From IMG/VR virus record IMGVR_UViG_3300042402_007287: a stretch of 64,000 nt of DNA; one strand, written 5' to 3'. Positions 1 to 64,000 of this stretch are shown here, one piece after another. The stretch is from a virus. Lineage: Duplodnaviria; Heunggongvirae; Uroviricota; Caudoviricetes. How positions within the stretch are numbered: the stretch's first letter is position 1; each line of letters opens with the position of its first letter. Under the pieces are notes generated by a model. It had not been told where the DNA came from. It saw only the letters and a program-made list of their open reading frames with translations, and did not search any database. The translations under genes and the position numbers were made by a program.

Positions 1-242
1 CTCATAACTCCGATGAACTCACATCCGAAGGAACCACTCCATTTATGTGTAATGTCAATCATCATTGGAGCCGCAACCCCCATATCAGCCTTGATACGAA
101 TAGATTTAGGTAATTTAGTAAACCCATCATATAAACTATTAGTTGGTGAGGTTTTTTGTGCTGCTGGTTTTGTTTGTTCAGATATTACTCTTTGTACCAA
201 CTTTACTAAATCCGATTCCGTCAATCTTATAATTTTTCCCAT
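1..242 (-). CDS. N-terminal fragment of a protein that continues past the window edge. Starts with MGKIIRLTESDLVKLVQRVISEQ.
   Basis: Manual translation of the minus strand. ATG at 240-242 with an open frame to the window edge. Carries the shared N-terminal RLTE motif. Makes the + strand ORF 13..564 spurious. Confidence 0.4.
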   Translation of the reverse strand, partial: MGKIIRLTESDLVKLVQRVISEQTKPAAQKTSPTNSLYDGFTKLPKSIRIKADMGVAAPMMIDITHKWSGSFGCEFIGVM

Positions 243-343
243 TTTCAAATTGTTTATTATAAATATTCGAGTTAAAAAAAAAACCTCTTCATTTTGGAAA
301 AGGTTGTTATTTTTTTTTTTAATCTCCAGTTGGATACTTTTAA

Positions 344-979
344 TTAGATTATCTCATAATCAATTTCGCCATATTGGTCAAGGTCATCGTTTTCATCATG
401 AGTTGAACCATCAGGGTCTTCTTGAACTTTTCTATAAGCTTCACATGAAGAACGAGCCATTACTGTATGAGTCCATGATTGAACACAAGTTCTTGAAGCT
501 TGAATTGTATATTCAGATTCTTCATTATCTTCCCAACCTTCTTCATCTTCACAGTCATCAGTAATAATATCTTTGGTTTCTTCAGGAACTCGACCAAACT
601 TATCAATTGCTTCCATCAAACTATTTCTGAAATCAATAAGTTCCTTTAAGGAGTAAAACTTAAATGCATAACTAGAAGCACGTGAACCGTTGACACTAAC
701 TTCAACATACTCCTTCGACCCTTCCTCTGCCCCATCATAATGGTAGATACCCAAATCAGACGGGTTGTCATATTCGAGCGTACTATCCTCAACAAATAAA
801 TAAGATAAATCCCATTCATCAGGATTTGAATCTTTCATTTCCTGATATTCTTTTTCGAGTTCTCTAATTTGATTTAGAGCTTTTGAAAACTTTTTCTCAA
901 AAGATGTTTTCCATTTTTTTGAATACTCCCCCATATATAATTTTTTCCAAAGATAGAAAACAAATTTCAATTTTACCAA
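344..979 (-). CDS. hypothetical acidic protein
   Basis: 211-aa ORF with an Asp/Glu-rich C-terminus. No recognisable motif. Confidence 0.45.
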   Translation of the reverse strand: MVKLKFVFYLWKKLYMGEYSKKWKTSFEKKFSKALNQIRELEKEYQEMKDSNPDEWDLSYLFVEDSTLEYDNPSDLGIYHYDGAEEGSKEYVEVSVNGSRASSYAFKFYSLKELIDFRNSLMEAIDKFGRVPEETKDIITDDCEDEEGWEDNEESEYTIQASRTCVQSWTHTVMARSSCEAYRKVQEDPDGSTHDENDDLDQYGEIDYEII

Positions 980-1031
980 AAATTCCCAGAAAATTTTTTT
1001 TAAGAAAAACCCCGCATTTATAAAACAAGGG

Positions 1032-1403
1032 TCATGTTTTTGAATTCGACTTCATCTCCTCCCATTCTTCTGAATCAACATATTCATTATAAACTCCACA
1101 TATGGGTATTCCCATGTATTTTGCAAGTTCATCAATATATTCTCTTGTTCCCCATAATTTTCCCAAGTCTTCTTCGAAAATAACAAGGAAAACTTCGTAG
1201 CAGTCCTTTGATTCGAAGTGTGGTGGTGACCCAAAAGATTTAATTACATAAATCTCCAAAATGAATGGATATTTTTTCAACATCATTCTTTTGATAAACT
1301 TTTGTAGTCCCTCTTCCATTATCAATAAATAGCCAAAAATTTTTAAAATCAAACTACCTTTATTAAATCTAACTCCAGATGATAATCTGATGTTTTTGTC
1401 CAA
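1032..1403 (-). CDS. small protein, possible member of the YPWIKD/MGLP paralog family
   Basis: KKYPFILEIYV and LAKYMGIPICG resemble motifs in 5491..5754 and 7382..7666. Confidence 0.4.
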   Translation of the reverse strand: MDKNIRLSSGVRFNKGSLILKIFGYLLIMEEGLQKFIKRMMLKKYPFILEIYVIKSFGSPPHFESKDCYEVFLVIFEEDLGKLWGTREYIDELAKYMGIPICGVYNEYVDSEEWEEMKSNSKT

Positions 1404-1621
1404 TTTACAAAAACCATATTCCCTTTGTAATACATAACATATCCCATATCATCCCCATCCTTCAATTTAACAATATCCCCCTTTATGAATTTTGTTTTTT
1501 TCCTTTGGTATGATAACTTCTGAGATGTCCTTTTAACCTCACGTTTTTTTCTCTTATAATCAGATTTTGTATATGGTTTTTTCATCACACAAAAATATGA
1601 AAAAGGACAAATTTTTCCCAA
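1349..1621 (-). CDS. small protein with a DUF2158/YodC-like motif
   Basis: FIKGDIVKLKDGDDMGYV resembles the GDxVxLKSGGPxMTV motif of YodC-like small proteins. Overlaps 1032..1403, so one of the two starts is probably wrong. Confidence 0.3.
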   Translation of the reverse strand: MGKICPFSYFCVMKKPYTKSDYKRKKREVKRTSQKLSYQRKKTKFIKGDIVKLKDGDDMGYVMYYKGNMVFVNWTKTSDYHLELDLIKVV

Positions 1622-1760
1622 AAATTTTTTTTGCGCAACTTATGGTATTGTCCCCCCCAAACCGACGTTTTGACATATAGTAAGGGGGGATACGGGGGGG
1701 AGGGGGGGTATACCCCCTCCATATGGGGGGGATGAGGGGACCTTTTGTCAGGGGATAAGT

Positions 1761-1769
1761 TGTGGATAA
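1761..1769 (-). promoter_or_regulatory. perfect DnaA box (TTATCCACA on the minus strand)
   Basis: tgtggataa on the + strand, inside the G/C-homopolymer intergenic island. Confidence 0.35.
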
Positions 1770-1821
1770 CTATCCCCCCCTCCCATGGTTATTCACATGG
1801 GGGTGGGGATAATATTATTTG

Positions 1822-2295
1822 TTAGTTCTCGGTACTATCGATATCTTTCTTCTTCTTCCATTCGGGGACCTCCGTGTATTCGGGGAGTGGTACGGAGCTT
1901 GGGGATATTATCCATGTACCAACTTCGAACTTGCGGGACTTGGGTATCTTCATGTCTTGGGGAACGGCGGGGCTCTTTTGAACTTTGTCTATGAGAATTT
2001 GGATATCTTGGACCACTTCTCTTGGGGGTTGTCCCTGAGTGAAGAACGTGGATAGGTATGGGGACCAATCGAACCCCCGCATCTCGATGTAGAATTTAAC
2101 GGTCCAATCTTTTTCTTTGGCTAACTCCCATGGGTCGAGTACTATGTCGAGGAAGATAAGGCTATACTTATTTATTTCCTCGGGTAGTTTAACATCTTTA
2201 ATCCACGGGTAGGTCCTCATGAGTATTTTCTTTAATACCCTGAAATGATATAACTCATTTATTTCTTCGTGGGTCACATGTTGGAAGTCAGCCAT
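1822..2295 (-). CDS. hypothetical protein carrying a YPWIKDVKL motif (paralog family)
   Basis: 157-aa ORF. RTYPWIKDVKLPEE matches KYPWIKDIKL in 7382..7666. Confidence 0.45.
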   Translation of the reverse strand: MADFQHVTHEEINELYHFRVLKKILMRTYPWIKDVKLPEEINKYSLIFLDIVLDPWELAKEKDWTVKFYIEMRGFDWSPYLSTFFTQGQPPREVVQDIQILIDKVQKSPAVPQDMKIPKSRKFEVGTWIISPSSVPLPEYTEVPEWKKKKDIDSTEN

Positions 2296-2335
2296 TAGAT
2301 TTTTTTATTACAATAAATAGTTGTAGTTTTGAGTT

Positions 2336-2734
2336 ATGAAACTTACCACTCGGACCAAGGGTCTATCTATGAAAAAGCGTCGTCAGATTGTTGACCTCAC
2401 CGTTGAATGGATGAAGGAGAACGTGGGGAGAAAGGTGTCTAAGGAAAGGACCTTTAAGTATGCGGTCCGTAAGCTTGGGGATAAGTTCACCCCCGCCTAT
2501 GGTATGTATTGCCCTGAGCGCAATACCATGTATGTGTTTCATAACTACTGCCCCACCGTGAAGTGGATTATCCGCTGCGTCCTTCATGAATATACCCACT
2601 ACCTTCAGAACCTCAGGTACTATACCCATAACCTTGAAGTGTATGGTTATATGAAACACCCTCAGGAAAAACATGCTAGAAACATGGAGGACCTATATCA
2701 GTGGGTGTGGGATGATATATCCCCCTTGCTGTGA
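2336..2734 (+). CDS. HExxH motif protein, putative Zn-metallopeptidase-like; 132 aa
   Basis: VLHEYTHYLQ. Same length and similar HE[YW]xH[YE]xQ core as 16213..16611. Confidence 0.45.
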   Translation: MKLTTRTKGLSMKKRRQIVDLTVEWMKENVGRKVSKERTFKYAVRKLGDKFTPAYGMYCPERNTMYVFHNYCPTVKWIIRCVLHEYTHYLQNLRYYTHNLEVYGYMKHPQEKHARNMEDLYQWVWDDISPLL

Positions 2735-3006
2735 TATTCATATACCTTTTCTTGCGCCCACACCATTAAATCCTTGGGGGATATATCATCCCCGCCCCAT
2801 ACTTTTACTCCCTCCACCTTCGCATCCACACATCTCCATCTCGTGGGCATGACAGGTTTGTTGGTCCACCCCGCCTTCGGTCTCTCATAATATAACACAC
2901 CGAGAGACACCTCCTCCTTGAGAAGAATCTCCACCGCAACCCTATCTTCCGTGATGGGGGTGATGTTCGCTTTTAACTCTTTGAATAAATCCATATTATG
3001 GAACAT
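2698..3006 (-). CDS. hypothetical protein
   Basis: 102-aa ORF convergent with 2336..2734. Confidence 0.35.
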   Translation of the reverse strand: MFHNMDLFKELKANITPITEDRVAVEILLKEEVSLGVLYYERPKAGWTNKPVMPTRWRCVDAKVEGVKVWGGDDISPKDLMVWAQEKVYEYHSKGDISSHTH

Positions 3007-3055
3007 ATAAAATAACTATGAAATGTGAATAAAAACCTCTCTCTTGTGGGCGGGG

Positions 3056-3064
3056 TGTGGATAA
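3056..3064 (-). promoter_or_regulatory. second perfect DnaA box (TTATCCACA)
   Basis: tgtggataa on the + strand, at the start of a 690-bp ORF-free region. Confidence 0.35.
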
Positions 3065-3419
3065 ATTGTTTGGGGAAAAGTTGGAATTGTCAAAAAGTCA
3101 GTCGAGCGTTAGCCACGGCACAATCCCCTCGACACACTTTCCCCCACTTTTCCCCACCACTGTCTCCCACATTTTACCACCACTATTGGTCATGCAGATA
3201 GTGAAAACCCCACTTTTTCCCCTCTGACGCTATCAGGAAGACCAGTTTTTTACTATGTATATTTTCCAGCAAAAAAAGTAATAAGTAGTACATAGCGGGG
3301 GGAGTGAGTGTAACGAACCTTTAGTAGTGTTTTATCCCCTTCAACGAGAGAGACAATTTGTCTCCCCCAATGTATGGACATGTAGTATATGGTGGTAATT
3401 TGTGGGACAAGTTATACGA

Positions 3420-3560
3420 TATTTCATCATATCGTGTGAATACACGATTGTCTATAATATCGTTTCATTAGACGATACTATGGTCATGTAAGTCAACTTA
3501 TAGCTTGACTCGAAGAGTGGTTTTGTAAAGTTATAACTTGACCACTATACCACCATCTCA
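3420..3560. repeat. cluster of short palindromes/hairpins
   Basis: Includes cgatatttcatcatatcg, cgtgtgaatacacg, acgattgtctataatatcgt and atcgtttcattagacgat. Also aagtcaacttatagcttgactc and the perfect palindrome aagttataactt. Confidence 0.5.
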
Positions 3561-3633
3561 TTTGTCCCCTCCTTTAAGCGGGGGATATATTAGGTGGGGG
3601 GAGAAGATTATACAACAAGGGAGAGAATGTAGG

Positions 3634-3706
3634 GACTTCCGAACAAAGTGAGGAATGTGTTTGTCCCGAAATGAACGAACTTGGTGGATAATCTTATCTA
3701 ATTAGG
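3634..3706. repeat. conserved intergenic element, copy A. A hairpin GGGAC...GTCCC is followed by ...ggataatctta..taattag.
   Basis: About 75 percent identical to 5786..5866. Both copies abut the stop codon of a minus-strand gene. Confidence 0.55.
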
Positions 3707-4180
3707 AGATTTTAAACCTATTATATTTTTGAAATTAGGGAAAAGATTATCATATATTTGTATGATAGTTTCTTTATAATCAATATTCATAAATTCTCCT
3801 TTGCCAGGTAATGTTAGTTCAGTTTTAACTTGATATGGTTTACAAATATTCTTTAAGGATTTTTCGAATTGAACCGCACCATGTGCTTGTAAAGTTTCTT
3901 GTCTTATAATATCCACAATTTTTATTTCATCTCTACCTGAATATCTTTTTTCTGCGAATCTTCCTTCTACAGAATTCTTTGTATATCCTATTTTTAACAT
4001 TGGGATTTCCCCTATTTGTACATGTATGAGATATACGATATGGGGACCGAAACATGTATCTACTCGATTATAGATATAGTCAATTATCTTGGGATATTGT
4101 TCGATAATTTGTACTAATACATTTATTTTAGTTGAGGTATCCCCCAATTTGGAATTCTGATAACTTTCATACAAGGACAT
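3698..4180 (-). CDS. GIY-YIG / T5orf172-like domain protein
   Basis: HIVYLIHV..G..LKIGYTKNSVEGRFAE fits the GxVY...KIGxT...R pattern of the T5orf172/GIY-YIG superfamily. Confidence 0.4.
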   Translation of the reverse strand: MSLYESYQNSKLGDTSTKINVLVQIIEQYPKIIDYIYNRVDTCFGPHIVYLIHVQIGEIPMLKIGYTKNSVEGRFAEKRYSGRDEIKIVDIIRQETLQAHGAVQFEKSLKNICKPYQVKTELTLPGKGEFMNIDYKETIIQIYDNLFPNFKNIIGLKSPN

Positions 4181-4210
4181 GTTTCAATTATAATAAAATA
4201 TATGATAAAA

Positions 4211-4240
4211 GAAAAAACCCCCACCGTTTGGTGAGGGTTA
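4211..4240 (-). terminator. rho-independent terminator for 4246..5100
   Basis: The aaccctcacc-aaac-ggtggggg stem closes completely only in minus-strand RNA, through a G-U pair. A T-run follows on the minus strand. The hairpin is identical to the one at 8651..8680. Confidence 0.6.
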
Positions 4241-4245
4241 GTAAA

Positions 4246-5100
4246 TCAATCTCTTTGCGTGTATGAGACTAACTGACCGTTTTTGAACTTATAGTAACTC
4301 CCCGACTTTTTTGTTCCATAAATCAAAGTTCTGTTTTCAGTGGTACCCGAAATGGATTCTTCTACATTAGTTGGGTAAGATTCCATTTTCAAATTATTTT
4401 GGAATGACTCTAATAAGGAATCTTGATTAGTTTTCCATAATAGGAACTCTTTCTCTGTCATTCCTATTTGAGGTTCGTCAAGATTTACAACTTCTTTGAA
4501 CTTTTCGACCCCAAACTCATTGAGGTATTTGTCCATAAAACTTATTCTTCTTTTGAATGTTTCTTTGATTACATTCAGTTGAGATATGGGAAATTTGTAT
4601 TTTACTTCATCCCAAGGTCCTTCGAAATTGTCATTTTGATTCATTGGTGCAGCCCATCCAGGAAAAGGACTTTGGGATATTTTTTGAACAAGAGGTTCAA
4701 TCTCACCGATAATTTGTTCTCTTTGTTGGTTTAATTTTTCATTGATGATGGGAAGGTACTTTGATTTGTTATATGAAGCAAAGATGGCAACAATAATTGC
4801 CCATCCACCAAGAATCCACATAATGTTTAGTAGAATAAAAAACAATTTAGCATTGTCTGTGAATTGATGGGAATTTACGTAGGAACTGTAAAGATAAATT
4901 ACGGAAACCCAAATCATAAAAGTCAGTATCTTCTGAATCCAATTTAATTTCACTTCTGAAGGAATTTCCTCAGAAGTAGTTTGGACCATTTGAACTTGAC
5001 TAACTCTTGGACGAGTAATTGCTGTAACGGTGGCTTTAGCCGCCATAAAACCTAAAGCAGAACCGAATCCTCTTACGAATGAACGCGTTAAATTTGACAT
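4246..5100 (-). CDS. membrane protein, at least 2 TM segments
   Basis: Hydrophobic stretches ILTFMIWVSVIYLY and LFFILLNIMWILGGWAIIVAIFA. Confidence 0.5.
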   Translation of the reverse strand: MSNLTRSFVRGFGSALGFMAAKATVTAITRPRVSQVQMVQTTSEEIPSEVKLNWIQKILTFMIWVSVIYLYSSYVNSHQFTDNAKLFFILLNIMWILGGWAIIVAIFASYNKSKYLPIINEKLNQQREQIIGEIEPLVQKISQSPFPGWAAPMNQNDNFEGPWDEVKYKFPISQLNVIKETFKRRISFMDKYLNEFGVEKFKEVVNLDEPQIGMTEKEFLLWKTNQDSLLESFQNNLKMESYPTNVEESISGTTENRTLIYGTKKSGSYYKFKNGQLVSYTQRD

Positions 5101-5212
5101 AGTTTATTTTTTTTTAGAACACAAAAATAATAGGGTTTATTTTACTGGCAAAAAAAATTTGGAGAAATATAGATGGATTATATTTTTCCAAAACTCATAA
5201 AAAAAGGTAGAT

Positions 5213-5482
5213 TTGGAGAGTTATATATTTATTGTAATGGAAGAAGTAATACAGAGGGTTTTGGAAAAATTGGTTCTACCTGTGAACGATAGATTAGTTG
5301 GTGTGAAAGTTAGGAGGATGCAAAACTCATTTGATGATTATATTGTTACTTACTATATAAATGATAGGATTGATTATCGTGATGGAACCATTATTGAAAA
5401 AGAGACTCGTTCATTATATAAAATGATGGGACTAAAAGAGGATAGTCACGTTATTATAGAATATCGTTCCATTGAAGAATAA
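5213..5482 (+). CDS. small protein, paralog family member (C-terminal LYKMMGLKED)
   Basis: Tandem with 5491..5754. Shares an N-terminal helix and a C-terminal K[MA][ML]G[LI][PK] motif. Confidence 0.5.
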   Translation: MESYIFIVMEEVIQRVLEKLVLPVNDRLVGVKVRRMQNSFDDYIVTYYINDRIDYRDGTIIEKETRSLYKMMGLKEDSHVIIEYRSIEE

Positions 5483-5490
5483 AATTATAT

Positions 5491-5754
5491 ATGGAAGAAA
5501 TACTAAATAATATTGTAAGTAGGATTATACTTCCTAAATTTCCGTGGATAGAAGATTTTAAATGGTATAAGAATTATAGTCGTGATTCTAATAAGAACTA
5601 TTGGAGTTTGAAAGTGATTCCCGCATCGGATTTAAATGTCCCTGATGCTATTATGAATACGATGAGAATGGATGTATATAAAGAGATGAATTCTTTATTT
5701 AAGATGTTGGGATTACCTGAGAACGAGCAGTTCCATACCGTTATTGTTCAGTAA
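5491..5754 (+). CDS. small protein, paralog family member (LPKFPWIEDFKW ... LFKMLGLPENE)
   Basis: Motifs shared with 7382..7666, 1822..2295 and 5213..5482. Confidence 0.55.
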   Translation: MEEILNNIVSRIILPKFPWIEDFKWYKNYSRDSNKNYWSLKVIPASDLNVPDAIMNTMRMDVYKEMNSLFKMLGLPENEQFHTVIVQ

Positions 5755-5785
5755 GATTATACAATTGATGAGTGAAGTGAATGAG

Positions 5786-5866
5786 GACACTCCCGAACGA
5801 TAGTGAGGGTGTATTTGTGTCCGATATGAACTGAACGAATCAGTTGGATAATCTTAGGGTAATTAG
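5786..5866. repeat. conserved intergenic element, copy B (stem GGACAC/GTGTCC)
   Basis: Aligns with 3634..3706. The stem bases differ between copies but pairing is kept, i.e. covariation. Confidence 0.55.
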
Positions 5867-6519
5867 TTCCATTTATTCAGTTCGGGAAATCTATCATTGA
5901 AACAAATAATGTTACAATATTTGTAATGGTCTTGGAAATCTGTTATGGGGACCAAATGGGATGAATTTAAATAATAAAAACTTTGGAACCCGTGCTCTCT
6001 GAGGTAGTTTGCAACTTCGACAAGTTTGACACCTGAATCTATATATGTTTTTCCATATTCGAATTGTATAATCTTTATATCTGTTAGTCTTTGTTCGAAC
6101 CCTTTGATTACCGCAAACTCAAAACCTTCCGTATCTATCTTTAAAAAATCTATGTTGGTTAAATTATTTTCTGTGAGATAATTTACCCCTTTGTCTACAT
6201 TAAAGAAAATTGTATTATTGTCGACACGGCATGTTTGCCTTCTATCTATAAAAGATTGAAAATACTTGTAATATTTTAAAGTATCTTTCTTGTCACCTAA
6301 ACCAAATTCATTGTAGAAAGCTTTGGTATTTGAATGAGGTTGATTTTTTAAAATATGTAAAAACTCTACGTTTGGGTCAAAATAATGTACTTCCTTTGGA
6401 TAGTTTAAAAATAAACTGTCACTTCTACACCCCACGTCGAATATAACATCTATTTCATTTTGAATGAAACTTATAAACCAAGATTCTCCATTGGTGTGAG
6501 GATTATCGTTTTGAAACAT
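5863..6519 (-). CDS. FkbM-family methyltransferase
   Basis: DVGCRSDS ... FDPN ... LKIDTEGFEFAVIKG is typical of the Methyltransf_21/FkbM family. Confidence 0.55.
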   Translation of the reverse strand: MFQNDNPHTNGESWFISFIQNEIDVIFDVGCRSDSLFLNYPKEVHYFDPNVEFLHILKNQPHSNTKAFYNEFGLGDKKDTLKYYKYFQSFIDRRQTCRVDNNTIFFNVDKGVNYLTENNLTNIDFLKIDTEGFEFAVIKGFEQRLTDIKIIQFEYGKTYIDSGVKLVEVANYLREHGFQSFYYLNSSHLVPITDFQDHYKYCNIICFNDRFPELNKWN

Positions 6520-6698
6520 AAAAGTTATTTTAATAAATATAAGAACAAGATGGGTATTTATGTATGTTATAGAGACAGGACATGAAAAAACTTTTTGGTA
6601 TAATAATTTTGATTTTTATTATTTGGACATTTGTGAAATGGTCGGAGTTATTCAGAGATTTATTTGCAAGTTATTAGTGAGAGATTGTATTTATTGAT

Positions 6699-7022
6699 AT
6701 GACCACGGAATTAAAAAATGAGGTTGATTCTATTGTTAAATTTGTGAGTAAGTTATTTAACCCCGCTGATGTTGAGCTTAGACCTGTTGAGGACCCCGAG
6801 GGTTGCGTTATCATATTCTATTTTGATGATATCGATGACAGGTATATTAGAAATCCTGACAGTCGTAGTATTAAAACTCATAAGGAAAACATGCTGAATA
6901 GAGAGATAAGGACTTATATTGAGAGATATTTGGGAATCAAAACATCGGGATTACAACCACCTGAGTTTTTCTCACCTGAGGAAAAACATCCTATTTCAGT
7001 ATATGTAATGCACACGAGTTAG
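6699..7022 (+). CDS. small protein, possible distant paralog family member (IERYLGIKTSG)
   Basis: N-terminal helix IVKFVSKLFNPADVEL and a C-terminal xYLGIK motif. Confidence 0.4.
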   Translation: MTTELKNEVDSIVKFVSKLFNPADVELRPVEDPEGCVIIFYFDDIDDRYIRNPDSRSIKTHKENMLNREIRTYIERYLGIKTSGLQPPEFFSPEEKHPISVYVMHTS

Positions 7023-7360
7023 TCGACAACTTCCCCGAACTCAGATTCATAGTGTTGCAAAATTCTATCATAAAAAAGGTCCACAAGAAATATGAATATA
7101 TCTCTGTATGGAAAAACTTCCGAGTCTTCTATAAGTTTGGGATGAATTTCATCCATAGTTAAAGATATTACCGACTCTCCGAAATTGTCGAAAGTAATAG
7201 GTGCTTTTCTGTTTTTTCTTTTGTACATTACCGTCGCATATTCTAACGCTTCTTGAAATGCGTGCTCTAATTCATCATTGGTGACTCTTCTTCTTAGGAA
7301 CATATTCTCATTTAGGTTCATAAGAGTTTTGATGCGGGAGATATCTTCAGAAAGATTCAT
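7019..7360 (-). CDS. hypothetical protein with the N-terminal MNLSEDISRIKTLMNLNEN motif
   Basis: 113-aa ORF. Confidence 0.45.
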   Translation of the reverse strand: MNLSEDISRIKTLMNLNENMFLRRRVTNDELEHAFQEALEYATVMYKRKNRKAPITFDNFGESVISLTMDEIHPKLIEDSEVFPYRDIFIFLVDLFYDRILQHYESEFGEVVD

Positions 7361-7381
7361 AATGATAAATATGAACTTAGA

Positions 7382-7666
7382 TTGTTATATTTATTGATTA
7401 TCATGTTAGACTCATTAGATAAAGTATTCCGCTCCATTTTATTACCGAAATATCCGTGGATAAAAGATATTAAATTGGATAAACAAAAAGAAGATGGAGT
7501 AAACTATGTAAATTGTATACTCGTGGTGGAACCTAATAGTGAATTTTTGGACGAACAGAACGATGCAATAGGAGATGTTTATGCATTGGCTAAAGCCATG
7601 GGTCTTCCCATATACGGTAAAGAAGCTTGGGTGATGTATTCCGTTTTTTGGAGAAGCCTGAAATAA
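7382..7666 (+). CDS. small protein, paralog family member (LPKYPWIKDIKL ... LAKAMGLPIYGKE)
   Basis: Clearest member of the family. Confidence 0.55.
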   Translation: MLYLLIIMLDSLDKVFRSILLPKYPWIKDIKLDKQKEDGVNYVNCILVVEPNSEFLDEQNDAIGDVYALAKAMGLPIYGKEAWVMYSVFWRSLK

Positions 7667-7700
7667 AAAAACCCCCACATTTCTGTGAGGGTTTCTTTTT
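7667..7700 (-). terminator. rho-independent terminator (ccctcaca-gaaa-tgtggggg plus T7 on the minus strand)
   Basis: The stem is complete only in minus-strand RNA (G-U). The + strand is also followed by a T-rich stretch, so it may act in both directions. Confidence 0.5.
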
Positions 7701-7776
7701 ACTTTTTACACCATCCGAAACATACTTTACCAAAAGTTATTTTCGAGATGAAATTACAGATTTGTTTCATATATTG

Positions 7777-7918
7777 TTTTATTTATTTAACCAAGCATCT
7801 ACAATACCACTTTTAATATCAGAATAGTTCGTGAGTAAGAATCCAACTATTAAAATAACTAAAAGAGGTTTCCATTGTTTTTCAACAAATGTTTCTAAGT
7901 CTTTGAAAAATTCTTTCA
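7777..7918 (-). CDS. small membrane protein, 46 aa: MKEFFKDLETFVEKQWKPLLVILIVGFLLTNYSDIKSGIVDAWLNK
   Basis: Manual translation. Too short for the ORF track. One TM helix. Confidence 0.3.
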
Positions 7919-7925
7919 TAATTTG

Positions 7926-8246
7926 TTATATTTTTCTTCTGTGTGGTTTTCCATGATGTCTTTGACACTTGGAACACGCAGGTTGAGGTTTATAATTAGC
8001 CATTCTAAATCTTTGAGCCGCTCTCATTTGTTGCATTCTTTTGAATTGCTCTTCAGACATGGTTATAATGACTTTACCGTCTTTCTTTTCAATCTGAGGT
8101 CTTTCCATCTCCCATCTTTGTTGATGGTCTACAAAGTCTCTAAATTGATTAGGAAGAGGTCTTTGACCTTGTGGTCTCATTGGTGGTTGAGCTGCGATTG
8201 TAAATCCAATCAGAGCACCAAGTAAAAAAAGGATAATTTTTTTCAT
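7926..8246 (-). CDS. secreted protein with an N-terminal signal peptide
   Basis: MKKIILFLLGALIGFTIAAQ followed by a polar, Gln/Arg-rich body. Confidence 0.5.
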   Translation of the reverse strand: MKKIILFLLGALIGFTIAAQPPMRPQGQRPLPNQFRDFVDHQQRWEMERPQIEKKDGKVIITMSEEQFKRMQQMRAAQRFRMANYKPQPACSKCQRHHGKPHRRKI

Positions 8247-8258
8247 ATTTGTTTTTTT

Positions 8259-8645
8259 TTATTGTTTATTAAAGGTTAGAATGATGTCTCCACCATCTTC
8301 GAATTGATTCCACGCTAATAGTGTCTCTCCACCGTTCGCGGTTTGAATCCACGTTGTGCCGTTCGCTGATGCTGTCATTTTAATTGTTTGGTCATTTTCT
8401 GCCATCCATCCTCTGTCCACATAAACTCCCGCTTCAGGGCCAAAGGAAAGATTACCTTGCATGTACCATACGTTTGGTGTTACCCAAAACAATAAGGACT
8501 TTGTATTATGAACTTCTGTTGAGGACCATTGTGTCTCAGAGTTCGGTCCGATGGTTGTATTACCAGGACCTACACCATCAACCGTAAGGTTGTAATCAGT
8601 GTTGTTTTGAATTGTGATGTTTGCTTGCCACATAGTTTTTATCAT
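8259..8645 (-). CDS. hypothetical protein; composition suggests a beta-rich fold
   Basis: 128-aa ORF rich in N/T/G/W. Confidence 0.45.
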   Translation of the reverse strand: MIKTMWQANITIQNNTDYNLTVDGVGPGNTTIGPNSETQWSSTEVHNTKSLLFWVTPNVWYMQGNLSFGPEAGVYVDRGWMAENDQTIKMTASANGTTWIQTANGGETLLAWNQFEDGGDIILTFNKQ

Positions 8646-8650
8646 AAATA

Positions 8651-8680
8651 TAAAACCCCCACCGTTTGGTGAGGGTTAAA
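8651..8680 (-). terminator. rho-independent terminator, identical hairpin to 4211..4240
   Basis: cccaccgtttggtgaggg lies directly after the stop of 8683..9057. Confidence 0.55.
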
Positions 8681-8682
8681 TT

Positions 8683-9057
8683 TTAAAGTCTATTTAAACT
8701 TTCATCATAAGCTGTGGGTGAAGGTAAACCACTATATTCACACGTGAGGTCTTCCCGTTTCTTTTGTAGTTCTTTTTTTACATCTTCAGGGAAATATACT
8801 CCGTTAGATTCCATGTCAGCAATAAGGTTCTGAAGTGCAGAGTATTGATTGATTCTCATGTTGGCTTCGTCATCATTTTTTACGGGAGTATCGAATAATT
8901 TACCAATATATTTTATCATGTTTGTCCTTGGACTATTATCAGGACCAATTTCAGGATTTTTATCCATCTTTATGAATTCTTTGATAACAGTTCCCATGAA
9001 AACGAGAAACAAAGTTGAAACAATACTGGATAATATAATGATGTCTAAATTTTCCAT
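8683..9057 (-). CDS. N-terminally membrane-anchored protein
   Basis: N-terminal segment IIILSSIVSTLFLVFMGTVI. Confidence 0.45.
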   Translation of the reverse strand: MENLDIIILSSIVSTLFLVFMGTVIKEFIKMDKNPEIGPDNSPRTNMIKYIGKLFDTPVKNDDEANMRINQYSALQNLIADMESNGVYFPEDVKKELQKKREDLTCEYSGLPSPTAYDESLNRL

Positions 9058-9059
9058 TT

Positions 9060-9230
9060 TACTTTCGTTTGTTGTTGATATAGTTCATAAGTGAGAGAAT
9101 TGTTGGAGGCCATAGTCCGAGAAAAATAGCCTTCAGGGGGTCACCATGTGAGAGATAAATGTATTCTGATAAAAAAATACAGATGATACACACAAAAAGG
9201 ATTCCTAATTCGGAAATCGAGAACTTATTC
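9060..9230 (-). CDS. small membrane protein, about 56 aa (MNKFSISELGILFVCIICIFL...)
   Basis: Manual translation. Below the track cutoff. Confidence 0.3.
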
Positions 9231-9235
9231 ATAGA

Positions 9236-9445
9236 TTAAATTTTTACTTTGGTGATGATTGTTTTTTTGGTCTTGGTTTTTTTTAATTTATCAAGCGATT
9301 CCATCGCATTGTCCAACGATAGAAAATAACTTGGGAATCCCTGTCTAAAAACATCGCCAGGAATCCAAAATAAACCCAATATCAAGACTTGGACTTCATA
9401 CCAAACGGTTAGTCCTTTTTCGATTTTGATAATTCTTGTTGTCAT
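9236..9445 (-). CDS. small membrane protein
   Basis: Hydrophobic core VQVLILGLFWIPG. Confidence 0.35.
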   Translation of the reverse strand: MTTRIIKIEKGLTVWYEVQVLILGLFWIPGDVFRQGFPSYFLSLDNAMESLDKLKKTKTKKTIITKVKI

Positions 9446-9446
9446 T

Positions 9447-9620
9447 ATTCTTTGTCTTTAAGTGTGTCAACTAATACCCAAGCCATGAACAGAAAGGCAA
9501 TCGGGAAATTCAATGTTACGTAAAAAGAAACTGAAAGTCCAATTCCGAGAATAAGTTTAATATATCTCAGTGCATCTTTGATTAGGCGTTTAGCCCAAAA
9601 ATTATAAAAATTATTCATAT
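9447..9620 (-). CDS. small membrane protein, about 58 aa (MNNFYNFWAKRLIK ... LILGIGLSVSFYVTLNFPIAFLFMAWVLV)
   Basis: Manual translation. Confidence 0.3.
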
Positions 9621-9666
9621 ATCCTTGTTTGGTACAAAGATATTAAAATAAAACCAATTTATCAAA

Positions 9667-10368
9667 TTATTTTTTCTTTACACAATTGGGATATCTTTTA
9701 CCGAACATGGTTTTCATCCCTTTCTGAGTATAACCCTTCCAGCATCTTTCATTTAACTCAGACTCATTGGTTTCAAATTTTTCGATTGGTTCCATTTTAC
9801 TTTTCAAAGTGGTACGGAAATTCTGATTGGGTTTTAAAACCATGATTTGTCCCACGTAAAGATTATCGGGAGTTATAGGAGTTTCATAAAAATCAAACCA
9901 ACATCTTCTAAAATCCTCTTTTGTCACTGTTCTCATTTCTTCCAAATATGGGTCAAGAATATATATATTTTTTTCATCAACACCTATCACAACTGAGGAA
10001 TGTCCCTCGGGTGGGTCACCACAAAACCAATCTACAATAACAGGAACACCTGAATTTACTATATTTGATAATTCTGATATTGTAGAATTATTTTTAAGAA
10101 TTACATCGAATCCCAAATTCTCAGCAGCACAAGCCATATCTTCACTACGACATCCCAACTCATAAGAGTGACCACAAGCTGCTGCCAAATCTTTTTCCGA
10201 AATATCTAAACCATAAAAACCCATAACCATTCTGAGGGATGCGGGACCACATGTACTGTCATCAGATTGAAGGTAATGAGGTACGTCAAGCAAATTTGGA
10301 GCTTCCTCCTCTTTGATAACTTGTTTTATAAGTTCAATAAGTTCTTGTTCCGTTAGTCTGACTTTCAT
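9667..10368 (-). CDS. papain-like (C39-like) cysteine peptidase domain protein
   Basis: SDDSTCGPASLRMVMGFYG, with a downstream His in PPEGHSSVVIGVDEKNIYILDPY. N-terminus MKVRLTEQELIELIKQVIKEE. Confidence 0.5.
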   Translation of the reverse strand: MKVRLTEQELIELIKQVIKEEEAPNLLDVPHYLQSDDSTCGPASLRMVMGFYGLDISEKDLAAACGHSYELGCRSEDMACAAENLGFDVILKNNSTISELSNIVNSGVPVIVDWFCGDPPEGHSSVVIGVDEKNIYILDPYLEEMRTVTKEDFRRCWFDFYETPITPDNLYVGQIMVLKPNQNFRTTLKSKMEPIEKFETNESELNERCWKGYTQKGMKTMFGKRYPNCVKKK

Positions 10369-10370
10369 AA

Positions 10371-11636
10371 TTAAATAAATATTTCATTGTCCCAACCAAT
10401 AACAACTCCATGCTCATCTAAAACTAAACCTAATTTTTTCGCAAGTTCATCAGCTTCATGGTCGTTTTTCAATTTACCAAATAACGCCTCACCTTCCATA
10501 GGGTCGTCTATCCTTTGTACTTGGAAGAATAGATTAAATTTATTACCATCTTCAGGTTTGTATCTTATTTTGGGTATGTCACTGTCAGAGGAGACAATAA
10601 ACCAACCTTGTTTTGCGGCATAGTCACCAAACTCTTTGTCAAACCAAGTAACAAACTTTGCAATTCTGGCATATGGATAAACTATCTTGGAATCATCATC
10701 ATGAAGTCTCCCGAAATCATCGACTTTCATACTTTCATTCAGATTTTCATCCCATTTTTGAGTACAAGAATTGAACCAAGGTCCCTCAGGAAAATTTTTA
10801 CCTTGTCTTTTCTCTGTTCGATATTCGGCATAGCGTGGTGGTTTACCTTCAGTGTGAGAACTCAAAAGGGGTAAATCAAAATCTCTTATCTCTTTTTGCA
10901 TATCGTCATAGGTCTCGTAATATTTTATCATCTCACATTCATTATCGAGCGTCCAAGAAATCATGAATTTAGTTTTTTCGGGTGTGTTAGGTTCGAAAGG
11001 TTGTTGCATGATGGGCAATACCCCTGATGGAGTTGTGGATATTTTTATTGGTGGAGATTGAAAATTCGGTTGTATTTGGTGTTTTGTTTGTAGAATCGGT
11101 TTTGGCATTGTTGGTTCATAAATTGTACCACAAATGTTCCCCCACCAACTATATTTTTTATGGTCATAGTCATGATATTGACGTTCGCTCGGATTTTGTG
11201 GGTATTTGGAAAAAGTTATCAAGGAAATGAATTCTGTATCTTTTTTAGGGATAGAACTACTTCCATCTGTTGGTATTTTTGTAACCCAAGCTACACACCA
11301 TTTTCTTACAGGTTTAATTATCGCGTCGGGTTTTTCAGATTGCGAAATCAAATAGTCGTCATCCAATAGTTTTTTATCTTTAACTAACTTGTCGTATTGT
11401 TGATGAAGTCTTGCAACCCAATTGTCTTTATAAACCTCACCTCCCACATAAAAATAAAACTTTGAATTTTTAAATTCATTAGATTTTCTTATTGATTCGT
11501 CGGACAGTCTTTTGGCTTTGTTATAAATTTTTAAGGCCTTCTCATATTCTAATTTGTTCGTGAAAGTATATGTTTCTTGTTCAGAAATCAAACCCATCAC
11601 TTCCCGAATTCTTTTTATGTTTTCTGACAATCTCAT
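10371..11636 (-). CDS. hypothetical protein, 421 aa
   Basis: Long ORF with uniform coding character. N-terminus MRLSENIKRIREVMGLISEQE. Confidence 0.5.
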   Translation of the reverse strand: MRLSENIKRIREVMGLISEQETYTFTNKLEYEKALKIYNKAKRLSDESIRKSNEFKNSKFYFYVGGEVYKDNWVARLHQQYDKLVKDKKLLDDDYLISQSEKPDAIIKPVRKWCVAWVTKIPTDGSSSIPKKDTEFISLITFSKYPQNPSERQYHDYDHKKYSWWGNICGTIYEPTMPKPILQTKHQIQPNFQSPPIKISTTPSGVLPIMQQPFEPNTPEKTKFMISWTLDNECEMIKYYETYDDMQKEIRDFDLPLLSSHTEGKPPRYAEYRTEKRQGKNFPEGPWFNSCTQKWDENLNESMKVDDFGRLHDDDSKIVYPYARIAKFVTWFDKEFGDYAAKQGWFIVSSDSDIPKIRYKPEDGNKFNLFFQVQRIDDPMEGEALFGKLKNDHEADELAKKLGLVLDEHGVVIGWDNEIFI

Positions 11637-11926
11637 AACTTATCAACTTCCTTTACAAATTTGATACATTTCTCAGAAACTCTACCTTTTTCATGGTCGG
11701 AAATGGTAAGTTTAACTTTATTGTAATTTACAGTGATATCTGGATGATGATTTTGTTTTTCAGCAATTCTCGCAACACTGTTCACAAATTTCATCGAATC
11801 TTTAAAATCATCAAACGTGAAGGTTTTGGAAAGTTGTTTTTTAGAATTTCCCCACCCCTGAAGGTTCTCAGATTCTTCAAGTATCAGAAATAAATTTCTT
11901 TGAATAGACTGTTGTATTTTATTCAT
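11633..11926 (-). CDS. phhB: pterin-4a-carbinolamine dehydratase (PCD/DCoH)
   Basis: FTFDDFKDSMKFVNSVARIAEKQNHHPDITVNYNKVKLTISDHEKGRVSEKCIKFVKEV matches the PCD signature FKDF..AEK..HHP...NVYNKV..LSTHE..GLSE. Confidence 0.8.
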   Translation of the reverse strand: MNKIQQSIQRNLFLILEESENLQGWGNSKKQLSKTFTFDDFKDSMKFVNSVARIAEKQNHHPDITVNYNKVKLTISDHEKGRVSEKCIKFVKEVDKL

Positions 11927-11944
11927 TATGAATAAATATCTTGT

Positions 11945-12130
11945 CTACTTTGTTTTTGGTGGAGTTTTCCTGAAATTTACAACCCTTTTACCGTTTACCG
12001 TAGGCATACCATATTCATCTACACCAATAGTTTTGACGGTGGTTTTTTTGTTCCTGAACTTTCCTGTGTAAATTACATCCCCAACATTCAGAGGAATGAA
12101 TATACCATTTCTTAAATCTCTATCTTTCAT
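11945..12130 (-). CDS. hypothetical small basic protein
   Basis: 61-aa ORF. Confidence 0.3.
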   Translation of the reverse strand: MKDRDLRNGIFIPLNVGDVIYTGKFRNKKTTVKTIGVDEYGMPTVNGKRVVNFRKTPPKTK

Positions 12131-12437
12131 TTTTAAGAACAGCTTCGATTATACCGATAGAATCTTTTTCTTCTTTGGTTTTAAGGGTTTTAGCCTTTAA
12201 GTAAAGTAAAGTTTTTTCAAGTTCACCTTTTTGTAGGTTTTTTGGGTCAATCTTATTAGGGACAACTTTGGACGTATTTTGTTCGTACAAAACGGGAGCC
12301 ATGTTGATGGTGTTGTTCACAATCGGTGGAATTACATCGAATTTCACCTTGTGGTAAATCATCTCGTAGATTTTTGCAGCAAGATATGGGTCTTTCACAA
12401 TCTTGTTCAAGTAGTAGTATCTCAAATATTTTAGCAT
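12120..12437 (-). CDS. hypothetical protein
   Basis: 105-aa ORF. Confidence 0.4.
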   Translation of the reverse strand: MLKYLRYYYLNKIVKDPYLAAKIYEMIYHKVKFDVIPPIVNNTINMAPVLYEQNTSKVVPNKIDPKNLQKGELEKTLLYLKAKTLKTKEEKDSIGIIEAVLKNER

Positions 12438-12455
12438 ACCACAAAGATAATGATT

Positions 12456-13661
12456 TTATACAAATACTGATGGAATTTCTTTCCAAGAGGTTGTGAACTT
12501 TTGAGACATGAACTCTTGTCTCATTTCCCATTCTTTTTCTACGTTTGCTGGTGGTTGAACTATTTGTATCGAACTTGAAAAGAGTGTCCCCTGTTCTATT
12601 GATTCAGGCATTAGGTCATTGAATATGATTCCACACTTTTTATATTTTTTTCCTGTTTTGAACATCTTCTTCAAATGTGGATAGATTTGAGACCATATCT
12701 CATTTTCATCTCTTGTCTGTTTTTGGAATAGTATTTGTTTACTGGTGTAGTGTTTTTCATCTTTATGTTTATTACCCGCAATGAATATGGTTGCTCTGTT
12801 TGGAGATATTCCATTCTCGTGCAACTTTTTAACACCACTTTTTACGTATGAATACATAGCCTCGGCTATTTGGTCAAACGTATCAATATCTTTTCCAAAT
12901 GACCTTGTTGACGCCACGTTTCTTTTCAATTTTGGAACAGGTTGAACGGGATGGCAATACATTCCAAGTAATTCCATTTTTGTTTTCAACCCATTTACTG
13001 TCATCATCTTTCTCACAAGACCATCGTTCAACATTACGAATTGTCCAACACTATCCACACCAATCATTTTCAACTTCTTATACCATTTTCTCCCGATTCC
13101 CCAAACCTCATCAGCTGATATTGTGTAAAGTAAATTCCTTACATTTTGTAAAGTCCAATAAGAACATACTCCGTTATATGAGTCTTGTTTTTTGGCAATG
13201 TATGAAGTTAGTTTTGCCAATGTTTTATTTGGACCAACACCGATTGAAACAGGAATTCCAACCAATCTTTTCACTTCGTTTTTAATAAGTAAAAGTCTAT
13301 CCATCAATTCATCATCAGGTATGTTTGAGAAGTCAACAAAACATTCATCAATAGAATATACTTCAACTTCGGTAGCATACTTTTTTATTATTGTCATGAC
13401 TCTGTCAGACATATCACCGTAAAGATTATAGTTGGAGGAGTATACACAAAACCTGTGCTCTTCCATGAAATCTTTTTTTAGGAAGAATGGTTCACCCATT
13501 TTAATTCCAAGGTCTTTCGCTTCTTGAGAACGAGCGATAACACAACCATCGTTGTTTGATAACACAACTGTTGGTCGTCCGATTGAAATGGGATTAAAAA
13601 CTCTTTCACAACTAACATAGAAGTTGTTACAATCGACTATCCCTATCTTCTTCTTTTCCAT
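12456..13661 (-). CDS. umuC: Y-family (translesion) DNA polymerase, UmuC-like
   Basis: MEKKKIGIVDCNNFYVSCERVFNP...VVLSNNDGCVIARSQEAKDLGIKMGEPFF closely matches the UmuC N-terminus. Confidence 0.9.
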   Translation of the reverse strand: MEKKKIGIVDCNNFYVSCERVFNPISIGRPTVVLSNNDGCVIARSQEAKDLGIKMGEPFFLKKDFMEEHRFCVYSSNYNLYGDMSDRVMTIIKKYATEVEVYSIDECFVDFSNIPDDELMDRLLLIKNEVKRLVGIPVSIGVGPNKTLAKLTSYIAKKQDSYNGVCSYWTLQNVRNLLYTISADEVWGIGRKWYKKLKMIGVDSVGQFVMLNDGLVRKMMTVNGLKTKMELLGMYCHPVQPVPKLKRNVASTRSFGKDIDTFDQIAEAMYSYVKSGVKKLHENGISPNRATIFIAGNKHKDEKHYTSKQILFQKQTRDENEIWSQIYPHLKKMFKTGKKYKKCGIIFNDLMPESIEQGTLFSSSIQIVQPPANVEKEWEMRQEFMSQKFTTSWKEIPSVFV

Positions 13662-13874
13662 TTAATACAATACAATTATTTCACCAGGATTGTGCGCAGG
13701 AACATCATAATGATAACCGTTTTTTTTTAAAATGTCTACGACGATTTCATTCATCTTTGTTGACCTACCTGTGATGATTTTCACAGGAAAACTTTCATGA
13801 TGAAGGTATAAAAAATTCAAAACTTCGAGTGGTACATCTATGTGAAGTAGTCCATGTAAATCTAATTCTTCCAT
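13662..13874 (-). CDS. Smr-domain protein
   Basis: LDLHGL...VKIITGRS...IVVDILKK matches the Smr pattern DLHG...IIhGkG. Confidence 0.5.
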   Translation of the reverse strand: MEELDLHGLLHIDVPLEVLNFLYLHHESFPVKIITGRSTKMNEIVVDILKKNGYHYDVPAHNPGEIIVLY

Positions 13875-14080
13875 GTTTTATAGTTTGAGATGAACCAATA
13901 CCCATGGACAAAAAGAACTGCAGTATTCACCGCAATTAAAGGATAGTCAGATTTGAGTAACGCATAAATCAACCATAAAATTGCACCCGTTGAGTTAGCA
14001 ATTCTCAATTTTAACATGTCTTTAAAGAAAAAAGATAGTAACACAGCTGAGGTGGCAACCCATCCCAAAATTTCAATCAT
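13862..14080 (-). CDS. small membrane protein with 2 TM segments
   Basis: 72-aa hydrophobic ORF. Confidence 0.4.
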   Translation of the reverse strand: MIEILGWVATSAVLLSFFFKDMLKLRIANSTGAILWLIYALLKSDYPLIAVNTAVLFVHGYWFISNYKTWKN

Positions 14081-14083
14081 AAA

Positions 14084-14401
14084 TTATAGTTTATTTAAAA
14101 TCCAATTTACTCTTCCCCAAACATTTGATTGTCCTTCGTATTTTCTAATCTTAAAACATTCCTTCTCGGTGATAATAACTAAATCTCCTTCGTGTGGCTC
14201 AATAGAACGGTCAATAACGAGGATATTTCCTGTCCTTACTCCAAGTGTGTTTGGACCTTTATATTGAAAATAAAAGGTTGTGTGCACGTCCTGAATGATT
14301 AGGTCATTCAGGTCAAGACGTTTGTCTACATAAGATTCCGCAGGAGATGCAAATCCTGTGGTTCTTGAGCTAATGGATAGTTCTGAACGTAGAGTTGACA
14401 T
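14084..14401 (-). CDS. umuD: UmuD-like protein (peptidase S24 fold); the Ser nucleophile and Cys/Ala-Gly cleavage site appear to be absent
   Basis: GFASPAESYVDKRLDLNDLIIQDVHTTFYF aligns to UmuD [30 protein letters not shown]. The GDSM position reads GPNT. Confidence 0.75.
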   Translation of the reverse strand: MSTLRSELSISSRTTGFASPAESYVDKRLDLNDLIIQDVHTTFYFQYKGPNTLGVRTGNILVIDRSIEPHEGDLVIITEKECFKIRKYEGQSNVWGRVNWILNKL

Positions 14402-14423
14402 ATCTACAAAGATAGTAAAAAAA

Positions 14424-15017
14424 TTATAAACTATTTTTTATTATCTCAGTAATTTCTTTCCAATTTTTTGTGATTGCTTTTTGAGAATCATTATCTGTCA
14501 TAATCAGACTAACATTACCCTTTTTTTGTATAGGTAACATTTTTGAAACTTTTTTTAATTTGTTATTCTTATCGATGAAACCTAAAACCCCTTTACCTTG
14601 GTATTCAGTTATATTATCTATGAATTGATTTTTCTCCCAAGGTAATTTGAAACTTTTATTTTTATAAAAAAACTTTCGTTTGTTTTCAGGGTCGTTGAAA
14701 GTTAAACCTGTTTCCAAATCTTTGGAAATATTCTTTATAGACTCGAACAATTGAGAGTTGTGATTGTCATCATGAATGTGACCCGAACAAGATGGCGTAG
14801 TAGGTATATTATTTCGGTGTAAAAATTCAACCAAAAGTTTCAAATCATCGTCTACGGTATTGTAAAATGATTCGTTGTTCGGAATTGTAAACTCCCTTGG
14901 TGTTTCATAAAAAAAGAACCAAGGACATTTTTTGGTTTTTAACCATAATCCTTTGTGAAAATCTTCGTGAGGAATAAAATCAGGATTCAATTTCATCTGT
15001 GAAATCTTTGATATCAA
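14424..15017 (-). CDS. hypothetical protein
   Basis: 197-aa ORF. Confidence 0.45.
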   Translation of the reverse strand: MISKISQMKLNPDFIPHEDFHKGLWLKTKKCPWFFFYETPREFTIPNNESFYNTVDDDLKLLVEFLHRNNIPTTPSCSGHIHDDNHNSQLFESIKNISKDLETGLTFNDPENKRKFFYKNKSFKLPWEKNQFIDNITEYQGKGVLGFIDKNNKLKKVSKMLPIQKKGNVSLIMTDNDSQKAITKNWKEITEIIKNSL

Positions 15018-15774
15018 AATCTTTTACAAAAGCACCAAAAGCATCTTTGTAGGACTTTTGACTCTCATCATTGACACTTTCTGTATATTGCCAGTTCCAA
15101 TAGAGTTTATTGTTTATATCAAAACCATAAAATCTATGTATCTCTTTTTGTAGTTCTATTACTCCTTCACCGTTGAAATTTTGTCCCACGGAAATCATTC
15201 CGCTTTCAATACCCTTCACAACATTTTTCTCCCCCAAAGTTGTGTGTCTGTTCTGAATCCAAGTGAGTCTTTCAATTAAATTTTGATAAAACATATTTGC
15301 AGAACCCCATCTCACTGAGGAGAAAAATATAACACAATCGGATTCAAATAGTTCTTTAGATATTTTCCAAAGCTCATCATACTTAAAATTTATAGAAGCC
15401 CAACATCTATGGTTACCCGTTGGATTTTTTTTCTTGTCTTTTAGTTCTGCCTTGGCTATCCCACAAGAATTACCCTCTTTTCTTGAAACATTACCCTCAC
15501 AAGGGTGAATTTTCAGTTCAGTTACATCTATGAATTTAGCTTTGTCACCTAATTCTTTGGCAATATACTCTGCCAATATCCTTGATTTGGGAATGTCAAT
15601 TTTGTTCTCGTCCCAATTGTATCTGTTTGAACAACTAAGTAATAAAACTTTTTCTTTTTTTTGTAAGGCTTTAATGGTCTCATCGAGTTTTTCCAACCCG
15701 TGTTTACGAACATTTTCCTCTGAGAGCATTATCTCTCTGATTTTCAGTAATTCTTGTTCTAAAACTAAATTCAT
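14980..15774 (-). CDS. flavodoxin-like fold protein, possibly an NAD(P)H-dependent FMN reductase / iron-sulfur flavoprotein-like
   Basis: VLLLSCSNR...; a compact Cys cluster HPCEG..SCG..HRC; DCVIFFSSVRWGSANMF. N-terminus MNLVLEQELLKIREIMLSEEN. Confidence 0.35.
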   Translation of the reverse strand: MNLVLEQELLKIREIMLSEENVRKHGLEKLDETIKALQKKEKVLLLSCSNRYNWDENKIDIPKSRILAEYIAKELGDKAKFIDVTELKIHPCEGNVSRKEGNSCGIAKAELKDKKKNPTGNHRCWASINFKYDELWKISKELFESDCVIFFSSVRWGSANMFYQNLIERLTWIQNRHTTLGEKNVVKGIESGMISVGQNFNGEGVIELQKEIHRFYGFDINNKLYWNWQYTESVNDESQKSYKDAFGAFVKDFDIKDFTDEIES

Positions 15775-15843
15775 AACTATAAATACTAATGGTTTCAGTA
15801 ATTATCTGAGGTAATGATACTATTTATTATCAAATTATAAGTT

Positions 15844-16212
15844 ATGATACTACAAACTACACTTATCGTCGCCTTCGCCTCAGTAATTCTTTGGGTGGTT
15901 ATTTTTAGTCTGAAAAACAAAAATAAAAAAAGTGAAATTCAGGAACCTATAATCAATGAACCGATTGAACAAGAACTACCAATTGAAATTGATATCCCTG
16001 GTGAAATGCCTGAAAAACCTCTACCTATAAATTGTCAATTAGCACAATTTCAACCAGCCCCTCAAGACTTTTTCTATGTAGATTGTTGCGGAGTTCCCCA
16101 TAAGGGTACAGGTTTTGAACCTTGGGAAAAAAGGTCTCCTGTTTCTATTGATAGTAACAAACCTTTCTTCGGAATGACTTTGTTGGATGTTGAAGCAGAA
16201 ATAAACTGCTGA
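15844..16212 (+). CDS. membrane protein with an N-terminal TM segment and a Pro-rich body
   Basis: LIVAFASVILWVVIFSL. It is the only + strand ORF in the gap between minus-strand genes. Confidence 0.4.
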   Translation: MILQTTLIVAFASVILWVVIFSLKNKNKKSEIQEPIINEPIEQELPIEIDIPGEMPEKPLPINCQLAQFQPAPQDFFYVDCCGVPHKGTGFEPWEKRSPVSIDSNKPFFGMTLLDVEAEINC

Positions 16213-16611
16213 TTATTCCCCGTACATACTAGGTTTAAGACTCGGAAATTTCTTAGCGAATTTCTTTATATGAACACCTGCAATTGTGTTTGCCATGTTC
16301 TCTTCGGGTCCACCTATATCTTTAATAACATCTTTTTCTGATAATCCCATTTTTTGGAATTGATACTCATGTATCCATTCATGTGAAATTGTTCTTAGAA
16401 TATCTATCAGAAGTCTGTTTGATGCTAAGACTATTATTTCATCGTTCTTTCTGACCCCTGTGGTCATTTCACCTTTTCTTTGATTAGATAAAACTATTGT
16501 TATAGGTTTTTCCAATGCCATTTCAGACTGTAGAAACTTCAGAAAAATTTTAATTGTTTCCAAATCATTACTTGGAACGAGATTATCTGTATTTTTGAGT
16601 TTAACTTTCAC
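16213..16611 (-). CDS. HExxH motif protein, putative Zn-metallopeptidase-like; 132 aa
   Basis: ISHEWIHEYQ. Same length and core as 2336..2734. Confidence 0.4.
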   Translation of the reverse strand: MKVKLKNTDNLVPSNDLETIKIFLKFLQSEMALEKPITIVLSNQRKGEMTTGVRKNDEIIVLASNRLLIDILRTISHEWIHEYQFQKMGLSEKDVIKDIGGPEENMANTIAGVHIKKFAKKFPSLKPSMYGE

Positions 16612-16624
16612 CGATAATAAATAT

Positions 16625-16828
16625 TCAAACTATTTCAATCTGATACAATTTAGCAAACTTTTGAATAACATTTGTAAGTCCGTTGGGTAAATTGTCCGAG
16701 GTTATTTTGAAAATTGGGTTACCTTTGAGGTTGTCTACATAAACAAAATCTAATTGATAAAGTTTTTCCATACTCGGGTAATAATGGTATAAACCCTTTT
16801 TGAAATTTTCAAGAATTTGAGAGTTCAT
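16625..16828 (-). CDS. hypothetical small protein
   Basis: 67-aa ORF. Confidence 0.3.
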   Translation of the reverse strand: MNSQILENFKKGLYHYYPSMEKLYQLDFVYVDNLKGNPIFKITSDNLPNGLTNVIQKFAKLYQIEIV

Positions 16829-17927
16829 TTGTTAGTTTTAGAGCTTGAGCAATTACTTGATGCATGTCATAATAAACATAGGATGCTAATCGACCACCAA
16901 ATATATACTTATTCTCCAACTTGGCCAAGTTATTATATTTCTCGAAAATTGAGGTATTTTTTTCATCCCTGATTGGATAGTAAGGTTCGTTGTCCCCATC
17001 ATAATCAGTGGGAAACTCATAACTTATAATTGTTCCCTTTTGATTTTGTGGGTCAAACCACTTATGTTCAAGAATTCTAGTGTATGGAGTTTCTCTATCT
17101 GTATAGTTCACAACAGGTATACCTTGAAAATTATTTATATCCAATCGTGTTGTACTCCACTTCAAACTTCTATATTCAAGTTTTCCGAATTTGTAATCAA
17201 AGAATCTATCTATTGGTCCAGTATAAATTATTTTCTGTGTTTGTTTTTCTAAATTGTGTTGATAATCAAAAAAATCTATACCTAACCTAACCTCTACGCC
17301 CTCTAACATTTTTTCGAATATTTGTGTATATCCGCCGATAGGCATACCTGTATATTTGTCATCAAAGTAATTACTATCCCAACTGAACCTTACAGGTATT
17401 CTTTTGATAATAGAAGGAGGTAAATCTTTACAATCTCTGTTCCACTGTTTTTCTGTATACCCTTTTATAAGTTTTTGATAAATTTCGTTCCCAACCATCG
17501 AAACCGCCTGCTCTTCAAGGTTAGAAATCATACCATTGTACTTTGTTTGTTCCAACTTAGCCTTAGCCAACTCAGGGTCATTGATTTTCCAAAGTTGGTT
17601 AAAGGTCCACATGTTGAATGGGAGTGTATACCTTTCTCCTTTGAAGTCGGCAATTACATTATGAGTGTATTGACGAAACTCAGCAAATTTGTTCACGTAG
17701 TCCCATAACTTTTTGTCGTTTGTATGGAAAATATGGGCACCGTATTTGTGAACGTGAATACCACCGTCATTTTCAGTATAACAATTACCACCTACGGTCC
17801 ATCTCTTGTCGACAACGAGACACTTTTTTCCTTTCTGAGTAAGTTCGTGAGCACAAACACATCCGAAAGGTCCTGCACCGACAATTATATAATCAAAATT
17901 GAGACGGGTCGAATCTAAAACTATCAT
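16809..17927 (-). CDS. glf: UDP-galactopyranose mutase
   Basis: About 60 percent identity by eye to E. coli Glf across the whole length: DYIIVGAGPFGCVCAHEL, HKYGAHIFHTNDK, KGYTEKQW, IIKRIPVRF, YTRILEHK, YYDMHQVIAQAL. Confidence 0.93.
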   Translation of the reverse strand: MIVLDSTRLNFDYIIVGAGPFGCVCAHELTQKGKKCLVVDKRWTVGGNCYTENDGGIHVHKYGAHIFHTNDKKLWDYVNKFAEFRQYTHNVIADFKGERYTLPFNMWTFNQLWKINDPELAKAKLEQTKYNGMISNLEEQAVSMVGNEIYQKLIKGYTEKQWNRDCKDLPPSIIKRIPVRFSWDSNYFDDKYTGMPIGGYTQIFEKMLEGVEVRLGIDFFDYQHNLEKQTQKIIYTGPIDRFFDYKFGKLEYRSLKWSTTRLDINNFQGIPVVNYTDRETPYTRILEHKWFDPQNQKGTIISYEFPTDYDGDNEPYYPIRDEKNTSIFEKYNNLAKLENKYIFGGRLASYVYYDMHQVIAQALKLTNELSNS

Positions 17928-19056
17928 TTGATACGGTTGGAGCGGACAATTTTTGGGTTATTTCGTTTTTCCAATTTACCAAGAAATCACTTGTATCGTA
18001 ATAAGCTCTGGTTTCAATCAAAAATGAAGAACCTGGCCAAGGATTTACTCTGTCTGAAGACAACATATAATCCAAATTTCTCAGTAATTCTTCATTACGA
18101 TTCAAACTTTGAAGTAGGAAATTCAAATATATATAATGTTCGTTTCTCATTGGAGCAAATTGTCCAGCCCAATAATAGTGTTGAATTGCATCTTCTAATT
18201 GACCCAAAAATTGAAGGGCTTGTCCCATCATGATGAATGCGAAGTATGCCATTTCATCAAAACGAGTGGCGGTTTTTTGATTATGCCAATCGTGAACTTG
18301 TTCTAAAAACCTATTGTAATACCAAATACTTCTTCGAGCATACTCTTCGGAGTGAAGTCTTCCAAATGGAAGTTCATCAGGATTACCATAACAATCTGCA
18401 TAACTTTTAGCTATATACCATAAATGATATGGGTCATCTTTAACTTTATTACCAACAACTTTATCAATTTCCAATTCTAAAGCGTCTCTCAGAAATTTAC
18501 GAGGAACATGCCATGTTTCTCCATCTTGGGAAACTAAATGACGAAAACTGAAAGGTAGATTTATTCTTACAAAACTTTCTCCGATTTCAGGTAAATGTAT
18601 TGTTTCGTGACGTTTATCATCCGCAAAAAACCATGGTAACTTAGCATTCCATAACCAAGTTCTGAAATACTTTATATCTGCAGCAGATGCGGGTACATTG
18701 AAGCTATCAATAGTGGTGTCAGAAAGAATATTCCAATCGAAATCTTCATCAATTTGTAATCTTTCGTCCGCATCCATTCTCAAAATCCAATCACAACCAT
18801 GATTTGCTTGAAGGGCTCTTTGGAGTGTATGGTTTCTATTCCAACCTGGATAGTTCCAATCTATCTCATATGTGAATCCAGGAATACCTCTTTCATTAAA
18901 AAATTTCTCGATGATTTCTTTCGTGTTATCCTCTTTTCCATTACATTGGATTACCCAATAAGAAATGTGTGGAGCAACAGATTCTAACATTCTTGTGATG
19001 GTTTTGGCTTCATTGCCTACCATCGCGTTCATACAGATTTTTGGTTTGTTATTCAT
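17893..19056 (-). CDS. glycosyltransferase-like protein with an N-terminal GT-A/GT2-like region
   Basis: ICMNAMVGNE...WILRMDADERL contains a DxD-like motif. Sits directly downstream of glf. Confidence 0.45.
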   Translation of the reverse strand: MNNKPKICMNAMVGNEAKTITRMLESVAPHISYWVIQCNGKEDNTKEIIEKFFNERGIPGFTYEIDWNYPGWNRNHTLQRALQANHGCDWILRMDADERLQIDEDFDWNILSDTTIDSFNVPASAADIKYFRTWLWNAKLPWFFADDKRHETIHLPEIGESFVRINLPFSFRHLVSQDGETWHVPRKFLRDALELEIDKVVGNKVKDDPYHLWYIAKSYADCYGNPDELPFGRLHSEEYARRSIWYYNRFLEQVHDWHNQKTATRFDEMAYFAFIMMGQALQFLGQLEDAIQHYYWAGQFAPMRNEHYIYLNFLLQSLNRNEELLRNLDYMLSSDRVNPWPGSSFLIETRAYYDTSDFLVNWKNEITQKLSAPTVSNDSFRFDPSQF

Positions 19057-20296
19057 AAATGTAATTCATTACTTCTTCTTCTTCGAAATATTTTTTTATT
19101 GCCACGTGATTTTGGAATCTTTGTGATTCTTGTTTTTCTTCATCCCAATTCCAATCTTTGAATCCCAAGGATAAAATTCTTTCGTGGATTGCTTTATCAT
19201 AAAAGTCTCTAATAATTCTTGCTCTTCGATTTATATCTTGAGCATTATTATCAACCGTACTGTTACGATTATTCCATTGCAAATATAGGACACGTTTTAC
19301 GTGAATAAACCGTGTATGTAAAAAACTTCTTATTATAATCTCCAAATCATCCGCAACAGGAGTAAGTTTATTGTGTCCACCTATTTTGTGATATAGGTTT
19401 CTTTCCCACATTCTCACGTGGTCGGGCATGGATATATTGAACCTTATTGATAATGGATTTATATCAGGGTACCAGTGTGCCAAAATTTTTCTACCATCTA
19501 CTTCAACCCAAGTGTGACCAGCATAACCAAAATCAAAAAAATTATCATGTCTTGCATACCAACCACCTGTCCAATCATGGTCATAAGATTTCATCTCACC
19601 ATCCTCATATAATTCACAAACATCCGTATATAAAAATCCTGCATCAGGATATTTGATGATGGCATCATTACAAGTGGATAAACACTCTGTGGTCAAAGTA
19701 TCATCATGGTCCAACTCGACCAACCAATCACCATCACATAACATAGCTGCTCTATGTTTGGCCAAACCTACATTACCACCCGATAACGGGTAAATACGAT
19801 GAATTTTAACCCTGTAGTCTTTCGAAGAAATTTCTTTCAATAGGTTCCATGTTATTTCGTCAGGCGAATCGTCTACTACGACCCATTCCCAATTAGTCCA
19901 AACTTGAGACCTCAGACTCTCATAAGTTCTTTTAATTCTTTCATAAGTCTTATATGCTGGTGTGAAGACCGAAAATCGTGGTCTATGGTATGTAAGGTTT
20001 TTGTAAATAGCTTCCTTACATATCGTGTTAGCCAAATCATAATCACCCAAAGGATTTTCTATGAAAACATAAATTTGTTGTAATTGATAATGAGGTACAT
20101 TCACGTGAGTCCCAATCGAAACAATAATATCAGGTCTATACTTGGAATAATCTTCGGCCACATTATCTGTGTAAGGTAAAGAATAAACCATGATTTCTTC
20201 CCAAAGCCCTTCTTCAGAATAAATTGAAGTTTGTAATAATTCCTCACCCTGTTTGTACCAATTATAAACTATCGCACTCGGTTTTTTTGTCTTCAT
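19049..20296 (-). CDS. family-2 glycosyltransferase
   Basis: FTPAYKTYERIKRTYESLRSQVWTNWEWVVVDDSPDE...DWLVELDHDD shows a GT2 core with a DxD motif. Confidence 0.6.
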   Translation of the reverse strand: MKTKKPSAIVYNWYKQGEELLQTSIYSEEGLWEEIMVYSLPYTDNVAEDYSKYRPDIIVSIGTHVNVPHYQLQQIYVFIENPLGDYDLANTICKEAIYKNLTYHRPRFSVFTPAYKTYERIKRTYESLRSQVWTNWEWVVVDDSPDEITWNLLKEISSKDYRVKIHRIYPLSGGNVGLAKHRAAMLCDGDWLVELDHDDTLTTECLSTCNDAIIKYPDAGFLYTDVCELYEDGEMKSYDHDWTGGWYARHDNFFDFGYAGHTWVEVDGRKILAHWYPDINPLSIRFNISMPDHVRMWERNLYHKIGGHNKLTPVADDLEIIIRSFLHTRFIHVKRVLYLQWNNRNSTVDNNAQDINRRARIIRDFYDKAIHERILSLGFKDWNWDEEKQESQRFQNHVAIKKYFEEEEVMNYIYE

Positions 20297-20326
20297 GATA
20301 AAAGTTTACGTTCATGTCTGAAATTG

Positions 20327-20668
20327 TCAACAATCTCCGTCAGATTGCCAGTCTGTGAGAACAAATTCCAAATTTATTGCTTCAATTTGACGATATCTAT
20401 TCCTCCAAGCGGTAGCTTTCAGACCACCACTTGAAACAAAGTAGGTTAAATGGGGAGACTCACCTTTCTTTGCTAATTCTATCGCATCTTTTAATCTGTT
20501 AGCTGCCGCAGTTTTTAATCTATCAATATTCGGAATCTCTGCATTCATACCCCAACTCCACTCCAAAAGCTTCATCACGGTCCAACATTTATAAAAATCA
20601 AAATTGTCGAGGATATTTTCAATCATGGCATTTTCAGCCTCCTCGGGGTTTTTGTATCTCCTACTCAT
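20327..20668 (-). CDS. hypothetical protein; start re-set to ATG (MSRRYKNPEE)
   Basis: The track start at 20683 is TTG. The first ATG is 15 nt downstream. Confidence 0.4.
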   Translation of the reverse strand: MSRRYKNPEEAENAMIENILDNFDFYKCWTVMKLLEWSWGMNAEIPNIDRLKTAAANRLKDAIELAKKGESPHLTYFVSSGGLKATAWRNRYRQIEAINLEFVLTDWQSDGDC

Positions 20669-20693
20669 TTTACAAGTATACAAAAAAACAAGA

Positions 20694-20720
20694 ATAAAAA
20701 AAACCCACCTTTCGGTGGGT
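20694..20720 (-). terminator. rho-independent terminator (cccacc-tttc-ggtggg plus a T-run on the minus strand)
   Basis: Lies immediately after the stop of 20728..21531. Confidence 0.6.
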
Positions 20721-20727
20721 TAAACCC

Positions 20728-21531
20728 TTAGAAGGATGTGGCAACAACCCTTCCTGTTTTACCATCCCATTTTTTGATTTGGGATTTGGGGACCCAAAAT
20801 TGCATGACTCCTATCTCTTCCACTCTTTTCAGATATCTTTCACGGAAAGCCTCTGCTTGTGAAGCGTCAGTGATATATTCGACTTTCATGTGACCAGCAC
20901 AGGTTTTACCCATGTTTGTCAACATCGAAAACTCGTCTGTCAAAGTTTTGTTACAACACATACAAACTTTACCACGTTTGACAGTCATTTTTCCTTCGAA
21001 CAGTACAGCTTTGGGTGATACAGCTCTAAGAGCGGTTATATCAATTAAAGTTGGATTGAATTCCAAACCATATTTTTCTTTCAACTGCTGACCGATTTTA
21101 CGACCCACAACTATGGTTTCACCAGGGGTACCCCAATTCATGCGAATGGTGTTATCTTTATCTTCCTCTTTTTGAATCTGCGTAACAGCCGCAGAGATTT
21201 GCTTAGAAGTGAGAGTACCGTATTTCTCGAACTTGGAAGCGATGTCTTTAACAAAGGTGTTATCACCCTTGTACTCGACAATACGTTTAATGTTTTCAGG
21301 AAGGTTTTCCTTATCGATAACCTTCACCTCAGAGTTCAAAGCCTTTTCAGCGGCTTCGCGTTGTTTTGGGGTAAGTCCTCCCCACTTGTTGAGGGCGTCT
21401 TTCATGTTCAGAATAAAACGGTTTTGACCTTGGTAGTTACGAACTTTGTCTTGGACGGAGATTGTGGTAGTGGTTGTCATATGTGTTGTGTTTTGCGAAT
21501 ACAAAGATAGGGATATATTTGTTACCAACAA
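20728..21531 (-). CDS. hypothetical protein with a C-terminal zinc-ribbon-like CMCC...C.GH
   Basis: 267 aa. Repeated G[GT]LT[PS]KQ motifs. Confidence 0.5.
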   Translation of the reverse strand: MLVTNISLSLYSQNTTHMTTTTTISVQDKVRNYQGQNRFILNMKDALNKWGGLTPKQREAAEKALNSEVKVIDKENLPENIKRIVEYKGDNTFVKDIASKFEKYGTLTSKQISAAVTQIQKEEDKDNTIRMNWGTPGETIVVGRKIGQQLKEKYGLEFNPTLIDITALRAVSPKAVLFEGKMTVKRGKVCMCCNKTLTDEFSMLTNMGKTCAGHMKVEYITDASQAEAFRERYLKRVEEIGVMQFWVPKSQIKKWDGKTGRVVATSF

Positions 21532-21535
21532 AAAA

Positions 21536-21721
21536 TTATTTCAAAAATTTTAGAAGAGCAAAATAATAATCCCCCTCATCACACTTAGGGTACCCCACCT
21601 CCTTTCGAACATCCTCAACCTTTTTTTCCCCGTGAATCTCTTTGATACGGTTCTCCAATAGCTCGAGGAACATCTTGTGTTTCGGACTCAAAGTGCTGGT
21701 TTTATTTTTTTTGTTTCGCAT
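21536..21721 (-). CDS. hypothetical small basic protein
   Basis: 61-aa ORF. Its start codon lies inside a 12-nt direct repeat. Confidence 0.3.
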   Translation of the reverse strand: MRNKKNKTSTLSPKHKMFLELLENRIKEIHGEKKVEDVRKEVGYPKCDEGDYYFALLKFLK

Positions 21722-21771
21722 GAGATTTGTTTCGCATAGTGGAAGGGGGAATAACCCCCTTCCGTCAGCTA

Positions 21772-22242
21772 TTATTGATTAGTGAATGCTTTGTCTGCCC
21801 AAGTCTTAGCTCCAACCATTTCCCAAAGGCTCATGTCACACATATTGGGGAATGACTCACGCATCGCTCCAACGGTCAACACTTCAAGAAGTCCACGGTC
21901 GATGTGGTACCATACGCCACCCTTCGTGGTATAGACGTTGTGCCATTGTGTTACACCACCATCGAACTCAACCAAAACTTGAAGGTTGACAAGTGCGTTT
22001 TTTACCCAAGAACAGATAGCACCTTGAGGGGTGTCTTCGAAATCGCTGATGTTCACGAAACCAGCTTTACATTTAGCAGCTGAACGGAACTTATAGGTTT
22101 TGTTTACGTCTTTGATGTGATTGGAAACTCCGACTGTGATACGTTTACCTTTTACAGTGGTGTTGAAGGAACCGTAGAATACGTCTCCTGCCATTGAATC
22201 GTTAGATACTTTAACTACGGGGATGGTTGTGGTGTTTGTCAT
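21772..22242 (-). CDS. hypothetical protein
   Basis: 156-aa ORF. Confidence 0.45.
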   Translation of the reverse strand: MTNTTTIPVVKVSNDSMAGDVFYGSFNTTVKGKRITVGVSNHIKDVNKTYKFRSAAKCKAGFVNISDFEDTPQGAICSWVKNALVNLQVLVEFDGGVTQWHNVYTTKGGVWYHIDRGLLEVLTVGAMRESFPNMCDMSLWEMVGAKTWADKAFTNQ

Positions 22243-22299
22243 GATGTTTGTGTTTTGTTACACAAAGATAGACTATTCCATCAAACCAACAAATTTTTT

Positions 22300-22824
22300 T
22301 TAAATTATTTTTTTGAAGTTATAAGCCACTGAATATCTGTGGTTTGCAAAACTTGAACTTGGTGGTCTACCTGAATGTGGGATAGAAGAATCGAAAATTA
22401 CCAACCTACCAGGTTTGGGTATTATGCTCGCAATTATCTCTGTATCAGGTGATAAACTTTCAGTAAAAATGGTTTCCGAACCCCAATTTATGTTCCATTT
22501 GGGATTACCATATAAAAGTGCTGTGATATCTGACTCATCTGTATGGAGAGCTGTAACATCTCCTCTCTTGTATGCATTTCGGAATGCTGAAAAGAATTTG
22601 TATTTTCCTGATATTATTGGTAAAGAATGTAATCGACCCAAAATCTTCCAATATATGGTGTTCTCAGGTATCTCTTTTATATAACCAATATCAGCACCTC
22701 CCTCTAATTGAACTTCGGAAAGATAAGGGACCTTTTCTTCCAAAATCCAAGAACTCTCCCTTAGAGTTTTGAACAACTCAGTTATTTCCTCAGGGGTGAG
22801 AAACTCATCAAAAACCTCAATCAT
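22300..22824 (-). CDS. 2OG-Fe(II) oxygenase, prolyl-4-hydroxylase-like
   Basis: An HxD...H...RxS triad: ALHTDESD ... IPHSGRP ... HRYSVAY. Confidence 0.6.
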   Translation of the reverse strand: MIEVFDEFLTPEEITELFKTLRESSWILEEKVPYLSEVQLEGGADIGYIKEIPENTIYWKILGRLHSLPIISGKYKFFSAFRNAYKRGDVTALHTDESDITALLYGNPKWNINWGSETIFTESLSPDTEIIASIIPKPGRLVIFDSSIPHSGRPPSSSFANHRYSVAYNFKKII

Positions 22825-22953
22825 CTTTTTTAATATTATGAACTTCGAGATTTCTTTGGTCTCTAGCCATGTTGTCCCTGTTTATATGCCACTCCGTATA
22901 AGATAAAGTTGTGGAACCACTCAAAGAAATCAATTCATGGTCAAAGGTTTCAA

Positions 22954-23415
22954 TCATACTTTATCGCATTGATTTGGTTGAAAACAACCTTGTCCACCTC
23001 CTTCAACATAACCGATTCTCATATCGATATGAGTACTTTTAGTATAGGGTGATTCTTTTCCACAGATTACACATTTATCTTTCTCATCACTCATTTCAGA
23101 CTTCAATCTGCAACTCAAATGGTCCCAACCAACAAGATAATCATAATCCACTTTATCAGTTTTTTCTCCACAAATTGAGCAAGTCCATGGTCTTCCGATA
23201 GATTTAACCAAACCATCATCTCCGATATTCAAGAAAAAATGTTCATCATCCACAGGTGGACCTTCCTGATTTCTTCTTTCTTGCCAATATTTGTTTCGAG
23301 CCAATTCGCCCAAATCAAAATCATTGGGATTACCCAAGATTTCATTTTCTGTAAGTGTGACCGTAATACCCATATAAAAAGTTTTATAAAAAAAAAATAG
23401 TTGATTTATTTTCAA
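22954..23415 (-). CDS. zinc-ribbon (CxxC x2) protein
   Basis: CSICGEK ... CVICGKE. Confidence 0.4.
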   Translation of the reverse strand: MKINQLFFFYKTFYMGITVTLTENEILGNPNDFDLGELARNKYWQERRNQEGPPVDDEHFFLNIGDDGLVKSIGRPWTCSICGEKTDKVDYDYLVGWDHLSCRLKSEMSDEKDKCVICGKESPYTKSTHIDMRIGYVEGGGQGCFQPNQCDKV

Positions 23416-23447
23416 AAAAAAACCTATTTATAAAAAAAACTTTTCCC

Positions 23448-24323
23448 ATGACAGATGAAAGGTTGAAAAGGTTGGCACAGCAACTTATCGGAATGTTCCG
23501 TAACGTTGAACATAACAATGACATTTTTAATGTGTTGAAAAAGGTCGCAAAAAAACAAGCAATATATTTTTCTAGTTTTACTCCTCAGGAGTTTTTGAAA
23601 TTTTATTTTTATATCTTGTCCTTGAAAAAAAAGGGAAATTTCGAATTCGCCGATTTCGCTTTGGAAAATCTTTTCTTCGCATCTCTCTTTTGGAAAACAG
23701 GTTCACAATATGTTGAGGAGTGTGGTGATTGTTATGGTGAAGGAAGATTTGAATGCTCAGAATGTGACGGAAGTGGTAACGAGTCGTGTTCGGAGTGTGA
23801 TGGTAGTGGTCAAGTAATTTGTAGTGATTGTGATGGGGAAGGTAAAATAGAAGGTGACGCAGGTGAAAAGGTTTCTTGTGACATGTGTGACGGAAGTGGA
23901 GAAGTTGATTGCGAGGAATGTGATGGCGGAGGTACAGTCAATTGTAGTCGTTGTGACGGTGAATCCCGACTTGATTGTCATAACTGTAATGCCGATGGCG
24001 AGTTAGAAGGTACGGATTCATCTATCGAGCTTATATTCATTTGTTCTTGGGATAAAAATCTAAAGAATCTTTGTGAATTAAATGTCGGGAGACCCGAACC
24101 TGTCGGAGCAAGGGAAAACATCGAAAACAACCCGAATATAATAACTCTCAATTATAGAGAATGGGGTGATTTAGATATAGAATTTTTAGAAGAGATAGAA
24201 GAAGGCGTTGTTTACTGTAATGAATTCGATGAGGAAAAACAAATTTTACTCAGTCCTCAGTTCGAAATCAGATATTACGGTTTCGATAGTTCACCTAAAA
24301 ATATAGATGAGTTTATCCAATAA
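23448..24323 (+). CDS. protein with eight DnaJ-type CxxCxGxG zinc-finger repeats
   Basis: CGDCYGEG, CSECDGSG, CSECDGSG, CSDCDGEG, CDMCDGSG, CEECDGGG, CSRCDGES, CHNCNADG. Confidence 0.6.
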   Translation: MTDERLKRLAQQLIGMFRNVEHNNDIFNVLKKVAKKQAIYFSSFTPQEFLKFYFYILSLKKKGNFEFADFALENLFFASLFWKTGSQYVEECGDCYGEGRFECSECDGSGNESCSECDGSGQVICSDCDGEGKIEGDAGEKVSCDMCDGSGEVDCEECDGGGTVNCSRCDGESRLDCHNCNADGELEGTDSSIELIFICSWDKNLKNLCELNVGRPEPVGARENIENNPNIITLNYREWGDLDIEFLEEIEEGVVYCNEFDEEKQILLSPQFEIRYYGFDSSPKNIDEFIQ

Positions 24324-24561
24324 TTTTGGAAACCGCAGTGAGAAACTCAGGGTCGTCCTTGTACTTTTGAACCTTTCTGATAACAAACTCATCTTTATAT
24401 CTTAGTCCAAGGATAAAATCCATTATTTGTTCTGGTTCATAATCATCTTTTTTCAAGACATCTACAATCTTTTTCAGTGCAGACCTGAATGACATTACAG
24501 GTACAGGTTGTTGTGCCGATACTAATGATTCTAATTGTGATTCGGAAATTAAATAATTCAT
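24313..24561 (-). CDS. hypothetical protein, shortened to the internal ATG (MNYLISESQ...)
   Basis: The long version 24313..24765 overlaps + gene 24594..25064 by 170 nt. Confidence 0.3.
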   Translation of the reverse strand: MNYLISESQLESLVSAQQPVPVMSFRSALKKIVDVLKKDDYEPEQIMDFILGLRYKDEFVIRKVQKYKDDPEFLTAVSKIIG

Positions 24562-24593
24562 TACTGAACAAATATTTAATATAAATACCACAA

Positions 24594-25064
24594 ATGTCAG
24601 AACTCGAAATTTTTTTGAACTGTTTAGCCAAAACAACTTATCCTTCAGATAAGACGTTGAGTGTTGCGAAGATTTGTGGTTATGAAATCGGCAATTTTTT
24701 AAAAGATTTACATTCTGAGTTTGGTGAAGAGAAGGCAAAGGAATTCGTGAACAAAACCTTTTCAAAGATTCTTAGGAACAATATGTTGTGTTACGATTTG
24801 ACTGAATACCCCTCAGGAGGTAACGTTTGTGTTGAAATCAAAAAAATGAAGATTGATTTCGAGAACAATATAATTTATCTTACAGTTGTTTGGGGTCCAA
24901 CAAAAATTCTCGATGAAAAAGGAAATCCGAGAACTATTGATGATTTACTTGATGATGCCGATATGTCTGAATGGTCTAATGTAGAAGATTTTATTGATAG
25001 TATCCTGAGAGATATTGAGGGTATAATTTTTGAAGACACAGGTTTTCAAACAGAAATTCAATAA
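24594..25064 (+). CDS. hypothetical protein
   Basis: 156-aa ORF followed by a terminator hairpin. Confidence 0.45.
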   Translation: MSELEIFLNCLAKTTYPSDKTLSVAKICGYEIGNFLKDLHSEFGEEKAKEFVNKTFSKILRNNMLCYDLTEYPSGGNVCVEIKKMKIDFENNIIYLTVVWGPTKILDEKGNPRTIDDLLDDADMSEWSNVEDFIDSILRDIEGIIFEDTGFQTEIQ

Positions 25065-25090
25065 AAAAAGGGGAACATAGTTCCCCTTCG
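25063..25090. terminator. perfect hairpin ggggaac-ata-gttcccc flanked by A and T runs; bidirectional
   Basis: Sits between convergent genes 24594..25064 (+) and 25122..25412 (-). Confidence 0.55.
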
Positions 25091-25121
25091 AGGACCTTTC
25101 GGTCGCCTCCACCACCAAATT

Positions 25122-25412
25122 TTATGAAATTTGGAAACCTCTTGTTGTAAGTGAGTTTATAACTTCAATAAGTTCATTTTCTTCCATATATCCACAAACA
25201 TCATCACTCAATCCAGGACAAAAAATTCTTGTAATAAATGAACCACTATGGGTCATGATGGCTAACTCAAACGTTTTTTCGAAGTCACCATAAAGTCCTC
25301 TTCCACCACCCACGATGGAGATAATGACTTTGGGTGTTTTTATTACCGTCTGTCGACCACCACCGTGATGAGGTTTGGACCACTCCATAATATTTTCTTT
25401 AGTTATAATCAT
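25122..25412 (-). CDS. hypothetical protein
   Basis: 96-aa ORF. Confidence 0.4.
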   Translation of the reverse strand: MIITKENIMEWSKPHHGGGRQTVIKTPKVIISIVGGGRGLYGDFEKTFELAIMTHSGSFITRIFCPGLSDDVCGYMEENELIEVINSLTTRGFQIS

Positions 25413-25669
25413 TTTTCTAAAGACGAACCCTTGATGAATTTTTCGGTCAAGGTCGAAAATTCCATTTTGGTATTTACAACACTTTCTTTGAGCACTTCAT
25501 GAGGGATATGTAACAAAAAGTTTTGTCCGTTGAAAAAATCCAAATCCGACTTAGACTTCAAACAACCGTGAACAGATTGAAGGAAAATCTTGAATTGAGT
25601 TGCATCTACGAAAGTCTCGTCACAAATTACTCCGAATGTCTTGTGTTGAATTTTAATTGATGTGTTCAT
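25409..25669 (-). CDS. hypothetical protein
   Basis: 86-aa ORF. Overlaps the upstream gene by 4 nt. Confidence 0.4.
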   Translation of the reverse strand: MNTSIKIQHKTFGVICDETFVDATQFKIFLQSVHGCLKSKSDLDFFNGQNFLLHIPHEVLKESVVNTKMEFSTLTEKFIKGSSLEK

Positions 25670-25708
25670 AGTTTTACAAAGGTACAGGAAAAAATTGAAC
25701 TCACAAAA

Positions 25709-25867
25709 TTATTTCACCCACTCCTTAAATGCCATGTCGTAAGCCAAAACCCTATCCATATTGGGTTCTTTATCTAAAATGGATTTGGCGGTGTCAATTA
25801 CTTCTGATAACAAACCGTACTTACTTGCTTCATACAGAATCTCTTGGATAATTTCTTCGTTGGTCAT
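25709..25867 (-). CDS. small protein, 52 aa (MTNEEIIQEILYEASKYGLLSEVIDTAK...)
   Basis: Manual translation. Fills the gap between annotated ORFs. Confidence 0.3.
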   Translation of the reverse strand: MTNEEIIQEILYEASKYGLLSEVIDTAKSILDKEPNMDRVLAYDMAFKEWVK

Positions 25868-25893
25868 AACTGATTTTTTTTCAAAAATATGAA

Positions 25894-26436
25894 TTAAACA
25901 TTTACTGGTAAAATATTATGTGAATTTTTTTGTGTATCTCCAATGATTCGATAAGTGGTAATTTCCCCTAAATCAGGAAAACTTACCAATTGAACAGTGA
26001 TACCCCACTTTTTAACTTGTTTATTCACCGCGGGAGTTACACGATTTGTTAAATCTACGAGGTCCTCCCATGTTGTATCTTCAACAATATCCCGTATGAT
26101 TCCTTGTGTGGTATCAACCAAAACGTCATTAGCATGCATAACTCCAAGTAAAAACTTCTCTACGTCATAAATGTGATAACGAACTATGGAAGATAGAACA
26201 ACACTTCTTTCATCCAAGGAGGTAACGGTTTGGGGTGAAAGATTTACCGTTTGCGTAATTACAGGGGTAACCCAAATTTTATCAAAAAAGGGTCTTTTAT
26301 AGACAAGTCCAGGTCCAACAACCTTCAAGAACTTGCCATTACGAAGATGTACACCTTCTTCCCATTGATTCACTATTTTGAAAGGAAGTACGTCGTGAAT
26401 AAAAGTTACAATTAAATCTATTAGTTTATCGAACAT
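25894..26436 (-). CDS. SPFH/band-7 (stomatin/prohibitin-like) domain protein
   Basis: VNQWEEGVHLRNGKF...GPGLVYKRPF resembles the stomatin core. Confidence 0.5.
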   Translation of the reverse strand: MFDKLIDLIVTFIHDVLPFKIVNQWEEGVHLRNGKFLKVVGPGLVYKRPFFDKIWVTPVITQTVNLSPQTVTSLDERSVVLSSIVRYHIYDVEKFLLGVMHANDVLVDTTQGIIRDIVEDTTWEDLVDLTNRVTPAVNKQVKKWGITVQLVSFPDLGEITTYRIIGDTQKNSHNILPVNV

Positions 26437-26514
26437 AAAACAATTTTATCCACAAAGATAAAAAATTTTAACGAACTAAACAAAAAATTGTTTTTTCAAT
26501 ATATTTAAGAGTGT

Positions 26515-26811
26515 ATGAATGACGCAGAAATATTAAATCAAATTTTAAAAGACATGCATTATTCCGATGAATATAGAAATATTCTCATCGAAAAAGCACT
26601 TGTTAGATTGGAAGATTCTGAGCTGGACGAAATGACTCCTCCGTTTCTTTTTGTCACTTTCGTTTATGATTTAGGTAGAGCAACTGCAACTAAGATTGCA
26701 GACTATTTTAAGCAAATGAAAAATGATGGTGAATATGAAACCGAACTTGAGCAAACTATCAAGAGTTCTCCCTCCTTCTCCAAGTTTTTTGGTCAGAAAG
26801 AATCTGATTAA
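26515..26811 (+). CDS. hypothetical protein
   Basis: 98-aa ORF. Confidence 0.4.
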   Translation: MNDAEILNQILKDMHYSDEYRNILIEKALVRLEDSELDEMTPPFLFVTFVYDLGRATATKIADYFKQMKNDGEYETELEQTIKSSPSFSKFFGQKESD

Positions 26812-26908
26812 AATTTACAAATATTTTCACAAATAGTTTTTTAAACCCTCTATTCAAGTAGATTTTAAATTCTTGTTTAACGAAGTATTTATTTGAAACT
26901 ACATTATT

Positions 26909-28117
26909 GTGAATTGTAAAAAATATACTCTAACCAACACGGGTAACACTCTTGTAACATTTAGTTATAGAAAATGTGATTCAAGCGAATTTGAAAACCA
27001 AGTCCCACTCTTACCAAATCAAACAAAAAATGTTTGGGCAATTTACGATACCTTCTCTTTAAGTAATTTCTACGAAAATTCTTTAGTAATTAGTGAAGAA
27101 TGGTTTCAAAGGGATTTGAATAATTGTCCTACATGTAATGTAATAAATACCCCTTGTAATGGTCAAGTGGTAACAAGTAATGGTATACAAATAACTGGTT
27201 ATACTTTTAACTCAGTATGTTCAACTAATACATTTACCTATGGTCCAAACAACTACTCTTGTCAAGAAATCCCAATTACAATAAAACCTGGACCAGGAAC
27301 TGGTGTCGTGTCTTTCGGGTCAGGTGCAACTGTTACTTTTAGATTTAGTCAAGCCATCTCATCATTGATGTTCAATTCAGGTGTTTGGAATGGTGATGCT
27401 TTCCCGAATGGAGATAGAGTTACCATAACTTTAAACAATTCTCAAACTCCAATAATAACTCAATGTACAGGTTGTAATTTCAATATCAACAACGGTACAA
27501 TCACAGCGGTAAATACTGATGGATTAGCAAGATTTTTAGTTCAATCAACTTCCCCTTTCACAGAAATAACATTTTCATCTCCACCAAGTATACAATATGG
27601 CGGTGTAAGAATTAGTCTTTGTGAACTTACAAATGCAAACATTCCGACACCAACTCCTACAAGCCAAGCAACCGCAACTCCAACCCCGACTAGAACATCT
27701 ACACCAACCCCGTCAGTCACCGCAACACAAACTCAAACTCCTTCTGTTACCCCAACGATTGGACCTACACCTTCGGTAACTCCCACTAATACTACAACTC
27801 CCACAGTGACCCCAACAAATACTACGACACCTACAAATACCGCTACTCCGCCAACGACTCCACCCGTCACTCCAACAAATACAGGTACTCCAGCCGAAAC
27901 ACCGACAGTAACTCCAACTCCATCAATAACACCTTCTACGTGTGTTGGTTATGTATTGGATGCTGGTGGTGGAAGTGCATCAATAGAATGGTTCGATTGT
28001 GGTGGTAGTTATTTTACACAAACATTTAGTGGACAGCTCACCATATGTACGGATGGAAGTGGATATACAGTTACTATTGGTGCTGTTACGGTTGTTTCAG
28101 GACCATACCCTTGTTAA
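26909..28117 (+). CDS. Cys-containing N-terminal domain plus a long Thr/Pro-rich mucin-like linker and a small C-terminal domain
   Basis: About 110 residues of TPTPT/TPSVTPT repeats. Confidence 0.6.
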   Translation: MNCKKYTLTNTGNTLVTFSYRKCDSSEFENQVPLLPNQTKNVWAIYDTFSLSNFYENSLVISEEWFQRDLNNCPTCNVINTPCNGQVVTSNGIQITGYTFNSVCSTNTFTYGPNNYSCQEIPITIKPGPGTGVVSFGSGATVTFRFSQAISSLMFNSGVWNGDAFPNGDRVTITLNNSQTPIITQCTGCNFNINNGTITAVNTDGLARFLVQSTSPFTEITFSSPPSIQYGGVRISLCELTNANIPTPTPTSQATATPTPTRTSTPTPSVTATQTQTPSVTPTIGPTPSVTPTNTTTPTVTPTNTTTPTNTATPPTTPPVTPTNTGTPAETPTVTPTPSITPSTCVGYVLDAGGGSASIEWFDCGGSYFTQTFSGQLTICTDGSGYTVTIGAVTVVSGPYPC

Positions 28118-28120
28118 ATA

Positions 28121-28150
28121 AAAAACCCCAACCGTAGAGACGGTCAGGGT
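28121..28150 (-). terminator. minus-strand rho-independent terminator with no minus-strand CDS upstream of it
   Basis: In minus-strand RNA, ccctgaccgt-ctct-acggttgggg forms a full 10-bp stem with two G-U pairs, followed by a T-run. On the + strand the stem has two mismatches. Confidence 0.45.
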
Positions 28151-29440
28151 TAGGCGAAAACTCTGAGAATACAAGTCTTGACAAGAGTCTTTAGGAGGAT
28201 TATTTGGTTCCCTCTGTTTCCACTTCCTTTTGAGAAGTAACTCTCAGTCACGGTCAATTAGATTAACCAATCCTGAAGTTGTCTGCAACTCTCCCATTAC
28301 TCATCACTCTTCGACCCTGCCGAGCCAATTCATCCTTGCGGGATTAGAGAACTTTCGTGAAAATCGTGTCGGGCTTGGGACCCTTCACGGCAATGAACAT
28401 CTCATTACTATGTAGTGACCTGTCACACACAACTGACGAGCACTTTTCCTTGATTTAATTAATGTTTTGGACATTGCATAGACCAAAGTTGGTTTACGGA
28501 TTATGAAGGTAGTGGCCCGTCTGAAGCCAAGTCATCTTTTGAACGACCCGATACTAAACTACCCTCTGAAGTGTCCCCACCTCCATACTTCGAGTCAACT
28601 TCATAACAGACCTCTTGGTAGAGCATTTGCTAAGGTTCTATCAGCACCACCTGTAATAAAACTTACCTTTCGGTTTTTAAGTCAACTTTGATATTGAATG
28701 ACGCAATTGTGACAGTGGATACTACCACTTCTTACATCGATTCTACAGGTGATTCTTGTTGGTCTTCCGACCTCAACCAAACGACCCGAATCGCTTGGTC
28801 ACCACACCACGTTCCCTACAGTGTTACCCTCGGTACTAAAGGTGTTGTGATATCCTGCTTGCCTACTCGAGCTCCCTTTTGGAAACCGCGGGAACCACCA
28901 AACCAGGGGTTCCTACTTTATACTACTTTCGTAGTTTATTTAACGACCATAGGCGGCCAATATCTTGAATCAAAGAACTATCAAAGATTGAAGGAAACCG
29001 AAATATCTTTACTCCGAACATTCGGAAACGATTTCCCTCAATTGTCTTACAAAGATAAGAAGTCATTTTCAGACTGTCAAATTTTATAAGAGTTTTTTAT
29101 AAAAAATTTACAGGCTTTTTGTACCCTTTTGTACATCATGACCAACATATTCCTACATTGGTGGTTACATTTTCGTCGTTGGTTAATTACTCCTGACTTA
29201 TAGTAACTATACCCTCCCCGCTCTGATACCGCGAATCAAGACGGCGTCTTTGGGATTCATATACCGTGGGGTTCCACCACAGTCTTCACCTGTATTGTTG
29301 CGACGCCTTGGAATTGAACCAAGTTCAATTGGCTTATGAGACCAATGAGATACCTTACCTCCCGCTCGCCCTATAATAAAACTACTCAAGTCCCCGTGTC
29401 ACCATCCAAGTCATGCTCTGGTTGAACCTTGAGTAGAAAT
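28151..29440 (-). ncRNA. candidate large structured non-coding RNA, about 1.3 kb, GC-elevated and ORF-poor; the strand call rests on the terminator
   Basis: GC is roughly 45-50 percent by eye against about 33 percent around it. Only short, implausible ORFs. Many local hairpins. No recognisable rRNA, RNase P, tmRNA or tRNA signature. Confidence 0.3.
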
Positions 29441-29467
29441 ATGTTAAAGAACTTCTTTTGATAATAA

Positions 29468-29522
29468 AGTCCCACAAAGATAAGACATTTTTTTGAAACA
29501 CCAAACTTGTGGGACTTTTTTT
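29468..29522. terminator. hairpin agtcccacaa...ttgtgggact (10-bp stem, 29-nt loop) plus T7
   Basis: A and T runs on both sides. Lies between the GC island and the Nudix gene. Confidence 0.4.
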
Positions 29523-29756
29523 GAGACTTTTTCTGTCTCGTATGATTCAGGTTTTTTTACCAACCTCTCGGTTGAAAACTTGAATCTGTGGGGATGTTCA
29601 CCCTTTCGGGTAAGAACATATAAATATACCGAAAAGTGAAAAAAGTAACCTTTGGTGAAAATATTTTTTCAAAGATTTTTTTCTTTTTCTTCACGTAACT
29701 CAAACCAAATTACAATACCTGTGAAAACTAAACCAACAATCATATACCAAATCATA

Positions 29757-30167
29757 TCACATATTTTTTAAAAGATTGTATAGGTTCTCTCCAATTTTGG
29801 AAGGTGGCATTTCTTCGAGAGTATAATAACCACATTCAGTATGTTCTTCACCGTCAATCGCAATTGATAAATCAGGAATGAGTTTTTCAATTGGTTCTGT
29901 CTCAAAGACATGCATCTGACCCTTCAACTTCTTACCGTCTCTCGAATATCTTGGAATTACACCAACTTTGTTCAATGTTTCACTATCTATGTCAACAGCC
30001 ATTTCTTCAAAAAACTCTCTACGTGCTGTTTGGATGGGAGACTCGCCTTCCTCCATTGTACCTCCAGGAATTGACCAAACACCTGGATAATCTACTTTAG
30101 AACTTCTTTTACAAAATAAAATTTTCTTTTTGTGTTTTACCACTACACCCGCATAACTTTTTTTCAT
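29757..30167 (-). CDS. Nudix hydrolase
   Basis: Nudix box GGTMEEGESPIQTARREFFEEMAV (GX5EX7REUXEEXGU). Confidence 0.85.
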   Translation of the reverse strand: MKKSYAGVVVKHKKKILFCKRSSKVDYPGVWSIPGGTMEEGESPIQTARREFFEEMAVDIDSETLNKVGVIPRYSRDGKKLKGQMHVFETEPIEKLIPDLSIAIDGEEHTECGYYTLEEMPPSKIGENLYNLLKNM

Positions 30168-30181
30168 AGTATTTATTAAAT

Positions 30182-30532
30182 ATGATTGTAAAGATAAAAA
30201 ATAACGAATTTAAATCAAAGGTTTTGTTGGATAAAAAATCTCAAATGAAAGGGATGATGGGAAAAGTATTTGATGATGATTTTCAGGGATTGTTATTTCT
30301 TATGGGTGGAAAGGAACAATGTTTTTGGATGAAAAATTGTATTATTGATTTGGATATTATAATAATCAAAGATAATATTATAACAAAAATTCATCACGAT
30401 TGTCCTCCTTGTGAAGAGGATGATTGTATGTCTTATTGTGGTCCTGGAAATGTTGTGTTCGAGGTTCAGGGTGGGACCTGTTGGGATTTAGATATCAATG
30501 AAGGTGATAGGGTGGATTATGTAATAAGATAA
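30182..30532 (+). CDS. DUF192 domain protein
   Basis: KGMMGKVF...QGLLFLMGG...CFWMKNCIIDLDIIII fits the DUF192 pattern GLMfr...GMLF...fWMkNt.iPLDiiFi. Confidence 0.55.
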   Translation: MIVKIKNNEFKSKVLLDKKSQMKGMMGKVFDDDFQGLLFLMGGKEQCFWMKNCIIDLDIIIIKDNIITKIHHDCPPCEEDDCMSYCGPGNVVFEVQGGTCWDLDINEGDRVDYVIR

Positions 30533-30567
30533 TCTTTTGAAGATTTTAGTCAGAAATTCTAACCATT

Positions 30568-31980
30568 TTAGTGAATTTTGGATTTCAATGTTTTTTTGAA
30601 TTCTGATGCTAACATTTTAAGAAATTTAATGTATGGAGCATCTTCCTTTTCAGGGTCCCATCTATAGTTCCCTTGAGGCGGTCTCTTACTTCTACCTAAA
30701 TAATTTAAACCACTTATGTTTGTAATACATTTATGTCCACCTGACATGGACTGAAGTAGTTCCCAAGCATTGATTCCTAATTTGTCTAAAATATTTTTTT
30801 CTTCATCCGTAAGTTTAACAAAAGGTTTGTTCATCATTTCCTTTATTTGTGACAAAATTTCTTTACCACCTTGCATATATTGAATTTTACCACCATAAAG
30901 AGCATCAAAATCTTTAAATGTGAAACCTACACTTTCAGGGTTCACCGAAGTTTCACTAATCCATTTGATTGTTGATAAGGGTATTACCCTTGATTGTAAT
31001 TTATCTTTCCATTTTGATAAAACCTCTTGTGCAATTTCACCGAGATTCACACCTTTGAGTTCTCTATCTTTTTTGAATGGATTACACGAAACTTGTAACA
31101 ATCCCATAGGCCAAATCATAATCAAAAAATCCGCATCAGGATTGTTCTTGAAAGGGGTGTATCTGTCATAGGAACCTGCTTTCCTCATATCCCCACCACC
31201 GTACTGAGTTAAAATACTCCCATCTACTTCCAAACCATGATAAGATTTCATTCTTTGTGAATAATCTTGAGAATGGGATTGTAATTTTTCGGGTTGTTCA
31301 GCCCCTGTTTCTTTCATCCACTTTCTTATGTTCGTGAGAATCGAAAGCAGAGATGGCTCAGAATCCATTACAAGATTTTCCATAAACCCACGTCTGTTCT
31401 TGAAGGCTAAAATAAGTTTATTTATAACCAATCCCAAAAGCATTTTGTTCTTTTGTAGAGGTTTCTCTTTATCAAATCTAAAAATGTAATTTATTACATC
31501 CTCGGGAGTAATTTCATTTCTAGCGAAATCTGCAGAATCAACAGTGCTTATCAGACGTATGTCTGAAGATGGAAATAAATCTTTAGGTGAAACAATTTGA
31601 GATATTGTTTCAACGTTAGAACGAGCTTGTCTAAATGATTTGGATGTTTCTTTTTCAGCACCAACTTGTTTATCGTGGTGGTCCGTGTGAATTTTAAACA
31701 TCGGCTTCCCGTGAGCAAAATCGACTAGCACAGGCATCGTGTCACCTTCGGCATCATTTTTTTTTACAGCAAACTCTTTGTCACCATATTGAATTATATG
31801 TGCACCAACAACTTCAATCCCATTGTCCTCAAGATATTTTTTCATCGCTATAGCGGTAGTGACACCGTCTAAGTCTTGGTGAAAATAAATTTCGGCTTTG
31901 GGATATCTCTTCCTCAAAGCCGAAATGTCTCTTATACCTGTTTCTTTTAAAATTTTTTTCATCAATCCCAACCCATCCAA
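30568..31980 (-). CDS. DHH/DHHA1-family phosphoesterase (NrnA or RecJ-like nuclease / pAp-phosphatase family)
   Basis: Motif I HQDLDGVTTA, the DHH motif KIHTDHHDKQ, and a GGH/GGGD DHHA1-like motif near the C-terminus. Confidence 0.55.
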   Translation of the reverse strand: MDGLGLMKKILKETGIRDISALRKRYPKAEIYFHQDLDGVTTAIAMKKYLEDNGIEVVGAHIIQYGDKEFAVKKNDAEGDTMPVLVDFAHGKPMFKIHTDHHDKQVGAEKETSKSFRQARSNVETISQIVSPKDLFPSSDIRLISTVDSADFARNEITPEDVINYIFRFDKEKPLQKNKMLLGLVINKLILAFKNRRGFMENLVMDSEPSLLSILTNIRKWMKETGAEQPEKLQSHSQDYSQRMKSYHGLEVDGSILTQYGGGDMRKAGSYDRYTPFKNNPDADFLIMIWPMGLLQVSCNPFKKDRELKGVNLGEIAQEVLSKWKDKLQSRVIPLSTIKWISETSVNPESVGFTFKDFDALYGGKIQYMQGGKEILSQIKEMMNKPFVKLTDEEKNILDKLGINAWELLQSMSGGHKCITNISGLNYLGRSKRPPQGNYRWDPEKEDAPYIKFLKMLASEFKKTLKSKIH

Positions 31981-32327
31981 TGTAAGAATTTATCGAAAAT
32001 GTCACCTTCTTCAGCCATCAGTTTTTTTAACTTTTTTTGGTCTTCCTTCGGCATTTTCTCCCAAGTATTTATTTCCCAAACTCCATCCGCAGGATAAACT
32101 CCTATCATAGATTGGTATTTTGATATTGCCTGTGCCGTTTGAGAGGTCAAATTATTATCAGTTCTACCGTCAACGGTTAGAGGTTTTTTATTGTCTCCGG
32201 TAATTTTTTTATCAATTAAAAATCTTTGTATTGCTCTAATGAAACTTCTTGTTTCATTTTGTTCATTTATAACCCTTGTTACGATTCTTTCCAAATCTGT
32301 TTCGGTAAGTCTGACAATTTTCTTCAT
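31962..32327 (-). CDS. hypothetical protein with the N-terminal MKKIVRLTETDLERIVTRVINEQ motif
   Basis: 121-aa ORF. Confidence 0.5.
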   Translation of the reverse strand: MKKIVRLTETDLERIVTRVINEQNETRSFIRAIQRFLIDKKITGDNKKPLTVDGRTDNNLTSQTAQAISKYQSMIGVYPADGVWEINTWEKMPKEDQKKLKKLMAEEGDIFDKFLHWMGWD

Positions 32328-32701
32328 TAGTATTTAAGTGTTAAAAGGAATTTTGATTTATTTATCAATCCGAGCATCTCATCTCTGATATTCAACAAGT
32401 CAGTATCGTATTTTGGGTCCAATTCTTCAGACATAGAAACCAAAAATTCAACTATTCCATCGACAAAGTTCTGAATACTGAGACTTGATATATCTTGAAA
32501 CATCAAAGCAAACTCATCATCAAACTTAGGTCTACCATACTTTCCCATCATGGTTTCAGTAAACTCATCAATCAGGTCACCTAAACCATCGTAAATTTCT
32601 CCATAAACTCTGTGTTTAGCATCCCCAAAAGTTTGCCAATGTAAAAACTTCCATTGAAGTTGCATCTGAACGAGTTTCTTTATCAATTCTTCAGTCATCA
32701 A
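32327..32701 (-). CDS. hypothetical protein
   Basis: 124-aa ORF in an ATGA-type junction with the upstream gene. Confidence 0.45.
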   Translation of the reverse strand: MMTEELIKKLVQMQLQWKFLHWQTFGDAKHRVYGEIYDGLGDLIDEFTETMMGKYGRPKFDDEFALMFQDISSLSIQNFVDGIVEFLVSMSEELDPKYDTDLLNIRDEMLGLINKSKFLLTLKY

Positions 32702-32730
32702 AATAATTTAATTATAAATATACTGAAAAG

Positions 32731-32755
32731 AAAAAAAGGGGTATTACCCCTTTTC
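32731..32755. terminator. hairpin GGGG-tatta-CCCC flanked by an A-run and a T-run
   Basis: Overlaps the stop codon of the methyltransferase gene. Confidence 0.45.
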
Positions 32756-33598
32756 AAAATCAAGTTCAGGTTGGTTTTTTTTATCTATGAAATGTTGTAC
32801 TCGTTTTTGAGCGACTCCACAGTAGTTTTCACTAAGCTCGATACCAATCCAATTACGGTCGGAAATAACTGCAGCAACCAAACTTGTTCCACTACCAGCA
32901 AAAGGGTCAAGAACCAAATCATTTTTATAAGTTAAAATTTTTATTGCCTTTAAAGGAATATCTAATGAAAATGTTGCCTTTGTCAATTGTTTCGTGTCGG
33001 CAAAATAATCCCACTCCCCGTAAACTAAATCCATGAACTCTCTTTTCTGTTCTTCAGTATACATCATTTTAGTTCGGGTCTTTCCCTCTTCGTTGGTGAC
33101 CTCCTCAGGGATTCCTACCCACTCTGGTTGACCTTTTACTTTCTTTATGTGGTTTTTCTTGTACGCCAAAATAACACACTCCTTGGGGTTGTAAATGTAC
33201 GGTGCGGATGGTGACATCCAAGAACCCCATGCGGTGGTTTTACTCCTATGAGGAGAATTTTCTTTTAGGTCAACAATCCCGAAAAACTTGAATCCAATTA
33301 TCTGCATTATCCGCCAAAGTTCAGACGCCATGAAAATTCTTCCACCCTGACTCTGACGATTTATTTCATATGGAATGTTCAAAGCAATTCTCCCATCTTC
33401 CTTCAACACTCTGAAAGCTTCTGTCATCCAGTTTGTTGAAAACAATTTATAATCTTCAAAAGGGATGTCGTCTTCAAAAGTGTCATAATCGATTCCTACA
33501 CCATAGGGTGGAGATGTTACTATGAGGTCAATTGAATTTTCGGGAAATGTTTTCATAACCTCAATACAATCACCTTGATATATCTTATTAGTTTGCAT
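32744..33598 (-). CDS. DNA methyltransferase, N6-adenine or N4-cytosine (beta class; N-4/N-6 methylase domain)
   Basis: Motif IV IVTSPPYGVGIDYD comes before motif I DPFAGSGTSLVAA. Confidence 0.8.
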   Translation of the reverse strand: MQTNKIYQGDCIEVMKTFPENSIDLIVTSPPYGVGIDYDTFEDDIPFEDYKLFSTNWMTEAFRVLKEDGRIALNIPYEINRQSQGGRIFMASELWRIMQIIGFKFFGIVDLKENSPHRSKTTAWGSWMSPSAPYIYNPKECVILAYKKNHIKKVKGQPEWVGIPEEVTNEEGKTRTKMMYTEEQKREFMDLVYGEWDYFADTKQLTKATFSLDIPLKAIKILTYKNDLVLDPFAGSGTSLVAAVISDRNWIGIELSENYCGVAQKRVQHFIDKKNQPELDFEKG

Positions 33599-33999
33599 TA
33601 TAATTTTCCTTCTTTTTTTAATTCTTCTCTAATTTTTGTTGCAGATATCTCCCCAACCTCTTGAGGTGGTATGTGTTCGATTATATCATAACCAACACCT
33701 CTACCAAAATTGACAGATTCGATATCAGGTATAATCATAACTTTTACTTTCTCGTCGGTCAAATATTTCCACAACTCTTTTTTGATATTGGATTCAACTT
33801 CTTGAGCACTAAAAGGATTTTTATCATCAGGTTGAATATCTCTTATACAAATTAAAACATTTTTTCCTTCGTTCAGACATTCATCCACAATCCATCGATG
33901 TCCCCCGTGAAATGGTTGGAACCGTCCCACAAACATAGAATATTGCTTACCTCCAGTATTTTTTAATTTCGGGTCACCCTCAACGTGAATTTTTCGCAT
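33598..33999 (-). CDS. cytidylyltransferase-like nucleotidyltransferase; closest to archaeal/bacterial NadM-type NMN adenylyltransferase
   Basis: GRFQPFHGGH (the HxGH motif) followed by a short alpha/beta body. Resembles M. jannaschii NMNAT GRFQPFHKGH. Confidence 0.55.
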   Translation of the reverse strand: MRKIHVEGDPKLKNTGGKQYSMFVGRFQPFHGGHRWIVDECLNEGKNVLICIRDIQPDDKNPFSAQEVESNIKKELWKYLTDEKVKVMIIPDIESVNFGRGVGYDIIEHIPPQEVGEISATKIREELKKEGKL

Positions 34000-34420
34000 A
34001 ATCTAAAACTTTTTTTGCTGACTCAACTATACTTTCATTGGTTGTATCAATCTCAAGATAGTTTTCTGTTGGTTCATTGTATTCTTTAACAAAGAATTGT
34101 TCTCTACCTCTTTTTTCTGATGTATGAACGTAGACTTCTCTCAAATCATCCCCCATCTTTTCCTTGAACCTATCCCTTTGGTCTTTATATGGGGAAACTA
34201 AAGATACTAAAACATCAACTCCCTGGTTGTGAAGATATTGAGATATTTGTTGAGCAAGTTCAATATTCTTTCTTCTACCTGTTTTAGAGTAATCTTTATT
34301 GTCAAATAAATCTCTTAGGTCATCCCCATCAACATGGAAAAACTCTGTGTGAATAGACATAATCTGTTCACAGATAGTTGTTTTACCCGAACCAGGTTGA
34401 CCTGTTAGCCAAATAATCAT
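33980..34420 (-). CDS. cysC: adenylyl-sulfate (APS) kinase-like P-loop kinase
   Basis: IWLTGQPGSGKTTI, VDGDDLR, RRKNIELAQQISQYLHNQGVDVLVSLVSPYKDQRDRFKE and YNEP align with CysC [55 protein letters not shown] and YEAP. Confidence 0.65.
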   Translation of the reverse strand: MIIWLTGQPGSGKTTICEQIMSIHTEFFHVDGDDLRDLFDNKDYSKTGRRKNIELAQQISQYLHNQGVDVLVSLVSPYKDQRDRFKEKMGDDLREVYVHTSEKRGREQFFVKEYNEPTENYLEIDTTNESIVESAKKVLDYAKNSR

Positions 34421-34641
34421 TTTTCCAAATTTTTAATTCTTCTATCTAAATAAAATTGAGCCTTTTTAAGGTCTTCTAGTTCTTTAGAGGGGTCTTTGAT
34501 ACCGGCACGAGCAATATATTTTACAACATTGAACAAATATGCGTCCTTATCTAAACCCCACGCTTCACAAACTTTTATCACCTCATAGGGATTATCCGCA
34601 CCACCGTAGTGAATCGGTCCATTGACCATTTCAGTATTCAT
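34417..34641 (-). CDS. DUF3310-family phage protein
   Basis: HYGGADNPYEVIKV...NVVKYIARAGIKD...EDLKKAQFYL fits the DUF3310 pattern. Confidence 0.5.
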   Translation of the reverse strand: MNTEMVNGPIHYGGADNPYEVIKVCEAWGLDKDAYLFNVVKYIARAGIKDPSKELEDLKKAQFYLDRRIKNLEK

Positions 34642-34647
34642 ATATTT

Positions 34648-35349
34648 TTATTTTTTCCAAGAATTTTTATCGTAACCTAAGATTTCAAAATAATTTTGAG
34701 TGTTATAAAAAACTAAATCAGCCATTGATTGATTATAATAATCTTTCCAATCAACTTCAAACTTTGATTTATTTATTTTTTTATTACAGAATTCTTCCAA
34801 AAGTCCTGATTTATAATAATCACTTTTAACAACGAAAGGAATTTTGGAATAGTCCTCGAACAAATTTTCAACTCTAACAAAATAATCAGGGATTCTATCG
34901 TGAAAAGTTACACAATCGAAATTTGTATGATGAAATATTTGTGTTTCTAAAAAATCATCAAAATTTTCGATTGTTGCTTCATCCTTTTTTGCCATTATAT
35001 AGAAAGAAACATATCTTGAGTAGGGATTTCTAGCCGTAGCTAACATCTTATAATCATGGTGCCCTTCAAATAATTGACAAGTGTGTTGCTGAGTGATTCC
35101 TTTAGATAAAAAACTTCTTTTACCGCCATCGAACATATAAAAATTGAAACCAAAATATTTCATATTTTGTTTCAAATGGGACGTGCCGGTTTTAGCCCAC
35201 AACCAAAGAAAAGTTTTGTGTTCCTCTGAAATATTCAGCCCATAATTATTTTCTATCTCCCCACTTTTTTTGCATGTACTGCACGTATCTGTCTTGTTTG
35301 TTTCCATTGTAGAGAAAATAGGCAACGTAGTAATCAAAATACCACTCAA
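34648..35349 (-). CDS. sulfotransferase-family protein
   Basis: The 5-prime PSB-like motif WAKTGTS and a strong 3-prime PB motif ARNPYSRYVSFY (RNPxDxxVSxY). Confidence 0.6.
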   Translation of the reverse strand: MSGILITTLPIFSTMETNKTDTCSTCKKSGEIENNYGLNISEEHKTFLWLWAKTGTSHLKQNMKYFGFNFYMFDGGKRSFLSKGITQQHTCQLFEGHHDYKMLATARNPYSRYVSFYIMAKKDEATIENFDDFLETQIFHHTNFDCVTFHDRIPDYFVRVENLFEDYSKIPFVVKSDYYKSGLLEEFCNKKINKSKFEVDWKDYYNQSMADLVFYNTQNYFEILGYDKNSWKK

Positions 35350-35363
35350 GTTTTTTGAAAAAT

Positions 35364-35570
35364 TTATTCTTCTTCATCTTCTTCTAATTCTTCAACATTA
35401 GTAACGGTATAATCTTCTCCTCCTGATGTTTCACGTTGCCAATGGTCATCGTTATCATCAACTTCACCATTCTCAACCATCTCAATTGCTTCATCTTCAG
35501 TTTCCGCTTCGACAGTATAAGTAACATATTCATCGATAGTTCTCACACCTGTTATAGTAAATCTTTTCAT
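35364..35570 (-). CDS. small very acidic protein
   Basis: 68-aa ORF. Confidence 0.35.
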   Translation of the reverse strand: MKRFTITGVRTIDEYVTYTVEAETEDEAIEMVENGEVDDNDDHWQRETSGGEDYTVTNVEELEEDEEE

Positions 35571-35782
35571 AGAAAATATTTTTTTATCGCTTCAAGTTTA
35601 TCATCAGCGTCAACCAACATTTGTAGAGCTTCTTCTGCATTTTTGTAGAAATCTCCTGTTGAATGGTCGCCTATTCCTGCCGCGTGGTTAGATAATAGTT
35701 CCAAAGTTAGAAGAGCTTTGGCTTTCTGTGCTTCAGCTTCAAGCTCAAGCATTTTGATTAAATGTTTTTTTACTTCTGCCAT
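35567..35782 (-). CDS. small helical protein
   Basis: 71-aa ORF. Confidence 0.35.
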   Translation of the reverse strand: MAEVKKHLIKMLELEAEAQKAKALLTLELLSNHAAGIGDHSTGDFYKNAEEALQMLVDADDKLEAIKKYFL

Positions 35783-36027
35783 TATTTTTTGTTTTTATGT
35801 TTTTCGGAACGTTGTCCTTTTTTATACGGTTTCTTTTCTACTTGTTCAGTAACTTGTTCAGTTTCCTGTTCGGTAGGTTTGGATTTTCTTGTTTCTTTTT
35901 TCCACTCAGATTTAGAAACGTAAGCCCAATAGTTACCTACCATGTTGTTTGCAACTTTGTCTTCGACTCTCCTAATTGTTCCGAGAGCAACATCTTTGGT
36001 TTCCTTGATTGATTTAATACACTTCAT
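35782..36027 (-). CDS. small basic protein
   Basis: 81-aa ORF. Confidence 0.35.
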   Translation of the reverse strand: MKCIKSIKETKDVALGTIRRVEDKVANNMVGNYWAYVSKSEWKKETRKSKPTEQETEQVTEQVEKKPYKKGQRSEKHKNKK

Positions 36028-36229
36028 TGGTTTTTTCCTCCATGTTTTGATTTATAATTGATAAAATTTCTTTGTCAGACTTACCTTCTTTGTATAGGTC
36101 GTAAATTTTCGAACTTAAAGAATCTTCGAAAATCAATGCATCGCTTTTACCATAATAACCTTTAAGATTATTAGATTCGAGTGCGAAAATACTATTTTTT
36201 GAATCCACGTATCTTTTATTGAAACCCAT
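36014..36229 (-). CDS. small protein
   Basis: 71-aa ORF. Confidence 0.3.
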   Translation of the reverse strand: MGFNKRYVDSKNSIFALESNNLKGYYGKSDALIFEDSLSSKIYDLYKEGKSDKEILSIINQNMEEKTNEVY

Positions 36230-36241
36230 GACACAAATATA

Positions 36242-37117
36242 TTACAATTGTATTGAAGTGTCAAAGTTTTTTAGAATTTCCATGTTGACAATTTGATAAA
36301 CATAAGTCATAAGTTTTCTCTTCATCATTGGAATGAAAGTTTGTTCCATCGGGAAGTTTTGGGAAGTTTTTACTTCGAATATAGGTAATAACTCACAACC
36401 AGATATTTCTTTCCAAGTTGAGGTTTCTAAAATAAGTTTACCTATTACTATATCTGTTTTGGGTCCTTCGTAAAGTAATTTTAAATATAACTTAGTTTGT
36501 TGTTCACCTTTATCTAACTTTTTGATTTCATACTCCCATATAAAAAGTTTTTCAATTTCTTTGAAATAAAAATAAACAAATCCTCTACCTGTTGATATGT
36601 TTTCCTTGTTCTTTCTAATTGATAAATGAATGTTGTCGAAGGCTAAATTCCAAATAGATTTTCCAATATTAAAAGTGTCGAAAAGTTTAGAACCAGAGAA
36701 TTTTATTGTTTTATCAAGTTCAGATTCTTCTTCAGGAGAAAGTTCTCTTGGTTTTTTTGGTAATAATTCTTTTAGAAGAATTTCATCATCACAAGATTCA
36801 AATTTTTTTGTAGTGAAAAGAATTAAATTTTCTTTGGCTAAGGATTGAAGATTTGCTAAGTGTAATGATAACTCAACAAAATCTGGATATATCTCAAGCT
36901 TGTCAAATCTTTTCTCACATTTTTGAATATAATCCAAGACAGTATATTTGTTATATTCAAAATCCAAAGGTTCTTTGAACATCCATTCAGGGTCTAACTT
37001 GAATTTTATGTTTTTCTTTCTCGGCATAATTAAAAATACTAAACCAAAAAATTTAATCAATTCTACATACCCAAAAGTATTGTCCCAAAACTTCTCTTTC
37101 GTCCATGTTACCATCAT
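36242..37117 (-). CDS. hypothetical protein; starting at the internal ATG (MPRKK, 37027) would remove the overlap with the upstream gene
   Basis: 291-aa ORF. Confidence 0.45.
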   Translation of the reverse strand: MMVTWTKEKFWDNTFGYVELIKFFGLVFLIMPRKKNIKFKLDPEWMFKEPLDFEYNKYTVLDYIQKCEKRFDKLEIYPDFVELSLHLANLQSLAKENLILFTTKKFESCDDEILLKELLPKKPRELSPEEESELDKTIKFSGSKLFDTFNIGKSIWNLAFDNIHLSIRKNKENISTGRGFVYFYFKEIEKLFIWEYEIKKLDKGEQQTKLYLKLLYEGPKTDIVIGKLILETSTWKEISGCELLPIFEVKTSQNFPMEQTFIPMMKRKLMTYVYQIVNMEILKNFDTSIQL

Positions 37118-38102
37118 AAGAGGCTAACATCCCATATCCATCCTCGTCGATTACACCATCTATAAAACTTTCTCTGTCAATATAATAATCGATTTCCATC
37201 CCATAATCATTCATATATTCGATGGGATTTCTACTTATATCAGTCATTTTTGTCTCAACAGCCCTATCAATCAAATGTTGAGGGATATCCCCTTCAGGAT
37301 TTGATTCAATTTCACTTATTTCTTGTTCCATTTCATCAACTTCTTCTTGTAACTCATCGATTTTATCTTGTACCAATTCATCAACATCTTCATCTCCTGT
37401 AAGTCTTTCTTCTAACAAACTAATGAGTCCTTCAACTTTAGATATTCTTTCTTTGTAAATCTCTATTTTTTCCTTCTGTTGAGTAGACAATTCTCTATCA
37501 TCATCATCAAAATACACATCTGGATTATTCGTGATATCGTCTTCAAAAATACTTTCAAACTCACTCAAAACTTTTTCTTCATCGATGTGATTTTCCATAA
37601 ATCCTTTTCTAAATCCCTCGTAACCTATATCATCAATAAGCTGGCTTACATATTCCTCCGCAGATTCTTGAACCTCCGTTTCTGTACCTACTGCATATGT
37701 TTTACTCGTTACCTTGGGAATTTCAAATTGAGTCATATCATAATACTGTCCGTTTGGAATTATGTCATAAACATCAATTTTATTATCGAATTCATCTATT
37801 TCGTCTTCCAAATCAGAAATTTCATCCAATAATTCAGCTTTTTCATCTTCGTCATCTGTTGTATTGTAAGTTTGGTTCAACTCCTCAATTTTTTCAGAAA
37901 TTCTTTTTTTATTTTCCAAATCTTCGGGTGTGAGAACCTCTAACTCTGACTCATACTCTAAATAATACAACAAAGCCCAAGCCTTTCTACCCTCAAGTGG
38001 ACAATTGATATCAAGTTCCCACTCTTTGTTCTCTCTTCTCCTATCACCCTTCAACTCCTCTGAGTAATCAACCTTTTCTGATAATATTTGGGAAAATTTC
38101 AT
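37053..38102 (-). CDS. hypothetical highly acidic protein
   Basis: 349 aa rich in D/E, probably coiled coil. Confidence 0.5.
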   Translation of the reverse strand: MKFSQILSEKVDYSEELKGDRRRENKEWELDINCPLEGRKAWALLYYLEYESELEVLTPEDLENKKRISEKIEELNQTYNTTDDEDEKAELLDEISDLEDEIDEFDNKIDVYDIIPNGQYYDMTQFEIPKVTSKTYAVGTETEVQESAEEYVSQLIDDIGYEGFRKGFMENHIDEEKVLSEFESIFEDDITNNPDVYFDDDDRELSTQQKEKIEIYKERISKVEGLISLLEERLTGDEDVDELVQDKIDELQEEVDEMEQEISEIESNPEGDIPQHLIDRAVETKMTDISRNPIEYMNDYGMEIDYYIDRESFIDGVIDEDGYGMLASYDGNMDEREVLGQYFWVCRID

Positions 38103-38189
38103 CTAATTTTTATTTAATAAATATCTTTTCATTCTTATATTTCGATTCGACACTATTTATAACAATAAACTTATTTCAAATCAAAAATT

Positions 38190-38360
38190 ATGGGATGCGG
38201 TTGTAAAAACAAAGGTAATCAAACTCCTCAACCTCAAGTGAATAACCAACAACTTCAGGAAGCTCAAAAAACTCCACAAGAACAGGTTAAAGATGCCGTG
38301 AAAAAAACAATTGAAAAATATTATACGGCTCAAAAATCTAATGGTTGGGTCAGAAAATAA
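38190..38360 (+). CDS. small protein, 57 aa (MGCGCKNKGNQTPQPQ...)
   Basis: Manual translation. Followed by the terminator at 38381..38408. First + strand gene after the divergent region. Confidence 0.35.
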   Translation: MGCGCKNKGNQTPQPQVNNQQLQEAQKTPQEQVKDAVKKTIEKYYTAQKSNGWVRK

Positions 38361-38380
38361 TCTGAAAAAGGTATTTTATA

Positions 38381-38408
38381 AAAAGGGACAAAATTTGTCC
38401 CTTTTTTT
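38381..38408 (+). terminator. rho-independent terminator GGGAC-aaaattt-GTCCC plus T7
   Basis: Directly downstream of the small ORF. Confidence 0.5.
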
Positions 38409-38420
38409 GTATTTATATGT

Positions 38421-39404
38421 ATGAATTGGCAAGAAATTATAAGTGATTTTAATGATGGTGACACATGGGCGTTGAAATACTTCAACAATGATTATGATGA
38501 TTTTTTTGCGGTGCTTAAATCGAAAAAACTTTTTCATTTATTAGACCCATTAGCCAATGACAGTAGAGAATGGCAAAACCAATATTTCATTTGGACCATG
38601 GAGAATGATAAACAAGAGTTTTACAAATACATGAATCGCATTTTAGGAGATGTTCAAATTGATGAAAAAGGTGATGCTTATTTGATTTTGGACGACAGAA
38701 AAGAATTAGCAACACTTTTTTGTGATAGTAGTAGAGATTTTTCACGAGACACCATTGAGAATATCTTGGGTGAGGATAATGATTGGTTTGAATATTATTC
38801 AGAAACAACTGATGATGTTCATAGAGACGTGGTTGAGGAATTAAATCAAGAAAATTTGAAAACTTTATACAAGAAGATTATAGATGATTTAAAAAATGAA
38901 CGGGTAGAAACAGAGACTGAGGAACTAGAATTGATTGCCTCTGAACAAGGTCATCCAGACTACGTTGAAGTAAACGAATCAAACATAGCCAGAATTGTGG
39001 ATGATAGAGATACATTCAATGAATTGATGAAAAAATATTTGGATATTGAAGGTGATTTGTATAGAATACACTCCGACGCTTACAATTCAGCATATGAGAG
39101 TCAAATTTATAAAAATATAATGAATGAATTGGGTGATTATTTCTATGAGGGTGAGTGGATATCATCCCCACATCCTTATAAAAAAGATACTATGAAGTAT
39201 CAATACAAAATGAAAATAAAGGATTTCGAAGGACAAATTTACGATTTCTTACATAACAAGTATTCAAACGCAATTGAAGATGAGGCGTATTTTATTAGAA
39301 TATTAGACGAAAACAATGATTGTTTGTACCCAAGGATTTCTGACTACCCCGATAGTAGAGAGGTCGATAAAAATATAAACATGTATTTCAGTGATTTTTT
39401 CTGA
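38421..39404 (+). CDS. hypothetical acidic protein
   Basis: 327-aa ORF. Confidence 0.5.
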   Translation: MNWQEIISDFNDGDTWALKYFNNDYDDFFAVLKSKKLFHLLDPLANDSREWQNQYFIWTMENDKQEFYKYMNRILGDVQIDEKGDAYLILDDRKELATLFCDSSRDFSRDTIENILGEDNDWFEYYSETTDDVHRDVVEELNQENLKTLYKKIIDDLKNERVETETEELELIASEQGHPDYVEVNESNIARIVDDRDTFNELMKKYLDIEGDLYRIHSDAYNSAYESQIYKNIMNELGDYFYEGEWISSPHPYKKDTMKYQYKMKIKDFEGQIYDFLHNKYSNAIEDEAYFIRILDENNDCLYPRISDYPDSREVDKNINMYFSDFF

Positions 39405-40186
39405 TGAATAATAAAAGTATAAATACCATTCATGAGAGGGTTCAAAGTCCACCTAAAAACCCCCCGAAGAATATTAAAAACATTCTATCTAAGATTAGAT
39501 TGTTTGAGATATTCCCAAAGATTTTTGCCGTTGTAATTAAAGATGATAAACTCCGTGCAAGAGTTTTCATGCGTTATCAAGAATTTTATGAGTCAGACTC
39601 AGAGACATTCAGAGGACAAGGTTTTAAATGGGTCGATTTTGTCAAATTCTATAAGGAAAAAACTAAGAATGACATTTTCACTTACCATGAAGATTGGTCT
39701 GGTTATAATTTACCGTGTGATTCAATCGAATCGTGTATAAAAGTAATTCCTGACATAAATTATTTTGACCTTATTATGTTTTCAATTATTGATACCATAA
39801 AAGAAAAAACAGGTAACAACAATTTTTATTTAATCGGTATCGACCAAACAGATGGAGAGGACTTGAGTTTAATCTATCATGAATTAGCACATGGGTTGTG
39901 GTATAGTTCACCTAACTATAAAAACTTACAATCTTATAATATCAATAACCTAAATCCATCTACATTAGATTCCATGACAAGAAAAATCAAAAACATGGGT
40001 TATGGTGAAAATGTAATTGATGATGAGATTCAAGCATATTTATCTACAGGGATTTTACCTGATATGGCAAGAATAAAAGACATCAAGAAAGCTCAGGTGA
40101 CCTTCAAGAACTCTTTTGATAAATTCGTAAGTAAAATAAGTCTCAAAGAGATTCCAATAAATTGGGGGGTAGATTTACAAAAATGA
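39404..40186 (+). CDS. HExxH motif protein (LIYHELAHGLWY), putative metallopeptidase-like
   Basis: 260 aa. Possible paralog of the next gene. Confidence 0.45.
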   Translation: MNNKSINTIHERVQSPPKNPPKNIKNILSKIRLFEIFPKIFAVVIKDDKLRARVFMRYQEFYESDSETFRGQGFKWVDFVKFYKEKTKNDIFTYHEDWSGYNLPCDSIESCIKVIPDINYFDLIMFSIIDTIKEKTGNNNFYLIGIDQTDGEDLSLIYHELAHGLWYSSPNYKNLQSYNINNLNPSTLDSMTRKIKNMGYGENVIDDEIQAYLSTGILPDMARIKDIKKAQVTFKNSFDKFVSKISLKEIPINWGVDLQK

Positions 40187-41034
40187 ATAAAATAAGAAAT
40201 ATAATCACCAATCTAATATTGGAGGCACAGAGATATAAATTTTCTGATGATGTGAGAGATAGAATGAAATCCGTCACAGAAAAATTATGGTCTGATAGAA
40301 ATAAACCTTATAAAGGAAAAGAACTAGTTGATGTCATTCCTTTTAAATTAGCCGATGGAGTAGAGGGTTTAGCTAGAGTCGTGGTAAACCCAAGACTACC
40401 CTACATGGGTCAGATGGGTACAAAACCTCAAAAGTCAGTCGACCCGGCAGATATTGTAATCGAAGTAAATCCAAAACACTACGAGTCAAAAAAAACACTT
40501 TATCTTACACTATATCATGAAATGATACATGCCAGTGACCCAACACAATCTCATTTGTTTAGTCCCAAATATATGGTGACTTACAATGAGAAATCAGATA
40601 AAGATTATTGGGGTCATCCAATAGAATTTTTTGCAATTTCAAATGAATTTTTGGAGGGTTTGGTTCTCGAATTTGAAAGAAGAGTTAAAAGAAACAGAAA
40701 AATTGAAAACCTACAATTTTTAGAAAAATCATTAAAAAATATAATCAATTATTTTGCCAAGGGTGACCCACTATCTAAACTCTCGAAGGATATTTTATTT
40801 AGAATAAATGATGAACATTTGGGAAATGACCTTATCAGAGTTTTCAAAAATTTAACCACCGATAATCCTCAACTTGCAGATTTTATGTCTGAGAGAGGAG
40901 GAGAAGAACCTTACTACATTTATTATGTTGAATTGATTAAAAAGTATAACCCAGAAATTTGGAAAAAATTTCTGTCGATGTTATACCAAACTGGTTTCGA
41001 AATAAGAGATTTAATTCAAAAGACCGAAATCTAA
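40183..41034 (+). CDS. HExxH motif protein ([13 protein letters not shown]); start set to the ATG at 40183 ([16 protein letters not shown])
   Basis: The track start at 40162 overlaps the upstream gene. ATG 40183 forms an ATGA junction. Confidence 0.45.
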
Positions 41035-44000
41035 ATAAGTCCTCTTTCCTTGGCTATTGTCTCTAACTCATCAAGTTTTATTTCTTTAGATTCCAAAATC
41101 AAGGATTGTTCTTTAATGGCTTCTAAACAAACAGCTATTACTTCAGCATATTTTACCATGAAATATGCGTTCTCGGTGTTTTTCTTGAAAACCAATTCAG
41201 GTAATATATGACCTATTTCTTGGGCAATGAATCCAATATCATGTTTACCTGATTGGGATGTTTCATCATTTAATTTATTCCAATAGAATGAAACACCTCT
41301 CAATTTCAGGACTTTTTCTAGTGGGGATTGTATTTCTTTTACGTCCTTTTTTAATCTTAGGTCAGAACCAGTGGTACCTTGTGCACCTTGAGCACCTTGT
41401 AAACCATTTGGACCGGTTGCACCTTGTGCACCTTGTGGACCTTGACCACCTTGTGGTCCTTGGGCACCTTGACCCCCCTGAGGTCCTTGAGCTCCTGTGG
41501 CACCACCACCGCCTTGAGCACCTTGGCCTCCTTGCGGACCTTGAGCACCTTGAGCACCTTGGGCACCACCACCGCCTTGAGAACCTTGTCCTCCGGCGGT
41601 ACCCTGAGCCCCTGTGGGACCTTGAGAACCTTGTCCACCTATTGGACCTTTGGGACCTTGAGCTCCTTGAGCACCTTGAGCACCTCCAGGTCCTGTTGGA
41701 CCCTGAGCCCCTTGAGCTCCTCCTCCACCTTGGGAACCTTGACCTCCCGTAGGACCTTGAGCCCCTTGAGCACCACCAGGTCCTTGAGCTCCTTGAGCAC
41801 CTTGACCTCCCGTAGGACCTTGAGCCCCTTGAGCACCACCAGGTCCTTGAGCTCCTTGAGCACCTTGACCTCCCGTAGGACCCGTAGGTCCTTTGGGACC
41901 AATAGGACCAGGAACACCAGTTGCACCGTTTGCACCGATATGACCTTGTGGTCCCTGTGCACCTTGTCCTCCCTGAGCACCTTGTGCACCTTGACCCCCT
42001 TTAGGTCCTGTGATACCTGTAGGTCCAGTAGGTCCTTGCGCACCTTGTGCACCTTGACCTCCAGTTGTTCCTTGAAAACCTTGTGAACCGACGGGCCCTT
42101 GAGCACCTTGGGCACCTTGTCCACCACCTCCACCTTGAGCACCTTGTGAACCTGTGGCTCCTTGTGCTCCCTGAGCACCTTGTCCGCCACCAGGACCAGT
42201 TGCACCTTGAGCTCCTTGTGAACCTTGAGCTCCTTGTGCACCCTGTCCTCCTTGTGAACCTTGACTACCAACAGCTCCTTGAGCACCTTGAGCACCTTGA
42301 GCTCCGGCGACGCCCTGAGAACCTTGAGCTCCTGTGGCACCTTGTGCACCTTGGGAACCTTGAGCACCTTGCCCACCTTGTGAACCTTGTGCACCTACGG
42401 GACCTGTCGTTCCTTGTGCTCCTTGTGCACCCTGTCCTCCACCTCCACCTTGAGCACCTTGGGCTCCAACTATACCTTGAGCTCCTTGTGCACCTTGTCC
42501 TCCTCCGGCACCTTGAGAACCTTGGGCTCCTGTGGGTCCTTGAGAACCCTGAGCACCTTGACCTCCTGTAGCTCCTTGAGCTCCTTGGGCACCTGTTGTA
42601 CCTTGAGCCCCTTGGGCACCTTGTCCTCCTTGGGAACCTTGAGCACCTTGGGCTCCTGTTGAACCTTGGGCTCCTTGAGCTCCTGTTCCACCTTGTGAAC
42701 CTTGTGAACCTTGGGCTCCTGTTGAACCTTGAGCACCTTGGGCTCCTGTTCCACCTTGGGAACCTTGGGCTCCTGTTGAACCTTGAGCACCTTGGGCTCC
42801 TTGAGCACCTTGTGGACCTTTAGGACCTTGGGCACCTTGAGCACCTTGTCCTCCCTGAGCTCCTTGAGCTCCTTGACCACCTTGGGACCCTTGCGCACCT
42901 GTTAAACCTTGTGAACCTTGTGCTCCTTGAGCACCCTGTCCACCTTGGGAACCTTGAGCTCCTGTAGGACCGAGAGCCCCTTGTGCTCCTTGAGCACCTT
43001 GCCCACCTTGAGCTCCTTGAGCTCCTGTGAGACCGACAGCCCCTTGAGCTCCTTGAGCCCCTTGTCCACCCTGAGCTCCTTGAGCACCTGTAGGACCAAC
43101 TGCGCCTTGAGCACCTTGAGCACCTTGTCCCCCTTGGGAACCTTGGGCTCCTGTTGTACCTTGGGAACCTTGAGCACCTTGGGCACCTTGTCCACCTTGT
43201 GCCCCTTGAGCACCTGTGAGACCTTTAGCCCCTTGTGAACCTTGAGCGCCCTGTCCACCCTGTGCTCCTTGCGAACCTTGAGCACCTGTTGAACCTTGGG
43301 CTCCTTGGGCTCCTTGACCACCTTGAGAACCTTGAGCTCCTGTGGGTCCCAAAGTTCCTTGTGAACCCTGAGCACCTTGTCCTCCTTGAGCTCCTTGTGA
43401 ACCCTGAGCACCTGTAAAACCTTGTGAGCCTTGTGAACCTTGACCACCTTGTGAACCTTGTGCACCTGTAGGTCCTTGTGACCCTTGAGCACCTTGAGCA
43501 CCTTGTCCCCCTTGAGCACCCTGAGAACCTTGGGCACCTGTTGAACCTTGGGTACCCTGTGCTCCTTGACCCCCTTGAGCTCCTTGAGCACCAGTAGAAC
43601 CTTGTGAACCTTGAGCACCCGTTGGACCTTGAGGTAATTTAGCTCCGACCCATCCTGTTGAATTTATTAAATCTCCCGAGGCATTTGCAAGTTTGTTAGT
43701 AAGTGTTATTGACCCCCCACTGACTCTGAGGTTTGGATAGGAAGTACTTATTCTTGCTAAAGTGGAAGTTAAAGTTCCAAATTTCAACTCACCATTCTCC
43801 ATATACCAGTTAGTGGCAGTTCCTCCAGAATCTATAAGTTGAAAATTGGCTCCATCAGGATAAACAATTATATTTTCATCACCTGAAAATTCAGTACATT
43901 TTCTAACCTCCGTGACAGTTCCTGTCCTATTTATCTTCCAAACCGTTGTATCAACAGAATCCTTTAGATATAAATTAGGTAATAATGGAGAGAAAGTAAT

Positions 44001-44138
44001 AACATTAGTATAACCTGCATCTGTATAGACTACACAACCTCCACTTAGTGATGGACACGGTGTATAAATAGTCTGTGATGCCACAGAATTACACGCATTT
44101 AGATAACTCGTCCCTGAATATACTACGTATGATGCCAT
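41031..44138 (-). CDS. collagen-like (Gly-X-Y) fibre protein, 1035 aa, with a C-terminal intramolecular-chaperone auto-processing (peptidase S74) domain
   Basis: About 730 residues of GAQGSQG-type triplets. The C-terminus [12 protein letters not shown]...FYWN... matches the S74 S|DxRLKxNI cleavage motif of phage tail fibres. Confidence 0.85.
41753..41878. repeat. perfect 63-nt tandem duplication inside collagen-like gene 1
   Basis: The unit encodes a repeated 21-aa [21 protein letters not shown] block. Confidence 0.6.
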
Positions 44139-47122
44139 TAGTTCACTACTTGTTTTAATCTATTTATTCTATCTTTCACTGACAATATTCTTTTTTGATT
44201 CTCTTTAATTGATGCGAAGGCTAAACTAACCAAGAGTCCATAATCCATAGATTTGTATCCATCAGTTGGGTCAGTGTCAACAATCTCAGGAAATACTTTT
44301 TCTACATCTTGAGCTATGAATCCATAAGTATCACCTGTGAACGCTTCTTTAGCATTCAGGTGCTTATGAAATTTAATTTTAGGATGTTCATGGTCCCAAG
44401 TAAATTTAACACCTTGGATTTGTTTCAGACGGGTGAGAGGTTCTTTGAATTCAACTATATTATCTTTTAATCTTTTATCTGACTTAGCGCCTTGTGCTCC
44501 CTGAGCACCTGTGGCACCTGTTGGGCCTGTTGGGCCTGTATTCCCCTTGAAACCTGTTGGGCCTGTTGGGCCTGTGGCACCACCAACACCTGTCGGACCT
44601 TGAGCCCCCTGTGGTCCTGGTACACCTGGAGCACCCTGAGTACTTCCAGCAAATCCTGTGGCTCCTTGAGCACCTGTGGCTCCTGTTCCACCAGGAGCAC
44701 CTGTAGGACCCGTGGCTCCTGTAGCTCCTTGGGACCCTTGTGCACCTGTGTTCCCTCCACCTCCAGTCAATCCTTGTGGACCTTGGGCTCCTTGCGGACC
44801 AGGACCGGGTCCTGTAGAACCTTGAGCACCTTGAGGTCCTGTAGAACCTTGTGCTCCCGAAGTAGCACTTTGAGAACCTTGAGCACCTTGAGCACCTTGA
44901 ACTCCAGGTGCTCCCTGAGCCCCTTGATTAGCACCCTGTGCACCTTGTGCTCCTTGAGCTCCTTGAACTCCAGGTGCCCCTTGAGCGCCTTGGTTAGCAC
45001 CCTGTGCTCCTTGACTTCCCTGAGTACCTTGACCTCCCTGAGCACCTTGAGCACCTTGTGTCGTATTATTTGGTCCAATTGCACCTTGTGCACCTTGTGG
45101 ACCTGTAGCACCTTGTGCACCCTGATTGGCTCCTTGTGCTCCCTGAGAACCTTGAGCACCTTGAGCTCCTTGAGCCCCCTGTGCTCCCTGATTAGCACCT
45201 TGTGCACCCTGTGAACCCTGAGCACCTTGTGGACCTGTCGCACCTTGGGCTCCTTGATTAGCACCTTGAGCACCTTGAGCACCTTGAGCTCCTGTAGCAC
45301 CCGTAGCACCTTGTGCTCCTTGATTAGCACCTTGGGCTCCTTGTGCTCCTGTAGCTCCTTGTGCACCGACTGCTCCTGTAGCACCGGCACTTCCACCTTG
45401 AGCACCTTGTGCCCCTTGGGGACCTGTAGCACCCTGAGCTCCTGCCTGTCCTGTTATACCACTTTGGGCACCTTGAGCTCCTTGAGGACCTGTTGCACCT
45501 TGCGCACCCGTGGCACCTGCACTTCCACCTTGGGCTCCTTGAGCACCTTGAGGTCCTTTTGGACCTTGAGCGCCCTGAGCACCTGGACTGGCACCCTGGG
45601 CTCCCTGAGCACCTTGAGCACCTTGAGGACCTGTAGCACCCTGAGCTCCTGTATTTGCACCTTGAGCCCCCTGAGCACCTTGAGCACCTTGAGGACCTGT
45701 GGCGCCTTGAGCACCTTGTACACCCCCTTGGGCTCCTGTCGCCCCCTGAGCACCTTGAGGTCCTGTGGCGCCTTGAGCACCTGTATTTGCACCTTGGGCT
45801 CCTTGAGCACCTTGAGCTCCCGCTGCTCCTGTTGCACCCTGAGCACCTTGTACTCCTCCTTGAGCTCCTATTGCTCCTTGTGCACCTTGTGGTCCTGTGG
45901 CACCTTGAGCTCCTTGGGTACCTCCTTGAGCACCTGTAGAACCTTGTGCACCTTGAGCACCTGTTGCACCTTGGGCACCTTGAAGTCCACCTTGTAATCC
46001 CTGAGCCCCTTGAGCTCCTTGAGGTCCTGTTGCACCTTGTGCTCCTTGTACTCCTCCTTGTGCACCTTGTGCTCCTTGTACCCCCGTAGGACCTGTAGCC
46101 CCTTGAGCACCTTGTACTCCTCCTTGAGCACCTTGAGCTCCTTGAGCACCTTGACCACCTTGAGCACCTTGAGCTCCTGTGTTTGCCCCTTGGGCCCCTT
46201 GAGCACCTTGTGGTCCTGTAGTACCTATAGCACCTTGAGCACCTTGTACTCCTCCTTGAGCACCTGTAGCACCTTGTGTACCCTGAGTACCCTGAGCACC
46301 TTGTGCACCAGTATTTCCTCCCTGAGCACCTTGTGCACCTTGAGTTCCCTGTGCACCTTGAGCACCTTGGGCTCCGGTATTGGCTCCTTGAGCTCCCTGA
46401 GCACCTAAATCACCTGTGGCACCGACGGCACCTTGAGCACCTTGAACTCCTCCTGTAGCACCTACCGCTCCTTGGGCTCCTTGGGGACCTGTCGCACCCT
46501 GAGCACCTGTGTTTGCACCTTGAGCACCTTGAGCACCTTGAGCTCCCTGACCACCCTGAGCACCCTGAGCTCCAACTGTTCCTCCTTGAGCACCTTGAGC
46601 TCCTTGGTTACCTTGAGCTCCTGTGGCTCCTTGAGCACCCGTATTTCCACCCTGAGCTCCTGTGGCACCCTGAGCTCCTTGAGACCCAATTGTACCTTGA
46701 GCACCTTGTGTTGTGTTTGCCGCACCTTGTGCGCCTGTTGCTCCTTGGGCACCTGTAGCACCTTGAGCTCCTGTATTTGCACCTTGAGCTCCTTGAGCTC
46801 CCTGACCACCTTGGGCTCCCTGAGCACCTTGAGCTCCCTGAGCACCAGCGATACCGGCAGTTGGTCCGACCCAAACACCTCCAGAACCTATGAATTGTGA
46901 GGCGTTGAAATATAGTGACTGTGCGGAAGCCCCTGAGGTTGTGACACCATTGTCTGAACCTTTTGTACCAATTACAAAATTATTTGAAATTGACCCAGCA
47001 GACAGACTTATTGCGTCAGTTAAAACGTTGAATTGTAATTTATTAGTTCCATCATCAAAAATAAAATGAGGGTCAGTGTTCCACGTTCTACCGGTAGGAT
47101 ATATAATTACATTAGATGGCAT
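44138..47122 (-). CDS. collagen-like fibre protein, 994 aa, with a C-terminal S74 chaperone domain
   Basis: C-terminus [18 protein letters not shown]...[10 protein letters not shown]. Joined to the flanking genes by TAATG overlaps. Confidence 0.85.
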
Positions 47123-50100
47123 TATCTCAATTTAATTTCTAATTCGTCTACTTGTTTAGTTATCTCTTCAATAAATACTTGTTGTTCTTTTATACCTTCA
47201 ACTACAACAGAATTTAATTTCTTGTAGTCAATGTAATAATATCCATCAGGACCGATTCCAACAGCTTCAGGGAAATGAATTCTTACGTTTTGTGCAATTA
47301 GACCTATCTGATGTAATCTTCCCATCTGAGCAAAATATTCATACTCTTCTTTGGTACCCCAATTTTTTTCGTTCCAATCATACTCAACAGTTTCTATTTC
47401 CAATATTTTTATAAGAGAATCTTTCAAGGTTTCAATACCTGTTTTAAGTTTCACGTCAGAATAAGCACAAGCCTGCTGATAGGTACCATTACCACAAGTG
47501 GCGTTTAATGAATAACATGCACTATTCCATTGTTCCCAGTTATAAGTATTCCAATCACAAGTACCATTTGAACAATTCGTAGCATCGAAATATTTGTTTT
47601 GTGTGGCTGTGTAAGCAGTTTGAGTGTATGGATAAACGTTGGGTACAGTGATATTACAAACACCTACACATGGGTTTCTACTTCCTGTAAGAGCAATAAT
47701 ACTATTCAGTTGACATGTTACACCTCCAGGTCCAACAGCTCCTTGGGAACCTTGAGCACCCTGCCCTCCTGTTGCACCTAATGAGCCTTGTGTACCTTGA
47801 CCACCTGTAGGACCTTGTGGTCCTGTGGCACCTGTAGGTCCAGGTGCTCCTGTTGGTCCCTGAGGACCTTGTGGTCCAGTTGGACCAGGACCCCCTGTAG
47901 GACCTGTAGCACCCTGAGGTCCCTTTGGACCTTGTGGTCCTTGAGGTCCTGTGGCACCTCCTCCTCCTTGAGCACCTTGTGCCCCGCCAGGTCCTGTAGG
48001 ACCACCTGGACCTTGTGGACCTTGGGCTCCTGTGGCTCCAGTTGCTCCTTGAGGTCCTACAGCCCCTTGTGAGCCTGTGGCACCTCCCGCACCTTGGGGT
48101 CCAATAGCACCCGTGGCACCTGTATTTCCTTGAGGTCCTGTAGGACCCGTTGCTCCCTGTGCACCAGGATGTCCTGTATTACCTGACGGACCTTGTGGGC
48201 CAGTTGGACCGACCGCTCCTTGAGCACCAGGATGCCCCGTAGCTCCCGGTACGCCGGTCGGACCGGTATTTCCTTGAGCTCCTTGAGGTCCTTGGGAACC
48301 TTGTGAACCCTGAGCACCCGGACTACCTCCTGGTCCTGTAGCACCTTGTGCACCTGGATGTCCTGTGAAACCTGGTGCCCCCTCGTTACCAGTACCTCCA
48401 CCAGCACCTTGAGCACCAGGATGGCCAGTAGCACCTGTAGGTCCTTGAGGTCCTTTGGGTCCTATGGCACCTTGAGCTCCAGGATGTCCTGTACCACCCC
48501 CTTGTCCTTGAGACCCAGTAGGTCCACCTGCACCTTGTGCCCCCGGATGACCTGTCTGACCTTGAGCACCCGTTGCTCCCGCTGAACCTTGCGGTCCTTG
48601 CGCTCCAGGATGACCTGTGAATCCATTAGGTCCTTTTGGTCCGGCCGCACCCTGACTACCTTGGGCACCAGGATGTCCTGTAGCCCCTTGTGAGCCTTGT
48701 GGTCCTGTGGCACCTTGTGGGCCTTGAGCACCAGTGTGTCCTGTGGCTCCTTGTGAACCTTGTGGTCCTATCGCTCCTTGGGGACCTTGGGCACCTGGAT
48801 GACCTGTTCCACCACCCGCCCCTTGCGAACCTTGTGGTCCTGTGGCACCCTGAGCCCCTGTGTTACCTGTACCACCTGCGGGTCCTTGAGCTCCCTGAGG
48901 TCCTGTAGCCCCTTTCGGTCCAACCGCCCCTTGAGCACCTGTGTTACCTCCAGGCCCTGTTGGTCCTGTAGCACCTTGTGCACCAGAATGACCCGTATTA
49001 CCCGCAGGTCCTTGAGCTCCTTGTGGTCCTGTAGCCCCTGTCGGTCCTACCCCACCTTGGGCACCTTGAGCACCTGAAAGTCCTGTCGGACCAGTTGCTC
49101 CTTGTGGCCCCACAGCACCCTGAGCCCCCGTATTACCTGTGTCTCCTTTTGGTCCCACAGCACCTTGTGGTCCTGCAGGTCCTGTAGCTCCTGTATCACC
49201 TGTTGGGCCTGTGGTACCTGTGGCACCTTGTGGTCCCACATTACCTGTATTTCCTGTAGGTCCTTGTGGTCCCTTTGGACCAATCGCACCTGTGGGCCCT
49301 ACCGCACCAACATTACCTGTGAAACCTTGTGGACCAGGATTTCCTGTGGCTCCTTGTGCCCCTGTGTTTCCAGTATTCCCTTGTGCTCCTTTGGGTCCTT
49401 GAGCTCCTATAGCACCGGTGGGTCCAACGGCTCCTTGAGACCCTGTGACACCCGTAGGTCCAGGATTTCCTGTAGCACCCTGAGCGCCAGGATGTCCTGT
49501 ATTTCCTGTGGGTCCTGTTCCACCTGTGTTTCCTGTTGCACCTTGTGCACCTGAAAATCCTTTTGGACCTTGAGCTCCTTGTGGTCCTTGAGCACCTTGT
49601 CCACCTGTTGGTCCTACAGGTCCTTGAGCACCTGTATTACCTGTGGGTCCTGTAACCCCAATCGCACCCTGTGCTCCTGTATTACCAACGGCTCCCGTTG
49701 GTCCTTGTGGACCAGGGTGTCCACTTTGTCCTGTAGGTCCAGGGTTACCTGTATTACCTGGCGCACCTGCTGACCCTTGTGCTCCTGTGGCACCCTTGGG
49801 TCCATTGTTACCTTGAGCACCCGTATTTCCTTGTGCTCCGGCAGTTCCTTGAGCACCCTTAGGCCCAAATGTACCTTGAGCACCTTGAGGTCCTGTGGCG
49901 CCTGCAGCACCAATAGCACCTTGTGCTCCTGTGTTACCTATTGCACCCGTAGGACCTGTATTTCCGTTGAATCCTTTTGCACCCTGAGAACCAGCTATAC
50001 CTGTTGTGGGTCCAATCCAATTGTTTGTGGCATTTATTACCTGAACCCCTCCTATTGCAAGGTAATTTCCTACAAAAATAGTGTTTACTGAAACTGTAGA

Positions 50101-50283
50101 ATTTGCAGGGTCTACTGTCATCAAATTTGTATCACCAACAGTATTACCGCTGAATTTAATTTTACCTGAAGGTGTAACCGTCAGAATAACCTGACCCGTG
50201 GTACCCTCATAACTTATAAATGGAGTACGGTTAGCAGTCCTCTCAGTGAAATTACTCGGAACAATTAAAATATTTTTTCCCAT
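47122..50283 (-). CDS. collagen-like fibre protein, 1053 aa, with a Cys-rich domain of about 100 aa before the C-terminal S74 chaperone domain
   Basis: ...GVTCQLNS...[45 protein letters not shown]... Confidence 0.85.
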
Positions 50284-50396
50284 CCTTTTTAAATACTAAT
50301 GATAAATATCCAAATACACTAAATGTTTTGGAAATATTAGTTAGTCTTCATTATTTTTCAAAAATTAATTATGATTGAAGAAGTAATAAATATAAG

Positions 50397-51086
50397 ATGA
50401 AAATATTATCTAGAACATCTCGTGAATTTTTTGTAAATTCTCTCTCAGAGTTTATTTTATCTAAAATACAATTCAAAGAAAATTCTATAATTCAGGTTGT
50501 TGATTGTGAAAATTTTTACGTTGTAAAGGGGAAGACCACCTCTAAAGAAATATTAGATTTGAACAAAGTCAAAGACGAATTTTATACCAAAAATCCAGAC
50601 TTGAAAAATGAGAAGAAACTTCTAAATACCATAGATTTGATTGACTATGGGTGTAAACTATCAGAGGTGAAAAAATTTTCAGGCTTTTTTTATAACTCAG
50701 AGAATTGTAGTATCAAAAAAGAAATTTTAGAAATGGCGGACGAACTTGTCATTAGTTCTAAGTTTCCATTCGGTTATTCTTTGGAAATGGGACGACTTCT
50801 TTATTTCTTTGCAAAAAGACTAGTATACAATATACCACCTAATTTAGTTTTTGAGAAATTACTTCTAACGATAAAAAAAGATAAAGGTCAAATAGAAATC
50901 TTATTTCAAGAGGAAGATGGCACCGTCTCAGAAACTCTGAACTCTCTTTTTTTAGATTGTGTAGATACCAATGCTCAGAAATTCAAAAAGGAGGTCATCG
51001 AATCTAATTGGAACGAAGAACTAAATTTTTATGAGAAAGACTTAGATTTTTTAAAAAAGAAAATAAAAGGAATTATTTCAATTTAG
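50397..51086 (+). CDS. hypothetical protein
   Basis: 229-aa ORF divergent from the fibre operon. Confidence 0.5.
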   Translation: MKILSRTSREFFVNSLSEFILSKIQFKENSIIQVVDCENFYVVKGKTTSKEILDLNKVKDEFYTKNPDLKNEKKLLNTIDLIDYGCKLSEVKKFSGFFYNSENCSIKKEILEMADELVISSKFPFGYSLEMGRLLYFFAKRLVYNIPPNLVFEKLLLTIKKDKGQIEILFQEEDGTVSETLNSLFLDCVDTNAQKFKKEVIESNWNEELNFYEKDLDFLKKKIKGIISI

Positions 51087-51382
51087 ATAATCCCTAATTT
51101 TTTTTGATGTCCTCTTATAATATCTACGGCTTCCGTAAGCTCGTTGTAATTTTTTTCGGGAACATATAAAAAAGATTCATGTTTTTTAAGGTCTCCCTCT
51201 ATGACAAGTAAAGCAGGTATCATATCGTTGTCTGTTACTTTGGAAAATATATCATACTCTTCCTCGTATTCATCAATATCTCTATCGTGAAATTCGATTC
51301 CTTCTTTAACTAATAACTCTTTGAAGTCTTTGCAATGAGGACATCCCTTCATTGTATAAACTATAACAGATAATTTTGACAT
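51083..51382 (-). CDS. glutaredoxin / NrdH-like redoxin
   Basis: VIVYTMKGCPHCKDFKELL contains a CPxC active site. Confidence 0.7.
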   Translation of the reverse strand: MSKLSVIVYTMKGCPHCKDFKELLVKEGIEFHDRDIDEYEEEYDIFSKVTDNDMIPALLVIEGDLKKHESFLYVPEKNYNELTEAVDIIRGHQKKLGII

Positions 51383-51385
51383 ATT

Positions 51386-51712
51386 TTAATTTTGTAATAA
51401 ATTTAGAACTTCAAGAGTAGACATAACTCCCGCTTTTGAAAAAACTTCTTTTCCTTCTTTGAATATTTTGATTGTTGGTACGCTTCTGATACCCATCTCA
51501 CTCATTATGAATTCTCTATCTGAGTCAATGTCAAATTTATAAATTCCGTATTTTGGAGTATTTCCAGATTCTTTAGATAAATGCTCCTCTAATTTATCTA
51601 AATTAAACAACATCATTTTACAGGGTCCGCACCACGTAGCATATAAATCTAATATGAAGTTTTCTCTGTTATTGATTTTTTCTTTTAGTTCATTTGTTGT
51701 TAGTTGTTGCAT
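51386..51712 (-). CDS. trxA: thioredoxin
   Basis: WCGPCKMM active site. Confidence 0.8.
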   Translation of the reverse strand: MQQLTTNELKEKINNRENFILDLYATWCGPCKMMLFNLDKLEEHLSKESGNTPKYGIYKFDIDSDREFIMSEMGIRSVPTIKIFKEGKEVFSKAGVMSTLEVLNLLQN

Positions 51713-52028
51713 TTTTGAAAGTTTTTAAAAAATTATTTACGAAAAATTGTAATTCGATATCTTGACTCTCTTCAAAATAAATAGTCACCTCAGATGAATC
51801 ATTTTCCAACTTATCGAAACACAAATAAAATCCTTGTGCCGATTTTAATATGTAGTTTTTGAGGGTTGTTTTATTATTGGGACCAAGAATTCTTTCCGAA
51901 TAAACCGGAAAATATCTTTTATCCTTCAAATTTTTAGGAATGGTTAAATCAGGTATGGTAAATTTTAGATTAGAAAAAAATTTACCATCTCTCTCTAAAT
52001 TCACAATATATTGGTGTCTATCCATCAA
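51690..52028 (-). CDS. hypothetical protein
   Basis: 112-aa ORF. Confidence 0.4.
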   Translation of the reverse strand: MMDRHQYIVNLERDGKFFSNLKFTIPDLTIPKNLKDKRYFPVYSERILGPNNKTTLKNYILKSAQGFYLCFDKLENDSSEVTIYFEESQDIELQFFVNNFLKTFKNATTNNK

Positions 52029-53692
52029 AACAGAAAATAATCCGACATACCTGAATTATCAATAGCTTTGTAAGTCCATTCAAGATAACCATCCTGATTG
52101 AACATTGTATCTGACTCGAATTTTACCCCATTACTACATTCTTTAGTTAGTTTGTAAAAAGGGAAATTAGAATCGTTCAATAATTTTTTCACCTGAGAAT
52201 CCAAGACTCTCAAAGGCTCATCCCAAGAACTATCAGGTAAGCTATTGTATTTCCCCAAACATTGAACACGGTCTATATGACTTTTATCTGAATTTTTTAA
52301 ATAATGAATTCTATATTCGATAGTGAGTCTTTCATTAGAATCTATATCATTCTTTCTTAGTGAAATGATTATAGAACTCACTCTACCAATATAACCTTTG
52401 ACACAGTTACTTTGAATCGAACTCTCACTATTATACTCCGAAGAATTAGTGAGAAGTTTAGGATAGAACTGAATATCACCTATTAGAAAATTTTGAATTA
52501 CCTCATAATAAATTTTTGGATAAATTCTATTGTAAGTACCATTCTTATAATGTTCTAACTTATTGACCCAATCTAAATGCTCTTCTCTGAAAAAATCAGA
52601 GTTATCTGTAGATTTCCACTCAATATCAGTTTCCCCAAAACTTTTCAATTGAATATAGAAAAGGAAGTGGTCTTTGAGTGTCCATTCATCAATTTCATTA
52701 TTCGAATTGAATGTTTTAAACAAAAGGAAAACCCTCTTTTTTTCTTTAGGACAAATCAGCAAATTAAATTGTGATATTTGTTTATCACTCAAATCCAAAC
52801 TAACTTGATTATTGAATATATCCTTCAATAATTTTTCATCTTGATTTATCCAATCGGAACCGAATAGTTTAAGTCCGACTTTATAGTTTGATACATTTAG
52901 ATGATTAGCAGTATGGAGAACTTTCTTTAATTTTTTTCCGTTTATGTCATTCATCAACATGAAGGTATCAACCAATCTATTATCTAATTTTTTTAATTTT
53001 TTTCTGAAATTACCAATAAGAAAGTTTGAATATAAGGGAAAATTATTTGGGTATTTTATTTGTTTCTTATCTAAATAATACTTGAAAAGTCTATCTCCAA
53101 ATGATAATCCTTTAACGCCTCCGTCTATTTTATCCAAAAAAATTCTAGATACTTCGTTTATAACATCTGTGTTTTGGTCCGCACTGAATTCGTTGATTAT
53201 GTTCTTGAGTGATGTTCTGAAAGTTTTGAAAGAATCATTTATGATGAAATTTGAACGAACTTTCTTATGGACTTTTTTCTTATTCTGATAATTGTTCATT
53301 TCACCAAAATATATATTACCGTACTTCATGTTGACGGTAACATACCTTATATTTTTATATAATTTAAAATATTGAAGTCCAACCTTTCTTGAAAAAGATT
53401 TTTGGAAAATTTTTAAAGAAATTTTTTCTTCTTTCTGTTCAATCAAAATTGTTACAGTGTCTTGAATAATTGTAAATAAAAGATTTTTAAGATTAGTCTT
53501 AAATGTGTCTTCGTCTCTGTATGTTGATATAAAATCAAAAAAAGGGTGGACTCCGTCGTAATATTCTTTTTTGTTACTATCTATGAGGGAATAGTTTTGG
53601 GCTTCTCTCGAAACATGTCTTTGAAAAACTTTTTTGTAGATAACTGTGTCATTCATAGGACACAAAAATAAGAAAAATTTTAATTCAAACAA
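52025..53692 (-). CDS. hypothetical protein, 555 aa
   Basis: Long ORF. Confidence 0.5.
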   Translation of the reverse strand: MFELKFFLFLCPMNDTVIYKKVFQRHVSREAQNYSLIDSNKKEYYDGVHPFFDFISTYRDEDTFKTNLKNLLFTIIQDTVTILIEQKEEKISLKIFQKSFSRKVGLQYFKLYKNIRYVTVNMKYGNIYFGEMNNYQNKKKVHKKVRSNFIINDSFKTFRTSLKNIINEFSADQNTDVINEVSRIFLDKIDGGVKGLSFGDRLFKYYLDKKQIKYPNNFPLYSNFLIGNFRKKLKKLDNRLVDTFMLMNDINGKKLKKVLHTANHLNVSNYKVGLKLFGSDWINQDEKLLKDIFNNQVSLDLSDKQISQFNLLICPKEKKRVFLLFKTFNSNNEIDEWTLKDHFLFYIQLKSFGETDIEWKSTDNSDFFREEHLDWVNKLEHYKNGTYNRIYPKIYYEVIQNFLIGDIQFYPKLLTNSSEYNSESSIQSNCVKGYIGRVSSIIISLRKNDIDSNERLTIEYRIHYLKNSDKSHIDRVQCLGKYNSLPDSSWDEPLRVLDSQVKKLLNDSNFPFYKLTKECSNGVKFESDTMFNQDGYLEWTYKAIDNSGMSDYFLF

Positions 53693-53964
53693 ATAAAACC
53701 AAATGGAGAAGGGATGAAAACTCTTTCATCCAAAATTTCATCGGGTTTGGGTTCTTTTCCGTTTATTACAACGCAAATGTCCAATAATTGTTTTTGAGTT
53801 AAACTAATCTCCTTCCCTTCTGACGAATTTTTAGTTGCAACCTCTCGAATTTTTTTATAAAACTCATCTTCCTTGTGAAGAGGCACAAGATTTTGTAAAT
53901 CCTTAGGATTATTTCTGAAAAATTTGATTATGTTATTCATGTAGATTTCTACATCAACACTCAT
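53680..53964 (-). CDS. hypothetical protein
   Basis: 94-aa ORF. Confidence 0.35.
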   Translation of the reverse strand: MSVDVEIYMNNIIKFFRNNPKDLQNLVPLHKEDEFYKKIREVATKNSSEGKEISLTQKQLLDICVVINGKEPKPDEILDERVFIPSPFGFICLN

Positions 53965-53981
53965 AAAAACAAATTTAGTAA

Positions 53982-55334
53982 TTATTTATCATATTCCAAA
54001 TCCCAAAGATTACCATTACTATCGTCTTTTCTCATGGTTTTACCTCTCTTCTTTAACCACTCAGGAATACGAACATTGGGACTACCTGTAAGAGCGATGA
54101 AGGCCAAATTTTTGAGATTGTTCAAACAGTCAGGTAGTTCTTTTAAGTTGGGGTTATTGAGTAAGCTTAGAAACTTCAATTCTTTCAGTTCACAAATTTC
54201 ATCAGGTAAAGAACTAATACAATTATCTAACAATATTACCTCCATATTTTTAAATCTTTTTATGGAAGCAGGAATCTTGATGTCAATGTTTTGTCCCTTA
54301 TCTGATTTTTGTGAGATAGCAATTTCATCAAGGGTATCAGGTAAACTTTCAAATAGTTCCTCCAAACCATAAAGTGCCACAAATTTACCAACATTACCAT
54401 GTTTGAAATTATCAATAGTAAGTTTCGTACCGCCAGTTGTGAGACCCCTTGCAAATTTAGGTTTGAACACTTGTTTGAGCTCCTTCCAAGGACCATTCAA
54501 CTTTTCAATTATATCAATTGAATGGTCATGTCTGTCCATGAATTGGTCAGTTTCGAAAGATAATTGGAATCTTTCAACAGGTAATCCTGTTGTTGGTGAA
54601 ACATTCGGGTCTGAAGGGTCAAAAACTACATATAGAGGTCCTTTCCCGATATAATAATCAAAATGGGATAGACCGGGTGCTGATGTACACCATCTTGTTT
54701 CTTGTTGATTTCCACCATAAAAACAAGCCGCCTCTTTACCCAAATTTCCTTTGTCTGTTATTTCAACCACTCTCAAATTAGGTGAATCAAAAACCAATTT
54801 CCCACCAGGATGTACAGGTGCAGATTTTCTTTCTGCTTTGGTTGTAGTGGCGATTGTTATATCGAAATCTTTTACGATATCATATAATTTTTCAGGAGTC
54901 AACTTATTGATATCTCTTAGTTCTTGAGGAATTCTTGATTTAAATCTATCGAACTTTTTTAAATCCTCGGTAATTTTGTACAAATCCTCCATGAATCTAT
55001 CCTTGAGCGTCTTCAATTCTCTTTCATATCCTGATTCACCATAAGGAATTTCAGTATTCTGATTCAATTCCAAATATCTTTTGATAATCCACGGAGAGTA
55101 TGGTCCTGCTTTAACTTTAGCCAATTCCTTCACGTCTGAGGTTGGAATTTCAACATTATGAAGATTTGTTTCGGGGTCAGCCGCAACTAAGATAGACAAC
55201 TCTTTAGGTGTAAGTTTTGCTTTTTTGATTGAACCATCTTTCTTCTTTTTTGATTTAGCATAAGTATCAATCAAAAAATCAATTTTTTCTTGTGCCTCCA
55301 AAATGATGGACTTCAATAAATTGGTGAATCTCAT
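53982..55334 (-). CDS. protein with a C-terminal leucine-rich repeat (LRR) domain
   Basis: LxxLxxLxLxxN repeats: LKELKFLSLLNNPNLKELPDCLNNLKNLAFIALTGSPNV. N-terminus MRFTNLLKSIILEAQEK. Confidence 0.55.
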   Translation of the reverse strand: MRFTNLLKSIILEAQEKIDFLIDTYAKSKKKKDGSIKKAKLTPKELSILVAADPETNLHNVEIPTSDVKELAKVKAGPYSPWIIKRYLELNQNTEIPYGESGYERELKTLKDRFMEDLYKITEDLKKFDRFKSRIPQELRDINKLTPEKLYDIVKDFDITIATTTKAERKSAPVHPGGKLVFDSPNLRVVEITDKGNLGKEAACFYGGNQQETRWCTSAPGLSHFDYYIGKGPLYVVFDPSDPNVSPTTGLPVERFQLSFETDQFMDRHDHSIDIIEKLNGPWKELKQVFKPKFARGLTTGGTKLTIDNFKHGNVGKFVALYGLEELFESLPDTLDEIAISQKSDKGQNIDIKIPASIKRFKNMEVILLDNCISSLPDEICELKELKFLSLLNNPNLKELPDCLNNLKNLAFIALTGSPNVRIPEWLKKRGKTMRKDDSNGNLWDLEYDK

Positions 55335-55376
55335 TTAGTAAACTTTAATATAAATACAATCAAAGTGTAAAAATAA

Positions 55377-56216
55377 CTAATAATTCATAATCAAAAGCTC
55401 TTCACCCAAATTTTGTTTTGTACCCTTTTTTGCAGCGGCAGCCTTTGCGAATTTTTTTCTTTCCCATCGGAAGGTAGATTCAGGATACCACTGATGTAAT
55501 AAATCGAAATCGTAGTATGATAAACTAAATTTACTTTGAACTTGATTCAAAATTACAGAGAGTCTTTCATGGTCCTGTCGGTCGAAGTCATGATTCGAAT
55601 AATAGTTTTCAGTTTTCCAATAGGGTGGGTCTAAATAGATGTAGGTCGAGGGGGAATCATACTTTTCTATTACTTCTTGAAAATCTAAGTTTTCTACATT
55701 TGTAATCTTCAAGAAATGTTCTACCCACTTTGGGTTTGACAACTTATCTCTGAAAGCTAAATATTTAGACCTGTACTTTCCCTTTAAATCTATAAAACTC
55801 GATGTTTCGGGTTTTGAACCACTGAAAACTTGTGTTACAACATAAACATATTTTGCTGCAACTTCATAATCAGGATAATTTATCGTAAAACCTGAAGAAA
55901 ATATTTCAGTTTGAAATTCTCTGAATCTATCTTTGAAGCTAATATCAGTTAGTGATGTTCCGTATTCTTGTACAGGGATGTTATCCAAAGCCCTCTGTAA
56001 TTCAGCGGGATTTTGTACACATTTGAACAAATTATAATTCAAAGGATTGAAGTCATTGTAAACCACTCTTTTGAGATTTGGAAATTTTTCTAAATCCATA
56101 TTGAAAAAACACCAAAACATTCCCCCGAATGTTTCCACATATGTCTCCATGTCTTCGAGATAGTACTCAATAATCCATTTACCAATTTTTGATTTTCCAC
56201 CTATATAACTTAGCAT
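55377..56216 (-). CDS. dam: Dam-family N6-adenine DNA methyltransferase (MethyltransfD12)
   Basis: SYIGGKSKI, TFGGMF and LDPPYWKT. Motif I comes before the DPPY motif IV, i.e. alpha class. Confidence 0.8.
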   Translation of the reverse strand: MLSYIGGKSKIGKWIIEYYLEDMETYVETFGGMFWCFFNMDLEKFPNLKRVVYNDFNPLNYNLFKCVQNPAELQRALDNIPVQEYGTSLTDISFKDRFREFQTEIFSSGFTINYPDYEVAAKYVYVVTQVFSGSKPETSSFIDLKGKYRSKYLAFRDKLSNPKWVEHFLKITNVENLDFQEVIEKYDSPSTYIYLDPPYWKTENYYSNHDFDRQDHERLSVILNQVQSKFSLSYYDFDLLHQWYPESTFRWERKKFAKAAAAKKGTKQNLGEELLIMNY

Positions 56217-56441
56217 AAGTCAAATATATGAAAAAAAAAGAAAAAGGCAAATTTTACTTATAACAATTTTTGTAGGGTCTACAAGAAGCTTTCTGAGTGA
56301 AACCCATTTTGGAGCAAGGTGTAGATTTACAATACGATTGACTATATTTACGTGGTTTCTTAAATTTATTTTGGTCCTTTTCATCTAAAAATTGATGCAA
56401 GACCCTCCTAATAATTTGCTCTAAAATCATACTTATAAATA

Positions 56442-56591
56442 TGGAAGAATCTCAAGGTTGTAGTAAATGTAAAAAAAAATCTTTATTCAAGACTGTAACT
56501 CCGATGTTATTTTTCGGTTTTTACATATTAGCTTCAGCAATTTACGGTAACTACGTTCTTATTAAACTATTGATAAATTTTTTCAAGTAGG
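56442..56591 (+). CDS. small membrane protein, 49 aa (MEESQGCSKCKKKSLFKTVTPMLFFGFYILASAIYGNYVLIKLL...)
   Basis: Manual translation in the 365-bp gap between dam and dnaJ. Confidence 0.25.
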
Positions 56592-57500
56592 TCTATCAAA
56601 TTTGACATGTATTTTGATGAACATGTCTCCTGAACTGTATCCCTTACCCCTAAGCCTCAAAGGCTTCGAAGTGTCAAAATTTTTCGGAGCGGGAACTATA
56701 AGTTCTCCATCTGGGTGTGGTATTGAATATTTATCCTTCAATAGGTCCTCATAATTGAGATAAAGGTTATATACTAAATCACTACCCATTTTTTCGAATC
56801 CTTCGGAACTTTTCAATTCTATCTGAATCAAGAGGTCACCATAATTACCATTTCTATAGTCCCCCATACCCCGTATTCTCACGAATTGTCCACTATCAAT
56901 ACCTTTAGGTATGTTTATCTTTATTTCATTTGCATTACCTAAGGTACCTTTACCTGAACACTTATAACATTTATTTATGAGATTATATCCCCGTCCCTCG
57001 CAATTTGGACATGCCATCCGGACCTGTTGAACTAAAAATCCTGTACCGAATGTTTTCACAATAAAACCTGTACCTTCACATAATCCACAAATTGCCCTGT
57101 CCCCTCCTGTTCCTACGCAAGTATCGCAATGAAGTTCCCTGAAATATTGAATATTTTTTTCTTGTCCTAAATATGATTCTAAAGGGGTCAATTGAAGATT
57201 CAAAATCTTATCTGGTGCTGGATGGTTCCTTGGTGGTTGGAAATTTTGGTTCGAAAACATAGATGCGAAAAAGTCCGAAAATTCACTTCCGTTGTAGGGA
57301 TTAGATTTCTGAAAATCATATTTCTTTCTTTTTTCCTTGTTACTCAGGACTTCATATGCTTCATTGATTTCCTTGAATTTCTCCGCCCCTTGAGGGTTCA
57401 AGTCTGGATGATATTTTTTTGACAGGTTTCTATAACTCTTTTTTATATCATCTTCTGAAGCATTCTCTTCAACTTCTAATAATTTGTAGTAATTTTTCAT
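56583..57500 (-). CDS. dnaJ: DnaJ (Hsp40) co-chaperone: J domain plus a four-repeat CxxCxGxG zinc finger
   Basis: KNYYKLLEV...KKYHPDLNP...AYEVLS contains the HPD motif. Zinc-finger repeats CDTCVGTGG, CGLCEGTGF, CPNCEGRGY, CYKCSGKGT. Confidence 0.88.
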   Translation of the reverse strand: MKNYYKLLEVEENASEDDIKKSYRNLSKKYHPDLNPQGAEKFKEINEAYEVLSNKEKRKKYDFQKSNPYNGSEFSDFFASMFSNQNFQPPRNHPAPDKILNLQLTPLESYLGQEKNIQYFRELHCDTCVGTGGDRAICGLCEGTGFIVKTFGTGFLVQQVRMACPNCEGRGYNLINKCYKCSGKGTLGNANEIKINIPKGIDSGQFVRIRGMGDYRNGNYGDLLIQIELKSSEGFEKMGSDLVYNLYLNYEDLLKDKYSIPHPDGELIVPAPKNFDTSKPLRLRGKGYSSGDMFIKIHVKFDRPT

Positions 57501-57502
57501 GT

Positions 57503-58141
57503 ATGTCGCAATATATGATTGTTCTTTTCAAGGATAAAAAAAAGAAAAAAATAATAAAGGAATATAAAACTTTAGCGAAGGCTCAGGAATTCTTCAATTC
57601 AAATATATCAAAATCTGAAAAAATTATTTTTGAGAAGGTATTCGAGAGTGGTAAACTATGTGAATTTGAATTAGCAATCATAGAAAAAACTAAAAGTCAA
57701 ATGTCACCAACTTATTTGACAGACCAATTTGGAAGGAATAAAAAGGTCAAATTAGAAGATGAAAATTTGAAATTTATAAAGATTTCAAAAATAAAAAAAG
57801 AGGAAGAAATTTACGACATAAAAAAATCAATCAAAATATCATTCGATAAATTCATTAAAACTTACATGGTTGGTAATGAAATGAAAATGTTATACTCGTT
57901 GAATAATAAAATTGTTTTACAAGAGAATTTGGAATTCAAAATATTTTCAGTAAAAAATAAATCTGATGCTGAGAGGTTTTTGGATTGTGTCAGTAAATTT
58001 TACTATGACAACAAGAAAACAAATTGTTTATTTATAAAGGATTCGTCGGTAGCCCAAAGAAAATACCTTTTAAAATTACTATCAGATGCGGGCTTCGATA
58101 AAAAAATATTGTATAGACAATCTACGACTCATCCTCGATGA
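57503..58141 (+). CDS. hypothetical Lys-rich protein; start set to the first ATG, because the track start is TTG
   Basis: ORF on the strand opposite the surrounding block. Confidence 0.3.
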   Translation: MSQYMIVLFKDKKKKKIIKEYKTLAKAQEFFNSNISKSEKIIFEKVFESGKLCEFELAIIEKTKSQMSPTYLTDQFGRNKKVKLEDENLKFIKISKIKKEEEIYDIKKSIKISFDKFIKTYMVGNEMKMLYSLNNKIVLQENLEFKIFSVKNKSDAERFLDCVSKFYYDNKKTNCLFIKDSSVAQRKYLLKLLSDAGFDKKILYRQSTTHPR

Positions 58142-58352
58142 GTAAAAAATGAAACTCAGTCCCTGAAATATCTATGGAGAACTGTTTGTGATGTCTGTCA
58201 ATCTCTCTGAACTGGTTTATTACCGGTTGATATTCTTTTTTAGTCAATTCAAAGACCACAGTTGCTTTACCCTCGAAAAGAGTCTGTACAGATTCGGCTA
58301 CGAGAGCCAACTTGTTTATTGTCCCAAAATCATTATCTTTATTTTCTCCCAT
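58122..58352 (-). CDS. hypothetical small protein
   Basis: 76-aa ORF. Confidence 0.3.
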   Translation of the reverse strand: MGENKDNDFGTINKLALVAESVQTLFEGKATVVFELTKKEYQPVINQFREIDRHHKQFSIDISGTEFHFLLIEDES

Positions 58353-58463
58353 AATGTCAATTTTTTTGGAATTGGAATCAAATCTGTTTTCTTATACTTT
58401 TTTATTTCTTGGATGAATTTTTTCTTATCAATTTCTAAACTTTTCTTATCCTTTCCTTTTTCA

Positions 58464-58880
58464 CTATTCAGCCAATTCAATGCTATCTGATTCTTCTCCG
58501 ATTTCTGGTTCATCTAATTCGTGATTTTCAAAATCAAAATAGAGGTTCTGAAGTTTGTCTAAATCATTGTTTTCAAACGTCTTTTTTAATTGTTCAACTG
58601 TTTGTTTAAACAACATTTCCTTCAATTCTCTCTCTTTATTTATTTTTATAACTTTAAGTATTTTAGTGATTGTATTTGTTACTTCTTTATCTTTCATTTC
58701 TGTAACGAAAGATAAACCCTTGTGATTGGCGACATCTGATTCAAAAGGAATTATTTGGGTATCATCCTTAGGTAATCCCCATTTTGAAGGAAAATATAAA
58801 TCAAAACTTAAATAGTCTTTTAATTTCCTTATTGATTTAATATACTCTGAAAATTGTTCAATTTCTTTATAAAAACTCAT
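58464..58880 (-). CDS. hypothetical protein
   Basis: 138-aa ORF. Confidence 0.4.
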   Translation of the reverse strand: MSFYKEIEQFSEYIKSIRKLKDYLSFDLYFPSKWGLPKDDTQIIPFESDVANHKGLSFVTEMKDKEVTNTITKILKVIKINKERELKEMLFKQTVEQLKKTFENNDLDKLQNLYFDFENHELDEPEIGEESDSIELAE

Positions 58881-59089
58881 GTGAATTTGATAAATGTTAT
58901 AATGTAAGACAATGATAGACCTAAAATTATAAGTTCCCTGTTAGTATAAACAATTTTTTTTGGTTCTTTATCTAACAGGGTACTTATAATCCTAAATAGG
59001 TTTCTGAATACAATCAATATTGTAAAAACAAATATAAAAAAAAATGTTGATTCAATATTATGCATCTTTTTCTGATTTCTTGTGTTCAA
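58877..59089 (-). CDS. small membrane protein
   Basis: Hydrophobic stretch FFFIFVFTILIVF. Confidence 0.35.
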   Translation of the reverse strand: MNTRNQKKMHNIESTFFFIFVFTILIVFRNLFRIISTLLDKEPKKIVYTNRELIILGLSLSYIITFIKFT

Positions 59090-59240
59090 GAATTTCCCCT
59101 CTGAATTTTTGAAGTAAAGCTTTCAACTCTTGAGCTGTCTTTCTAGCTCTTGTACCTGCACTCTTGTTACCTTTAAAAAACTTGGTAGCATCAACAGATA
59201 AAACTTCAGTCAATTCTTTAATTTGTTCTAATGTTTCCAT
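59058..59240 (-). CDS. bacterial histone H1/Hc1-like DNA-binding protein (Bacteroidota type)
   Basis: FFKGNKSAGTRARKTAQELKALLQKFRGE matches the ...GN.SAGTR.RK..QELK.L... signature. Confidence 0.65.
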   Translation of the reverse strand: METLEQIKELTEVLSVDATKFFKGNKSAGTRARKTAQELKALLQKFRGEILEHKKSEKDA

Positions 59241-59316
59241 TTTGATTTAATAATTAAAGTTTATTTTGTTAAAAATGTAATTTTTTGTCCCTGGAAGTAA
59301 ACTAATAAAGGTTTTT

Positions 59317-59775
59317 TTATTTAACATTTTTTTCCATGAACTTATAAATTTCTGTAAGGATATCTAAATCGGCCTTTGAAAACTTTTTATTCACCTCAAA
59401 AACTTGGTCCACAAAAACAAAGACCTCGTCTTTGATATTTTTATCTTGTTGATTATAAAAGGTTTCACCAAAAAAATTTTTTAAATATTTTTTGTGTTCC
59501 CCGTCAGATTCGATGAATATTTTTTCTTTTGCGAAATTTTCAATCATTTTAGCCCAACACCATTCAAAATGCAATTCTTTATCCTCAACAGATAATGAAA
59601 TTTTAGTTTCATGATTTTCTTCACCCAAATAGGTGTCTTGTATTAGATATGACAAGGTTTTGAAAATGTCCCCGTAAAGTTCAATTTTTTCATAGTTCAT
59701 GTTATGGACATTGAACCATATTATAACTTCTTCGTCAGGTATTTCTTTACCTATCCATTTAAAAAAATTCTCCAT
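59317..59775 (-). CDS. hypothetical protein
   Basis: 152-aa ORF. Confidence 0.45.
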   Translation of the reverse strand: MENFFKWIGKEIPDEEVIIWFNVHNMNYEKIELYGDIFKTLSYLIQDTYLGEENHETKISLSVEDKELHFEWCWAKMIENFAKEKIFIESDGEHKKYLKNFFGETFYNQQDKNIKDEVFVFVDQVFEVNKKFSKADLDILTEIYKFMEKNVK

Positions 59776-59821
59776 AGTGATGGCTATGGAGAATTATAAA
59801 TAAAATATTTTGTTTTGTGAA

Positions 59822-61291
59822 TTACTGTGTTTTCTTATTGTAGGACATAAGTTTTTTCATTTGTTCCATTTCTCCAATAATCTTATTCGATTGCTGAGAC
59901 TCTGATAATTTATTTAAAACTTTATTTCCTTTGGATAGTTTTTTAAGGTCTTTTAACGAACCTGATGTTTGTCCCTCACCCTCTTCTTCAACAGGTGCTG
60001 GATATCTCTTGTAGGATGCTTGCATTTGTTCGTTACCATAAACATTATCTTGGAAATTTTTGAAGAACCTTTCTCCAACTTTGCTCGGTACAACGTTACC
60101 CAAAGCATTTCCATCCTCATCGACTTGAGCATTTCCCATTATTCTGTCACCTTTGAGATGTTTTTCAATTTTTTTAACATCGGGTTTGATTTCGTCAAAT
60201 ACCAAATTTGTTTGACCCGGATATGAAAAATATTCAATATATTCTTCCACCGCTTGTGAAGGTGTATATTTTTTTACCTTAGGGTCTTTTTCTAATGCAA
60301 AATTACTTTTCGGAAAGTCTACAGGGTTTTCAGTATACTCACCCTTAGACCCTGTTTTCATGTAATCTTTCATCTTTTTGACAACCTCCTTAGCATAATC
60401 CTCGTTTTCTTTTTTCGAAGCTTTAAGTGCCTTTTCAGTTTTCTTCAAACCTTCCGGTGTTTTCTTAGTGATATTTTGTTTTTCTGCCTTGTCTTTTACC
60501 TCTTTATTTTTTTTCTCCTCTAACACAATTTTTTCAATCATGTCAATTAGTTCACTTTCACTCAATCTAAGAGTATTATCGTTCTCTTTAAGACCCTTTA
60601 ATGTCATTGCCAAATTCACTTGTTTCAAAGTTTTAGAGTCGGCCGCAGATAATTTTTTATCACCTTCACCTTTTTTCATAAGTTCTTTTTTCAAACTTTT
60701 CAACTTTGATTTAGGAATTGTTTCGTCTTCAGGAACTCCAAGTTTTTTATGTAGTGCTCCTTTTTTCATATCAGTTTTTTGAATCCATTTTTTCTCCTCT
60801 TTCATTTCTCTCTGCTTATCAATATTTGAGTAAACCCCAATAACTTCTGATTTTCTACCGTCAAAATTGTCTCTTTTCTCTTTGGGTTCGGTCTTGAAAG
60901 TTTTATCTCCGACTTTGAACGATGATTTACCTTCTTTTCTAGCCTTCTCTAACTCACCTGTAAATTCATTACCTTCTTCGGTCTCACCATCTTCCTCATA
61001 CATTCCCTGCTCCAAAGAATCTCTTTCTTCTTCATCATCAATATCGGCATCAACCAATGAGTCAAAATCGTCCTCTTTAGTTTCCTTTTTTCTGAGCAAC
61101 TTGAAATCTTCAGCATCAATTTTGCCATTTTTATTCTTATCCAATTTGTGTTGCTTACCATGAAGTTTCTCTTCAATTTCTATTTCGGTCCACTCACCTA
61201 CTTCCTCAGCAATCTTTTTACTTTTGATTTCTATTTCTTCCTTTAGGATATTTGAAATCATTCTATCAATATCAAGTTGTGTTTTATCCAT
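59822..61291 (-). CDS. Lys/Glu-rich low-complexity protein, 489 aa
   Basis: N-terminus MDKTQLDIDRMISNILKEE. Confidence 0.5.
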   Translation of the reverse strand: MDKTQLDIDRMISNILKEEIEIKSKKIAEEVGEWTEIEIEEKLHGKQHKLDKNKNGKIDAEDFKLLRKKETKEDDFDSLVDADIDDEEERDSLEQGMYEEDGETEEGNEFTGELEKARKEGKSSFKVGDKTFKTEPKEKRDNFDGRKSEVIGVYSNIDKQREMKEEKKWIQKTDMKKGALHKKLGVPEDETIPKSKLKSLKKELMKKGEGDKKLSAADSKTLKQVNLAMTLKGLKENDNTLRLSESELIDMIEKIVLEEKKNKEVKDKAEKQNITKKTPEGLKKTEKALKASKKENEDYAKEVVKKMKDYMKTGSKGEYTENPVDFPKSNFALEKDPKVKKYTPSQAVEEYIEYFSYPGQTNLVFDEIKPDVKKIEKHLKGDRIMGNAQVDEDGNALGNVVPSKVGERFFKNFQDNVYGNEQMQASYKRYPAPVEEEGEGQTSGSLKDLKKLSKGNKVLNKLSESQQSNKIIGEMEQMKKLMSYNKKTQ

Positions 61292-61314
61292 TTGATTTTT
61301 TTTTATAAATATCT

Positions 61315-62205
61315 TTATTTGTGCCTTTTTGATGTTTTAACGTATTCTTTCTGAATAATAGTCTCGATTATATCTTCACTAATATTCAATTTCTGTGAGA
61401 CTTTTTTAATAGCTTCCTTTACAGACTCTGTTTTAGTCAATTTAAGAGCATTTATATCTCCTTGATTACAATATGGAAATCTTGTACATTTTTTTTTGAC
61501 TTTTACAAAACTACCACCTTTATATTGGGTTTTTCTTGAGGGTCCCCAATCTTTCTTACTTGTTGATTTCGCCCACATTGAAGGACTTGAGTACCCCCCG
61601 ACAGAACCTGATGTGGTAGCCTCCTTTGCCTCGATTTTATCAACACCGTACATCCCATCTGAAAACATTCCCTCTTTTAGACTTGGTGTCTCTGAGTCAC
61701 TTTTTTTTACAAAATCATCATCACCTCCGAACAAAGGTGCACTAAACGCCCCTGATGAACCAGACGTAGTGGCTTCTTTATTCTCTTCTTTCCCTCTTCC
61801 AGGTCTTCCGTATTTTGTTCTTTTTTTTATGTATGGGTCTTCCGTGCTCACATTAGGGACTCCGAAAGTAAACGTTGAGCCACCCTTCTCGTATTTTGCG
61901 TTTTTCTTGAAGTCTTGAAAATCCGGGTCATCCTGTAAATCTCTAGCGAATTGTTGTTTGGCTGTAACCTTACTCACATCTGACTTGGTTATTTTATTTT
62001 CTACAGGTTTATCTGAATCCTTTTCTTCCCTCATTTCTTTGGAATACTTGTTCATATCTGATAGCATTTCACCTGTGCTCCCTTGAGTTGCTGTTGTCAA
62101 TGCATTGGAGTAACTTTTTTTCAAAGAATCTTTCCATACTTTTTCTGAGCTTTCCATAATTATGAATTTTTTAATCTTGGCTCCCAATAACTTCTGTTTT
62201 GCCAC
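61315..62205 (-). CDS. hypothetical protein with an internal duplicated KEATTSGSxGxxSxP block
   Basis: 296-aa ORF. Confidence 0.5.
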   Translation of the reverse strand: MAKQKLLGAKIKKFIIMESSEKVWKDSLKKSYSNALTTATQGSTGEMLSDMNKYSKEMREEKDSDKPVENKITKSDVSKVTAKQQFARDLQDDPDFQDFKKNAKYEKGGSTFTFGVPNVSTEDPYIKKRTKYGRPGRGKEENKEATTSGSSGAFSAPLFGGDDDFVKKSDSETPSLKEGMFSDGMYGVDKIEAKEATTSGSVGGYSSPSMWAKSTSKKDWGPSRKTQYKGGSFVKVKKKCTRFPYCNQGDINALKLTKTESVKEAIKKVSQKLNISEDIIETIIQKEYVKTSKRHK

Positions 62206-62405
62206 ATGAATTGATAGAATTCTCTAAACATTTTTACGGCAATATCTTTCACTTCAGATTCAAGTTTACCACGTTTCATTTCTTTATGTACTCTATCCAA
62301 TAACTTATCTTCAAACTGTTTGATAGTGTTAGTCTCCAAGAAATTCTTTATTTCTTTTCGGATAACTGTCTCTATTTCTCTCATCTCTGTATTAGTGAGT
62401 GCCAT
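62160..62405 (-). CDS. hypothetical small protein
   Basis: 81-aa ORF. N-terminus MALTNTEMREIETVIRKEI. Confidence 0.35.
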   Translation of the reverse strand: MALTNTEMREIETVIRKEIKNFLETNTIKQFEDKLLDRVHKEMKRGKLESEVKDIAVKMFREFYQFMWQNRSYWEPRLKNS

Positions 62406-62812
62406 TATTTTTGAATTATAAAAAATGCAAGCACCCCAATAACTGCAGTGCCAACAAATGATTTGAATTTATTTTTTGTTTTTTCTTTCTTTAAATCCCA
62501 TTCTAATTTTTTCGAGTAAGATTCCACAATTCCGAACTTTTCCTTTTCTGATTTGATTATTGTTTGGTAGTTCTCCTCTTTAAGTCTTAAAGTGTTTATA
62601 ACACTATCTTTTAAACTTACTTTTTTTTCGAGTTCACCCACCTCACTTTCAACAAGTTTGAGTTGCGCCTTTGCTGAATCACCACTTAAAACATCTTTCA
62701 TGATTTGTTTCACTACAGGAATCGGAAAGCATTTCACATTATTTGTATCTGTCTGTGAAAAAGCTATCAAGCTCACGAACAGTAAGCCTATCAACGCTAT
62801 TGATTTTTTCAT
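62405..62812 (-). CDS. signal-peptide protein with a coiled coil and a C-terminal TM segment
   Basis: Signal peptide MKKSIALIGLLFVSLIAFSQ and C-terminal FVGTAVIGVLAFFII. Confidence 0.45.
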   Translation of the reverse strand: MKKSIALIGLLFVSLIAFSQTDTNNVKCFPIPVVKQIMKDVLSGDSAKAQLKLVESEVGELEKKVSLKDSVINTLRLKEENYQTIIKSEKEKFGIVESYSKKLEWDLKKEKTKNKFKSFVGTAVIGVLAFFIIQK

Positions 62813-63098
62813 GATATATTTCTTTTACTATTGTTTTTTGATTTTTTATTTTAGCAATTTTTGAATCAACTTGTTTTATTTCTTCATTAAAAGAAGTGAT
62901 TTCTTCTTCAAGTTTTAAATTGTCCTCATGTAAAATCTTTATTTGTGCAGATAGGGAGTCTAAAGCTTGTTTTTGTTGTTCTGAAATTGATGTTCTTGGG
63001 GTCAATACAAAAACCACCCAATATAAAGCAAACACAACTAAACCTATCTTAAAAATAGTTTTGTAATTCGTAGCTAAAAAATTTTTTACTTTATTCAT
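62739..63098 (-). CDS. N-terminal TM plus coiled-coil protein (i-spanin-like topology)
   Basis: N-terminal TM segment IFKIGLVVFALYWVVFVL. Overlaps the next gene by 74 nt in another frame. Confidence 0.4.
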   Translation of the reverse strand: MNKVKNFLATNYKTIFKIGLVVFALYWVVFVLTPRTSISEQQKQALDSLSAQIKILHEDNLKLEEEITSFNEEIKQVDSKIAKIKNQKTIVKEIYHEKINSVDRLTVRELDSFFTDRYK

Positions 63099-63663
63099 TT
63101 GTCTCTCTTGTTTTTTTCCGACCTGCTATAATTTTAGCCCAACGACTTTTGAATTTTTGATAATATTGTTGTAATTTATTTATCAACTCCAAAAATTCAT
63201 CATCTACTTTAATCATGGTTCCCTCTATGTAGATTCCACTATCTTCACCAATGGTGAAGGTAAAATCTAAATCTTCACCAATAATTTTACCAGACCATTC
63301 TACATTATTCGGATAGACATTCAATGTATTGAAATCGACCAAATCAGACACTTCATCCACGAACTCCTCCATGGAGTCTTGGAATGCAATTTTATCATCT
63401 GTTGTTATGTCTAAGTCGGTTTTACTTTTACCATGTAATGCTAAAATTCCACCAGACACTCTATACTTTTGTACTTTGTCTTTGGGAGATGATGGTCCCT
63501 CTTCATAATCCATATCGAACTCATCTGCATCTTGAGATATTTTCGTTTCGATATCTTTGGCTACGTTGATTTGTGACATGTCACTTTTTTGTTCGAAAAT
63601 CATTTTTGATTTCTTCAAAAGTGATTTAATTTCATCGTATCTTTCATTGTGCAAATTGCTCAT
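63091..63663 (-). CDS. hypothetical protein
   Basis: 190-aa ORF. Confidence 0.45.
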   Translation of the reverse strand: MSNLHNERYDEIKSLLKKSKMIFEQKSDMSQINVAKDIETKISQDADEFDMDYEEGPSSPKDKVQKYRVSGGILALHGKSKTDLDITTDDKIAFQDSMEEFVDEVSDLVDFNTLNVYPNNVEWSGKIIGEDLDFTFTIGEDSGIYIEGTMIKVDDEFLELINKLQQYYQKFKSRWAKIIAGRKKTRETNE

Positions 63664-63976
63664 TTTCTAAAAATTTTACAAAGTTTTCAAAATTAAAAGA
63701 GGGGTTCAAATCAGTGAACCGTTGGTCATAATTACTTCTTGTGGAAATTCCCTCGAATCTTTCTATTCCATCAACCTTAGTGTTATGACCGACACAACTT
63801 TTTTTTATTTGGAAAAGTTCAATCAATTTGGAACAAAGTTTAGATGTTTCTGTTATTTGAACATCAGAATATGGTTCCCAAAAGAAAAAATCTCTCCATT
63901 TTTTTTCGTAAACTTTCTCATTATAAATACTCCCATCCCAACTAATATACTCGTTAGATAGGGGTTTCTTTTCCAA
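63644..63976 (-). CDS. hypothetical protein
   Basis: 110-aa ORF. Confidence 0.4.
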   Translation of the reverse strand: MEKKPLSNEYISWDGSIYNEKVYEKKWRDFFFWEPYSDVQITETSKLCSKLIELFQIKKSCVGHNTKVDGIERFEGISTRSNYDQRFTDLNPSFNFENFVKFLENEQFAQ

Positions 63977-64000
63977 CCATCCTAAGTTTTCTAAGCAAAC

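What the first reader, a model, noticed from the sequence alone, without database searches (positions are those of the whole stretch)
12456..14401. umuD-like / small membrane protein / Smr / umuC block; the UmuD homolog looks like a pre-activated UmuD-prime
The UmuC homolog is canonical. The UmuD homolog aligns well (GFASPAESYVDKRLDLNDLIIQ against [22 protein letters not shown]). Two things differ from UmuD:
- It has only about 15 residues before the GF(P/A)SP motif and no Cys/Ala-Gly cleavage site.
- The position of the catalytic Ser (GDSM) reads GPNT.

The phage may therefore encode a constitutively active UmuD-prime mimic that licenses Pol V-like translesion synthesis without RecA-mediated cleavage. 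An Smr-domain protein and a small membrane protein are inserted between umuD and umuC.
Basis: partly seen in the sequence, partly recalled or inferred. Interest (0 to 1): 0.55.

Follow-up and report, generated by a model that had tools for sequence, protein, structure and literature searches.

The report
Stripped-down phage error-prone DNA polymerase
A large uncultured phage carries a pared-down copy of the bacterial damage-bypass polymerase V: its helper protein cannot cut itself and its polymerase has no RecA-docking segment, so it probably works without the host's SOS alarm.

Summary
Four tightly packed minus-strand genes lie at 12456-14401: a 105-aa UmuD-like gene, a 72-aa membrane protein, a 70-aa mini-Smr and a 401-aa UmuC.

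- **The UmuD homologue is real.** It matches UmuD' in the PDB at E 1.8e-10 and UmuD' is the best structural match.
- **It cannot cut itself.** Cys24-Gly25 is Thr-Gly, Ser60 is Asn and Lys97 is Arg. Across 144 relatives the Ser position varies and the Arg is nearly invariant.
- **It is also shortened.** About 24 C-terminal residues are missing. dN/dS of 0.1-0.2 shows it is still a working protein.

It keeps the catalytic residues, the clamp motif and the UmuD'-binding tail. It has lost the roughly 25-residue RecA-NT motif, as has every relative examined.

The pair occurs almost only on viral contigs, some up to 321 kb. In most relatives umuD and umuC are adjacent, so the Smr and membrane genes are lineage-specific cargo.

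Best reading: a non-cleavable, probably RecA-independent, Pol V-like translesion polymerase. "Pre-activated UmuD'" is only partly right, because a conserved 15-residue leader remains, unlike P1 HumD. I rate it a new variant of a known kind. No biochemistry has been done.

The parts
14084..14401 (-). Mini-UmuD: a 105-aa non-catalytic UmuD homologue. It has a disordered N-terminal arm (residues 1-33) and a five-strand beta-barrel core (residues 34-105).
   Evidence: AF2 model: core pLDDT 83-89, arm below 50. Foldseek top hits are UmuD'. dN/dS 0.10-0.22.
14357..14401 (-). Fifteen-residue leader, MSTLRSELSISSRTT, in front of the GFASPA arm motif. E. coli UmuD has 24 residues at this point.
   Evidence: Residues 1-7 vary. 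L8, I10, T14 and T15 are invariant or nearly invariant across 144 sequences.
14336..14362 (-). T14-E22, TTGFASPAE. It is equivalent to the UmuD cleavage site plus the UmuD' N-terminal arm tip (QCGFPSPAA). Thr-Gly replaces Cys/Ala-Gly.
   Evidence: Invariant in alignment A1. Position 15 is T in 137 and S in 7 of 144, never A or C.
14246..14257 (-). G49-P50-N51-T52, aligned to UmuD G58-D59-S60-M61. The nucleophile Ser is replaced by Asn.
   Evidence: This position varies across the family: D, N, S, K, E, T, A.
14144..14152 (-). K84-I85-R86, aligned to UmuD T95-V96-K97. The general-base Lys is replaced by a near-invariant Arg, with a near-invariant Lys two residues upstream. This is the proposed carboxylate-binding pocket for the UmuC C-terminus.
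   Evidence: R in 137 of 144, K84 in 139 of 144. The Pol V model in PMC11791011 places the UmuC C-terminal carboxylate at UmuD' S36/T71/K73, which correspond to UmuD S60/T95/K97.
13862..14080 (-). Inserted 72-aa small membrane protein, resembling YgjV, a PQ-loop protein or half of a SemiSWEET. It is cargo, not part of the module.
   Evidence: Pfam Imp-YgjV 23.9 bits against a cut-off of 23.5. NCBIfam SemiSWEET_2 E 5e-6, below its cut-off. No homologue in any of the 60-plus related loci.
13662..13874 (-). Inserted 70-aa mini-Smr domain protein with LDLHG and ITG.S motifs. It is cargo, not part of the module.
   Evidence: Pfam Smr E 0.046 for this protein alone. All six homologues match Smr, best E 8.7e-8. 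In relatives the homologous gene lies 1.3-3.9 kb away from umuD, not between umuD and umuC.
12456..13661 (-). UmuC-type Y-family DNA polymerase, 401 aa. Catalytic D10 and D105/E106 and the steric-gate F14-Y15 are conserved.
   Evidence: Pfam IMS, IMS_C and DUF4113. PHROG 1268 E 3e-110. BLASTP against E. coli UmuC gives 32% identity, E 3e-75.
12579..12593 (-). Beta-clamp-binding motif Q357-G-T-L-F361, aligned to E. coli UmuC 357-QLNLF-361.
   Evidence: The QxxLF pattern is kept in almost all family members.
12531..12578 (-). Sixteen-residue linker, SSSIQIVQPPANVEKE. It stands where E. coli UmuC has 38 residues that contain the RecA-NT motif (helix plus strand, about 371-395). This is the site of the deletion.
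   Evidence: Alignment of 42 UmuCs. Pfam control: E. coli UmuC matches DUF4113 positions 1-51, the window UmuC only 26-51. The same 16-residue spacing is seen in the more distant L079 and L081.
12459..12530 (-). Conserved C-terminal tail, WEMRQEFMSQKFTTSWKEIPSVFV, corresponding to the UmuD'-binding tail of UmuC. It ends in a conserved VFV-COOH.
   Evidence: DUF4113 positions 26-51. Alignment. The role of the tail in E. coli is taken from PMC6511836 and PMC11791011.

Best explanation
The block encodes a streamlined two-subunit Pol V-like translesion polymerase from a large, apparently virulent phage.

**Proposed mechanism**
- The 105-aa protein is a UmuD descendant reduced to the two parts that matter for binding UmuC.
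  - One part is the flexible N-terminal arm carrying the invariant TTGFASPAE motif. In the published Pol V model the equivalent arm inserts between the palm and little-finger domains of UmuC, next to the active site.
  - The other part is a small beta-barrel whose former protease pocket now carries an invariant Lys84 and Arg86 in place of Thr95 and Lys97. I infer that this pocket clamps the conserved C-terminal ...VFV-COOH of UmuC.
- The protein has no nucleophile, no general base and no Ala/Cys-Gly bond, so it is made in its final form and needs no RecA*-stimulated cleavage.
- The partner UmuC keeps its polymerase active site, its beta-clamp motif and its UmuD'-binding tail. It has lost the RecA-NT segment that tethers a RecA monomer in the E. 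coli mutasome.
- I infer that the complex is active as soon as it is translated, using the clamp but not RecA or the SOS timer. This would let the phage replicate UV- or otherwise damaged DNA.
- The membrane and Smr genes are unrelated cargo that landed in the umuD-umuC junction.

**Shown here**
- Homology and fold.
- Loss of the dyad, the cleavage site and the RecA-NT motif.
- Conservation and purifying selection.
- Gene linkage and restriction to viral contigs.

**Inferred, not shown**
- That the two proteins form a complex.
- RecA independence.
- Lesion-bypass activity.
- The role of the 15-residue leader.
For: **UmuD homology and fold:**

**Loss of the cleavage apparatus is family-wide.** In 144 distinct sequences the Ser60 position is variable, the Lys97 position is Arg in 137, and the residue before Gly is Thr or Ser, never Ala or Cys.

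**The protein is still functional.** Length is constant at about 105 aa, long motifs are invariant, and dN/dS is 0.10-0.22 with saturated synonymous sites.

**Linkage to UmuC.** umuD sits immediately upstream of umuC in nearly all of about 60 related loci.

**What UmuC keeps.** The catalytic carboxylates, the QxxLF clamp motif and the C-terminal tail.

**What UmuC has lost.**
- The RecA-NT motif is absent in all 26 distinct family UmuCs.
- It is present in E. coli UmuC and in 15 other UmuCs in the same alignment.
- The Pfam DUF4113 control shows profile positions 26-51 matched here against 1-51 in E. coli.
- Two more divergent mini-UmuD lineages (P0125, P0124) are also paired with short UmuCs of 397 and 390 aa that have the same 16-residue gap.

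**RecA-groove contacts.** The acidic UmuD contacts D91 and E93 (PMC9926225) are K80 and C82 here.

**Support from the published Pol V model** (PMC11791011).
- It docks the UmuC C-terminal carboxylate at UmuD' S36/T71/K73, which are UmuD S60/T95/K97. This fits the invariant K84 and R86.
- It pairs UmuC K422 with E69 (UmuD E93). This fits the switch to a hydrophobic C-terminus (VFV) facing C/H/Y/F at position 82.

**Distribution.**
- 62 distinct IMG/VR loci matched the search patterns, about 44 of them from this family, on contigs up to 321 kb.
- Only one small MAG contig was found among 185,579 species genomes.
- No close relative was found in cultured phage genomes or in BFVD.
Against: - No biochemical or genetic data exist for any family member.
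- In E. coli, Pol V without RecA is almost inactive.
- In E. coli, non-cleavable UmuD variants that keep part of the leader (UmuD8 S60A, UmuD18) give little mutagenesis (PMC5342242). By E. coli rules this protein would look 'uncleaved', not 'activated'.
- The conserved leader residues (L8, I10, T14, T15) have no assigned role.
- A short conserved h-x-h-h-x-x-P stretch remains in the UmuC linker. It could be a residual or alternative partner-binding strand.
- Only 64 kb of the genome is visible, so a phage-encoded RecA/UvsX that binds another way cannot be excluded.
- I could not model the complex.
- Full-length dyad-less UmuDs with the same RTTGFASPA motif are paired with RecA-NT-positive UmuCs. 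Loss of cleavage alone therefore does not imply RecA independence.
Confidence: 0.58

Rival explanations
1. The complex still depends on RecA. It is a Pol V-like polymerase whose accessory subunit needs no cleavage, but which is still activated by host RecA or a phage UvsX/RecA homologue through an interface other than the canonical RecA-NT motif.
For: - E. coli Pol V is essentially inactive without RecA-ATP (PMC6511836).
- According to PMC12926913, most bacterial Y-family groups carry RecA-NT.
- A short conserved hydrophobic stretch (IQIVQPP and similar) remains in the linker.
- Full-length dyad-less UmuDs are paired with RecA-NT-positive UmuCs.
- Only 64 kb of the phage genome was inspected.
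Against: - The whole helix and most of the strand of RecA-NT are deleted in every family member.
- The UmuC residues that cross-link to RecA (R367, S370, Q372) lie in or next to the missing segment.
- The acidic RecA-groove patch of UmuD is also gone (mapped).
- Loss of two separate RecA-related features in the same lineage argues for release from RecA.
Confidence: 0.17
2. The complex is a checkpoint or replication brake rather than a bypass polymerase. The permanently 'uncleaved-like' UmuD with UmuC behaves like E. coli UmuD2C. It would bind the beta clamp or the replicase and slow or block host DNA replication during infection.
For: - The protein keeps a leader and cannot be cleaved.
- Non-cleavable UmuD variants in E. 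coli are poor in mutagenesis, and at high copy they sensitise cells (PMC5342242).
- The clamp motif is conserved.
Against: - The UmuC catalytic carboxylates and steric gate are conserved across the family. A pure clamp-blocking function would not need them.
- The parts of the E. coli UmuD arm linked to clamp and alpha-subunit binding and to ClpXP are in residues 1-18. These are largely absent or not alignable here.
Confidence: 0.1
3. The leader is removed by another enzyme. Residues 1-15 would be cut by a different protease, or in trans by a host S24 protein (UmuD can cleave intermolecularly), producing a true UmuD'-like N-terminus at G16.
For: - Gly16 and the residues around the former site are invariant.
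- UmuD cleavage in the RecA filament is intermolecular (PMC9926225).
- Leader length varies from 4 to 25 residues among dyad-less UmuDs. This would be tolerable if the leader is discarded.
Against: - Thr, never Ala or Cys, precedes the Gly.
- The RecA-groove contact residues are not conserved.
- Several dyad-less relatives have only M-x-K-T-T before the Gly (L060, L062). This suggests that TTG is part of the mature functional N-terminus, not a scissile site.
- Trans-cleavage would need heterodimers with a host UmuD that many hosts lack.
Confidence: 0.08
4. The gene is a decaying remnant. The UmuD-like ORF would be a degenerating pseudo-enzyme with no function, and UmuC would work alone like DinB.
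For: - Loss of the catalytic residues and of about 24 C-terminal residues.
- The Pfam S24 score is below the gathering threshold (20.3 against 23.3).
Against: - dN/dS is 0.10-0.22.
- There are 37 invariant positions, and length is nearly constant: 96 of the 120 listed homologues are exactly 105 aa.
- Synteny with UmuC is conserved.
- The UmuC tail that binds UmuD' in E. coli is conserved.
Confidence: 0.02

Closest known systems
E. coli DNA polymerase V (UmuD'2C-RecA-ATP mutasome)
   Same: - Same two gene families in the same order (umuD then umuC).
- Same UmuD' fold and the same GF(P/A)SPA arm motif.
- Same polymerase catalytic residues.
- Same QxxLF clamp motif and the same conserved UmuC C-terminal tail.
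   Different: - No Cys/Ala-Gly site and no Ser-Lys dyad.
- A leader of 15 rather than 24 residues, and it is not removable by self-cleavage.
- About 24 residues of the UmuD C-terminal hairpin (E. coli 100-125) are deleted.
- UmuC lacks the RecA-NT motif.
Bacteriophage P1 HumD, a naturally pre-processed UmuD' homologue (McLenigan et al. 1999, cited; NCBIfam NF051876 'HumD family')
   Same: A phage-encoded UmuD homologue that needs no RecA-mediated cleavage.
   Different: - HumD starts directly at M-GFPSPA and keeps Ser and Lys (ADSHH ... RIKRY).
- It has the full-length C-terminal domain (129 aa).
- It is an orphan that works with host UmuC.
- The window protein scores 50.5 bits against the HumD model, whose cut-off is 120.
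Dyad-less full-length 'RTTGFASPA' UmuD homologues on Acetobacter, Acidiphilium and Roseomonas plasmids and in prophage-like IMG/VR contigs, annotated only as 'S24 family peptidase'
   Same: - Same Thr-Thr-Gly-Phe-Ala-Ser-Pro-Ala signature.
- Same loss of Ser and Lys.
- Short leader and adjacent umuC.
- Among 50%-identity representatives, 45 of 59 T/S-Gly proteins lack both dyad residues. In contrast, 35 of 53 Ala/Cys-Gly proteins keep both.
   Different: - They are 125-131 aa and keep the C-terminal hairpin.
- Their UmuC partners keep the RecA-NT motif.
- They are found in bacteria and on plasmids rather than on large phage contigs.
Bacillus YqjX/YolD with YqjW/UvrX (the latter pair from the SPbeta prophage): non-protease small subunits of Y-family polymerases
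   Same: The architecture is the same: an N-terminal arm plus a small SH3-like beta-barrel, with no protease activity, encoded next to a UmuC-like polymerase (PMC6511836, PMC12926913).
   Different: - An evolutionarily distinct family (PF08863), not detectably homologous to UmuD.
- Their polymerases keep the RecA-NT motif.
- YqjX is predicted to be monomeric.

Membership tests
S24 peptidase family (LexA/UmuD self-cleaving proteins) | LexA/UmuD C-terminal domain fold | tested here: met
   AF2 core pLDDT 83-89. Foldseek top hits are UmuD' 1ay9, 1umu and 8gmt, followed by LexA and lambda CI. The fold is shortened by one beta-hairpin.
S24 peptidase family (LexA/UmuD self-cleaving proteins) | Ser nucleophile (UmuD S60) | tested here: not met
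   Asn51 in the window. Across 144 relatives the position reads D54/N51/S13/K12/E8/T4/A2.
S24 peptidase family (LexA/UmuD self-cleaving proteins) | Lys general base (UmuD K97) | tested here: not met
   Arg86 in the window. Arg in 137 of 144 and Lys in 2.
S24 peptidase family (LexA/UmuD self-cleaving proteins) | Ala-Gly or Cys-Gly scissile bond | tested here: not met
   Thr15-Gly16. The residue before Gly is Thr in 137 and Ser in 7, never Ala or Cys.
S24 peptidase family (LexA/UmuD self-cleaving proteins) | Pfam PF00717 score above the gathering threshold | tested here: not met
   20.3 bits against a cut-off of 23.3. NCBIfam NF007621 scores 65.1 against a cut-off of 110.
UmuD'-type accessory subunit of a UmuC polymerase (functional class) | Encoded directly upstream of umuC in one operon | tested here: met
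   Adjacent in nearly all related loci. In the window the two genes are separated only by two overlapping or abutting cargo ORFs.
UmuD'-type accessory subunit of a UmuC polymerase (functional class) | Conserved N-terminal arm motif GF(P/A)SPA | tested here: met
   TTGFASPAE is invariant. The arm is predicted to be disordered, like the arms of UmuD'.
UmuD'-type accessory subunit of a UmuC polymerase (functional class) | Partner UmuC keeps the C-terminal UmuD'-binding tail | tested here: met
   DUF4113 positions 26-51 are matched, and ...TTSW.EIP.VFV is conserved.
UmuD'-type accessory subunit of a UmuC polymerase (functional class) | Free N-terminus at Gly25, as in the mature UmuD' form | tested here: not met
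   Fifteen residues precede the Gly, with no means of self-cleavage.
UmuD'-type accessory subunit of a UmuC polymerase (functional class) | Physical binding to UmuC and support of mutagenesis | not testable with these tools
Pol V mutasome (UmuD'2C-RecA-ATP) | RecA-NT motif in the UmuC C-terminal extension | tested here: not met
   There are 16 residues where E. coli has 38. DUF4113 positions 1-25 are absent. The same holds in all 26 family UmuCs and in L079 and L081.
Pol V mutasome (UmuD'2C-RecA-ATP) | Y-family catalytic carboxylates and beta-clamp motif | tested here: met
   D10, D105/E106 and QGTLF align to E. coli D6, D101/E102 and QLNLF.
HumD family (NCBIfam NF051876) | Model score above the cut-off, and a protein that begins at the GF motif | tested here: not met
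   50.5 bits against a cut-off of 120. The protein has a 15-residue leader, whereas HumD starts MGFPSPA.
Smr domain (PF01713), for the 70-aa insert | Pfam match and the LDLHG / hhhG.G-like motifs | tested here: inconclusive
   The window protein scores 14.3 bits against a cut-off of 25.7. All six homologues match Smr, best E 8.7e-8, and LDLHG and ITG.S are invariant. A profile search of the PDB found nothing.

The most novel reading that the evidence does not exclude
A clade of large, apparently virulent environmental phages has evolved a minimal Pol V that needs neither SOS induction, nor UmuD cleavage, nor RecA.

- The former S24 protease pocket would have been converted from Ser/Thr/Lys to x/Lys/Arg, forming a clamp for the C-terminal carboxylate of UmuC.
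- The UmuD hairpin and the UmuC RecA-NT motif appear to have been lost together. That would suggest these two elements form the RecA-dependent half of the canonical mutasome.
- If true, RecA is not intrinsically required for UmuC-type polymerases.
- It would also give the field a small natural complex of about 105 + 105 + 401 residues for the long-missing experimental structure of a Pol V-type enzyme.
Probability: 0.35. Interest if true: 0.72.

Novelty: new variant of a known kind. Interest (0 to 1): 0.58.

Why it matters
Pol V is the textbook SOS mutagenesis enzyme. It is normally held in check at three RecA-dependent levels: LexA cleavage, UmuD cleavage and transfer of a RecA monomer. According to PMC12926913, no experimental structure exists of any bacterial multisubunit Y-family complex.

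A natural, strongly conserved variant that has shed two of those RecA-dependent features could help in several ways.

- It gives a direct test of which parts of UmuD' and UmuC are needed for polymerase function and which are needed only for regulation.
- It offers a smaller target for structural work.
- It suggests how lytic phages in sunlit waters might replicate damaged genomes without waiting for a host SOS response.
- It shows that many proteins auto-annotated as 'S24 family peptidase' or 'autoproteolytic subunit' cannot be proteases.

Tried and rejected
- **Nucleotide search against cultured phages.** A search of 50,697 phage records found only a 169-bp match at 70% identity. Protein-level hits in cultured phages are at most 39% identical, so there is no cultured relative to lean on.
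- **Offset dyad.** I looked for a Ser-Lys dyad that is present but shifted.
  - The only invariant Ser (S19) lies in the GFASPA arm.
  - K84 is invariant but aligns to T95, and no conserved nucleophile accompanies it. Rejected.
- **Longer N-terminus from an upstream start.** 105 aa is the maximal ORF, and the homologues share this length. Rejected.
- **Smr and membrane genes as functional parts of the module.** Rejected. They are absent from the junction in relatives, and other lineages carry unrelated inserts there:
  - a flavodoxin-like ORF plus a hotdog thioesterase-like ORF
  - the thioesterase-like ORF alone
  - a 41-aa transmembrane peptide
  - a 133-aa ORF
- **Model of the complex.** I built a paired alignment of 2x mini-UmuD + linker + UmuC.
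- **Promoter and terminator scan of 11500-16500.** No enrichment over shuffles and no room for a separate SOS-box promoter upstream of umuD.
- **Profile search of the PDB with the Smr-like family.** No significant hit.
- **Literature searches.** I searched for natural dyad-less UmuD homologues and for RecA-NT-less UmuC in phages and found no description. The key HumD paper (PMC94175) is not held.
- **Second structure job and remaining homology searches.** I chose not to spend them on UmuC, because the alignment and the Pfam control had already settled the RecA-NT question.


Full report
**What is there**

- 14084-14401 (105 aa)
- 13862-14080 (72 aa)
- 13662-13874 (70 aa)
- 12456-13661 (401 aa)

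They are packed with 3 nt between the first two, a 13-nt overlap between the second and third, and no spacer before the last. They look like one transcription unit inside a long minus-strand gene array. A promoter and terminator scan shows nothing above shuffled expectation.

The window is AT-rich (about 33% GC). It also encodes three collagen-repeat fibre proteins with S74 chaperone domains, two DNA methylases, glycosyltransferases, a DnaJ and a GOLLD RNA. It is therefore part of a large phage genome. It has no close relative among 50,697 deposited phage records.

**The UmuD homologue**

Homology is secure:
- PHROG 811 'UmuD-like' at E 4e-19
- phmmer against PDB UmuD' and UmuD at about 2e-10
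- family profile against E. coli UmuD at 98% probability
- an AlphaFold model whose ordered core (residues 34-105, pLDDT 83-89) is most similar to UmuD' structures 1ay9, 1umu and 8gmt

The alignments agree on the residue mapping:

| E. coli UmuD | Window protein |
|---|---|
| C24-G25 | T15-G16 |
| G58-D59-S60-M61 | G49-P50-N51-T52 |
| T95-V96-K97 | K84-I85-R86 |

About 24 residues corresponding to E. coli 100-125 are missing, so the last strand follows almost directly. The general-base Lys is also gone, and so is a C-terminal hairpin.

**It is a family, not an accident**

A search of 5.8 billion proteins returned 347 relatives. Of the 120 listed, 96 are exactly 105 aa.

In 144 distinct sequences:
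- The Ser60-equivalent is D (54), N (51), S (13), K (12), E (8), T (4) or A (2).
- The Lys97-equivalent is R in 137.
- The residue before the Gly is T (137) or S (7), never A or C.
- T14, G16, F17, S19, P20 and A21 are invariant; E22 (143), K84 (139) and R86 (137) are nearly so.

Pairwise dN/dS against relatives is 0.10-0.22, with synonymous sites at or near saturation. The protein is under strong purifying selection while its 'active site' nucleophile position drifts freely. That is the signature of a pseudo-enzyme with a retained non-catalytic role.

**Where the family lives**

- Pattern scans of IMG/VR found 62 distinct matching loci, about 44 of them from this family, several on contigs of 270-321 kb.
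- The same scan of one genome from each of 185,579 bacterial and archaeal species found a single 7.6-kb MAG contig.
- BFVD has no close structural relative.

The family therefore looks specific to large, probably non-temperate phages.

**The partner UmuC is not quite canonical**

It is 32% identical to E. coli UmuC along its whole length. D10, D105/E106, the F-Y steric gate and a QGTLF clamp motif are all in register.

In an alignment of 42 distinct UmuCs, all 26 from this family have only about 16 residues between the clamp motif and the conserved C-terminal tail. E. coli UmuC and 15 other UmuCs have about 35-45 residues there, containing the ..LM..MD.lN.r.G.gtl.. helix-strand.

A Pfam control makes the same point. 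E. coli UmuC matches DUF4113 profile positions 1-51 (residues 371-421), and two other canonical UmuCs match 2-50. The window UmuC matches only 26-51.

The missing half is the RecA-NT motif. According to PMC6511836, PMC11791011 and PMC12926913, UmuC binds the RecA monomer of the active mutasome through this motif. The RecA cross-linking residues R367, S370 and Q372 lie in or next to it.

Two more divergent mini-UmuD lineages from the exhaustive representative search (P0125, 108 aa; P0124, 105 aa) also sit next to short UmuCs of 397 and 390 aa with the same 16-residue spacing.

**A wider class of dyad-less UmuDs**

Among the best 150 representatives at 50% identity, after dropping those of 200 aa or more and 13 that could not be aligned at these positions:
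- 35 of 53 proteins with Ala/Cys-Gly keep both Ser and Lys.
- 45 of 59 with Thr/Ser-Gly have neither.

This sample is biased towards my query profile, and the alignment is automatic.

Full-length examples (125-131 aa, RTTGFASPA, no Ser or Lys) occur next to umuC on Acetobacter, Acidiphilium and Roseomonas plasmids, where they are annotated 'S24 family peptidase'. Those are paired with RecA-NT-positive UmuCs.

Loss of self-cleavage is therefore older and broader. The phage clade has gone further, losing the UmuD hairpin and the UmuC RecA-NT motif together.

**How it probably works**

In the published AlphaFold model of Pol V (PMC11791011):
- One UmuD' arm inserts between the palm and little-finger domains, with its conserved tip near the active site.
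- The last residues of UmuC add a strand to the UmuD' sheet.
- The C-terminal carboxylate contacts UmuD' S36, T71 and K73.
- The K422 side chain pairs with E69.

Those numbers are UmuD' numbering. In full-length UmuD they are S60, T95, K97 and E93. I deduced this because only with an offset of 24 are those positions Ser, Thr, Lys and Glu.

In the phage family these four positions are variable-polar, invariant Lys, invariant Arg and C/H/Y/F. The UmuC C-terminus is a conserved hydrophobic ...VFV-COOH instead of ...RVK-COOH. This pattern is what one expects if the old protease pocket survives as a carboxylate-binding site for the UmuC tail.

Together with the invariant arm motif, this argues that the protein still does the UmuD' job of binding and configuring UmuC, but is made ready-formed.

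The acidic UmuD residues D91 and E93 contact the RecA groove during cleavage (PMC9926225). They are K80 and C82 here.

I therefore favour a non-cleavable, RecA-independent, clamp-using translesion polymerase that is active on synthesis.

**Why 'pre-activated UmuD-prime' is only partly right**

P1 HumD, the known phage precedent, starts M-GFPSPA and keeps Ser and Lys. The window protein keeps 15 residues ahead of the Gly, of which L8, I10, T14 and T15 are conserved.

In E. coli, non-cleavable UmuD variants that retain part of the leader give greatly reduced (UmuD8 S60A) or low (UmuD18) UV mutagenesis (PMC5342242).

The leader may have a role I cannot assign, such as an extended contact in the UmuC cleft, a degron or a pseudo-substrate. 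Alternatively, the complex might behave like the UmuD2C checkpoint form. I keep these as rivals. The conserved polymerase active site argues against a pure brake.

**The inserted genes**

- The 70-aa protein is a mini-Smr. It has LDLHG and ITG.S motifs, and all six homologues hit Pfam Smr, best E 8.7e-8.
- The 72-aa protein is a small membrane protein resembling YgjV or a SemiSWEET half.

Neither sits between umuD and umuC in any relative. In relatives the Smr homologue lies 1.3-3.9 kb away, and the membrane gene has no homologue in the loci.

Other lineages have different inserts at the same junction:
- a flavodoxin-like ORF plus a hotdog thioesterase-like ORF
- the thioesterase-like ORF alone
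- a 41-aa transmembrane peptide
- a 133-aa ORF

The junction is a cargo hot spot, and the inserts are not part of the mechanism.

**Novelty and limits**

Seven full-text searches found no description of natural dyad-less UmuD homologues or of UmuD-linked UmuCs without RecA-NT. The 2026 survey of bacterial polymerases lists only four small Y-family groups that entirely lack RecA-NT, none of them the UmuC group, but that survey did not cover phages.

I rate this a new variant of a known kind.

Everything about activity is inference. I could not model the complex, only 64 kb of the genome is visible, and the host is unknown.

Noticed in passing
window 28160-28566 (-), and 29299-29369 (-): A full-length GOLLD RNA (RF02032, 314.7 bits, E 3e-89, model positions 1-416) lies in the window. 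About 750 nt away is an Rfam tRNA hit (33 bits) that ARAGORN does not call.
   Followed up: no
window 41031-44138, 44138-47122, 47122-50283 (all -): Three tandem ORFs of about 1000 aa each have long collagen triple-helix repeats and a C-terminal Peptidase_S74 intramolecular chaperone domain. They are probably tail fibres. They raise local GC from about 32% to 48-58%.
   Followed up: partly
L059-L076; plasmids NZ_CP014688.1, NC_015187.1 and others: Full-length (125-131 aa) UmuD homologues carry RTTGFASPA and have no Ser-Lys dyad. They occur on Acetobacter, Acidiphilium and Roseomonas plasmids and on prophage-like contigs, next to RecA-NT-positive umuC. They are annotated 'S24 family peptidase', although they cannot be proteases.
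   Followed up: partly
L046 3998-4309 and L047 3998-4309: Two IMG/VR phage contigs carry the mini-UmuD gene without a umuC in the 4 kb downstream. It is followed by ORFs whose sequences look like a metallophosphatase, a P-loop kinase and a thymidylate synthase (not searched against any family library). It may be an orphan like P1 humD, or umuC may lie elsewhere in the genome.
   Followed up: no
L008-L011, upstream of the mini-UmuD gene: Contigs carrying a 102-aa family member also encode a T9SS Por_Secre_tail/Ig_7 protein, and L010 encodes a 942-aa TonB-dependent receptor. These are Bacteroidota hallmarks. One homologue (P0098) is labelled as a Flavobacteriaceae MAG. This may hint at a Bacteroidota host, or it may reflect chimeric or mis-binned contigs.
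   Followed up: no
window 16809-20296 (-); L005 1-2808: A UDP-galactopyranose mutase-like gene (GLF family, annotated on the equivalent L005 gene; the window ORF itself was not searched) and two family-2 glycosyltransferases lie about 2.4 kb upstream of the umuD-like gene. The same cluster is conserved at the equivalent place in a related contig.
   Followed up: no
window 56583-57500 (-), 11633-11926 (-): The window encodes a complete DnaJ (J domain, zinc-finger and C-terminal domains) and a pterin-4a-carbinolamine dehydratase homologue.
   Followed up: no
window 10371-11636 (-) and 14980-15774 (-): Two otherwise unrelated ORFs begin with a similar N-terminal peptide: ..NIKRIREVMGLISEQ.. and ..ELLKIREIMLSEEN... 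A loose motif scan found no other copy in the window.
   Followed up: partly
L015 4320-5266; L025 4315-4695; L001 6325-6450; L078 1086-1487: The umuD-umuC junction holds different small cargo genes in different lineages. By their sequences these look like a flavodoxin-like protein, a hotdog thioesterase-like protein, a 41-aa transmembrane peptide and a 133-aa ORF of unknown function (none was searched against a family library).
   Followed up: partly

Follow-up and report, generated by a model that had tools for sequence, protein, structure and literature searches.

Nucleotides 16809-20296 of the window (the whole 64-kb stretch of DNA analyzed here) hold exactly three tightly packed minus-strand ORFs, which encode a bacterial-type UDP-galactopyranose mutase (UGM; Glf) and two glycosyltransferases (GTs), GT415 and GT387 (Table 1). 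We give an even chance to the explanation that this trio is a cytoplasmic cassette that O-glycosylates virion proteins with galactofuranose (Galf)-containing glycans, most likely the collagen-like fibers encoded in the same window. Comparative genomics suggests the phage's own collagen-like fibers, rather than DNA or the host surface, as the target; what is new here is that distant relatives tie the GT pair to collagen-like fiber genes and to prolyl-hydroxylase-like 2OG oxygenases. Were this correct, the glycans could stabilize the fibers, shield them from proteases or immune attack, or tune the host range. In the proposed scheme, the cassette is taken to belong to a lytic freshwater jumbo phage; Glf would turn host UDP-galactopyranose into UDP-galactofuranose (UDP-Galf), and two soluble, inverting-type GT-A enzymes would build a short O-glycan with Galf on the phage structural proteins, either ahead of virion assembly or while it proceeds. 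The acceptors would most likely be the Thr-, Pro- and Lys-containing collagen-like tail fibers, at sites possibly hydroxylated first by prolyl-4-hydroxylase (P4H)-like 2OG oxygenases. GT387 would dock on its protein substrate through its TPR domain, as is thought for SunS/ThuS and GmaR, GT415 would act as the conserved core transferase, and the neighboring sugar-nucleotide enzyme (bacterial Glf, eukaryote-type UGM-like or NAD-epimerase) would set the sugar in each lineage.

Table 1 Window features that bear on the cassette and its candidate substrates.
Feature	Position	Strand	Basis
FkbM-family methyltransferase	5863..6519	-	TIGR01444, E = 5.5e-11
Conserved 132-aa ORF	16213..16611	-	HExxH motif (SHEWIHEY)
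Putative 67-aa ORF	16625..16828	-	Overlaps Glf stop by 20 nt
Glf, bacterial-type UDP-galactopyranose mutase, 372 aa	16809..17927	-	TIGR00031 above cutoff
GT387, GT-A + TPR glycosyltransferase, 387 aa	17893..19056	-	Weak Pfam match; AF2/Foldseek
GT415, GT2-family glycosyltransferase, 415 aa	19049..20296	-	Pfam Glycos_transf_2; first of the trio
Conserved 118-aa ORF	20327..20683	-	Directly 5' of GT415
Terminator-like hairpin	20702..20721	-	8-bp stem, 5 GC pairs, T-run; consensus scan only
P4H-like 2OG-Fe(II) oxygenase, 174 aa	22300..22824	-	Pfam; HxD...H present; 2 kb upstream
402-aa protein, Thr/Pro-rich PT-linker-like segment of ~100 residues	26909..28117	+	Translation
Three tandem collagen-like fiber genes (1035, 994 and 1053 aa)	41031..50283	-	Pfam Collagen + Peptidase_S74

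Glf scores 425.7 bits against the NCBIfam equivalog TIGR00031 (cutoff 303.75), matches the Pfam families GLF (E = 1.4e-78) and NAD_binding_8 (E = 9e-24) as well as phrog_9677 (E = 2e-134), and aligns to E. coli Glf (PDB 1i8t; E = 5e-140) with 202 of 353 residues identical (57.2%), close to the 60% judged by eye in a first-pass annotation of this DNA. The GxGxxG motif is kept, as are the equivalents of E. coli H56, Y151, W156, R170, Y181, R278, Y311, Y346 and D348, which we take from the UGM literature to be the key residues. Across indexed metagenome assemblies, 236 blocks carry this exact protein. From the equivalog-level match it is sound to infer that the phage can make UDP-Galf, which bears out half of the earlier proposal that it both makes and transfers this donor. 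The transfer half does not follow: judged by its sequence, neither GT is assignable to Galf specificity as a galactofuranosyltransferase, and GT415 persists in relatives that lack Glf.

That annotation had also named the two neighbors as GTs, and this holds at the level of motif and fold. GT415 matches Pfam Glycos_transf_2 over residues 109-240 (E = 2e-16; 60.8 bits, cutoff 23.3) and comprises an α/β N-terminal domain of ~100 residues without assignment followed by a GT-A catalytic domain carrying DDS (142-144), DHDD (196-199, within ELDHDDTL) and ADDxE (315-319) motifs; D196, H197, D198 and D199 are invariant across 50 homologs. K4CP chondroitin polymerase is its best PDB sequence match (1e-9), and the Foldseek matches of its AlphaFold2 (AF2) model are led by K4CP, SpsA, WrtF, TarP/TarS and RmlT. 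Among its 976 homologs at E ≤ 1e-5, the best 120 are all ~415 aa long with 71-100% identity. GT387, for which the JGI gene calls place the start at 19032 (379 aa), is marginal in Pfam, with 24.8 bits to Glycos_transf_2 (cutoff 23.3) and a weak match to Glyco_tranf_2_4. Its AF2 model shows a GT-A domain with an invariant DAD motif (D95, A96, D97) and then TPR-like helices, with a C-terminal α-solenoid at ~209-331. Both models are of moderate confidence (pLDDT 75 for GT415 and 77 for GT387, whose helical domain exceeds 90) and their Foldseek TM-scores are low, at 0.38-0.48.

The best PDB structures matched by GT387 are the glycocin S-glycosyltransferases SunS/ThuS, over the full length (E = 4e-10), followed by PcManGT, TarP and GlfT2, with LH3 among the weak matches; its best PDB sequence match is GmaR. 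In BFVD, full-length matches are GTs of marine phages, klosneuviruses, pithoviruses, Dickeya phage JA29 and S-SRM01, and full-length relatives occur fused to sugar-type methyltransferase, DUF6445 or P4H-like domains. Known protein and peptide GTs share the modeled architecture, which is suggestive, not diagnostic, of a protein acceptor. SunS/ThuS and GmaR likewise combine GT-A with helical repeats and act in the cytoplasm on folded protein or peptide acceptors, but their identity to GT387 is only 13-15%, their donors are UDP-Glc or UDP-GlcNAc, and they modify Cys, or Ser/Thr of unrelated proteins; at 15 bits against a TIGR04195 cutoff of 350, GT387 is not a member of that family. Among bacterial galactofuranosyltransferases of GT2 type, mycobacterial and Nocardia GlfT2 also shares GT-A, DxD and a helical C-terminal domain, weakly matched by Foldseek (E ~1e-4, TM 0.28, 11% identity), but is a processive polymerase with an N-terminal β-barrel and a lipid-linked acceptor.

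Transcription runs from GT415 through GT387 to Glf, so that Glf comes last and not first as had been thought, and neighboring ORFs overlap by 8 and 35 nt in the longest-ORF calls. These overlapping stop and start codons and the tight packing suggest co-translation. The strong terminator-like hairpin is the likely upstream limit of the unit, and between the cassette genes there are just two weak 5-6 bp stems, both within the GT2 coding sequence; together with the shared strand, this makes the operon proposed earlier plausible. The 118-aa ORF, which immediately precedes GT415 in almost every relative (38-61% identity), is probably the first gene of the unit. The 132-aa ORF lies 3' of the sugar-nucleotide gene in all relatives (45-56% identity), after Glf or epimerase alike; neither ORF has a match in Pfam, PHROG or NCBIfam. 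The source annotation calls a 67-aa ORF in locus L002 and none in L001 or L003.

The window derives from a phage, as it encodes collagen/Peptidase_S74 fibers, and has relatives on IMG/VR contigs as long as 321 kb (the longest are 317-321 kb). The clade consists of abundant, uncultured freshwater jumbo phages whose hosts are probably Bacteroidota. The GT415-GT387-Glf order is kept in 18 of 21 related IMG/VR loci, with amino-acid identities to the window of 65-75% for GT415, 59-67% for GT387 and 64-74% for Glf in these 18. Since the GC content of the module (0.351) also equals that of the window background (0.347), we read the cassette as long established in the phage and kept by selection rather than newly acquired. 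GT415 is present in every related locus and is the conserved anchor of the island, beside which the sugar-nucleotide slot varies by lineage: Glf, epimerase or a eukaryote-type UGM-like gene.

L004-L006 and L030 carry GT415 (GT415-like in L030) but no mutase, many phage records (90) contain a stand-alone glf gene, and a Galf-specific signature, of which none is known to us, was not detected in either GT. These observations would fit three neighbors rather than one pathway, with Glf as an auxiliary metabolic gene that acts alone to meet host needs for Galf and the GTs using UDP-Glc or UDP-GlcNAc on an unrelated acceptor. We regard this as quite unlikely, given that Glf occurs solely at GT387-bearing loci in the sampled clade (18/18), as the next gene or ≤2 kb away, that the genes overlap and are tightly packed, and that another UGM type, unrelated to the first, sits in this island in the sister lineage. 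In L022, L028 and L029 the Glf slot is filled by a flavoprotein of 414-416 aa for which 23 of 23 PDB matches are UGMs, the best being eukaryotic (T. cruzi and A. fumigatus, E ~1e-22). We read this as an apparent non-orthologous displacement, with a eukaryote-type UGM-like flavoenzyme in place of bacterial-type Glf; because two UGM types take the same slot, selection appears to favor a furanose donor in this island.

The link to collagen comes from two independent further lineages only, the L022/L023/L028/L029 group and L030. In L022 and L023, a collagen + Peptidase_S74 fiber gene is followed by a 228-aa ORF, a P4H-like ORF, DUF6445, GT415 (62% identity) and a 620-aa P4H::GT-A/TPR fusion. The order in L029 is collagen ORFs, a Peptidase_S74 ORF, two P4H-like ORFs, DUF6445, GT415, the fusion, methyltransferases, GT4 and GT9. 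L030 has a collagen-like ORF, DUF6445, GT415-like and GT387-like genes (46% identity each), GT4, GT9, a T4-neck-like gene and TerL, so that the terminase adjoins the homologous island. In L017, a P4H-like ORF sits between GT387 and Glf. The P4H::GT fusion is common (at least 120 clusters, 617-628 aa), and its parts match GmaR (8e-7), ThuS (1e-4) and EGLN/PHD prolyl hydroxylases (~1e-3).

The exchange of sugar-nucleotide genes (Glf, epimerase, eukaryote-type UGM-like) resembles O-antigen cluster diversification, and the classical setting of Glf is O-antigen or capsule synthesis. The nearest family-level matches of GT415 are polysaccharide enzymes (TuaG, WcaA, PglI, K4CP, TarP/TarS), and JGI labels its homologs 'cell wall biosynthesis' or 'O-antigen biosynthesis'. 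All this would suit remodeling of the host envelope, an unlikely alternative in which the GTs add Galf to host lipid-linked glycans during infection, on LPS O-antigen, capsule or substrates of a Bacteroidota general O-glycosylation system, and so block superinfection or keep progeny from re-adsorbing to lysing cells. However, all three cassette proteins lack TM segments; neither the window nor the islands yielded a flippase, polymerase, polyprenyl-phosphate GT or Gtr-like component; and the window's Pfam survey contains no integrase, seroconversion being typical of temperate phages. Envelope remodeling also leaves unexplained the TPR domain and the fusion or adjacency of P4H-like oxygenases and collagen-like fibers. 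Among the targets listed in the first-pass annotation, the missing membrane components thus disfavor host-glycan seroconversion, and the contiguity of collagen, P4H-like and GT-pair genes in two further lineages favors the fibers.

DNA hypermodification, in which UDP-Galf or UDP-Gal would be used on hydroxylated pyrimidines (5hmC, 5hoC, 5hmU) to evade restriction, has been proposed for Rhizobium phages that encode Glf (Pootjesviridae); the lytic phage RL38J1 likewise has its own bacterial-type mutase and several GTs, and its Glf, gp84, is linked to galactose-(glucose)n-5-hydroxycytosine DNA (PMC13326640). GT-A-fold DNA GTs exist, and DNA-modification clusters hold sequential GTs, GT and epimerase pairs and 2OG dioxygenases, sometimes near terminase genes (Pyle et al. 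preprint); the window encodes two DNA methyltransferases along with 2OG oxygenases. The genes of such pathways are as a rule clustered (Pyle et al. preprint), yet neither the 64-kb window (about 20% of the genome) nor the ±10 kb around the cassette in annotated relatives was found to hold a thymidylate-synthase homolog, TET/JBP-type 5mYOX, C5-cytosine methyltransferase, dCTPase or dNMP kinase. The oxygenases are P4H/EGLN-like, not TET/JBP-like, and the methyltransferases are N6/N4 and Dam-type. The RL38J1 GTs are GT-B and clustered with a 5-hydroxy-dCMP synthase (ThyA homolog) and a nucleotide kinase (PMC13326640), whereas neither of these partners occurs in the 64-kb window and both cassette GTs are GT-A and acidic (pI 5.3 for GT387, 5.5 for GT415). 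The Glf of the cassette is only ~45% identical to that of these Rhizobium phages. We consider DNA hypermodification very unlikely here; a DNA glycosylation role for Glf, which the first-pass annotation had not considered, found no support in the 64-kb window or in the cassette surroundings of annotated relatives.

To return to the virion as the likely target, each of the three fibers has ~250 G-X-Y triplets (Pfam Collagen, E = 1e-65 to 3e-94) and carries a Peptidase_S74 chaperone domain at its C terminus. Thr (39-87 per protein) and Gln are frequent at the Y position, which in the third fiber is also occupied by 20 Pro and 11 Lys; G-x-T triplets are abundant, alongside some X-Pro-Gly and X-Lys-Gly sites. 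Their genes have a GC content of 52% against a background of 35%. Against the fiber reading, 21 kb separate these genes from the cassette in the lineage of the window, and no collagen-like ORF was found within ±10 kb of it in 18 close relatives. BclA of the Bacillus anthracis exosporium is a similar G-x-T-rich collagen-like filament; it is O-glycosylated on its G-x-T repeats with rhamnose/anthrose glycans, but is a bacterial protein with no known Glf or P4H coupling. As an alternative acceptor, the 402-aa Thr/Pro-rich protein, which has no Pfam or PHROG match, is a candidate.

The 174-aa oxygenase (Pfam 2OG-FeII_Oxy_3, E = 2.8e-8; NCBIfam FlmC-family, E = 1.6e-17, below cutoff; PDB match 9blq, a 'putative hydroxylase') is a candidate partner enzyme. 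It is absent from that position in other clade members, but its family adjoins or is fused with GTs in L017, L022 and L029. A further point against the fiber reading is that aquatic phages without known collagen substrates often encode P4H-like 2OG oxygenases; the related DUF6445 genes are widespread among cyanophages. Mimivirus L230 and animal LH3 are bifunctional 2OG-oxygenase/GT-A enzymes that form and glycosylate collagen hydroxylysine. The L022-type fusion shares this coupling, and Mimivirus, like the phage studied here, encodes collagen-like proteins. In contrast, the L230/LH3 oxygenase is PLOD-like rather than P4H/EGLN-like, the domain order is reversed in the fusion and a TPR domain is added, the oxygenase and GT of the window are separate genes 2 kb apart, the L230/LH3 donor is UDP-Glc or UDP-Gal rather than the proposed UDP-Galf, and the host here is bacterial. 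Mycobacteriophages also modify their own structural proteins with phage-encoded cytoplasmic GTs, but reportedly on capsid and tail-tube C-termini instead of the collagen-like fibers proposed here (Freeman et al. 2023, cited in PMC12619734). Neither Glf nor a collagen-like substrate, a TPR-GT or an oxygenase is known to take part there, and to our knowledge the GT families are unrelated to those of the cassette.

Sulfation genes had been noted as well; of these an APS kinase (33980-34420) adjoins a nucleotidyltransferase-like ORF, and no sulfotransferase was detected in the window. The FkbM-family methyltransferase may O-methylate glycans; in relatives the island includes methyltransferases of FkbM and other types, with Methyltransf_21 genes in those of L028 and L029.

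The segment 16809-20296 comprises three ORFs on the minus strand, packed with hardly any gap between them and transcribed in the order GT415 (a GT2-family glycosyltransferase), GT387 (a GT-A and TPR glycosyltransferase) and Glf (a UDP-galactopyranose mutase, UGM). The coordinates and the presence of a mutase with two glycosyltransferases (GTs) confirm what the first-pass annotation had noted; its description of an operon with Glf first and the two GTs following agrees with the tight same-strand packing but not with the order, as Glf is the last gene. A terminator-like hairpin that stands out in the terminator scan precedes the trio and the conserved ORF immediately upstream of it, and the same scan found no comparable terminator between the trio genes. 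The promoter scan was uninformative, returning a chance-level 35 sites versus 35.5 expected.

Features of the window and of related loci (L022, L028 and L029) discussed in the text
Feature	Location	Strand	Description
FkbM methyltransferase	5863-6519		
Peptidase_C39-like papain-fold cysteine protease	9667-10368		E = 2e-16; adjoins a 421-aa ORF without matches
Pterin-4a-carbinolamine dehydratase homologue	11633-11926		E = 2e-22; unusual auxiliary gene
UmuC/ImpB-like Y-family polymerase and UmuD/LexA-like ORF	12456-14401		401 aa (IMS, IMS_C, DUF4113) and 105 aa; 73-89% identity in relatives
Glf	16809-17927	minus	372 aa
GT387	17893-19056	minus	387 aa; public gene calls start at the ATG at 19032 (379 aa)
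GT415	19049-20296	minus	415 aa
Terminator-like hairpin	20721-20702	minus	Precedes conserved 118-aa ORF (20327-20683) and trio
P4H-like oxygenase	22300-22824		
291-aa protein	23448-24323		Numerous CxxCxGxG-like repeats, with a faint match of BSD2/DnaJ zinc-finger type
Thr/Pro-linker protein	26909-28117		402 aa, Cys-rich; ~100-residue mucin-like linker; second acceptor candidate
DNA methyltransferases (two)	32744-33598; 55377-56216		N6_N4_Mtase and D12/Dam class
APS kinase and overlapping cytidylyltransferase-like ORF	33598-34420		146 aa (P-loop GQPGSGKT) and 133 aa (HxGH); beside DNA methyltransferase 32744-33598
Collagen-like fibre genes (three)	41031-50283		~1000 aa each; collagen and Peptidase_S74
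DnaJ and glutaredoxin-/thioredoxin-like ORFs	56583-57500 and 51083-51712		DnaJ full length (J domain, CxxCxGxG, C-terminal domain)
P4H-GT-A/TPR fusion	L022:5366-7228		Family P0391-P0509
UGM-like flavoprotein	L022:8464-9708; L028:3435-4682; L029:13107-14357		414-416 aa; at the Glf position

Over its whole length Glf aligns with E. coli Glf (PDB 1i8t; E = 5e-140), and the 57.2% identity between them is close to the 60% first estimated by eye. It scored 425.7 bits against the NCBIfam equivalog TIGR00031 (cutoff 303.75), with residues 11-368 of 372 covered, and matched the Pfam GLF profile over positions 1-203 of 203 (E = 1.4e-78). The FAD-binding GxGxxG motif is present at its N-terminus as VGAGPFG. 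The equivalents of E. coli H56, Y151, W156, R170, Y181, R278, Y311, Y346 and D348, which we take from the UGM structural literature to be the active-site residues, are identical in Glf at all nine positions. By profile and motif, Glf is a predicted bacterial-type UDP-galactopyranose mutase (EC 5.4.99.9). The Glf proteins of the clade share 64-74% identity with one another, 57% with E. coli Glf, 54-56% with gut and Streptococcus records and ~45% with Rhizobium-phage Glf; in public metagenome assemblies, 236 indexed blocks contain a protein identical to Glf.

The Pfam GT2 domain of GT415 (E = 2e-16; 60.8 bits versus a gathering score of 23.3) follows an N-terminal α/β domain of ~100 residues and contains a DHD(D) motif at residues 196-199 that is invariant in the homologue alignment. 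When the GT415 model was searched by Foldseek, it matched K4CP, SpsA, WrtF, TarP/TarS and RmlT (E = 1e-13 to 1e-9); domain, DxD motif and predicted fold all point to an inverting GT2/GT-A glycosyltransferase. The corresponding match of GT387 to Pfam GT2 is marginal (24.8 bits versus 23.3), with Glyco_tranf_2_4 below cutoff, and its DAD motif at residues 95-97 is invariant. The AlphaFold2 model of GT387 combines a GT-A domain with a confident TPR-like solenoid (pLDDT of the GT models, 75-77), and the best solved structures by Foldseek were the glycocin S-glycosyltransferases SunS and ThuS, over the full length, along with TPR proteins. The top PDB sequence match is the flagellin glycosyltransferase GmaR, and some homologues carry the JGI label "TPR repeat protein". 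GT387 is accordingly modeled as a GT-A glycosyltransferase with TPR-type helical repeats. The GT-A-like protein and the DHDD-bearing GT2 protein of the first-pass annotation were both recovered in this way. Membership of GT387 in the SunS-family equivalog TIGR04195 was rejected (15.4 bits versus a cutoff of 350), the likeness being one of architecture alone.

Homologues numbered 976 for GT415 (E ≤ 1e-5) and 695 for GT387 (E ≤ 1e-3), and in each case the best 120 are near-full-length relatives; independent, full-length relatives of GT387 are fused to Methyltransf_24/TylF-type methyltransferases and to DUF6445. Both GTs are acidic, and no transmembrane helix was predicted in Glf, GT415 or GT387, the maximum 19-residue Kyte-Doolittle hydropathy being 0.7-1.2. 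We know of no sequence signature for galactofuranosyltransferases, and neither GT is assignable to UDP-Galf. That GT387 may use this donor is weakly suggested by the co-occurrence of Glf in 18 of 18 loci and a weak structural match to GlfT2.

The order of the 118-aa ORF, GT415, GT387, Glf and a downstream HExxH-containing ORF is kept in 18 of 21 IMG/VR loci, with identities of 65-75% for GT415, 59-67% for GT387 and 64-74% for Glf, and the GC content of the module equals that of its background (0.351 versus 0.347). That the three genes are neighbors yet functionally unlinked seems to us quite unlikely. Departures from this order are found in L017, where GT387 is separated from Glf by an inserted P4H-like (prolyl-4-hydroxylase-like 2OG-Fe(II)) oxygenase and a GT9-like gene, and in L004-L006, which are without GT387 and Glf and have a convergent NAD-dependent sugar epimerase/dehydratase abutting GT415. 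We considered GT387 and Glf as a cassette inserted beside a core GT415; this was ruled out by L030, a metagenome-derived contig with a GT415-GT387 pair, each 46% identical to that of the window, and no Glf. Since L030 keeps the pair without the mutase, it is the two GTs that are conserved together, and the mutase that varies.

A sister lineage (L022, L023, L028 and L029), whose GT415 is 62-66% identical to that of the window, carries after GT415 a 617-628-aa protein in which a P4H-like 2OG oxygenase is fused to a GT387-like GT-A and TPR region. The fusion protein matches 2OG-FeII_Oxy_3 (E = 2e-18) and GT2 in Pfam, and GmaR (8e-7), ThuS (1e-4) and EGLN/PHD prolyl hydroxylases (~1e-3) among PDB sequences; at least 120 sequence clusters of it occur in metagenomes. 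Upstream there is a DUF6445 ORF with between one and three additional P4H-like ORFs, and methyltransferases, GT4, GT9 (with a borderline TibC-like domain), a sugar nucleotidyltransferase and an aminotransferase lie downstream. Collagen-like fibre genes with Peptidase_S74 domains are located on the same strand directly upstream of the whole island. L030 likewise reads collagen-like ORF, DUF6445, GT415, GT387, GT4, GT9, neck-like gene and TerL. DUF6445 is common across cyanomyoviruses; its homology to the window 2OG oxygenase was dropped as evidence, as BLASTP gave E = 0.06-0.2 and only a C-terminal "(R)LV(I/L)FD...HS" motif in common.

An oxygenase of a protein-hydroxylase family is coupled to a GT by fusion in L022, L028 and L029 and by adjacency in L017 and L029, as would be expected of LH3/L230-like and Skp1 P4H-Gnt1-like hydroxylation-glycosylation systems; the P4H-like gene of the window lies 2 kb from the trio and is non-syntenic across the clade. 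At the Glf position L022, L028 and L029 have a flavoprotein that is only ~25% identical to the N-terminus of Glf and whose PDB matches are UGMs in all 23 cases, led by the eukaryotic enzymes from T. cruzi and A. fumigatus (E-values from 4e-23 to 1e-22). Judged by sequence, a bacteriophage would here carry a UGM-like gene of eukaryotic type in place of the bacterial Glf. The presence of two unrelated UGM types in one island argues that selection there acts to maintain a furanose donor.

Each of the three window fibres contains ~250 G-X-Y triplets and a Peptidase_S74 intramolecular chaperone domain. At the Y position Thr ranks first or second in frequency (39-87 per protein), and the third fibre has 20 Pro and 11 Lys at Y, the canonical positions of collagen hydroxylation. 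The fibre genes are 52% GC against a background of ~33-35%. In the middle fibre the G-X-Y run is broken every ~7 triplets. These genes lie 21 kb from the trio, and adjacency to collagen genes is seen in two further lineages but is absent from the window's own. The Thr/Pro-linker protein, for which no family match was found, has PTPTPS/TPTNT repeats in a locally GC-elevated region.

A protein acceptor is favored because collagen genes stand by the island, hydroxylase-like oxygenases are fused or adjacent to the GTs, the TPR-containing GT resembles protein and peptide GTs, the enzymes are soluble and acidic, and tailoring methyltransferases are present. From sequences, predicted structures and gene neighborhoods, we put the chance that the trio glycosylates virion proteins at about even, with the collagen-like fibres as the prime candidate acceptor. 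Of the targets first proposed, the neighborhoods thus favor the fibres, with the Thr/Pro-rich protein as second candidate; the third, host surface glycans, would find a basis in the generic polysaccharide-GT similarities of GT415. The window survey, however, found no membrane machinery or lysogeny gene: it yielded none of the components of seroconverting Gtr-type/O-antigen modules (GtrA flippase, GtrB bactoprenol GT, GtrC or acetyltransferase) and no integrase. Remodeling of host glycans would also leave the oxygenase, collagen and TPR links unexplained, and we consider it unlikely. The original interpretation is partly supported and sharpened.

Glf and the GTs could instead serve glycosylation of phage DNA, a reading worth considering: a link between the Glf of Rhizobium phages and galactosylated 5-hydroxycytosine has been drawn (PMC13326640), and some DNA glycosyltransferases are of the GT-A type (Pyle et al. 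preprint). DNA-hypermodification clusters are defined by a GT with a ThyA homologue, or by a C5-methyltransferase with a TET/JBP-type 5mYOX (Pyle et al.; Lee et al. 2026). A Pfam survey of 97 ORFs in the window, together with the annotation of the relatives L001-L006, L028 and L029 over ±10 kb, yielded no hydroxypyrimidine-forming enzyme, and a ThyA homologue, a C5-methyltransferase with TET/JBP oxygenase, a dCTPase and a nucleotide kinase were absent from both. The oxygenases are P4H/EGLN-like, and the window methyltransferases are of N6/N4 types, with no C5-cytosine methyltransferase found. Because ~80% of the ~320-kb genome lies outside the scanned window, we leave a small residual probability to DNA as the target, which we regard as very improbable.

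In a more specific version of the reading with fibres as acceptors, the collagen-like tail fibres would first be hydroxylated by P4H-like oxygenases, and the conserved GT2 and GT-A/TPR pair would then O-glycosylate them with galactofuranose-containing glycans, the furanose donor coming from a bacterial-type or eukaryote-type UGM depending on the lineage. As a whole, this version of a clade-wide fibre-glycosylation island in freshwater Bacteroidota jumbo phages, with both collagen hydroxylation and Galf, is possible, if doubtful.

The window is assigned to a phage because of the three ~1000-aa fibre genes, dense one-strand coding (coding density 92%; 79 of 103 greedy ORF calls on one strand) and homologous large IMG/VR contigs, which reach 321 kb. 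Among 50,697 phage records, a megablast search with 25 kb gave no match and blastn gave glf fragments only, which places the phage outside the cultured or INPHARED set; no tRNA was found by tRNA scan, no TerL, MCP or PolB marker gene is in the window, and the contexts of cultured-phage homologues (Tunturi_5, S-CRM01) were uninformative. The abundance of Glf blocks and GT homologues indicates an abundant uncultured jumbo-phage clade. When GT387 was searched against 185,579 species genomes, the only two matches were contigs binned into Bacteroidota MAGs. L030 (CALAZP010000278.1) and L031 (CAZJXE010000193.1) are deposited in Saprospirales and Weeksellaceae MAGs. Besides its GT island, L030 encodes a T4-type terminase as well as a neck-like gene and is therefore a phage contig, which flags a binning artefact and is a useful host hint; a Bacteroidota host agrees with these matches. 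The freshwater "moraphages" have genomes of 200-307 kb, Bacteroidota hosts, DnaJ/DnaK and four core glycosyltransferase orthogroups, with DnaJ reported as a hallmark (PMC12619734). The window phage resembles them in its freshwater origin, a clade genome size of 200-320 kb, DnaJ, several core GTs and Bacteroidota affinity.

Virus-encoded virion glycosylation is well documented in chloroviruses and mimiviruses and, recently, in mycobacteriophages, and the trio would be a further version of virus-encoded protein glycosylation. To our knowledge, such glycosylation has hardly been explored in the large uncultured phages dominating lake waters, and the literature searched contained nothing relevant on Galf attached to phage proteins or on glycosylation of collagen-like fibres in phages. 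If correct, the proposal would give bacteriophages their first described collagen-type hydroxylation/glycosylation pathway as well as their first Galf protein glycosylation, and with them a diversifying, lineage-variable glycan coat with a non-mammalian furanose on receptor-binding fibres. Such a coat would bear on host range, particle stability, resistance to proteases and grazing, and particle recognition, and would assign a role to the many P4H-like 2OG oxygenases and TPR-glycosyltransferases of aquatic phages that so far lack an explanation. Glf and the two soluble GTs would then form a three-gene toolkit for enzymatic Galf-glycoengineering of collagen-like proteins. Should the target prove to be DNA or the host envelope, the cassette would represent those systems in an unusual form built on GT-A enzymes.

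The sulfation genes reported earlier were found in part: an APS kinase is present, possibly forming a PAPS-supply pair with the cytidylyltransferase-like ORF, and no sulfotransferase was detected in the window. The 291-aa repeat protein is 30-36% identical in relatives and is duplicated in L021 and L026.

Follow-up and report, generated by a model that had tools for sequence, protein, structure and literature searches.

Composition and gene content of the island

The window, which is the whole stretch of 64,000 nt that was analysed, encodes tail fibres and phage-family proteins, and between positions 28121 and 29440 it carries an island of noncoding RNA features. These features are listed in Table 1. 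We hold with high confidence that the island, taken whole, is best explained as three minus-strand noncoding RNA genes, namely a tRNA-like gene, a 185-nt structured RNA and a GOLLD RNA of approximately 920 nt. The initial annotation had proposed a noncoding RNA island made up of a single RNA of 1.2-1.3 kb. The island itself was upheld; the single RNA gave way to three RNA genes with two predicted promoters (29505..29475 and 29081..29050).

Table 1. Features of the noncoding RNA island and its borders (positions in the window)
Feature	Coordinates	Strand	Basis
Long hairpin 3' of the NUDIX gene	29466..29518	-	-19.2 kcal/mol, z -5.6
Non-canonical tRNA-like gene, anticodon CAU	29299..29369	-	Rfam tRNA model, 33.1 bits (gathering score 29)
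185-nt structured RNA, unclassified family	29110..29293	-	Multi-helix junction; covariation; 35 further copies
Bacteroidota-type promoter before GOLLD	29050..29081	-	TTTG-N20-TATCTTTG
Predicted GOLLD 5' leader	28961..29045	-	Hairpin 29041..28988 (UUGAGGGAAA...UUUCCUUCAA) and GUUCUUUGA (28978..28970)
GOLLD 5' domain	28567..28960	-	Equivalent of env-38 residues 1-420; homologues; covariation
GOLLD 3' domain, universally conserved half	28160..28566	-	RF02032 match; aligns to env-38 residues ~421-833
Variable A/U-rich unpaired linker in the 3' domain	28435..28504	-	Counterpart of the disordered cage-interior linker of env-38
Intrinsic terminator of GOLLD	28118..28151	-	12-bp stem 28151..28124, loop UCUC, then U-run

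The GC content of 28121..29440 was 0.428, compared to 0.364 for the whole window. Against a background of 0.339±0.034, from which the collagen-repeat tail-fibre genes at 40.5-50.7 kb were omitted, the interval reached a z of 2.6 and fell in the top 2.5% of the 1320-nt windows. The rise in GC that had been noticed by eye is genuine yet modest. GC contents equal to or above that of the island were also observed in the Pro/Thr-linker part of the neighbouring ORF, in a second island at 1.6-3.6 kb, and in the tail-fibre genes.

The island was described from the start as holding only short and implausible ORFs. The longest one encodes 133 aa from a TTG start at 28688..29089 (+), antisense to the RNA, and the others do not exceed 62 aa; a Pfam search of the island ORFs gave no match for any of them. 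Across 22 homologous copies, the longest open frames ranged from 65 to 139 aa and varied in both strand and frame. As had also been stated, the minus strand is free of CDSs from 28121 up to the NUDIX gene (29757..30167). The interval is likewise empty in the public gene call for JGI contig Ga0335047_0000120 (64,119 bp), which is 100% identical to the window across the 6.4 kb compared.

When 20 kb around the island was compared with GenBank phages by megablast, no match was obtained. A distant blastn search with the island returned two huge-phage GOLLD loci and one tRNA-like match only, and the tblastn hits of the Y-family (UmuC-like) polymerase were 32-36% identical and spread over many host groups, giving no pointer to the host. 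In metagenomes, a contig of 99.56% identity was present in another sample, and the assembly collection has 326 indexed blocks with the identical NUDIX protein, suggesting that the phage lineage is common.

The GOLLD RNA and its comparison with env-38

An Rfam scan, which the initial annotation had named as a check, was run over the 64-kb window. At the gathering scores it returned a full-length match to RF02032 (GOLLD; gathering score 150) and a match to the tRNA model (RF00005), and nothing beyond these two. The RF02032 match at 28566..28160 (-) scored 314.7 bits (E = 3e-89), covered model positions 1-416 of 416 without truncation, and resembled in score those of other family members. The models of ROOL, HEARO, OLE, RNase P, tmRNA, group I/II introns and rRNA had no match at these scores in the window, in line with the earlier failure to recognise rRNA, RNase P, tmRNA or group I/II introns by eye. 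At E<=1 over 27900..29800, nothing further of substance appeared. The large structured minus-strand RNA of the GOLLD, ROOL or HEARO kind that had been suspected in the interval is thus a GOLLD.

The RF02032 model spans the conserved 3' half of GOLLD only. The 400 nt upstream of the match are homologous to more than 30 IMG/VR copies and to env-38, a GOLLD of known structure. This 5' domain also matches the huge uncultured phages LR745206 and LR756502, both of which carry the GOLLD 3' domain at the corresponding place, and the two phages and the window align from ~29040 down to the terminator. With a 17-nt pattern taken from the 5' domain, 23 IMG/VR loci were retrieved, all of them full-length homologues with 54-68% identity over ~1 kb. 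Every one of the IMG/VR loci homologous to the 5' domain (23 or more) has the Rfam 3' domain.

Covariation had been named as a further check, and it was found in the 5' domain, which lies outside the Rfam model. RNAalifold on 21 non-redundant copies gave 109 consensus pairs, of which 74 showed compensatory changes. The paired cells amounted to 97.5%, compared to 78.7±0.5% in column shuffles (reached in 0 of 500), a statistic that takes no account of shared ancestry, and to 37-43% when the pair partners were slid by 1-3 columns. The homologues were gathered by exact-match patterns; the sample is biased to close relatives, and the pattern segments are invariant by construction.

The linker in the 3' domain faces model positions ~63-136 with low posterior probability and an unpaired consensus, and no tRNA insertion was found within it. 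In the leader, the hairpin is common to the window and the related locus L038, and the GUUCUUUGA motif is common to most homologues. From the position of the promoter, the 5' end of GOLLD is placed at ~29045, so that the predicted transcript would run from ~29045 to 28124 (-), approximately 920 nt with a core of ~800 nt. The minus strand of 29045..28124 (922 nt) folded at -292 kcal/mol (z -5.9), compared to -231 kcal/mol (z -1.6) for the plus strand.

The RNA thus has two domains and a length of more than 800 nt, with a less conserved 5' region and a universally conserved 3' region; it is phage-encoded, and the tRNA-like (CAU) gene lies 250 nt upstream. In most related loci, GOLLD is adjoined by a tRNA-Met or a tmRNA. 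The syntenic relatives L011, L014 and L017 carry a normal tRNA-Met between NUDIX and GOLLD, and in many relatives a tRNA begins 2-9 nt past the GOLLD 3' end. The main feature of the island is a new copy of the known family GOLLD, in a context typical of the family.

The 833-nt env-38 consists of a 5' domain (residues 1-420) and a 3' domain (421-833) with a disordered linker at 497-538. By cryo-EM, published in 2025, it is a closed 14-mer of D7 symmetry (PDB 9MEE), in which the 5' domains form the caps and the 3' domains the rings, with the variable linker turned inward (PMC12286853). GOLLD RNAs are phage-encoded and found near tRNA islands, and env-38 was first found downstream of a Met-tRNA (PMC12286853). 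As reference we used the sequence in Supplementary Table 4 of PMC12286853, in an OCR copy with 815 of the 833 nt, and the residues were re-anchored by local identity.

Aligned from ~28960 to 28160, the window was 63% identical to env-38 over 777 positions covering both domains. As mapped through the OCR copy, nine of the ten inter-subunit bridges of the env-38 14-mer were kept or compensated in the window. Bridges B1, B2, B3, B5, B8 and B9 were the same as in env-38, and B6, B7 and B10 showed compensatory changes (U669-A682 to G-C, A547-U617 to G-C, and U646-A688 to C-G, respectively). The tenth, B4, is a kissing loop of 5 bp in env-38 (GGGAU:AUCCC) that is reduced to ~3 pairs in the window. 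The contact loops GAAA, GGAA, CAAAAG, GCAA and GGCA were retained.

The window RNA shares with env-38 the two-domain layout, the variable internal linker, and the place in a phage genome just downstream of a tRNA-Met-type gene. However, it has ~85 extra nt at its 5' end, the leader with its own hairpin, which lies upstream of the start of the env-38 construct. Its P11a-like hairpin is shortened to CCGAAAGG, and it ends at an intrinsic terminator with no abutting tRNA. Since the contact nucleotides are nearly all conserved or compensated, the window GOLLD would most likely assemble into a 14-mer cage as env-38 does, an analogy that the cut of B4 to ~3 pairs makes less than guaranteed.

Two other large RNAs were compared with the window RNA. 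ROOL is phage-encoded near tRNA islands and forms an 8-mer cage (PMC12286853). The window RNA is like ROOL in size class, in its phage and tRNA-island context and, by analogy, in the idea of an RNA-only cage, whereas in sequence and secondary structure it is a GOLLD. HEARO/omega RNA would require an adjacent IsrB-type gene, and the window RNA has none beside it.

The tRNA-like gene and the 185-nt RNA

The initial annotation reported no tRNA signature in the interval. This was overturned by the Rfam tRNA match at 29369..29299 (33.1 bits), although the gene is atypical. It has regular D, anticodon and T arms, an acceptor stem of only 6 pairs with a bulge, and G8 in place of U8. ARAGORN at default settings found no tRNA in the whole window, and it recovered the gene at the 80% threshold only, with two acceptor mismatches. 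The gene therefore lacks the 7-bp acceptor stem, the U8 and the detection by a standard finder that mark a canonical tRNA.

In the homologue from L038, the anticodon and T stems carried compensatory changes. A further homologue, in Aeromonas phage Akh-2 (MK318083.1), is annotated as tRNA-Pseudo-CAT; it has nearly identical D and anticodon arms and the anticodon CAU, but belongs to another host group and differs in the sequence of the acceptor stem. The inner acceptor stem was mismatched in all three of the window, L038 and Akh-2. Random decay of the tRNA-like gene was considered and rejected, because the gene is conserved with compensatory changes in L038 and kept in Akh-2.

Between the tRNA-like gene and GOLLD lies the 185-nt RNA, which first came to light because it matched, at 72%, one of the spacers in an array of 25 tRNAs at locus L008. 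With two independent patterns, 35 further copies were found on IMG/VR viral contigs. The 27 distinct sequences yielded 8 helices with 36 consensus pairs. Compensatory changes were seen at 22 of these pairs, and the window copy forms every one of the 36. The paired cells amounted to 98.0%, compared to 87.2±0.6% in shuffles (0 of 500) and 36-46% with slid partners. The closing stem P1 pairs 29293..29288 with 29115..29110 and is followed by a U-run at 29106..29101. A single-sequence fold of 29100..29445 carried no signal (z -1.1); the RNA was revealed by comparison with relatives only.

A search of Rfam 15 at E<=10 gave a spurious 19-nt hit only, the uncurated list of 8,495 IMG/VR candidate RNAs (PMC10690425) being outside this comparison. 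The position of the RNA in 13 homologous loci had no Rfam hit at the gathering scores. A motif scan over genomes of 185,579 species gave one chance AT-rich match (Oceanirhabdus) and no homologue. SRP, 6S, RNase P, Y-RNA and tmRNA were rejected as identities, as no Rfam match supported them, and the multi-helix junction further contradicts the rod shape of 6S. A pseudoknot of the P2 loop (UGUAACC) with GGUUA was dropped, since the variants in the window and L038 do not co-vary. The conserved hairpin loop carries the palindrome UAAUUA, and we speculate that it may allow RNA-RNA pairing between copies of the RNA.

In 24 of the 36 copies, the 185-nt RNA starts 0-5 nt after a same-strand tRNA-Thr(UGU), and the next tRNA usually follows 5-272 nt downstream. 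A GOLLD was present on the same strand within the few-kb stretch examined in 15 of the 36 copies; in the reverse direction, the element was found near one of the 25 GOLLD loci collected by GOLLD homology (L001-L025). The fusion to the 3' end of tRNA-Thr(UGU) in phage arrays elsewhere suggests that the 185-nt RNA is probably excised by RNase Z and RNase P. Tentatively, and with slightly less than an even chance, it may represent an undescribed class of phage RNA that resides in tRNA arrays, typically on the 3' end of tRNA-Thr(UGU), and would be freed by tRNA-processing enzymes. It is the sole element of the island that may be new.

The closest known analogue would be RNA C and RNA D of T4, small stable RNAs from the tRNA cluster of that phage, for which no role is known (PMC3014915). 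Like them, the 185-nt RNA is a small non-tRNA RNA in a phage tRNA cluster, apparently made from the same precursors. It differs from them in its larger size, its well-supported multi-helix fold and its link to tRNA-Thr(UGU), and no sequence relationship is claimed.

Predicted transcription of the island, rival readings and significance

Immediately ahead of GOLLD stands a motif that fits the promoter consensus of Bacteroidota, TTTG / TAnnTTTG. In the window this motif was counted 18 times, compared to 2.8±1.7 times in shuffles, mostly upstream of minus-strand genes, and it is found at the same position ahead of GOLLD in most homologous loci. These promoter motifs in the window suggest that the phage infects a Bacteroidota host. 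A second motif of this type, at 29505..29475, occupies the loop and the 3' arm of the long hairpin behind the NUDIX gene and faces the tRNA-like gene and the 185-nt RNA. The hairpin, which is likely the terminator of the NUDIX gene, is conserved together with its promoter motif in L038.

At the other end, the terminator begins 9 nt past the last GOLLD model position (28160). Its hairpin is a continuous stem of 12 pairs, two of them G-U, with UUUUAUUU behind it on the minus strand. As minus-strand RNA it folded at -18.2 kcal/mol (z -3.7). Its plus-strand version (-13.7 kcal/mol, z -1.8) has a broken stem and lacks a T-run behind it. A terminator specific to the minus strand had been recognised from the outset, and this part stands, with the position corrected from 28121..28150 to 28151..28124 and the stem from 10 to 12 bp.

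From these elements, a course of events may be proposed. GOLLD would be transcribed from its own promoter at ~29045 and stopped at the terminator at 28124, would fold into the 5' domain (28960..28567) and the 3' domain (28566..28160), and would then self-assemble, free of protein, into a closed 14-subunit cage. The upstream promoter would drive the tRNA-like RNA and the 185-nt RNA, which are probably co-transcribed and probably separated from each other by tRNA-processing enzymes.

Alternatively, the whole island from ~29470 to 28124 (~1.3 kb) may be one noncoding transcript, whose three parts would be either domains of it or products of its processing. The three elements share the minus strand, no canonical hairpin-plus-U terminator separates them, and the sole clear terminator is that at 28151..28124. 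In relatives, only 0-9 nt separate GOLLD and the 185-nt RNA from abutting tRNAs, a spacing that implies polycistronic precursors. However, GOLLD is directly preceded by the conserved promoter motif, both in the window and among most of its homologues, the 185-nt RNA and GOLLD are kilobases apart or alone in most loci, and the closing stem of the 185-nt RNA has a U-run behind it. We consider the single transcript rather unlikely. It is a refinement more than an exclusive rival of the three-gene reading, since read-through and an internal promoter can coexist.

It is far less probable that the GOLLD copy is an inactive relic beside a decaying tRNA island. Points in favour of a relic are the low score (33 bits) and faulty acceptor stem of the neighbouring tRNA-like gene, the lack of any other tRNA in the phage window, and the weakened B4 kissing loop. 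Nevertheless, the model is matched at 416 of 416 positions with a score like that of other members, the bridge motifs other than B4 (nine of the ten) are kept or compensated, and both promoter and terminator are intact. The 185-nt RNA keeps 36 of its 36 pairs, the odd tRNA-like sequence has likewise been preserved, with compensatory changes, in L038 and in the Aeromonas phage, and the lineage is common, as judged from the near-identical contig and the recurrent NUDIX protein.

As for a decayed or overlooked protein gene with incidental RNA-like features, which the initial annotation had offered as its own refutation, the 133-aa open frame at 28688..29089 (+) speaks for it, but the frame is without a Pfam match and unconserved in the 22 homologues, the substitutions track base-pairing and not codons, and the RNA-family match is full-length, leaving this reading next to no probability.

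That GOLLD is so consistently accompanied by tRNA-Met, tmRNA and tRNA arrays suggests a role linked to translation or to the handling of tRNAs during infection. GOLLD is among the largest and least understood RNAs of bacteria or phages, and we know of no biological role for the cage of any GOLLD. As a further member, the window copy contributes little to knowledge of the family. It is nonetheless a clean object of study, namely a GOLLD equipped with a predicted promoter and a terminator of its own, in a phage that spans at least 64 kb and lacks an ordinary tRNA array, and since the lineage recurs across metagenome samples, its expression could be sought in existing metatranscriptomes. Across this freshwater phage lineage, the cage-contact nucleotides are kept or co-vary, which supports the view that assembly is the selected property. 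If the 185-nt RNA is indeed a class of its own, it could be a further part of the translation-related RNA toolkit of phages, often alongside GOLLD and tmRNA. Together with the conserved tRNA-like (CAU) gene, it points to unexplored RNA genes within phage tRNA clusters.

RNA genes around GOLLD

In several related loci, GOLLD, the large structured RNA, is preceded at a distance of 130-430 nt by phage-encoded tmRNA genes, whose tag peptides include ANVDYSTEYYAVAA. Furthermore, an initiator-like tRNA-Met (CGCGGGG...CCCGCA) begins 2-9 nt past the GOLLD 3' end in many related loci. In the window, a 402-aa ORF convergent with GOLLD ends 6 nt short of the GOLLD terminator. This ORF found no match in a Pfam search; it contains a long Pro/Thr-rich linker (GC 0.48), and the tail behind this linker is rich in Cys and Gly.

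As for the tRNA-like (CAU) gene, the D and anticodon arms (GGGAGGUAAGGUAUCUC..GGUCUCAUAAGCC) were nearly identical across the copies in the window, a related locus and Aeromonas phage Akh-2, and these phages apparently have unrelated hosts. The inner acceptor stem was mismatched in 3/3 copies. The element appears to be a special tRNA-like RNA that has been conserved, and not a product of decay.

In some copies of the 185-nt RNA, the structured element between the tRNA-like gene and GOLLD, the P7 hairpin was enlarged by an insertion of about 30 nt. Moreover, divergent copies (L047 and L059) displayed compensatory changes in the P4 helix. Both kinds of variant would be of use in a future covariance model.

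Features of the window and related loci
Feature	Source	Coordinates	Strand
tmRNA or tRNA-Met beside GOLLD	L004, L005, L018, L019, L021, L022, L024, L027, L031, L036		
402-aa ORF	window	26909..28117	plus
Pro/Thr-rich linker of 402-aa ORF	window	27600..27950	
Non-canonical tRNA-like (CAU)	window	29299..29369	minus
Non-canonical tRNA-like (CAU)	L038	about 8970..9040	
Non-canonical tRNA-like (CAU)	Akh-2, MK318083.1	64520..64589	
185-nt RNA, P7 insertion	L041	7253..7463	
185-nt RNA, P7 insertion	L042	1550..1760	
185-nt RNA, P7 insertion	L056	431..641	
ORF labelled DNA polymerase by PHROGs	window	12456..13661	minus
Three consecutive ORFs, each about 1000 aa, all inside a high-GC stretch	window	41031..50283	minus
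Second GC-rich island	window	1630..3650	
Stretch without ORF in second island	window	3010..3650	
Promoter motif examples	window	26484..26453, 22293..22263, 9666..9635	minus

GC-rich regions and a polymerase gene

The GC content of the three long ORFs reached 0.61, compared with about 0.34 in the rest of the low-GC window, because of their Gly-X-Y repeats. The first ORF matched PHROG tail-fibre families, and the second and third contained Pfam collagen triple-helix repeats and the Peptidase_S74 chaperone domain.

GC was also raised in a second island (0.40-0.51 vs about 0.30 in the flanks), where long tracts of oligo-G and oligo-C occur. Of the three small ORFs in this island, none found a Pfam match, and one contains an HEYTH motif. 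Its 640-nt stretch without an ORF holds iteron-like repeats CCCCACTTTTCCCC and their inverted partners. The island found no match in Rfam or the phage database; an origin, a packaging region and a foreign insert are possible explanations for it.

Judged by its closest phage matches, the ORF labelled DNA polymerase is a Y-family (UmuC-like) translesion polymerase and not a replicative enzyme.

Promoter motif and putative host

The Bacteroidota-type promoter motif (TTTG-N18-21-TAnnTTTG) occurred 18 times in the whole window, compared with 2.8±1.7 expected, and the copies lay mostly ahead of minus-strand genes. This excess and placement suggest that the host of the phage is a member of the Bacteroidota.
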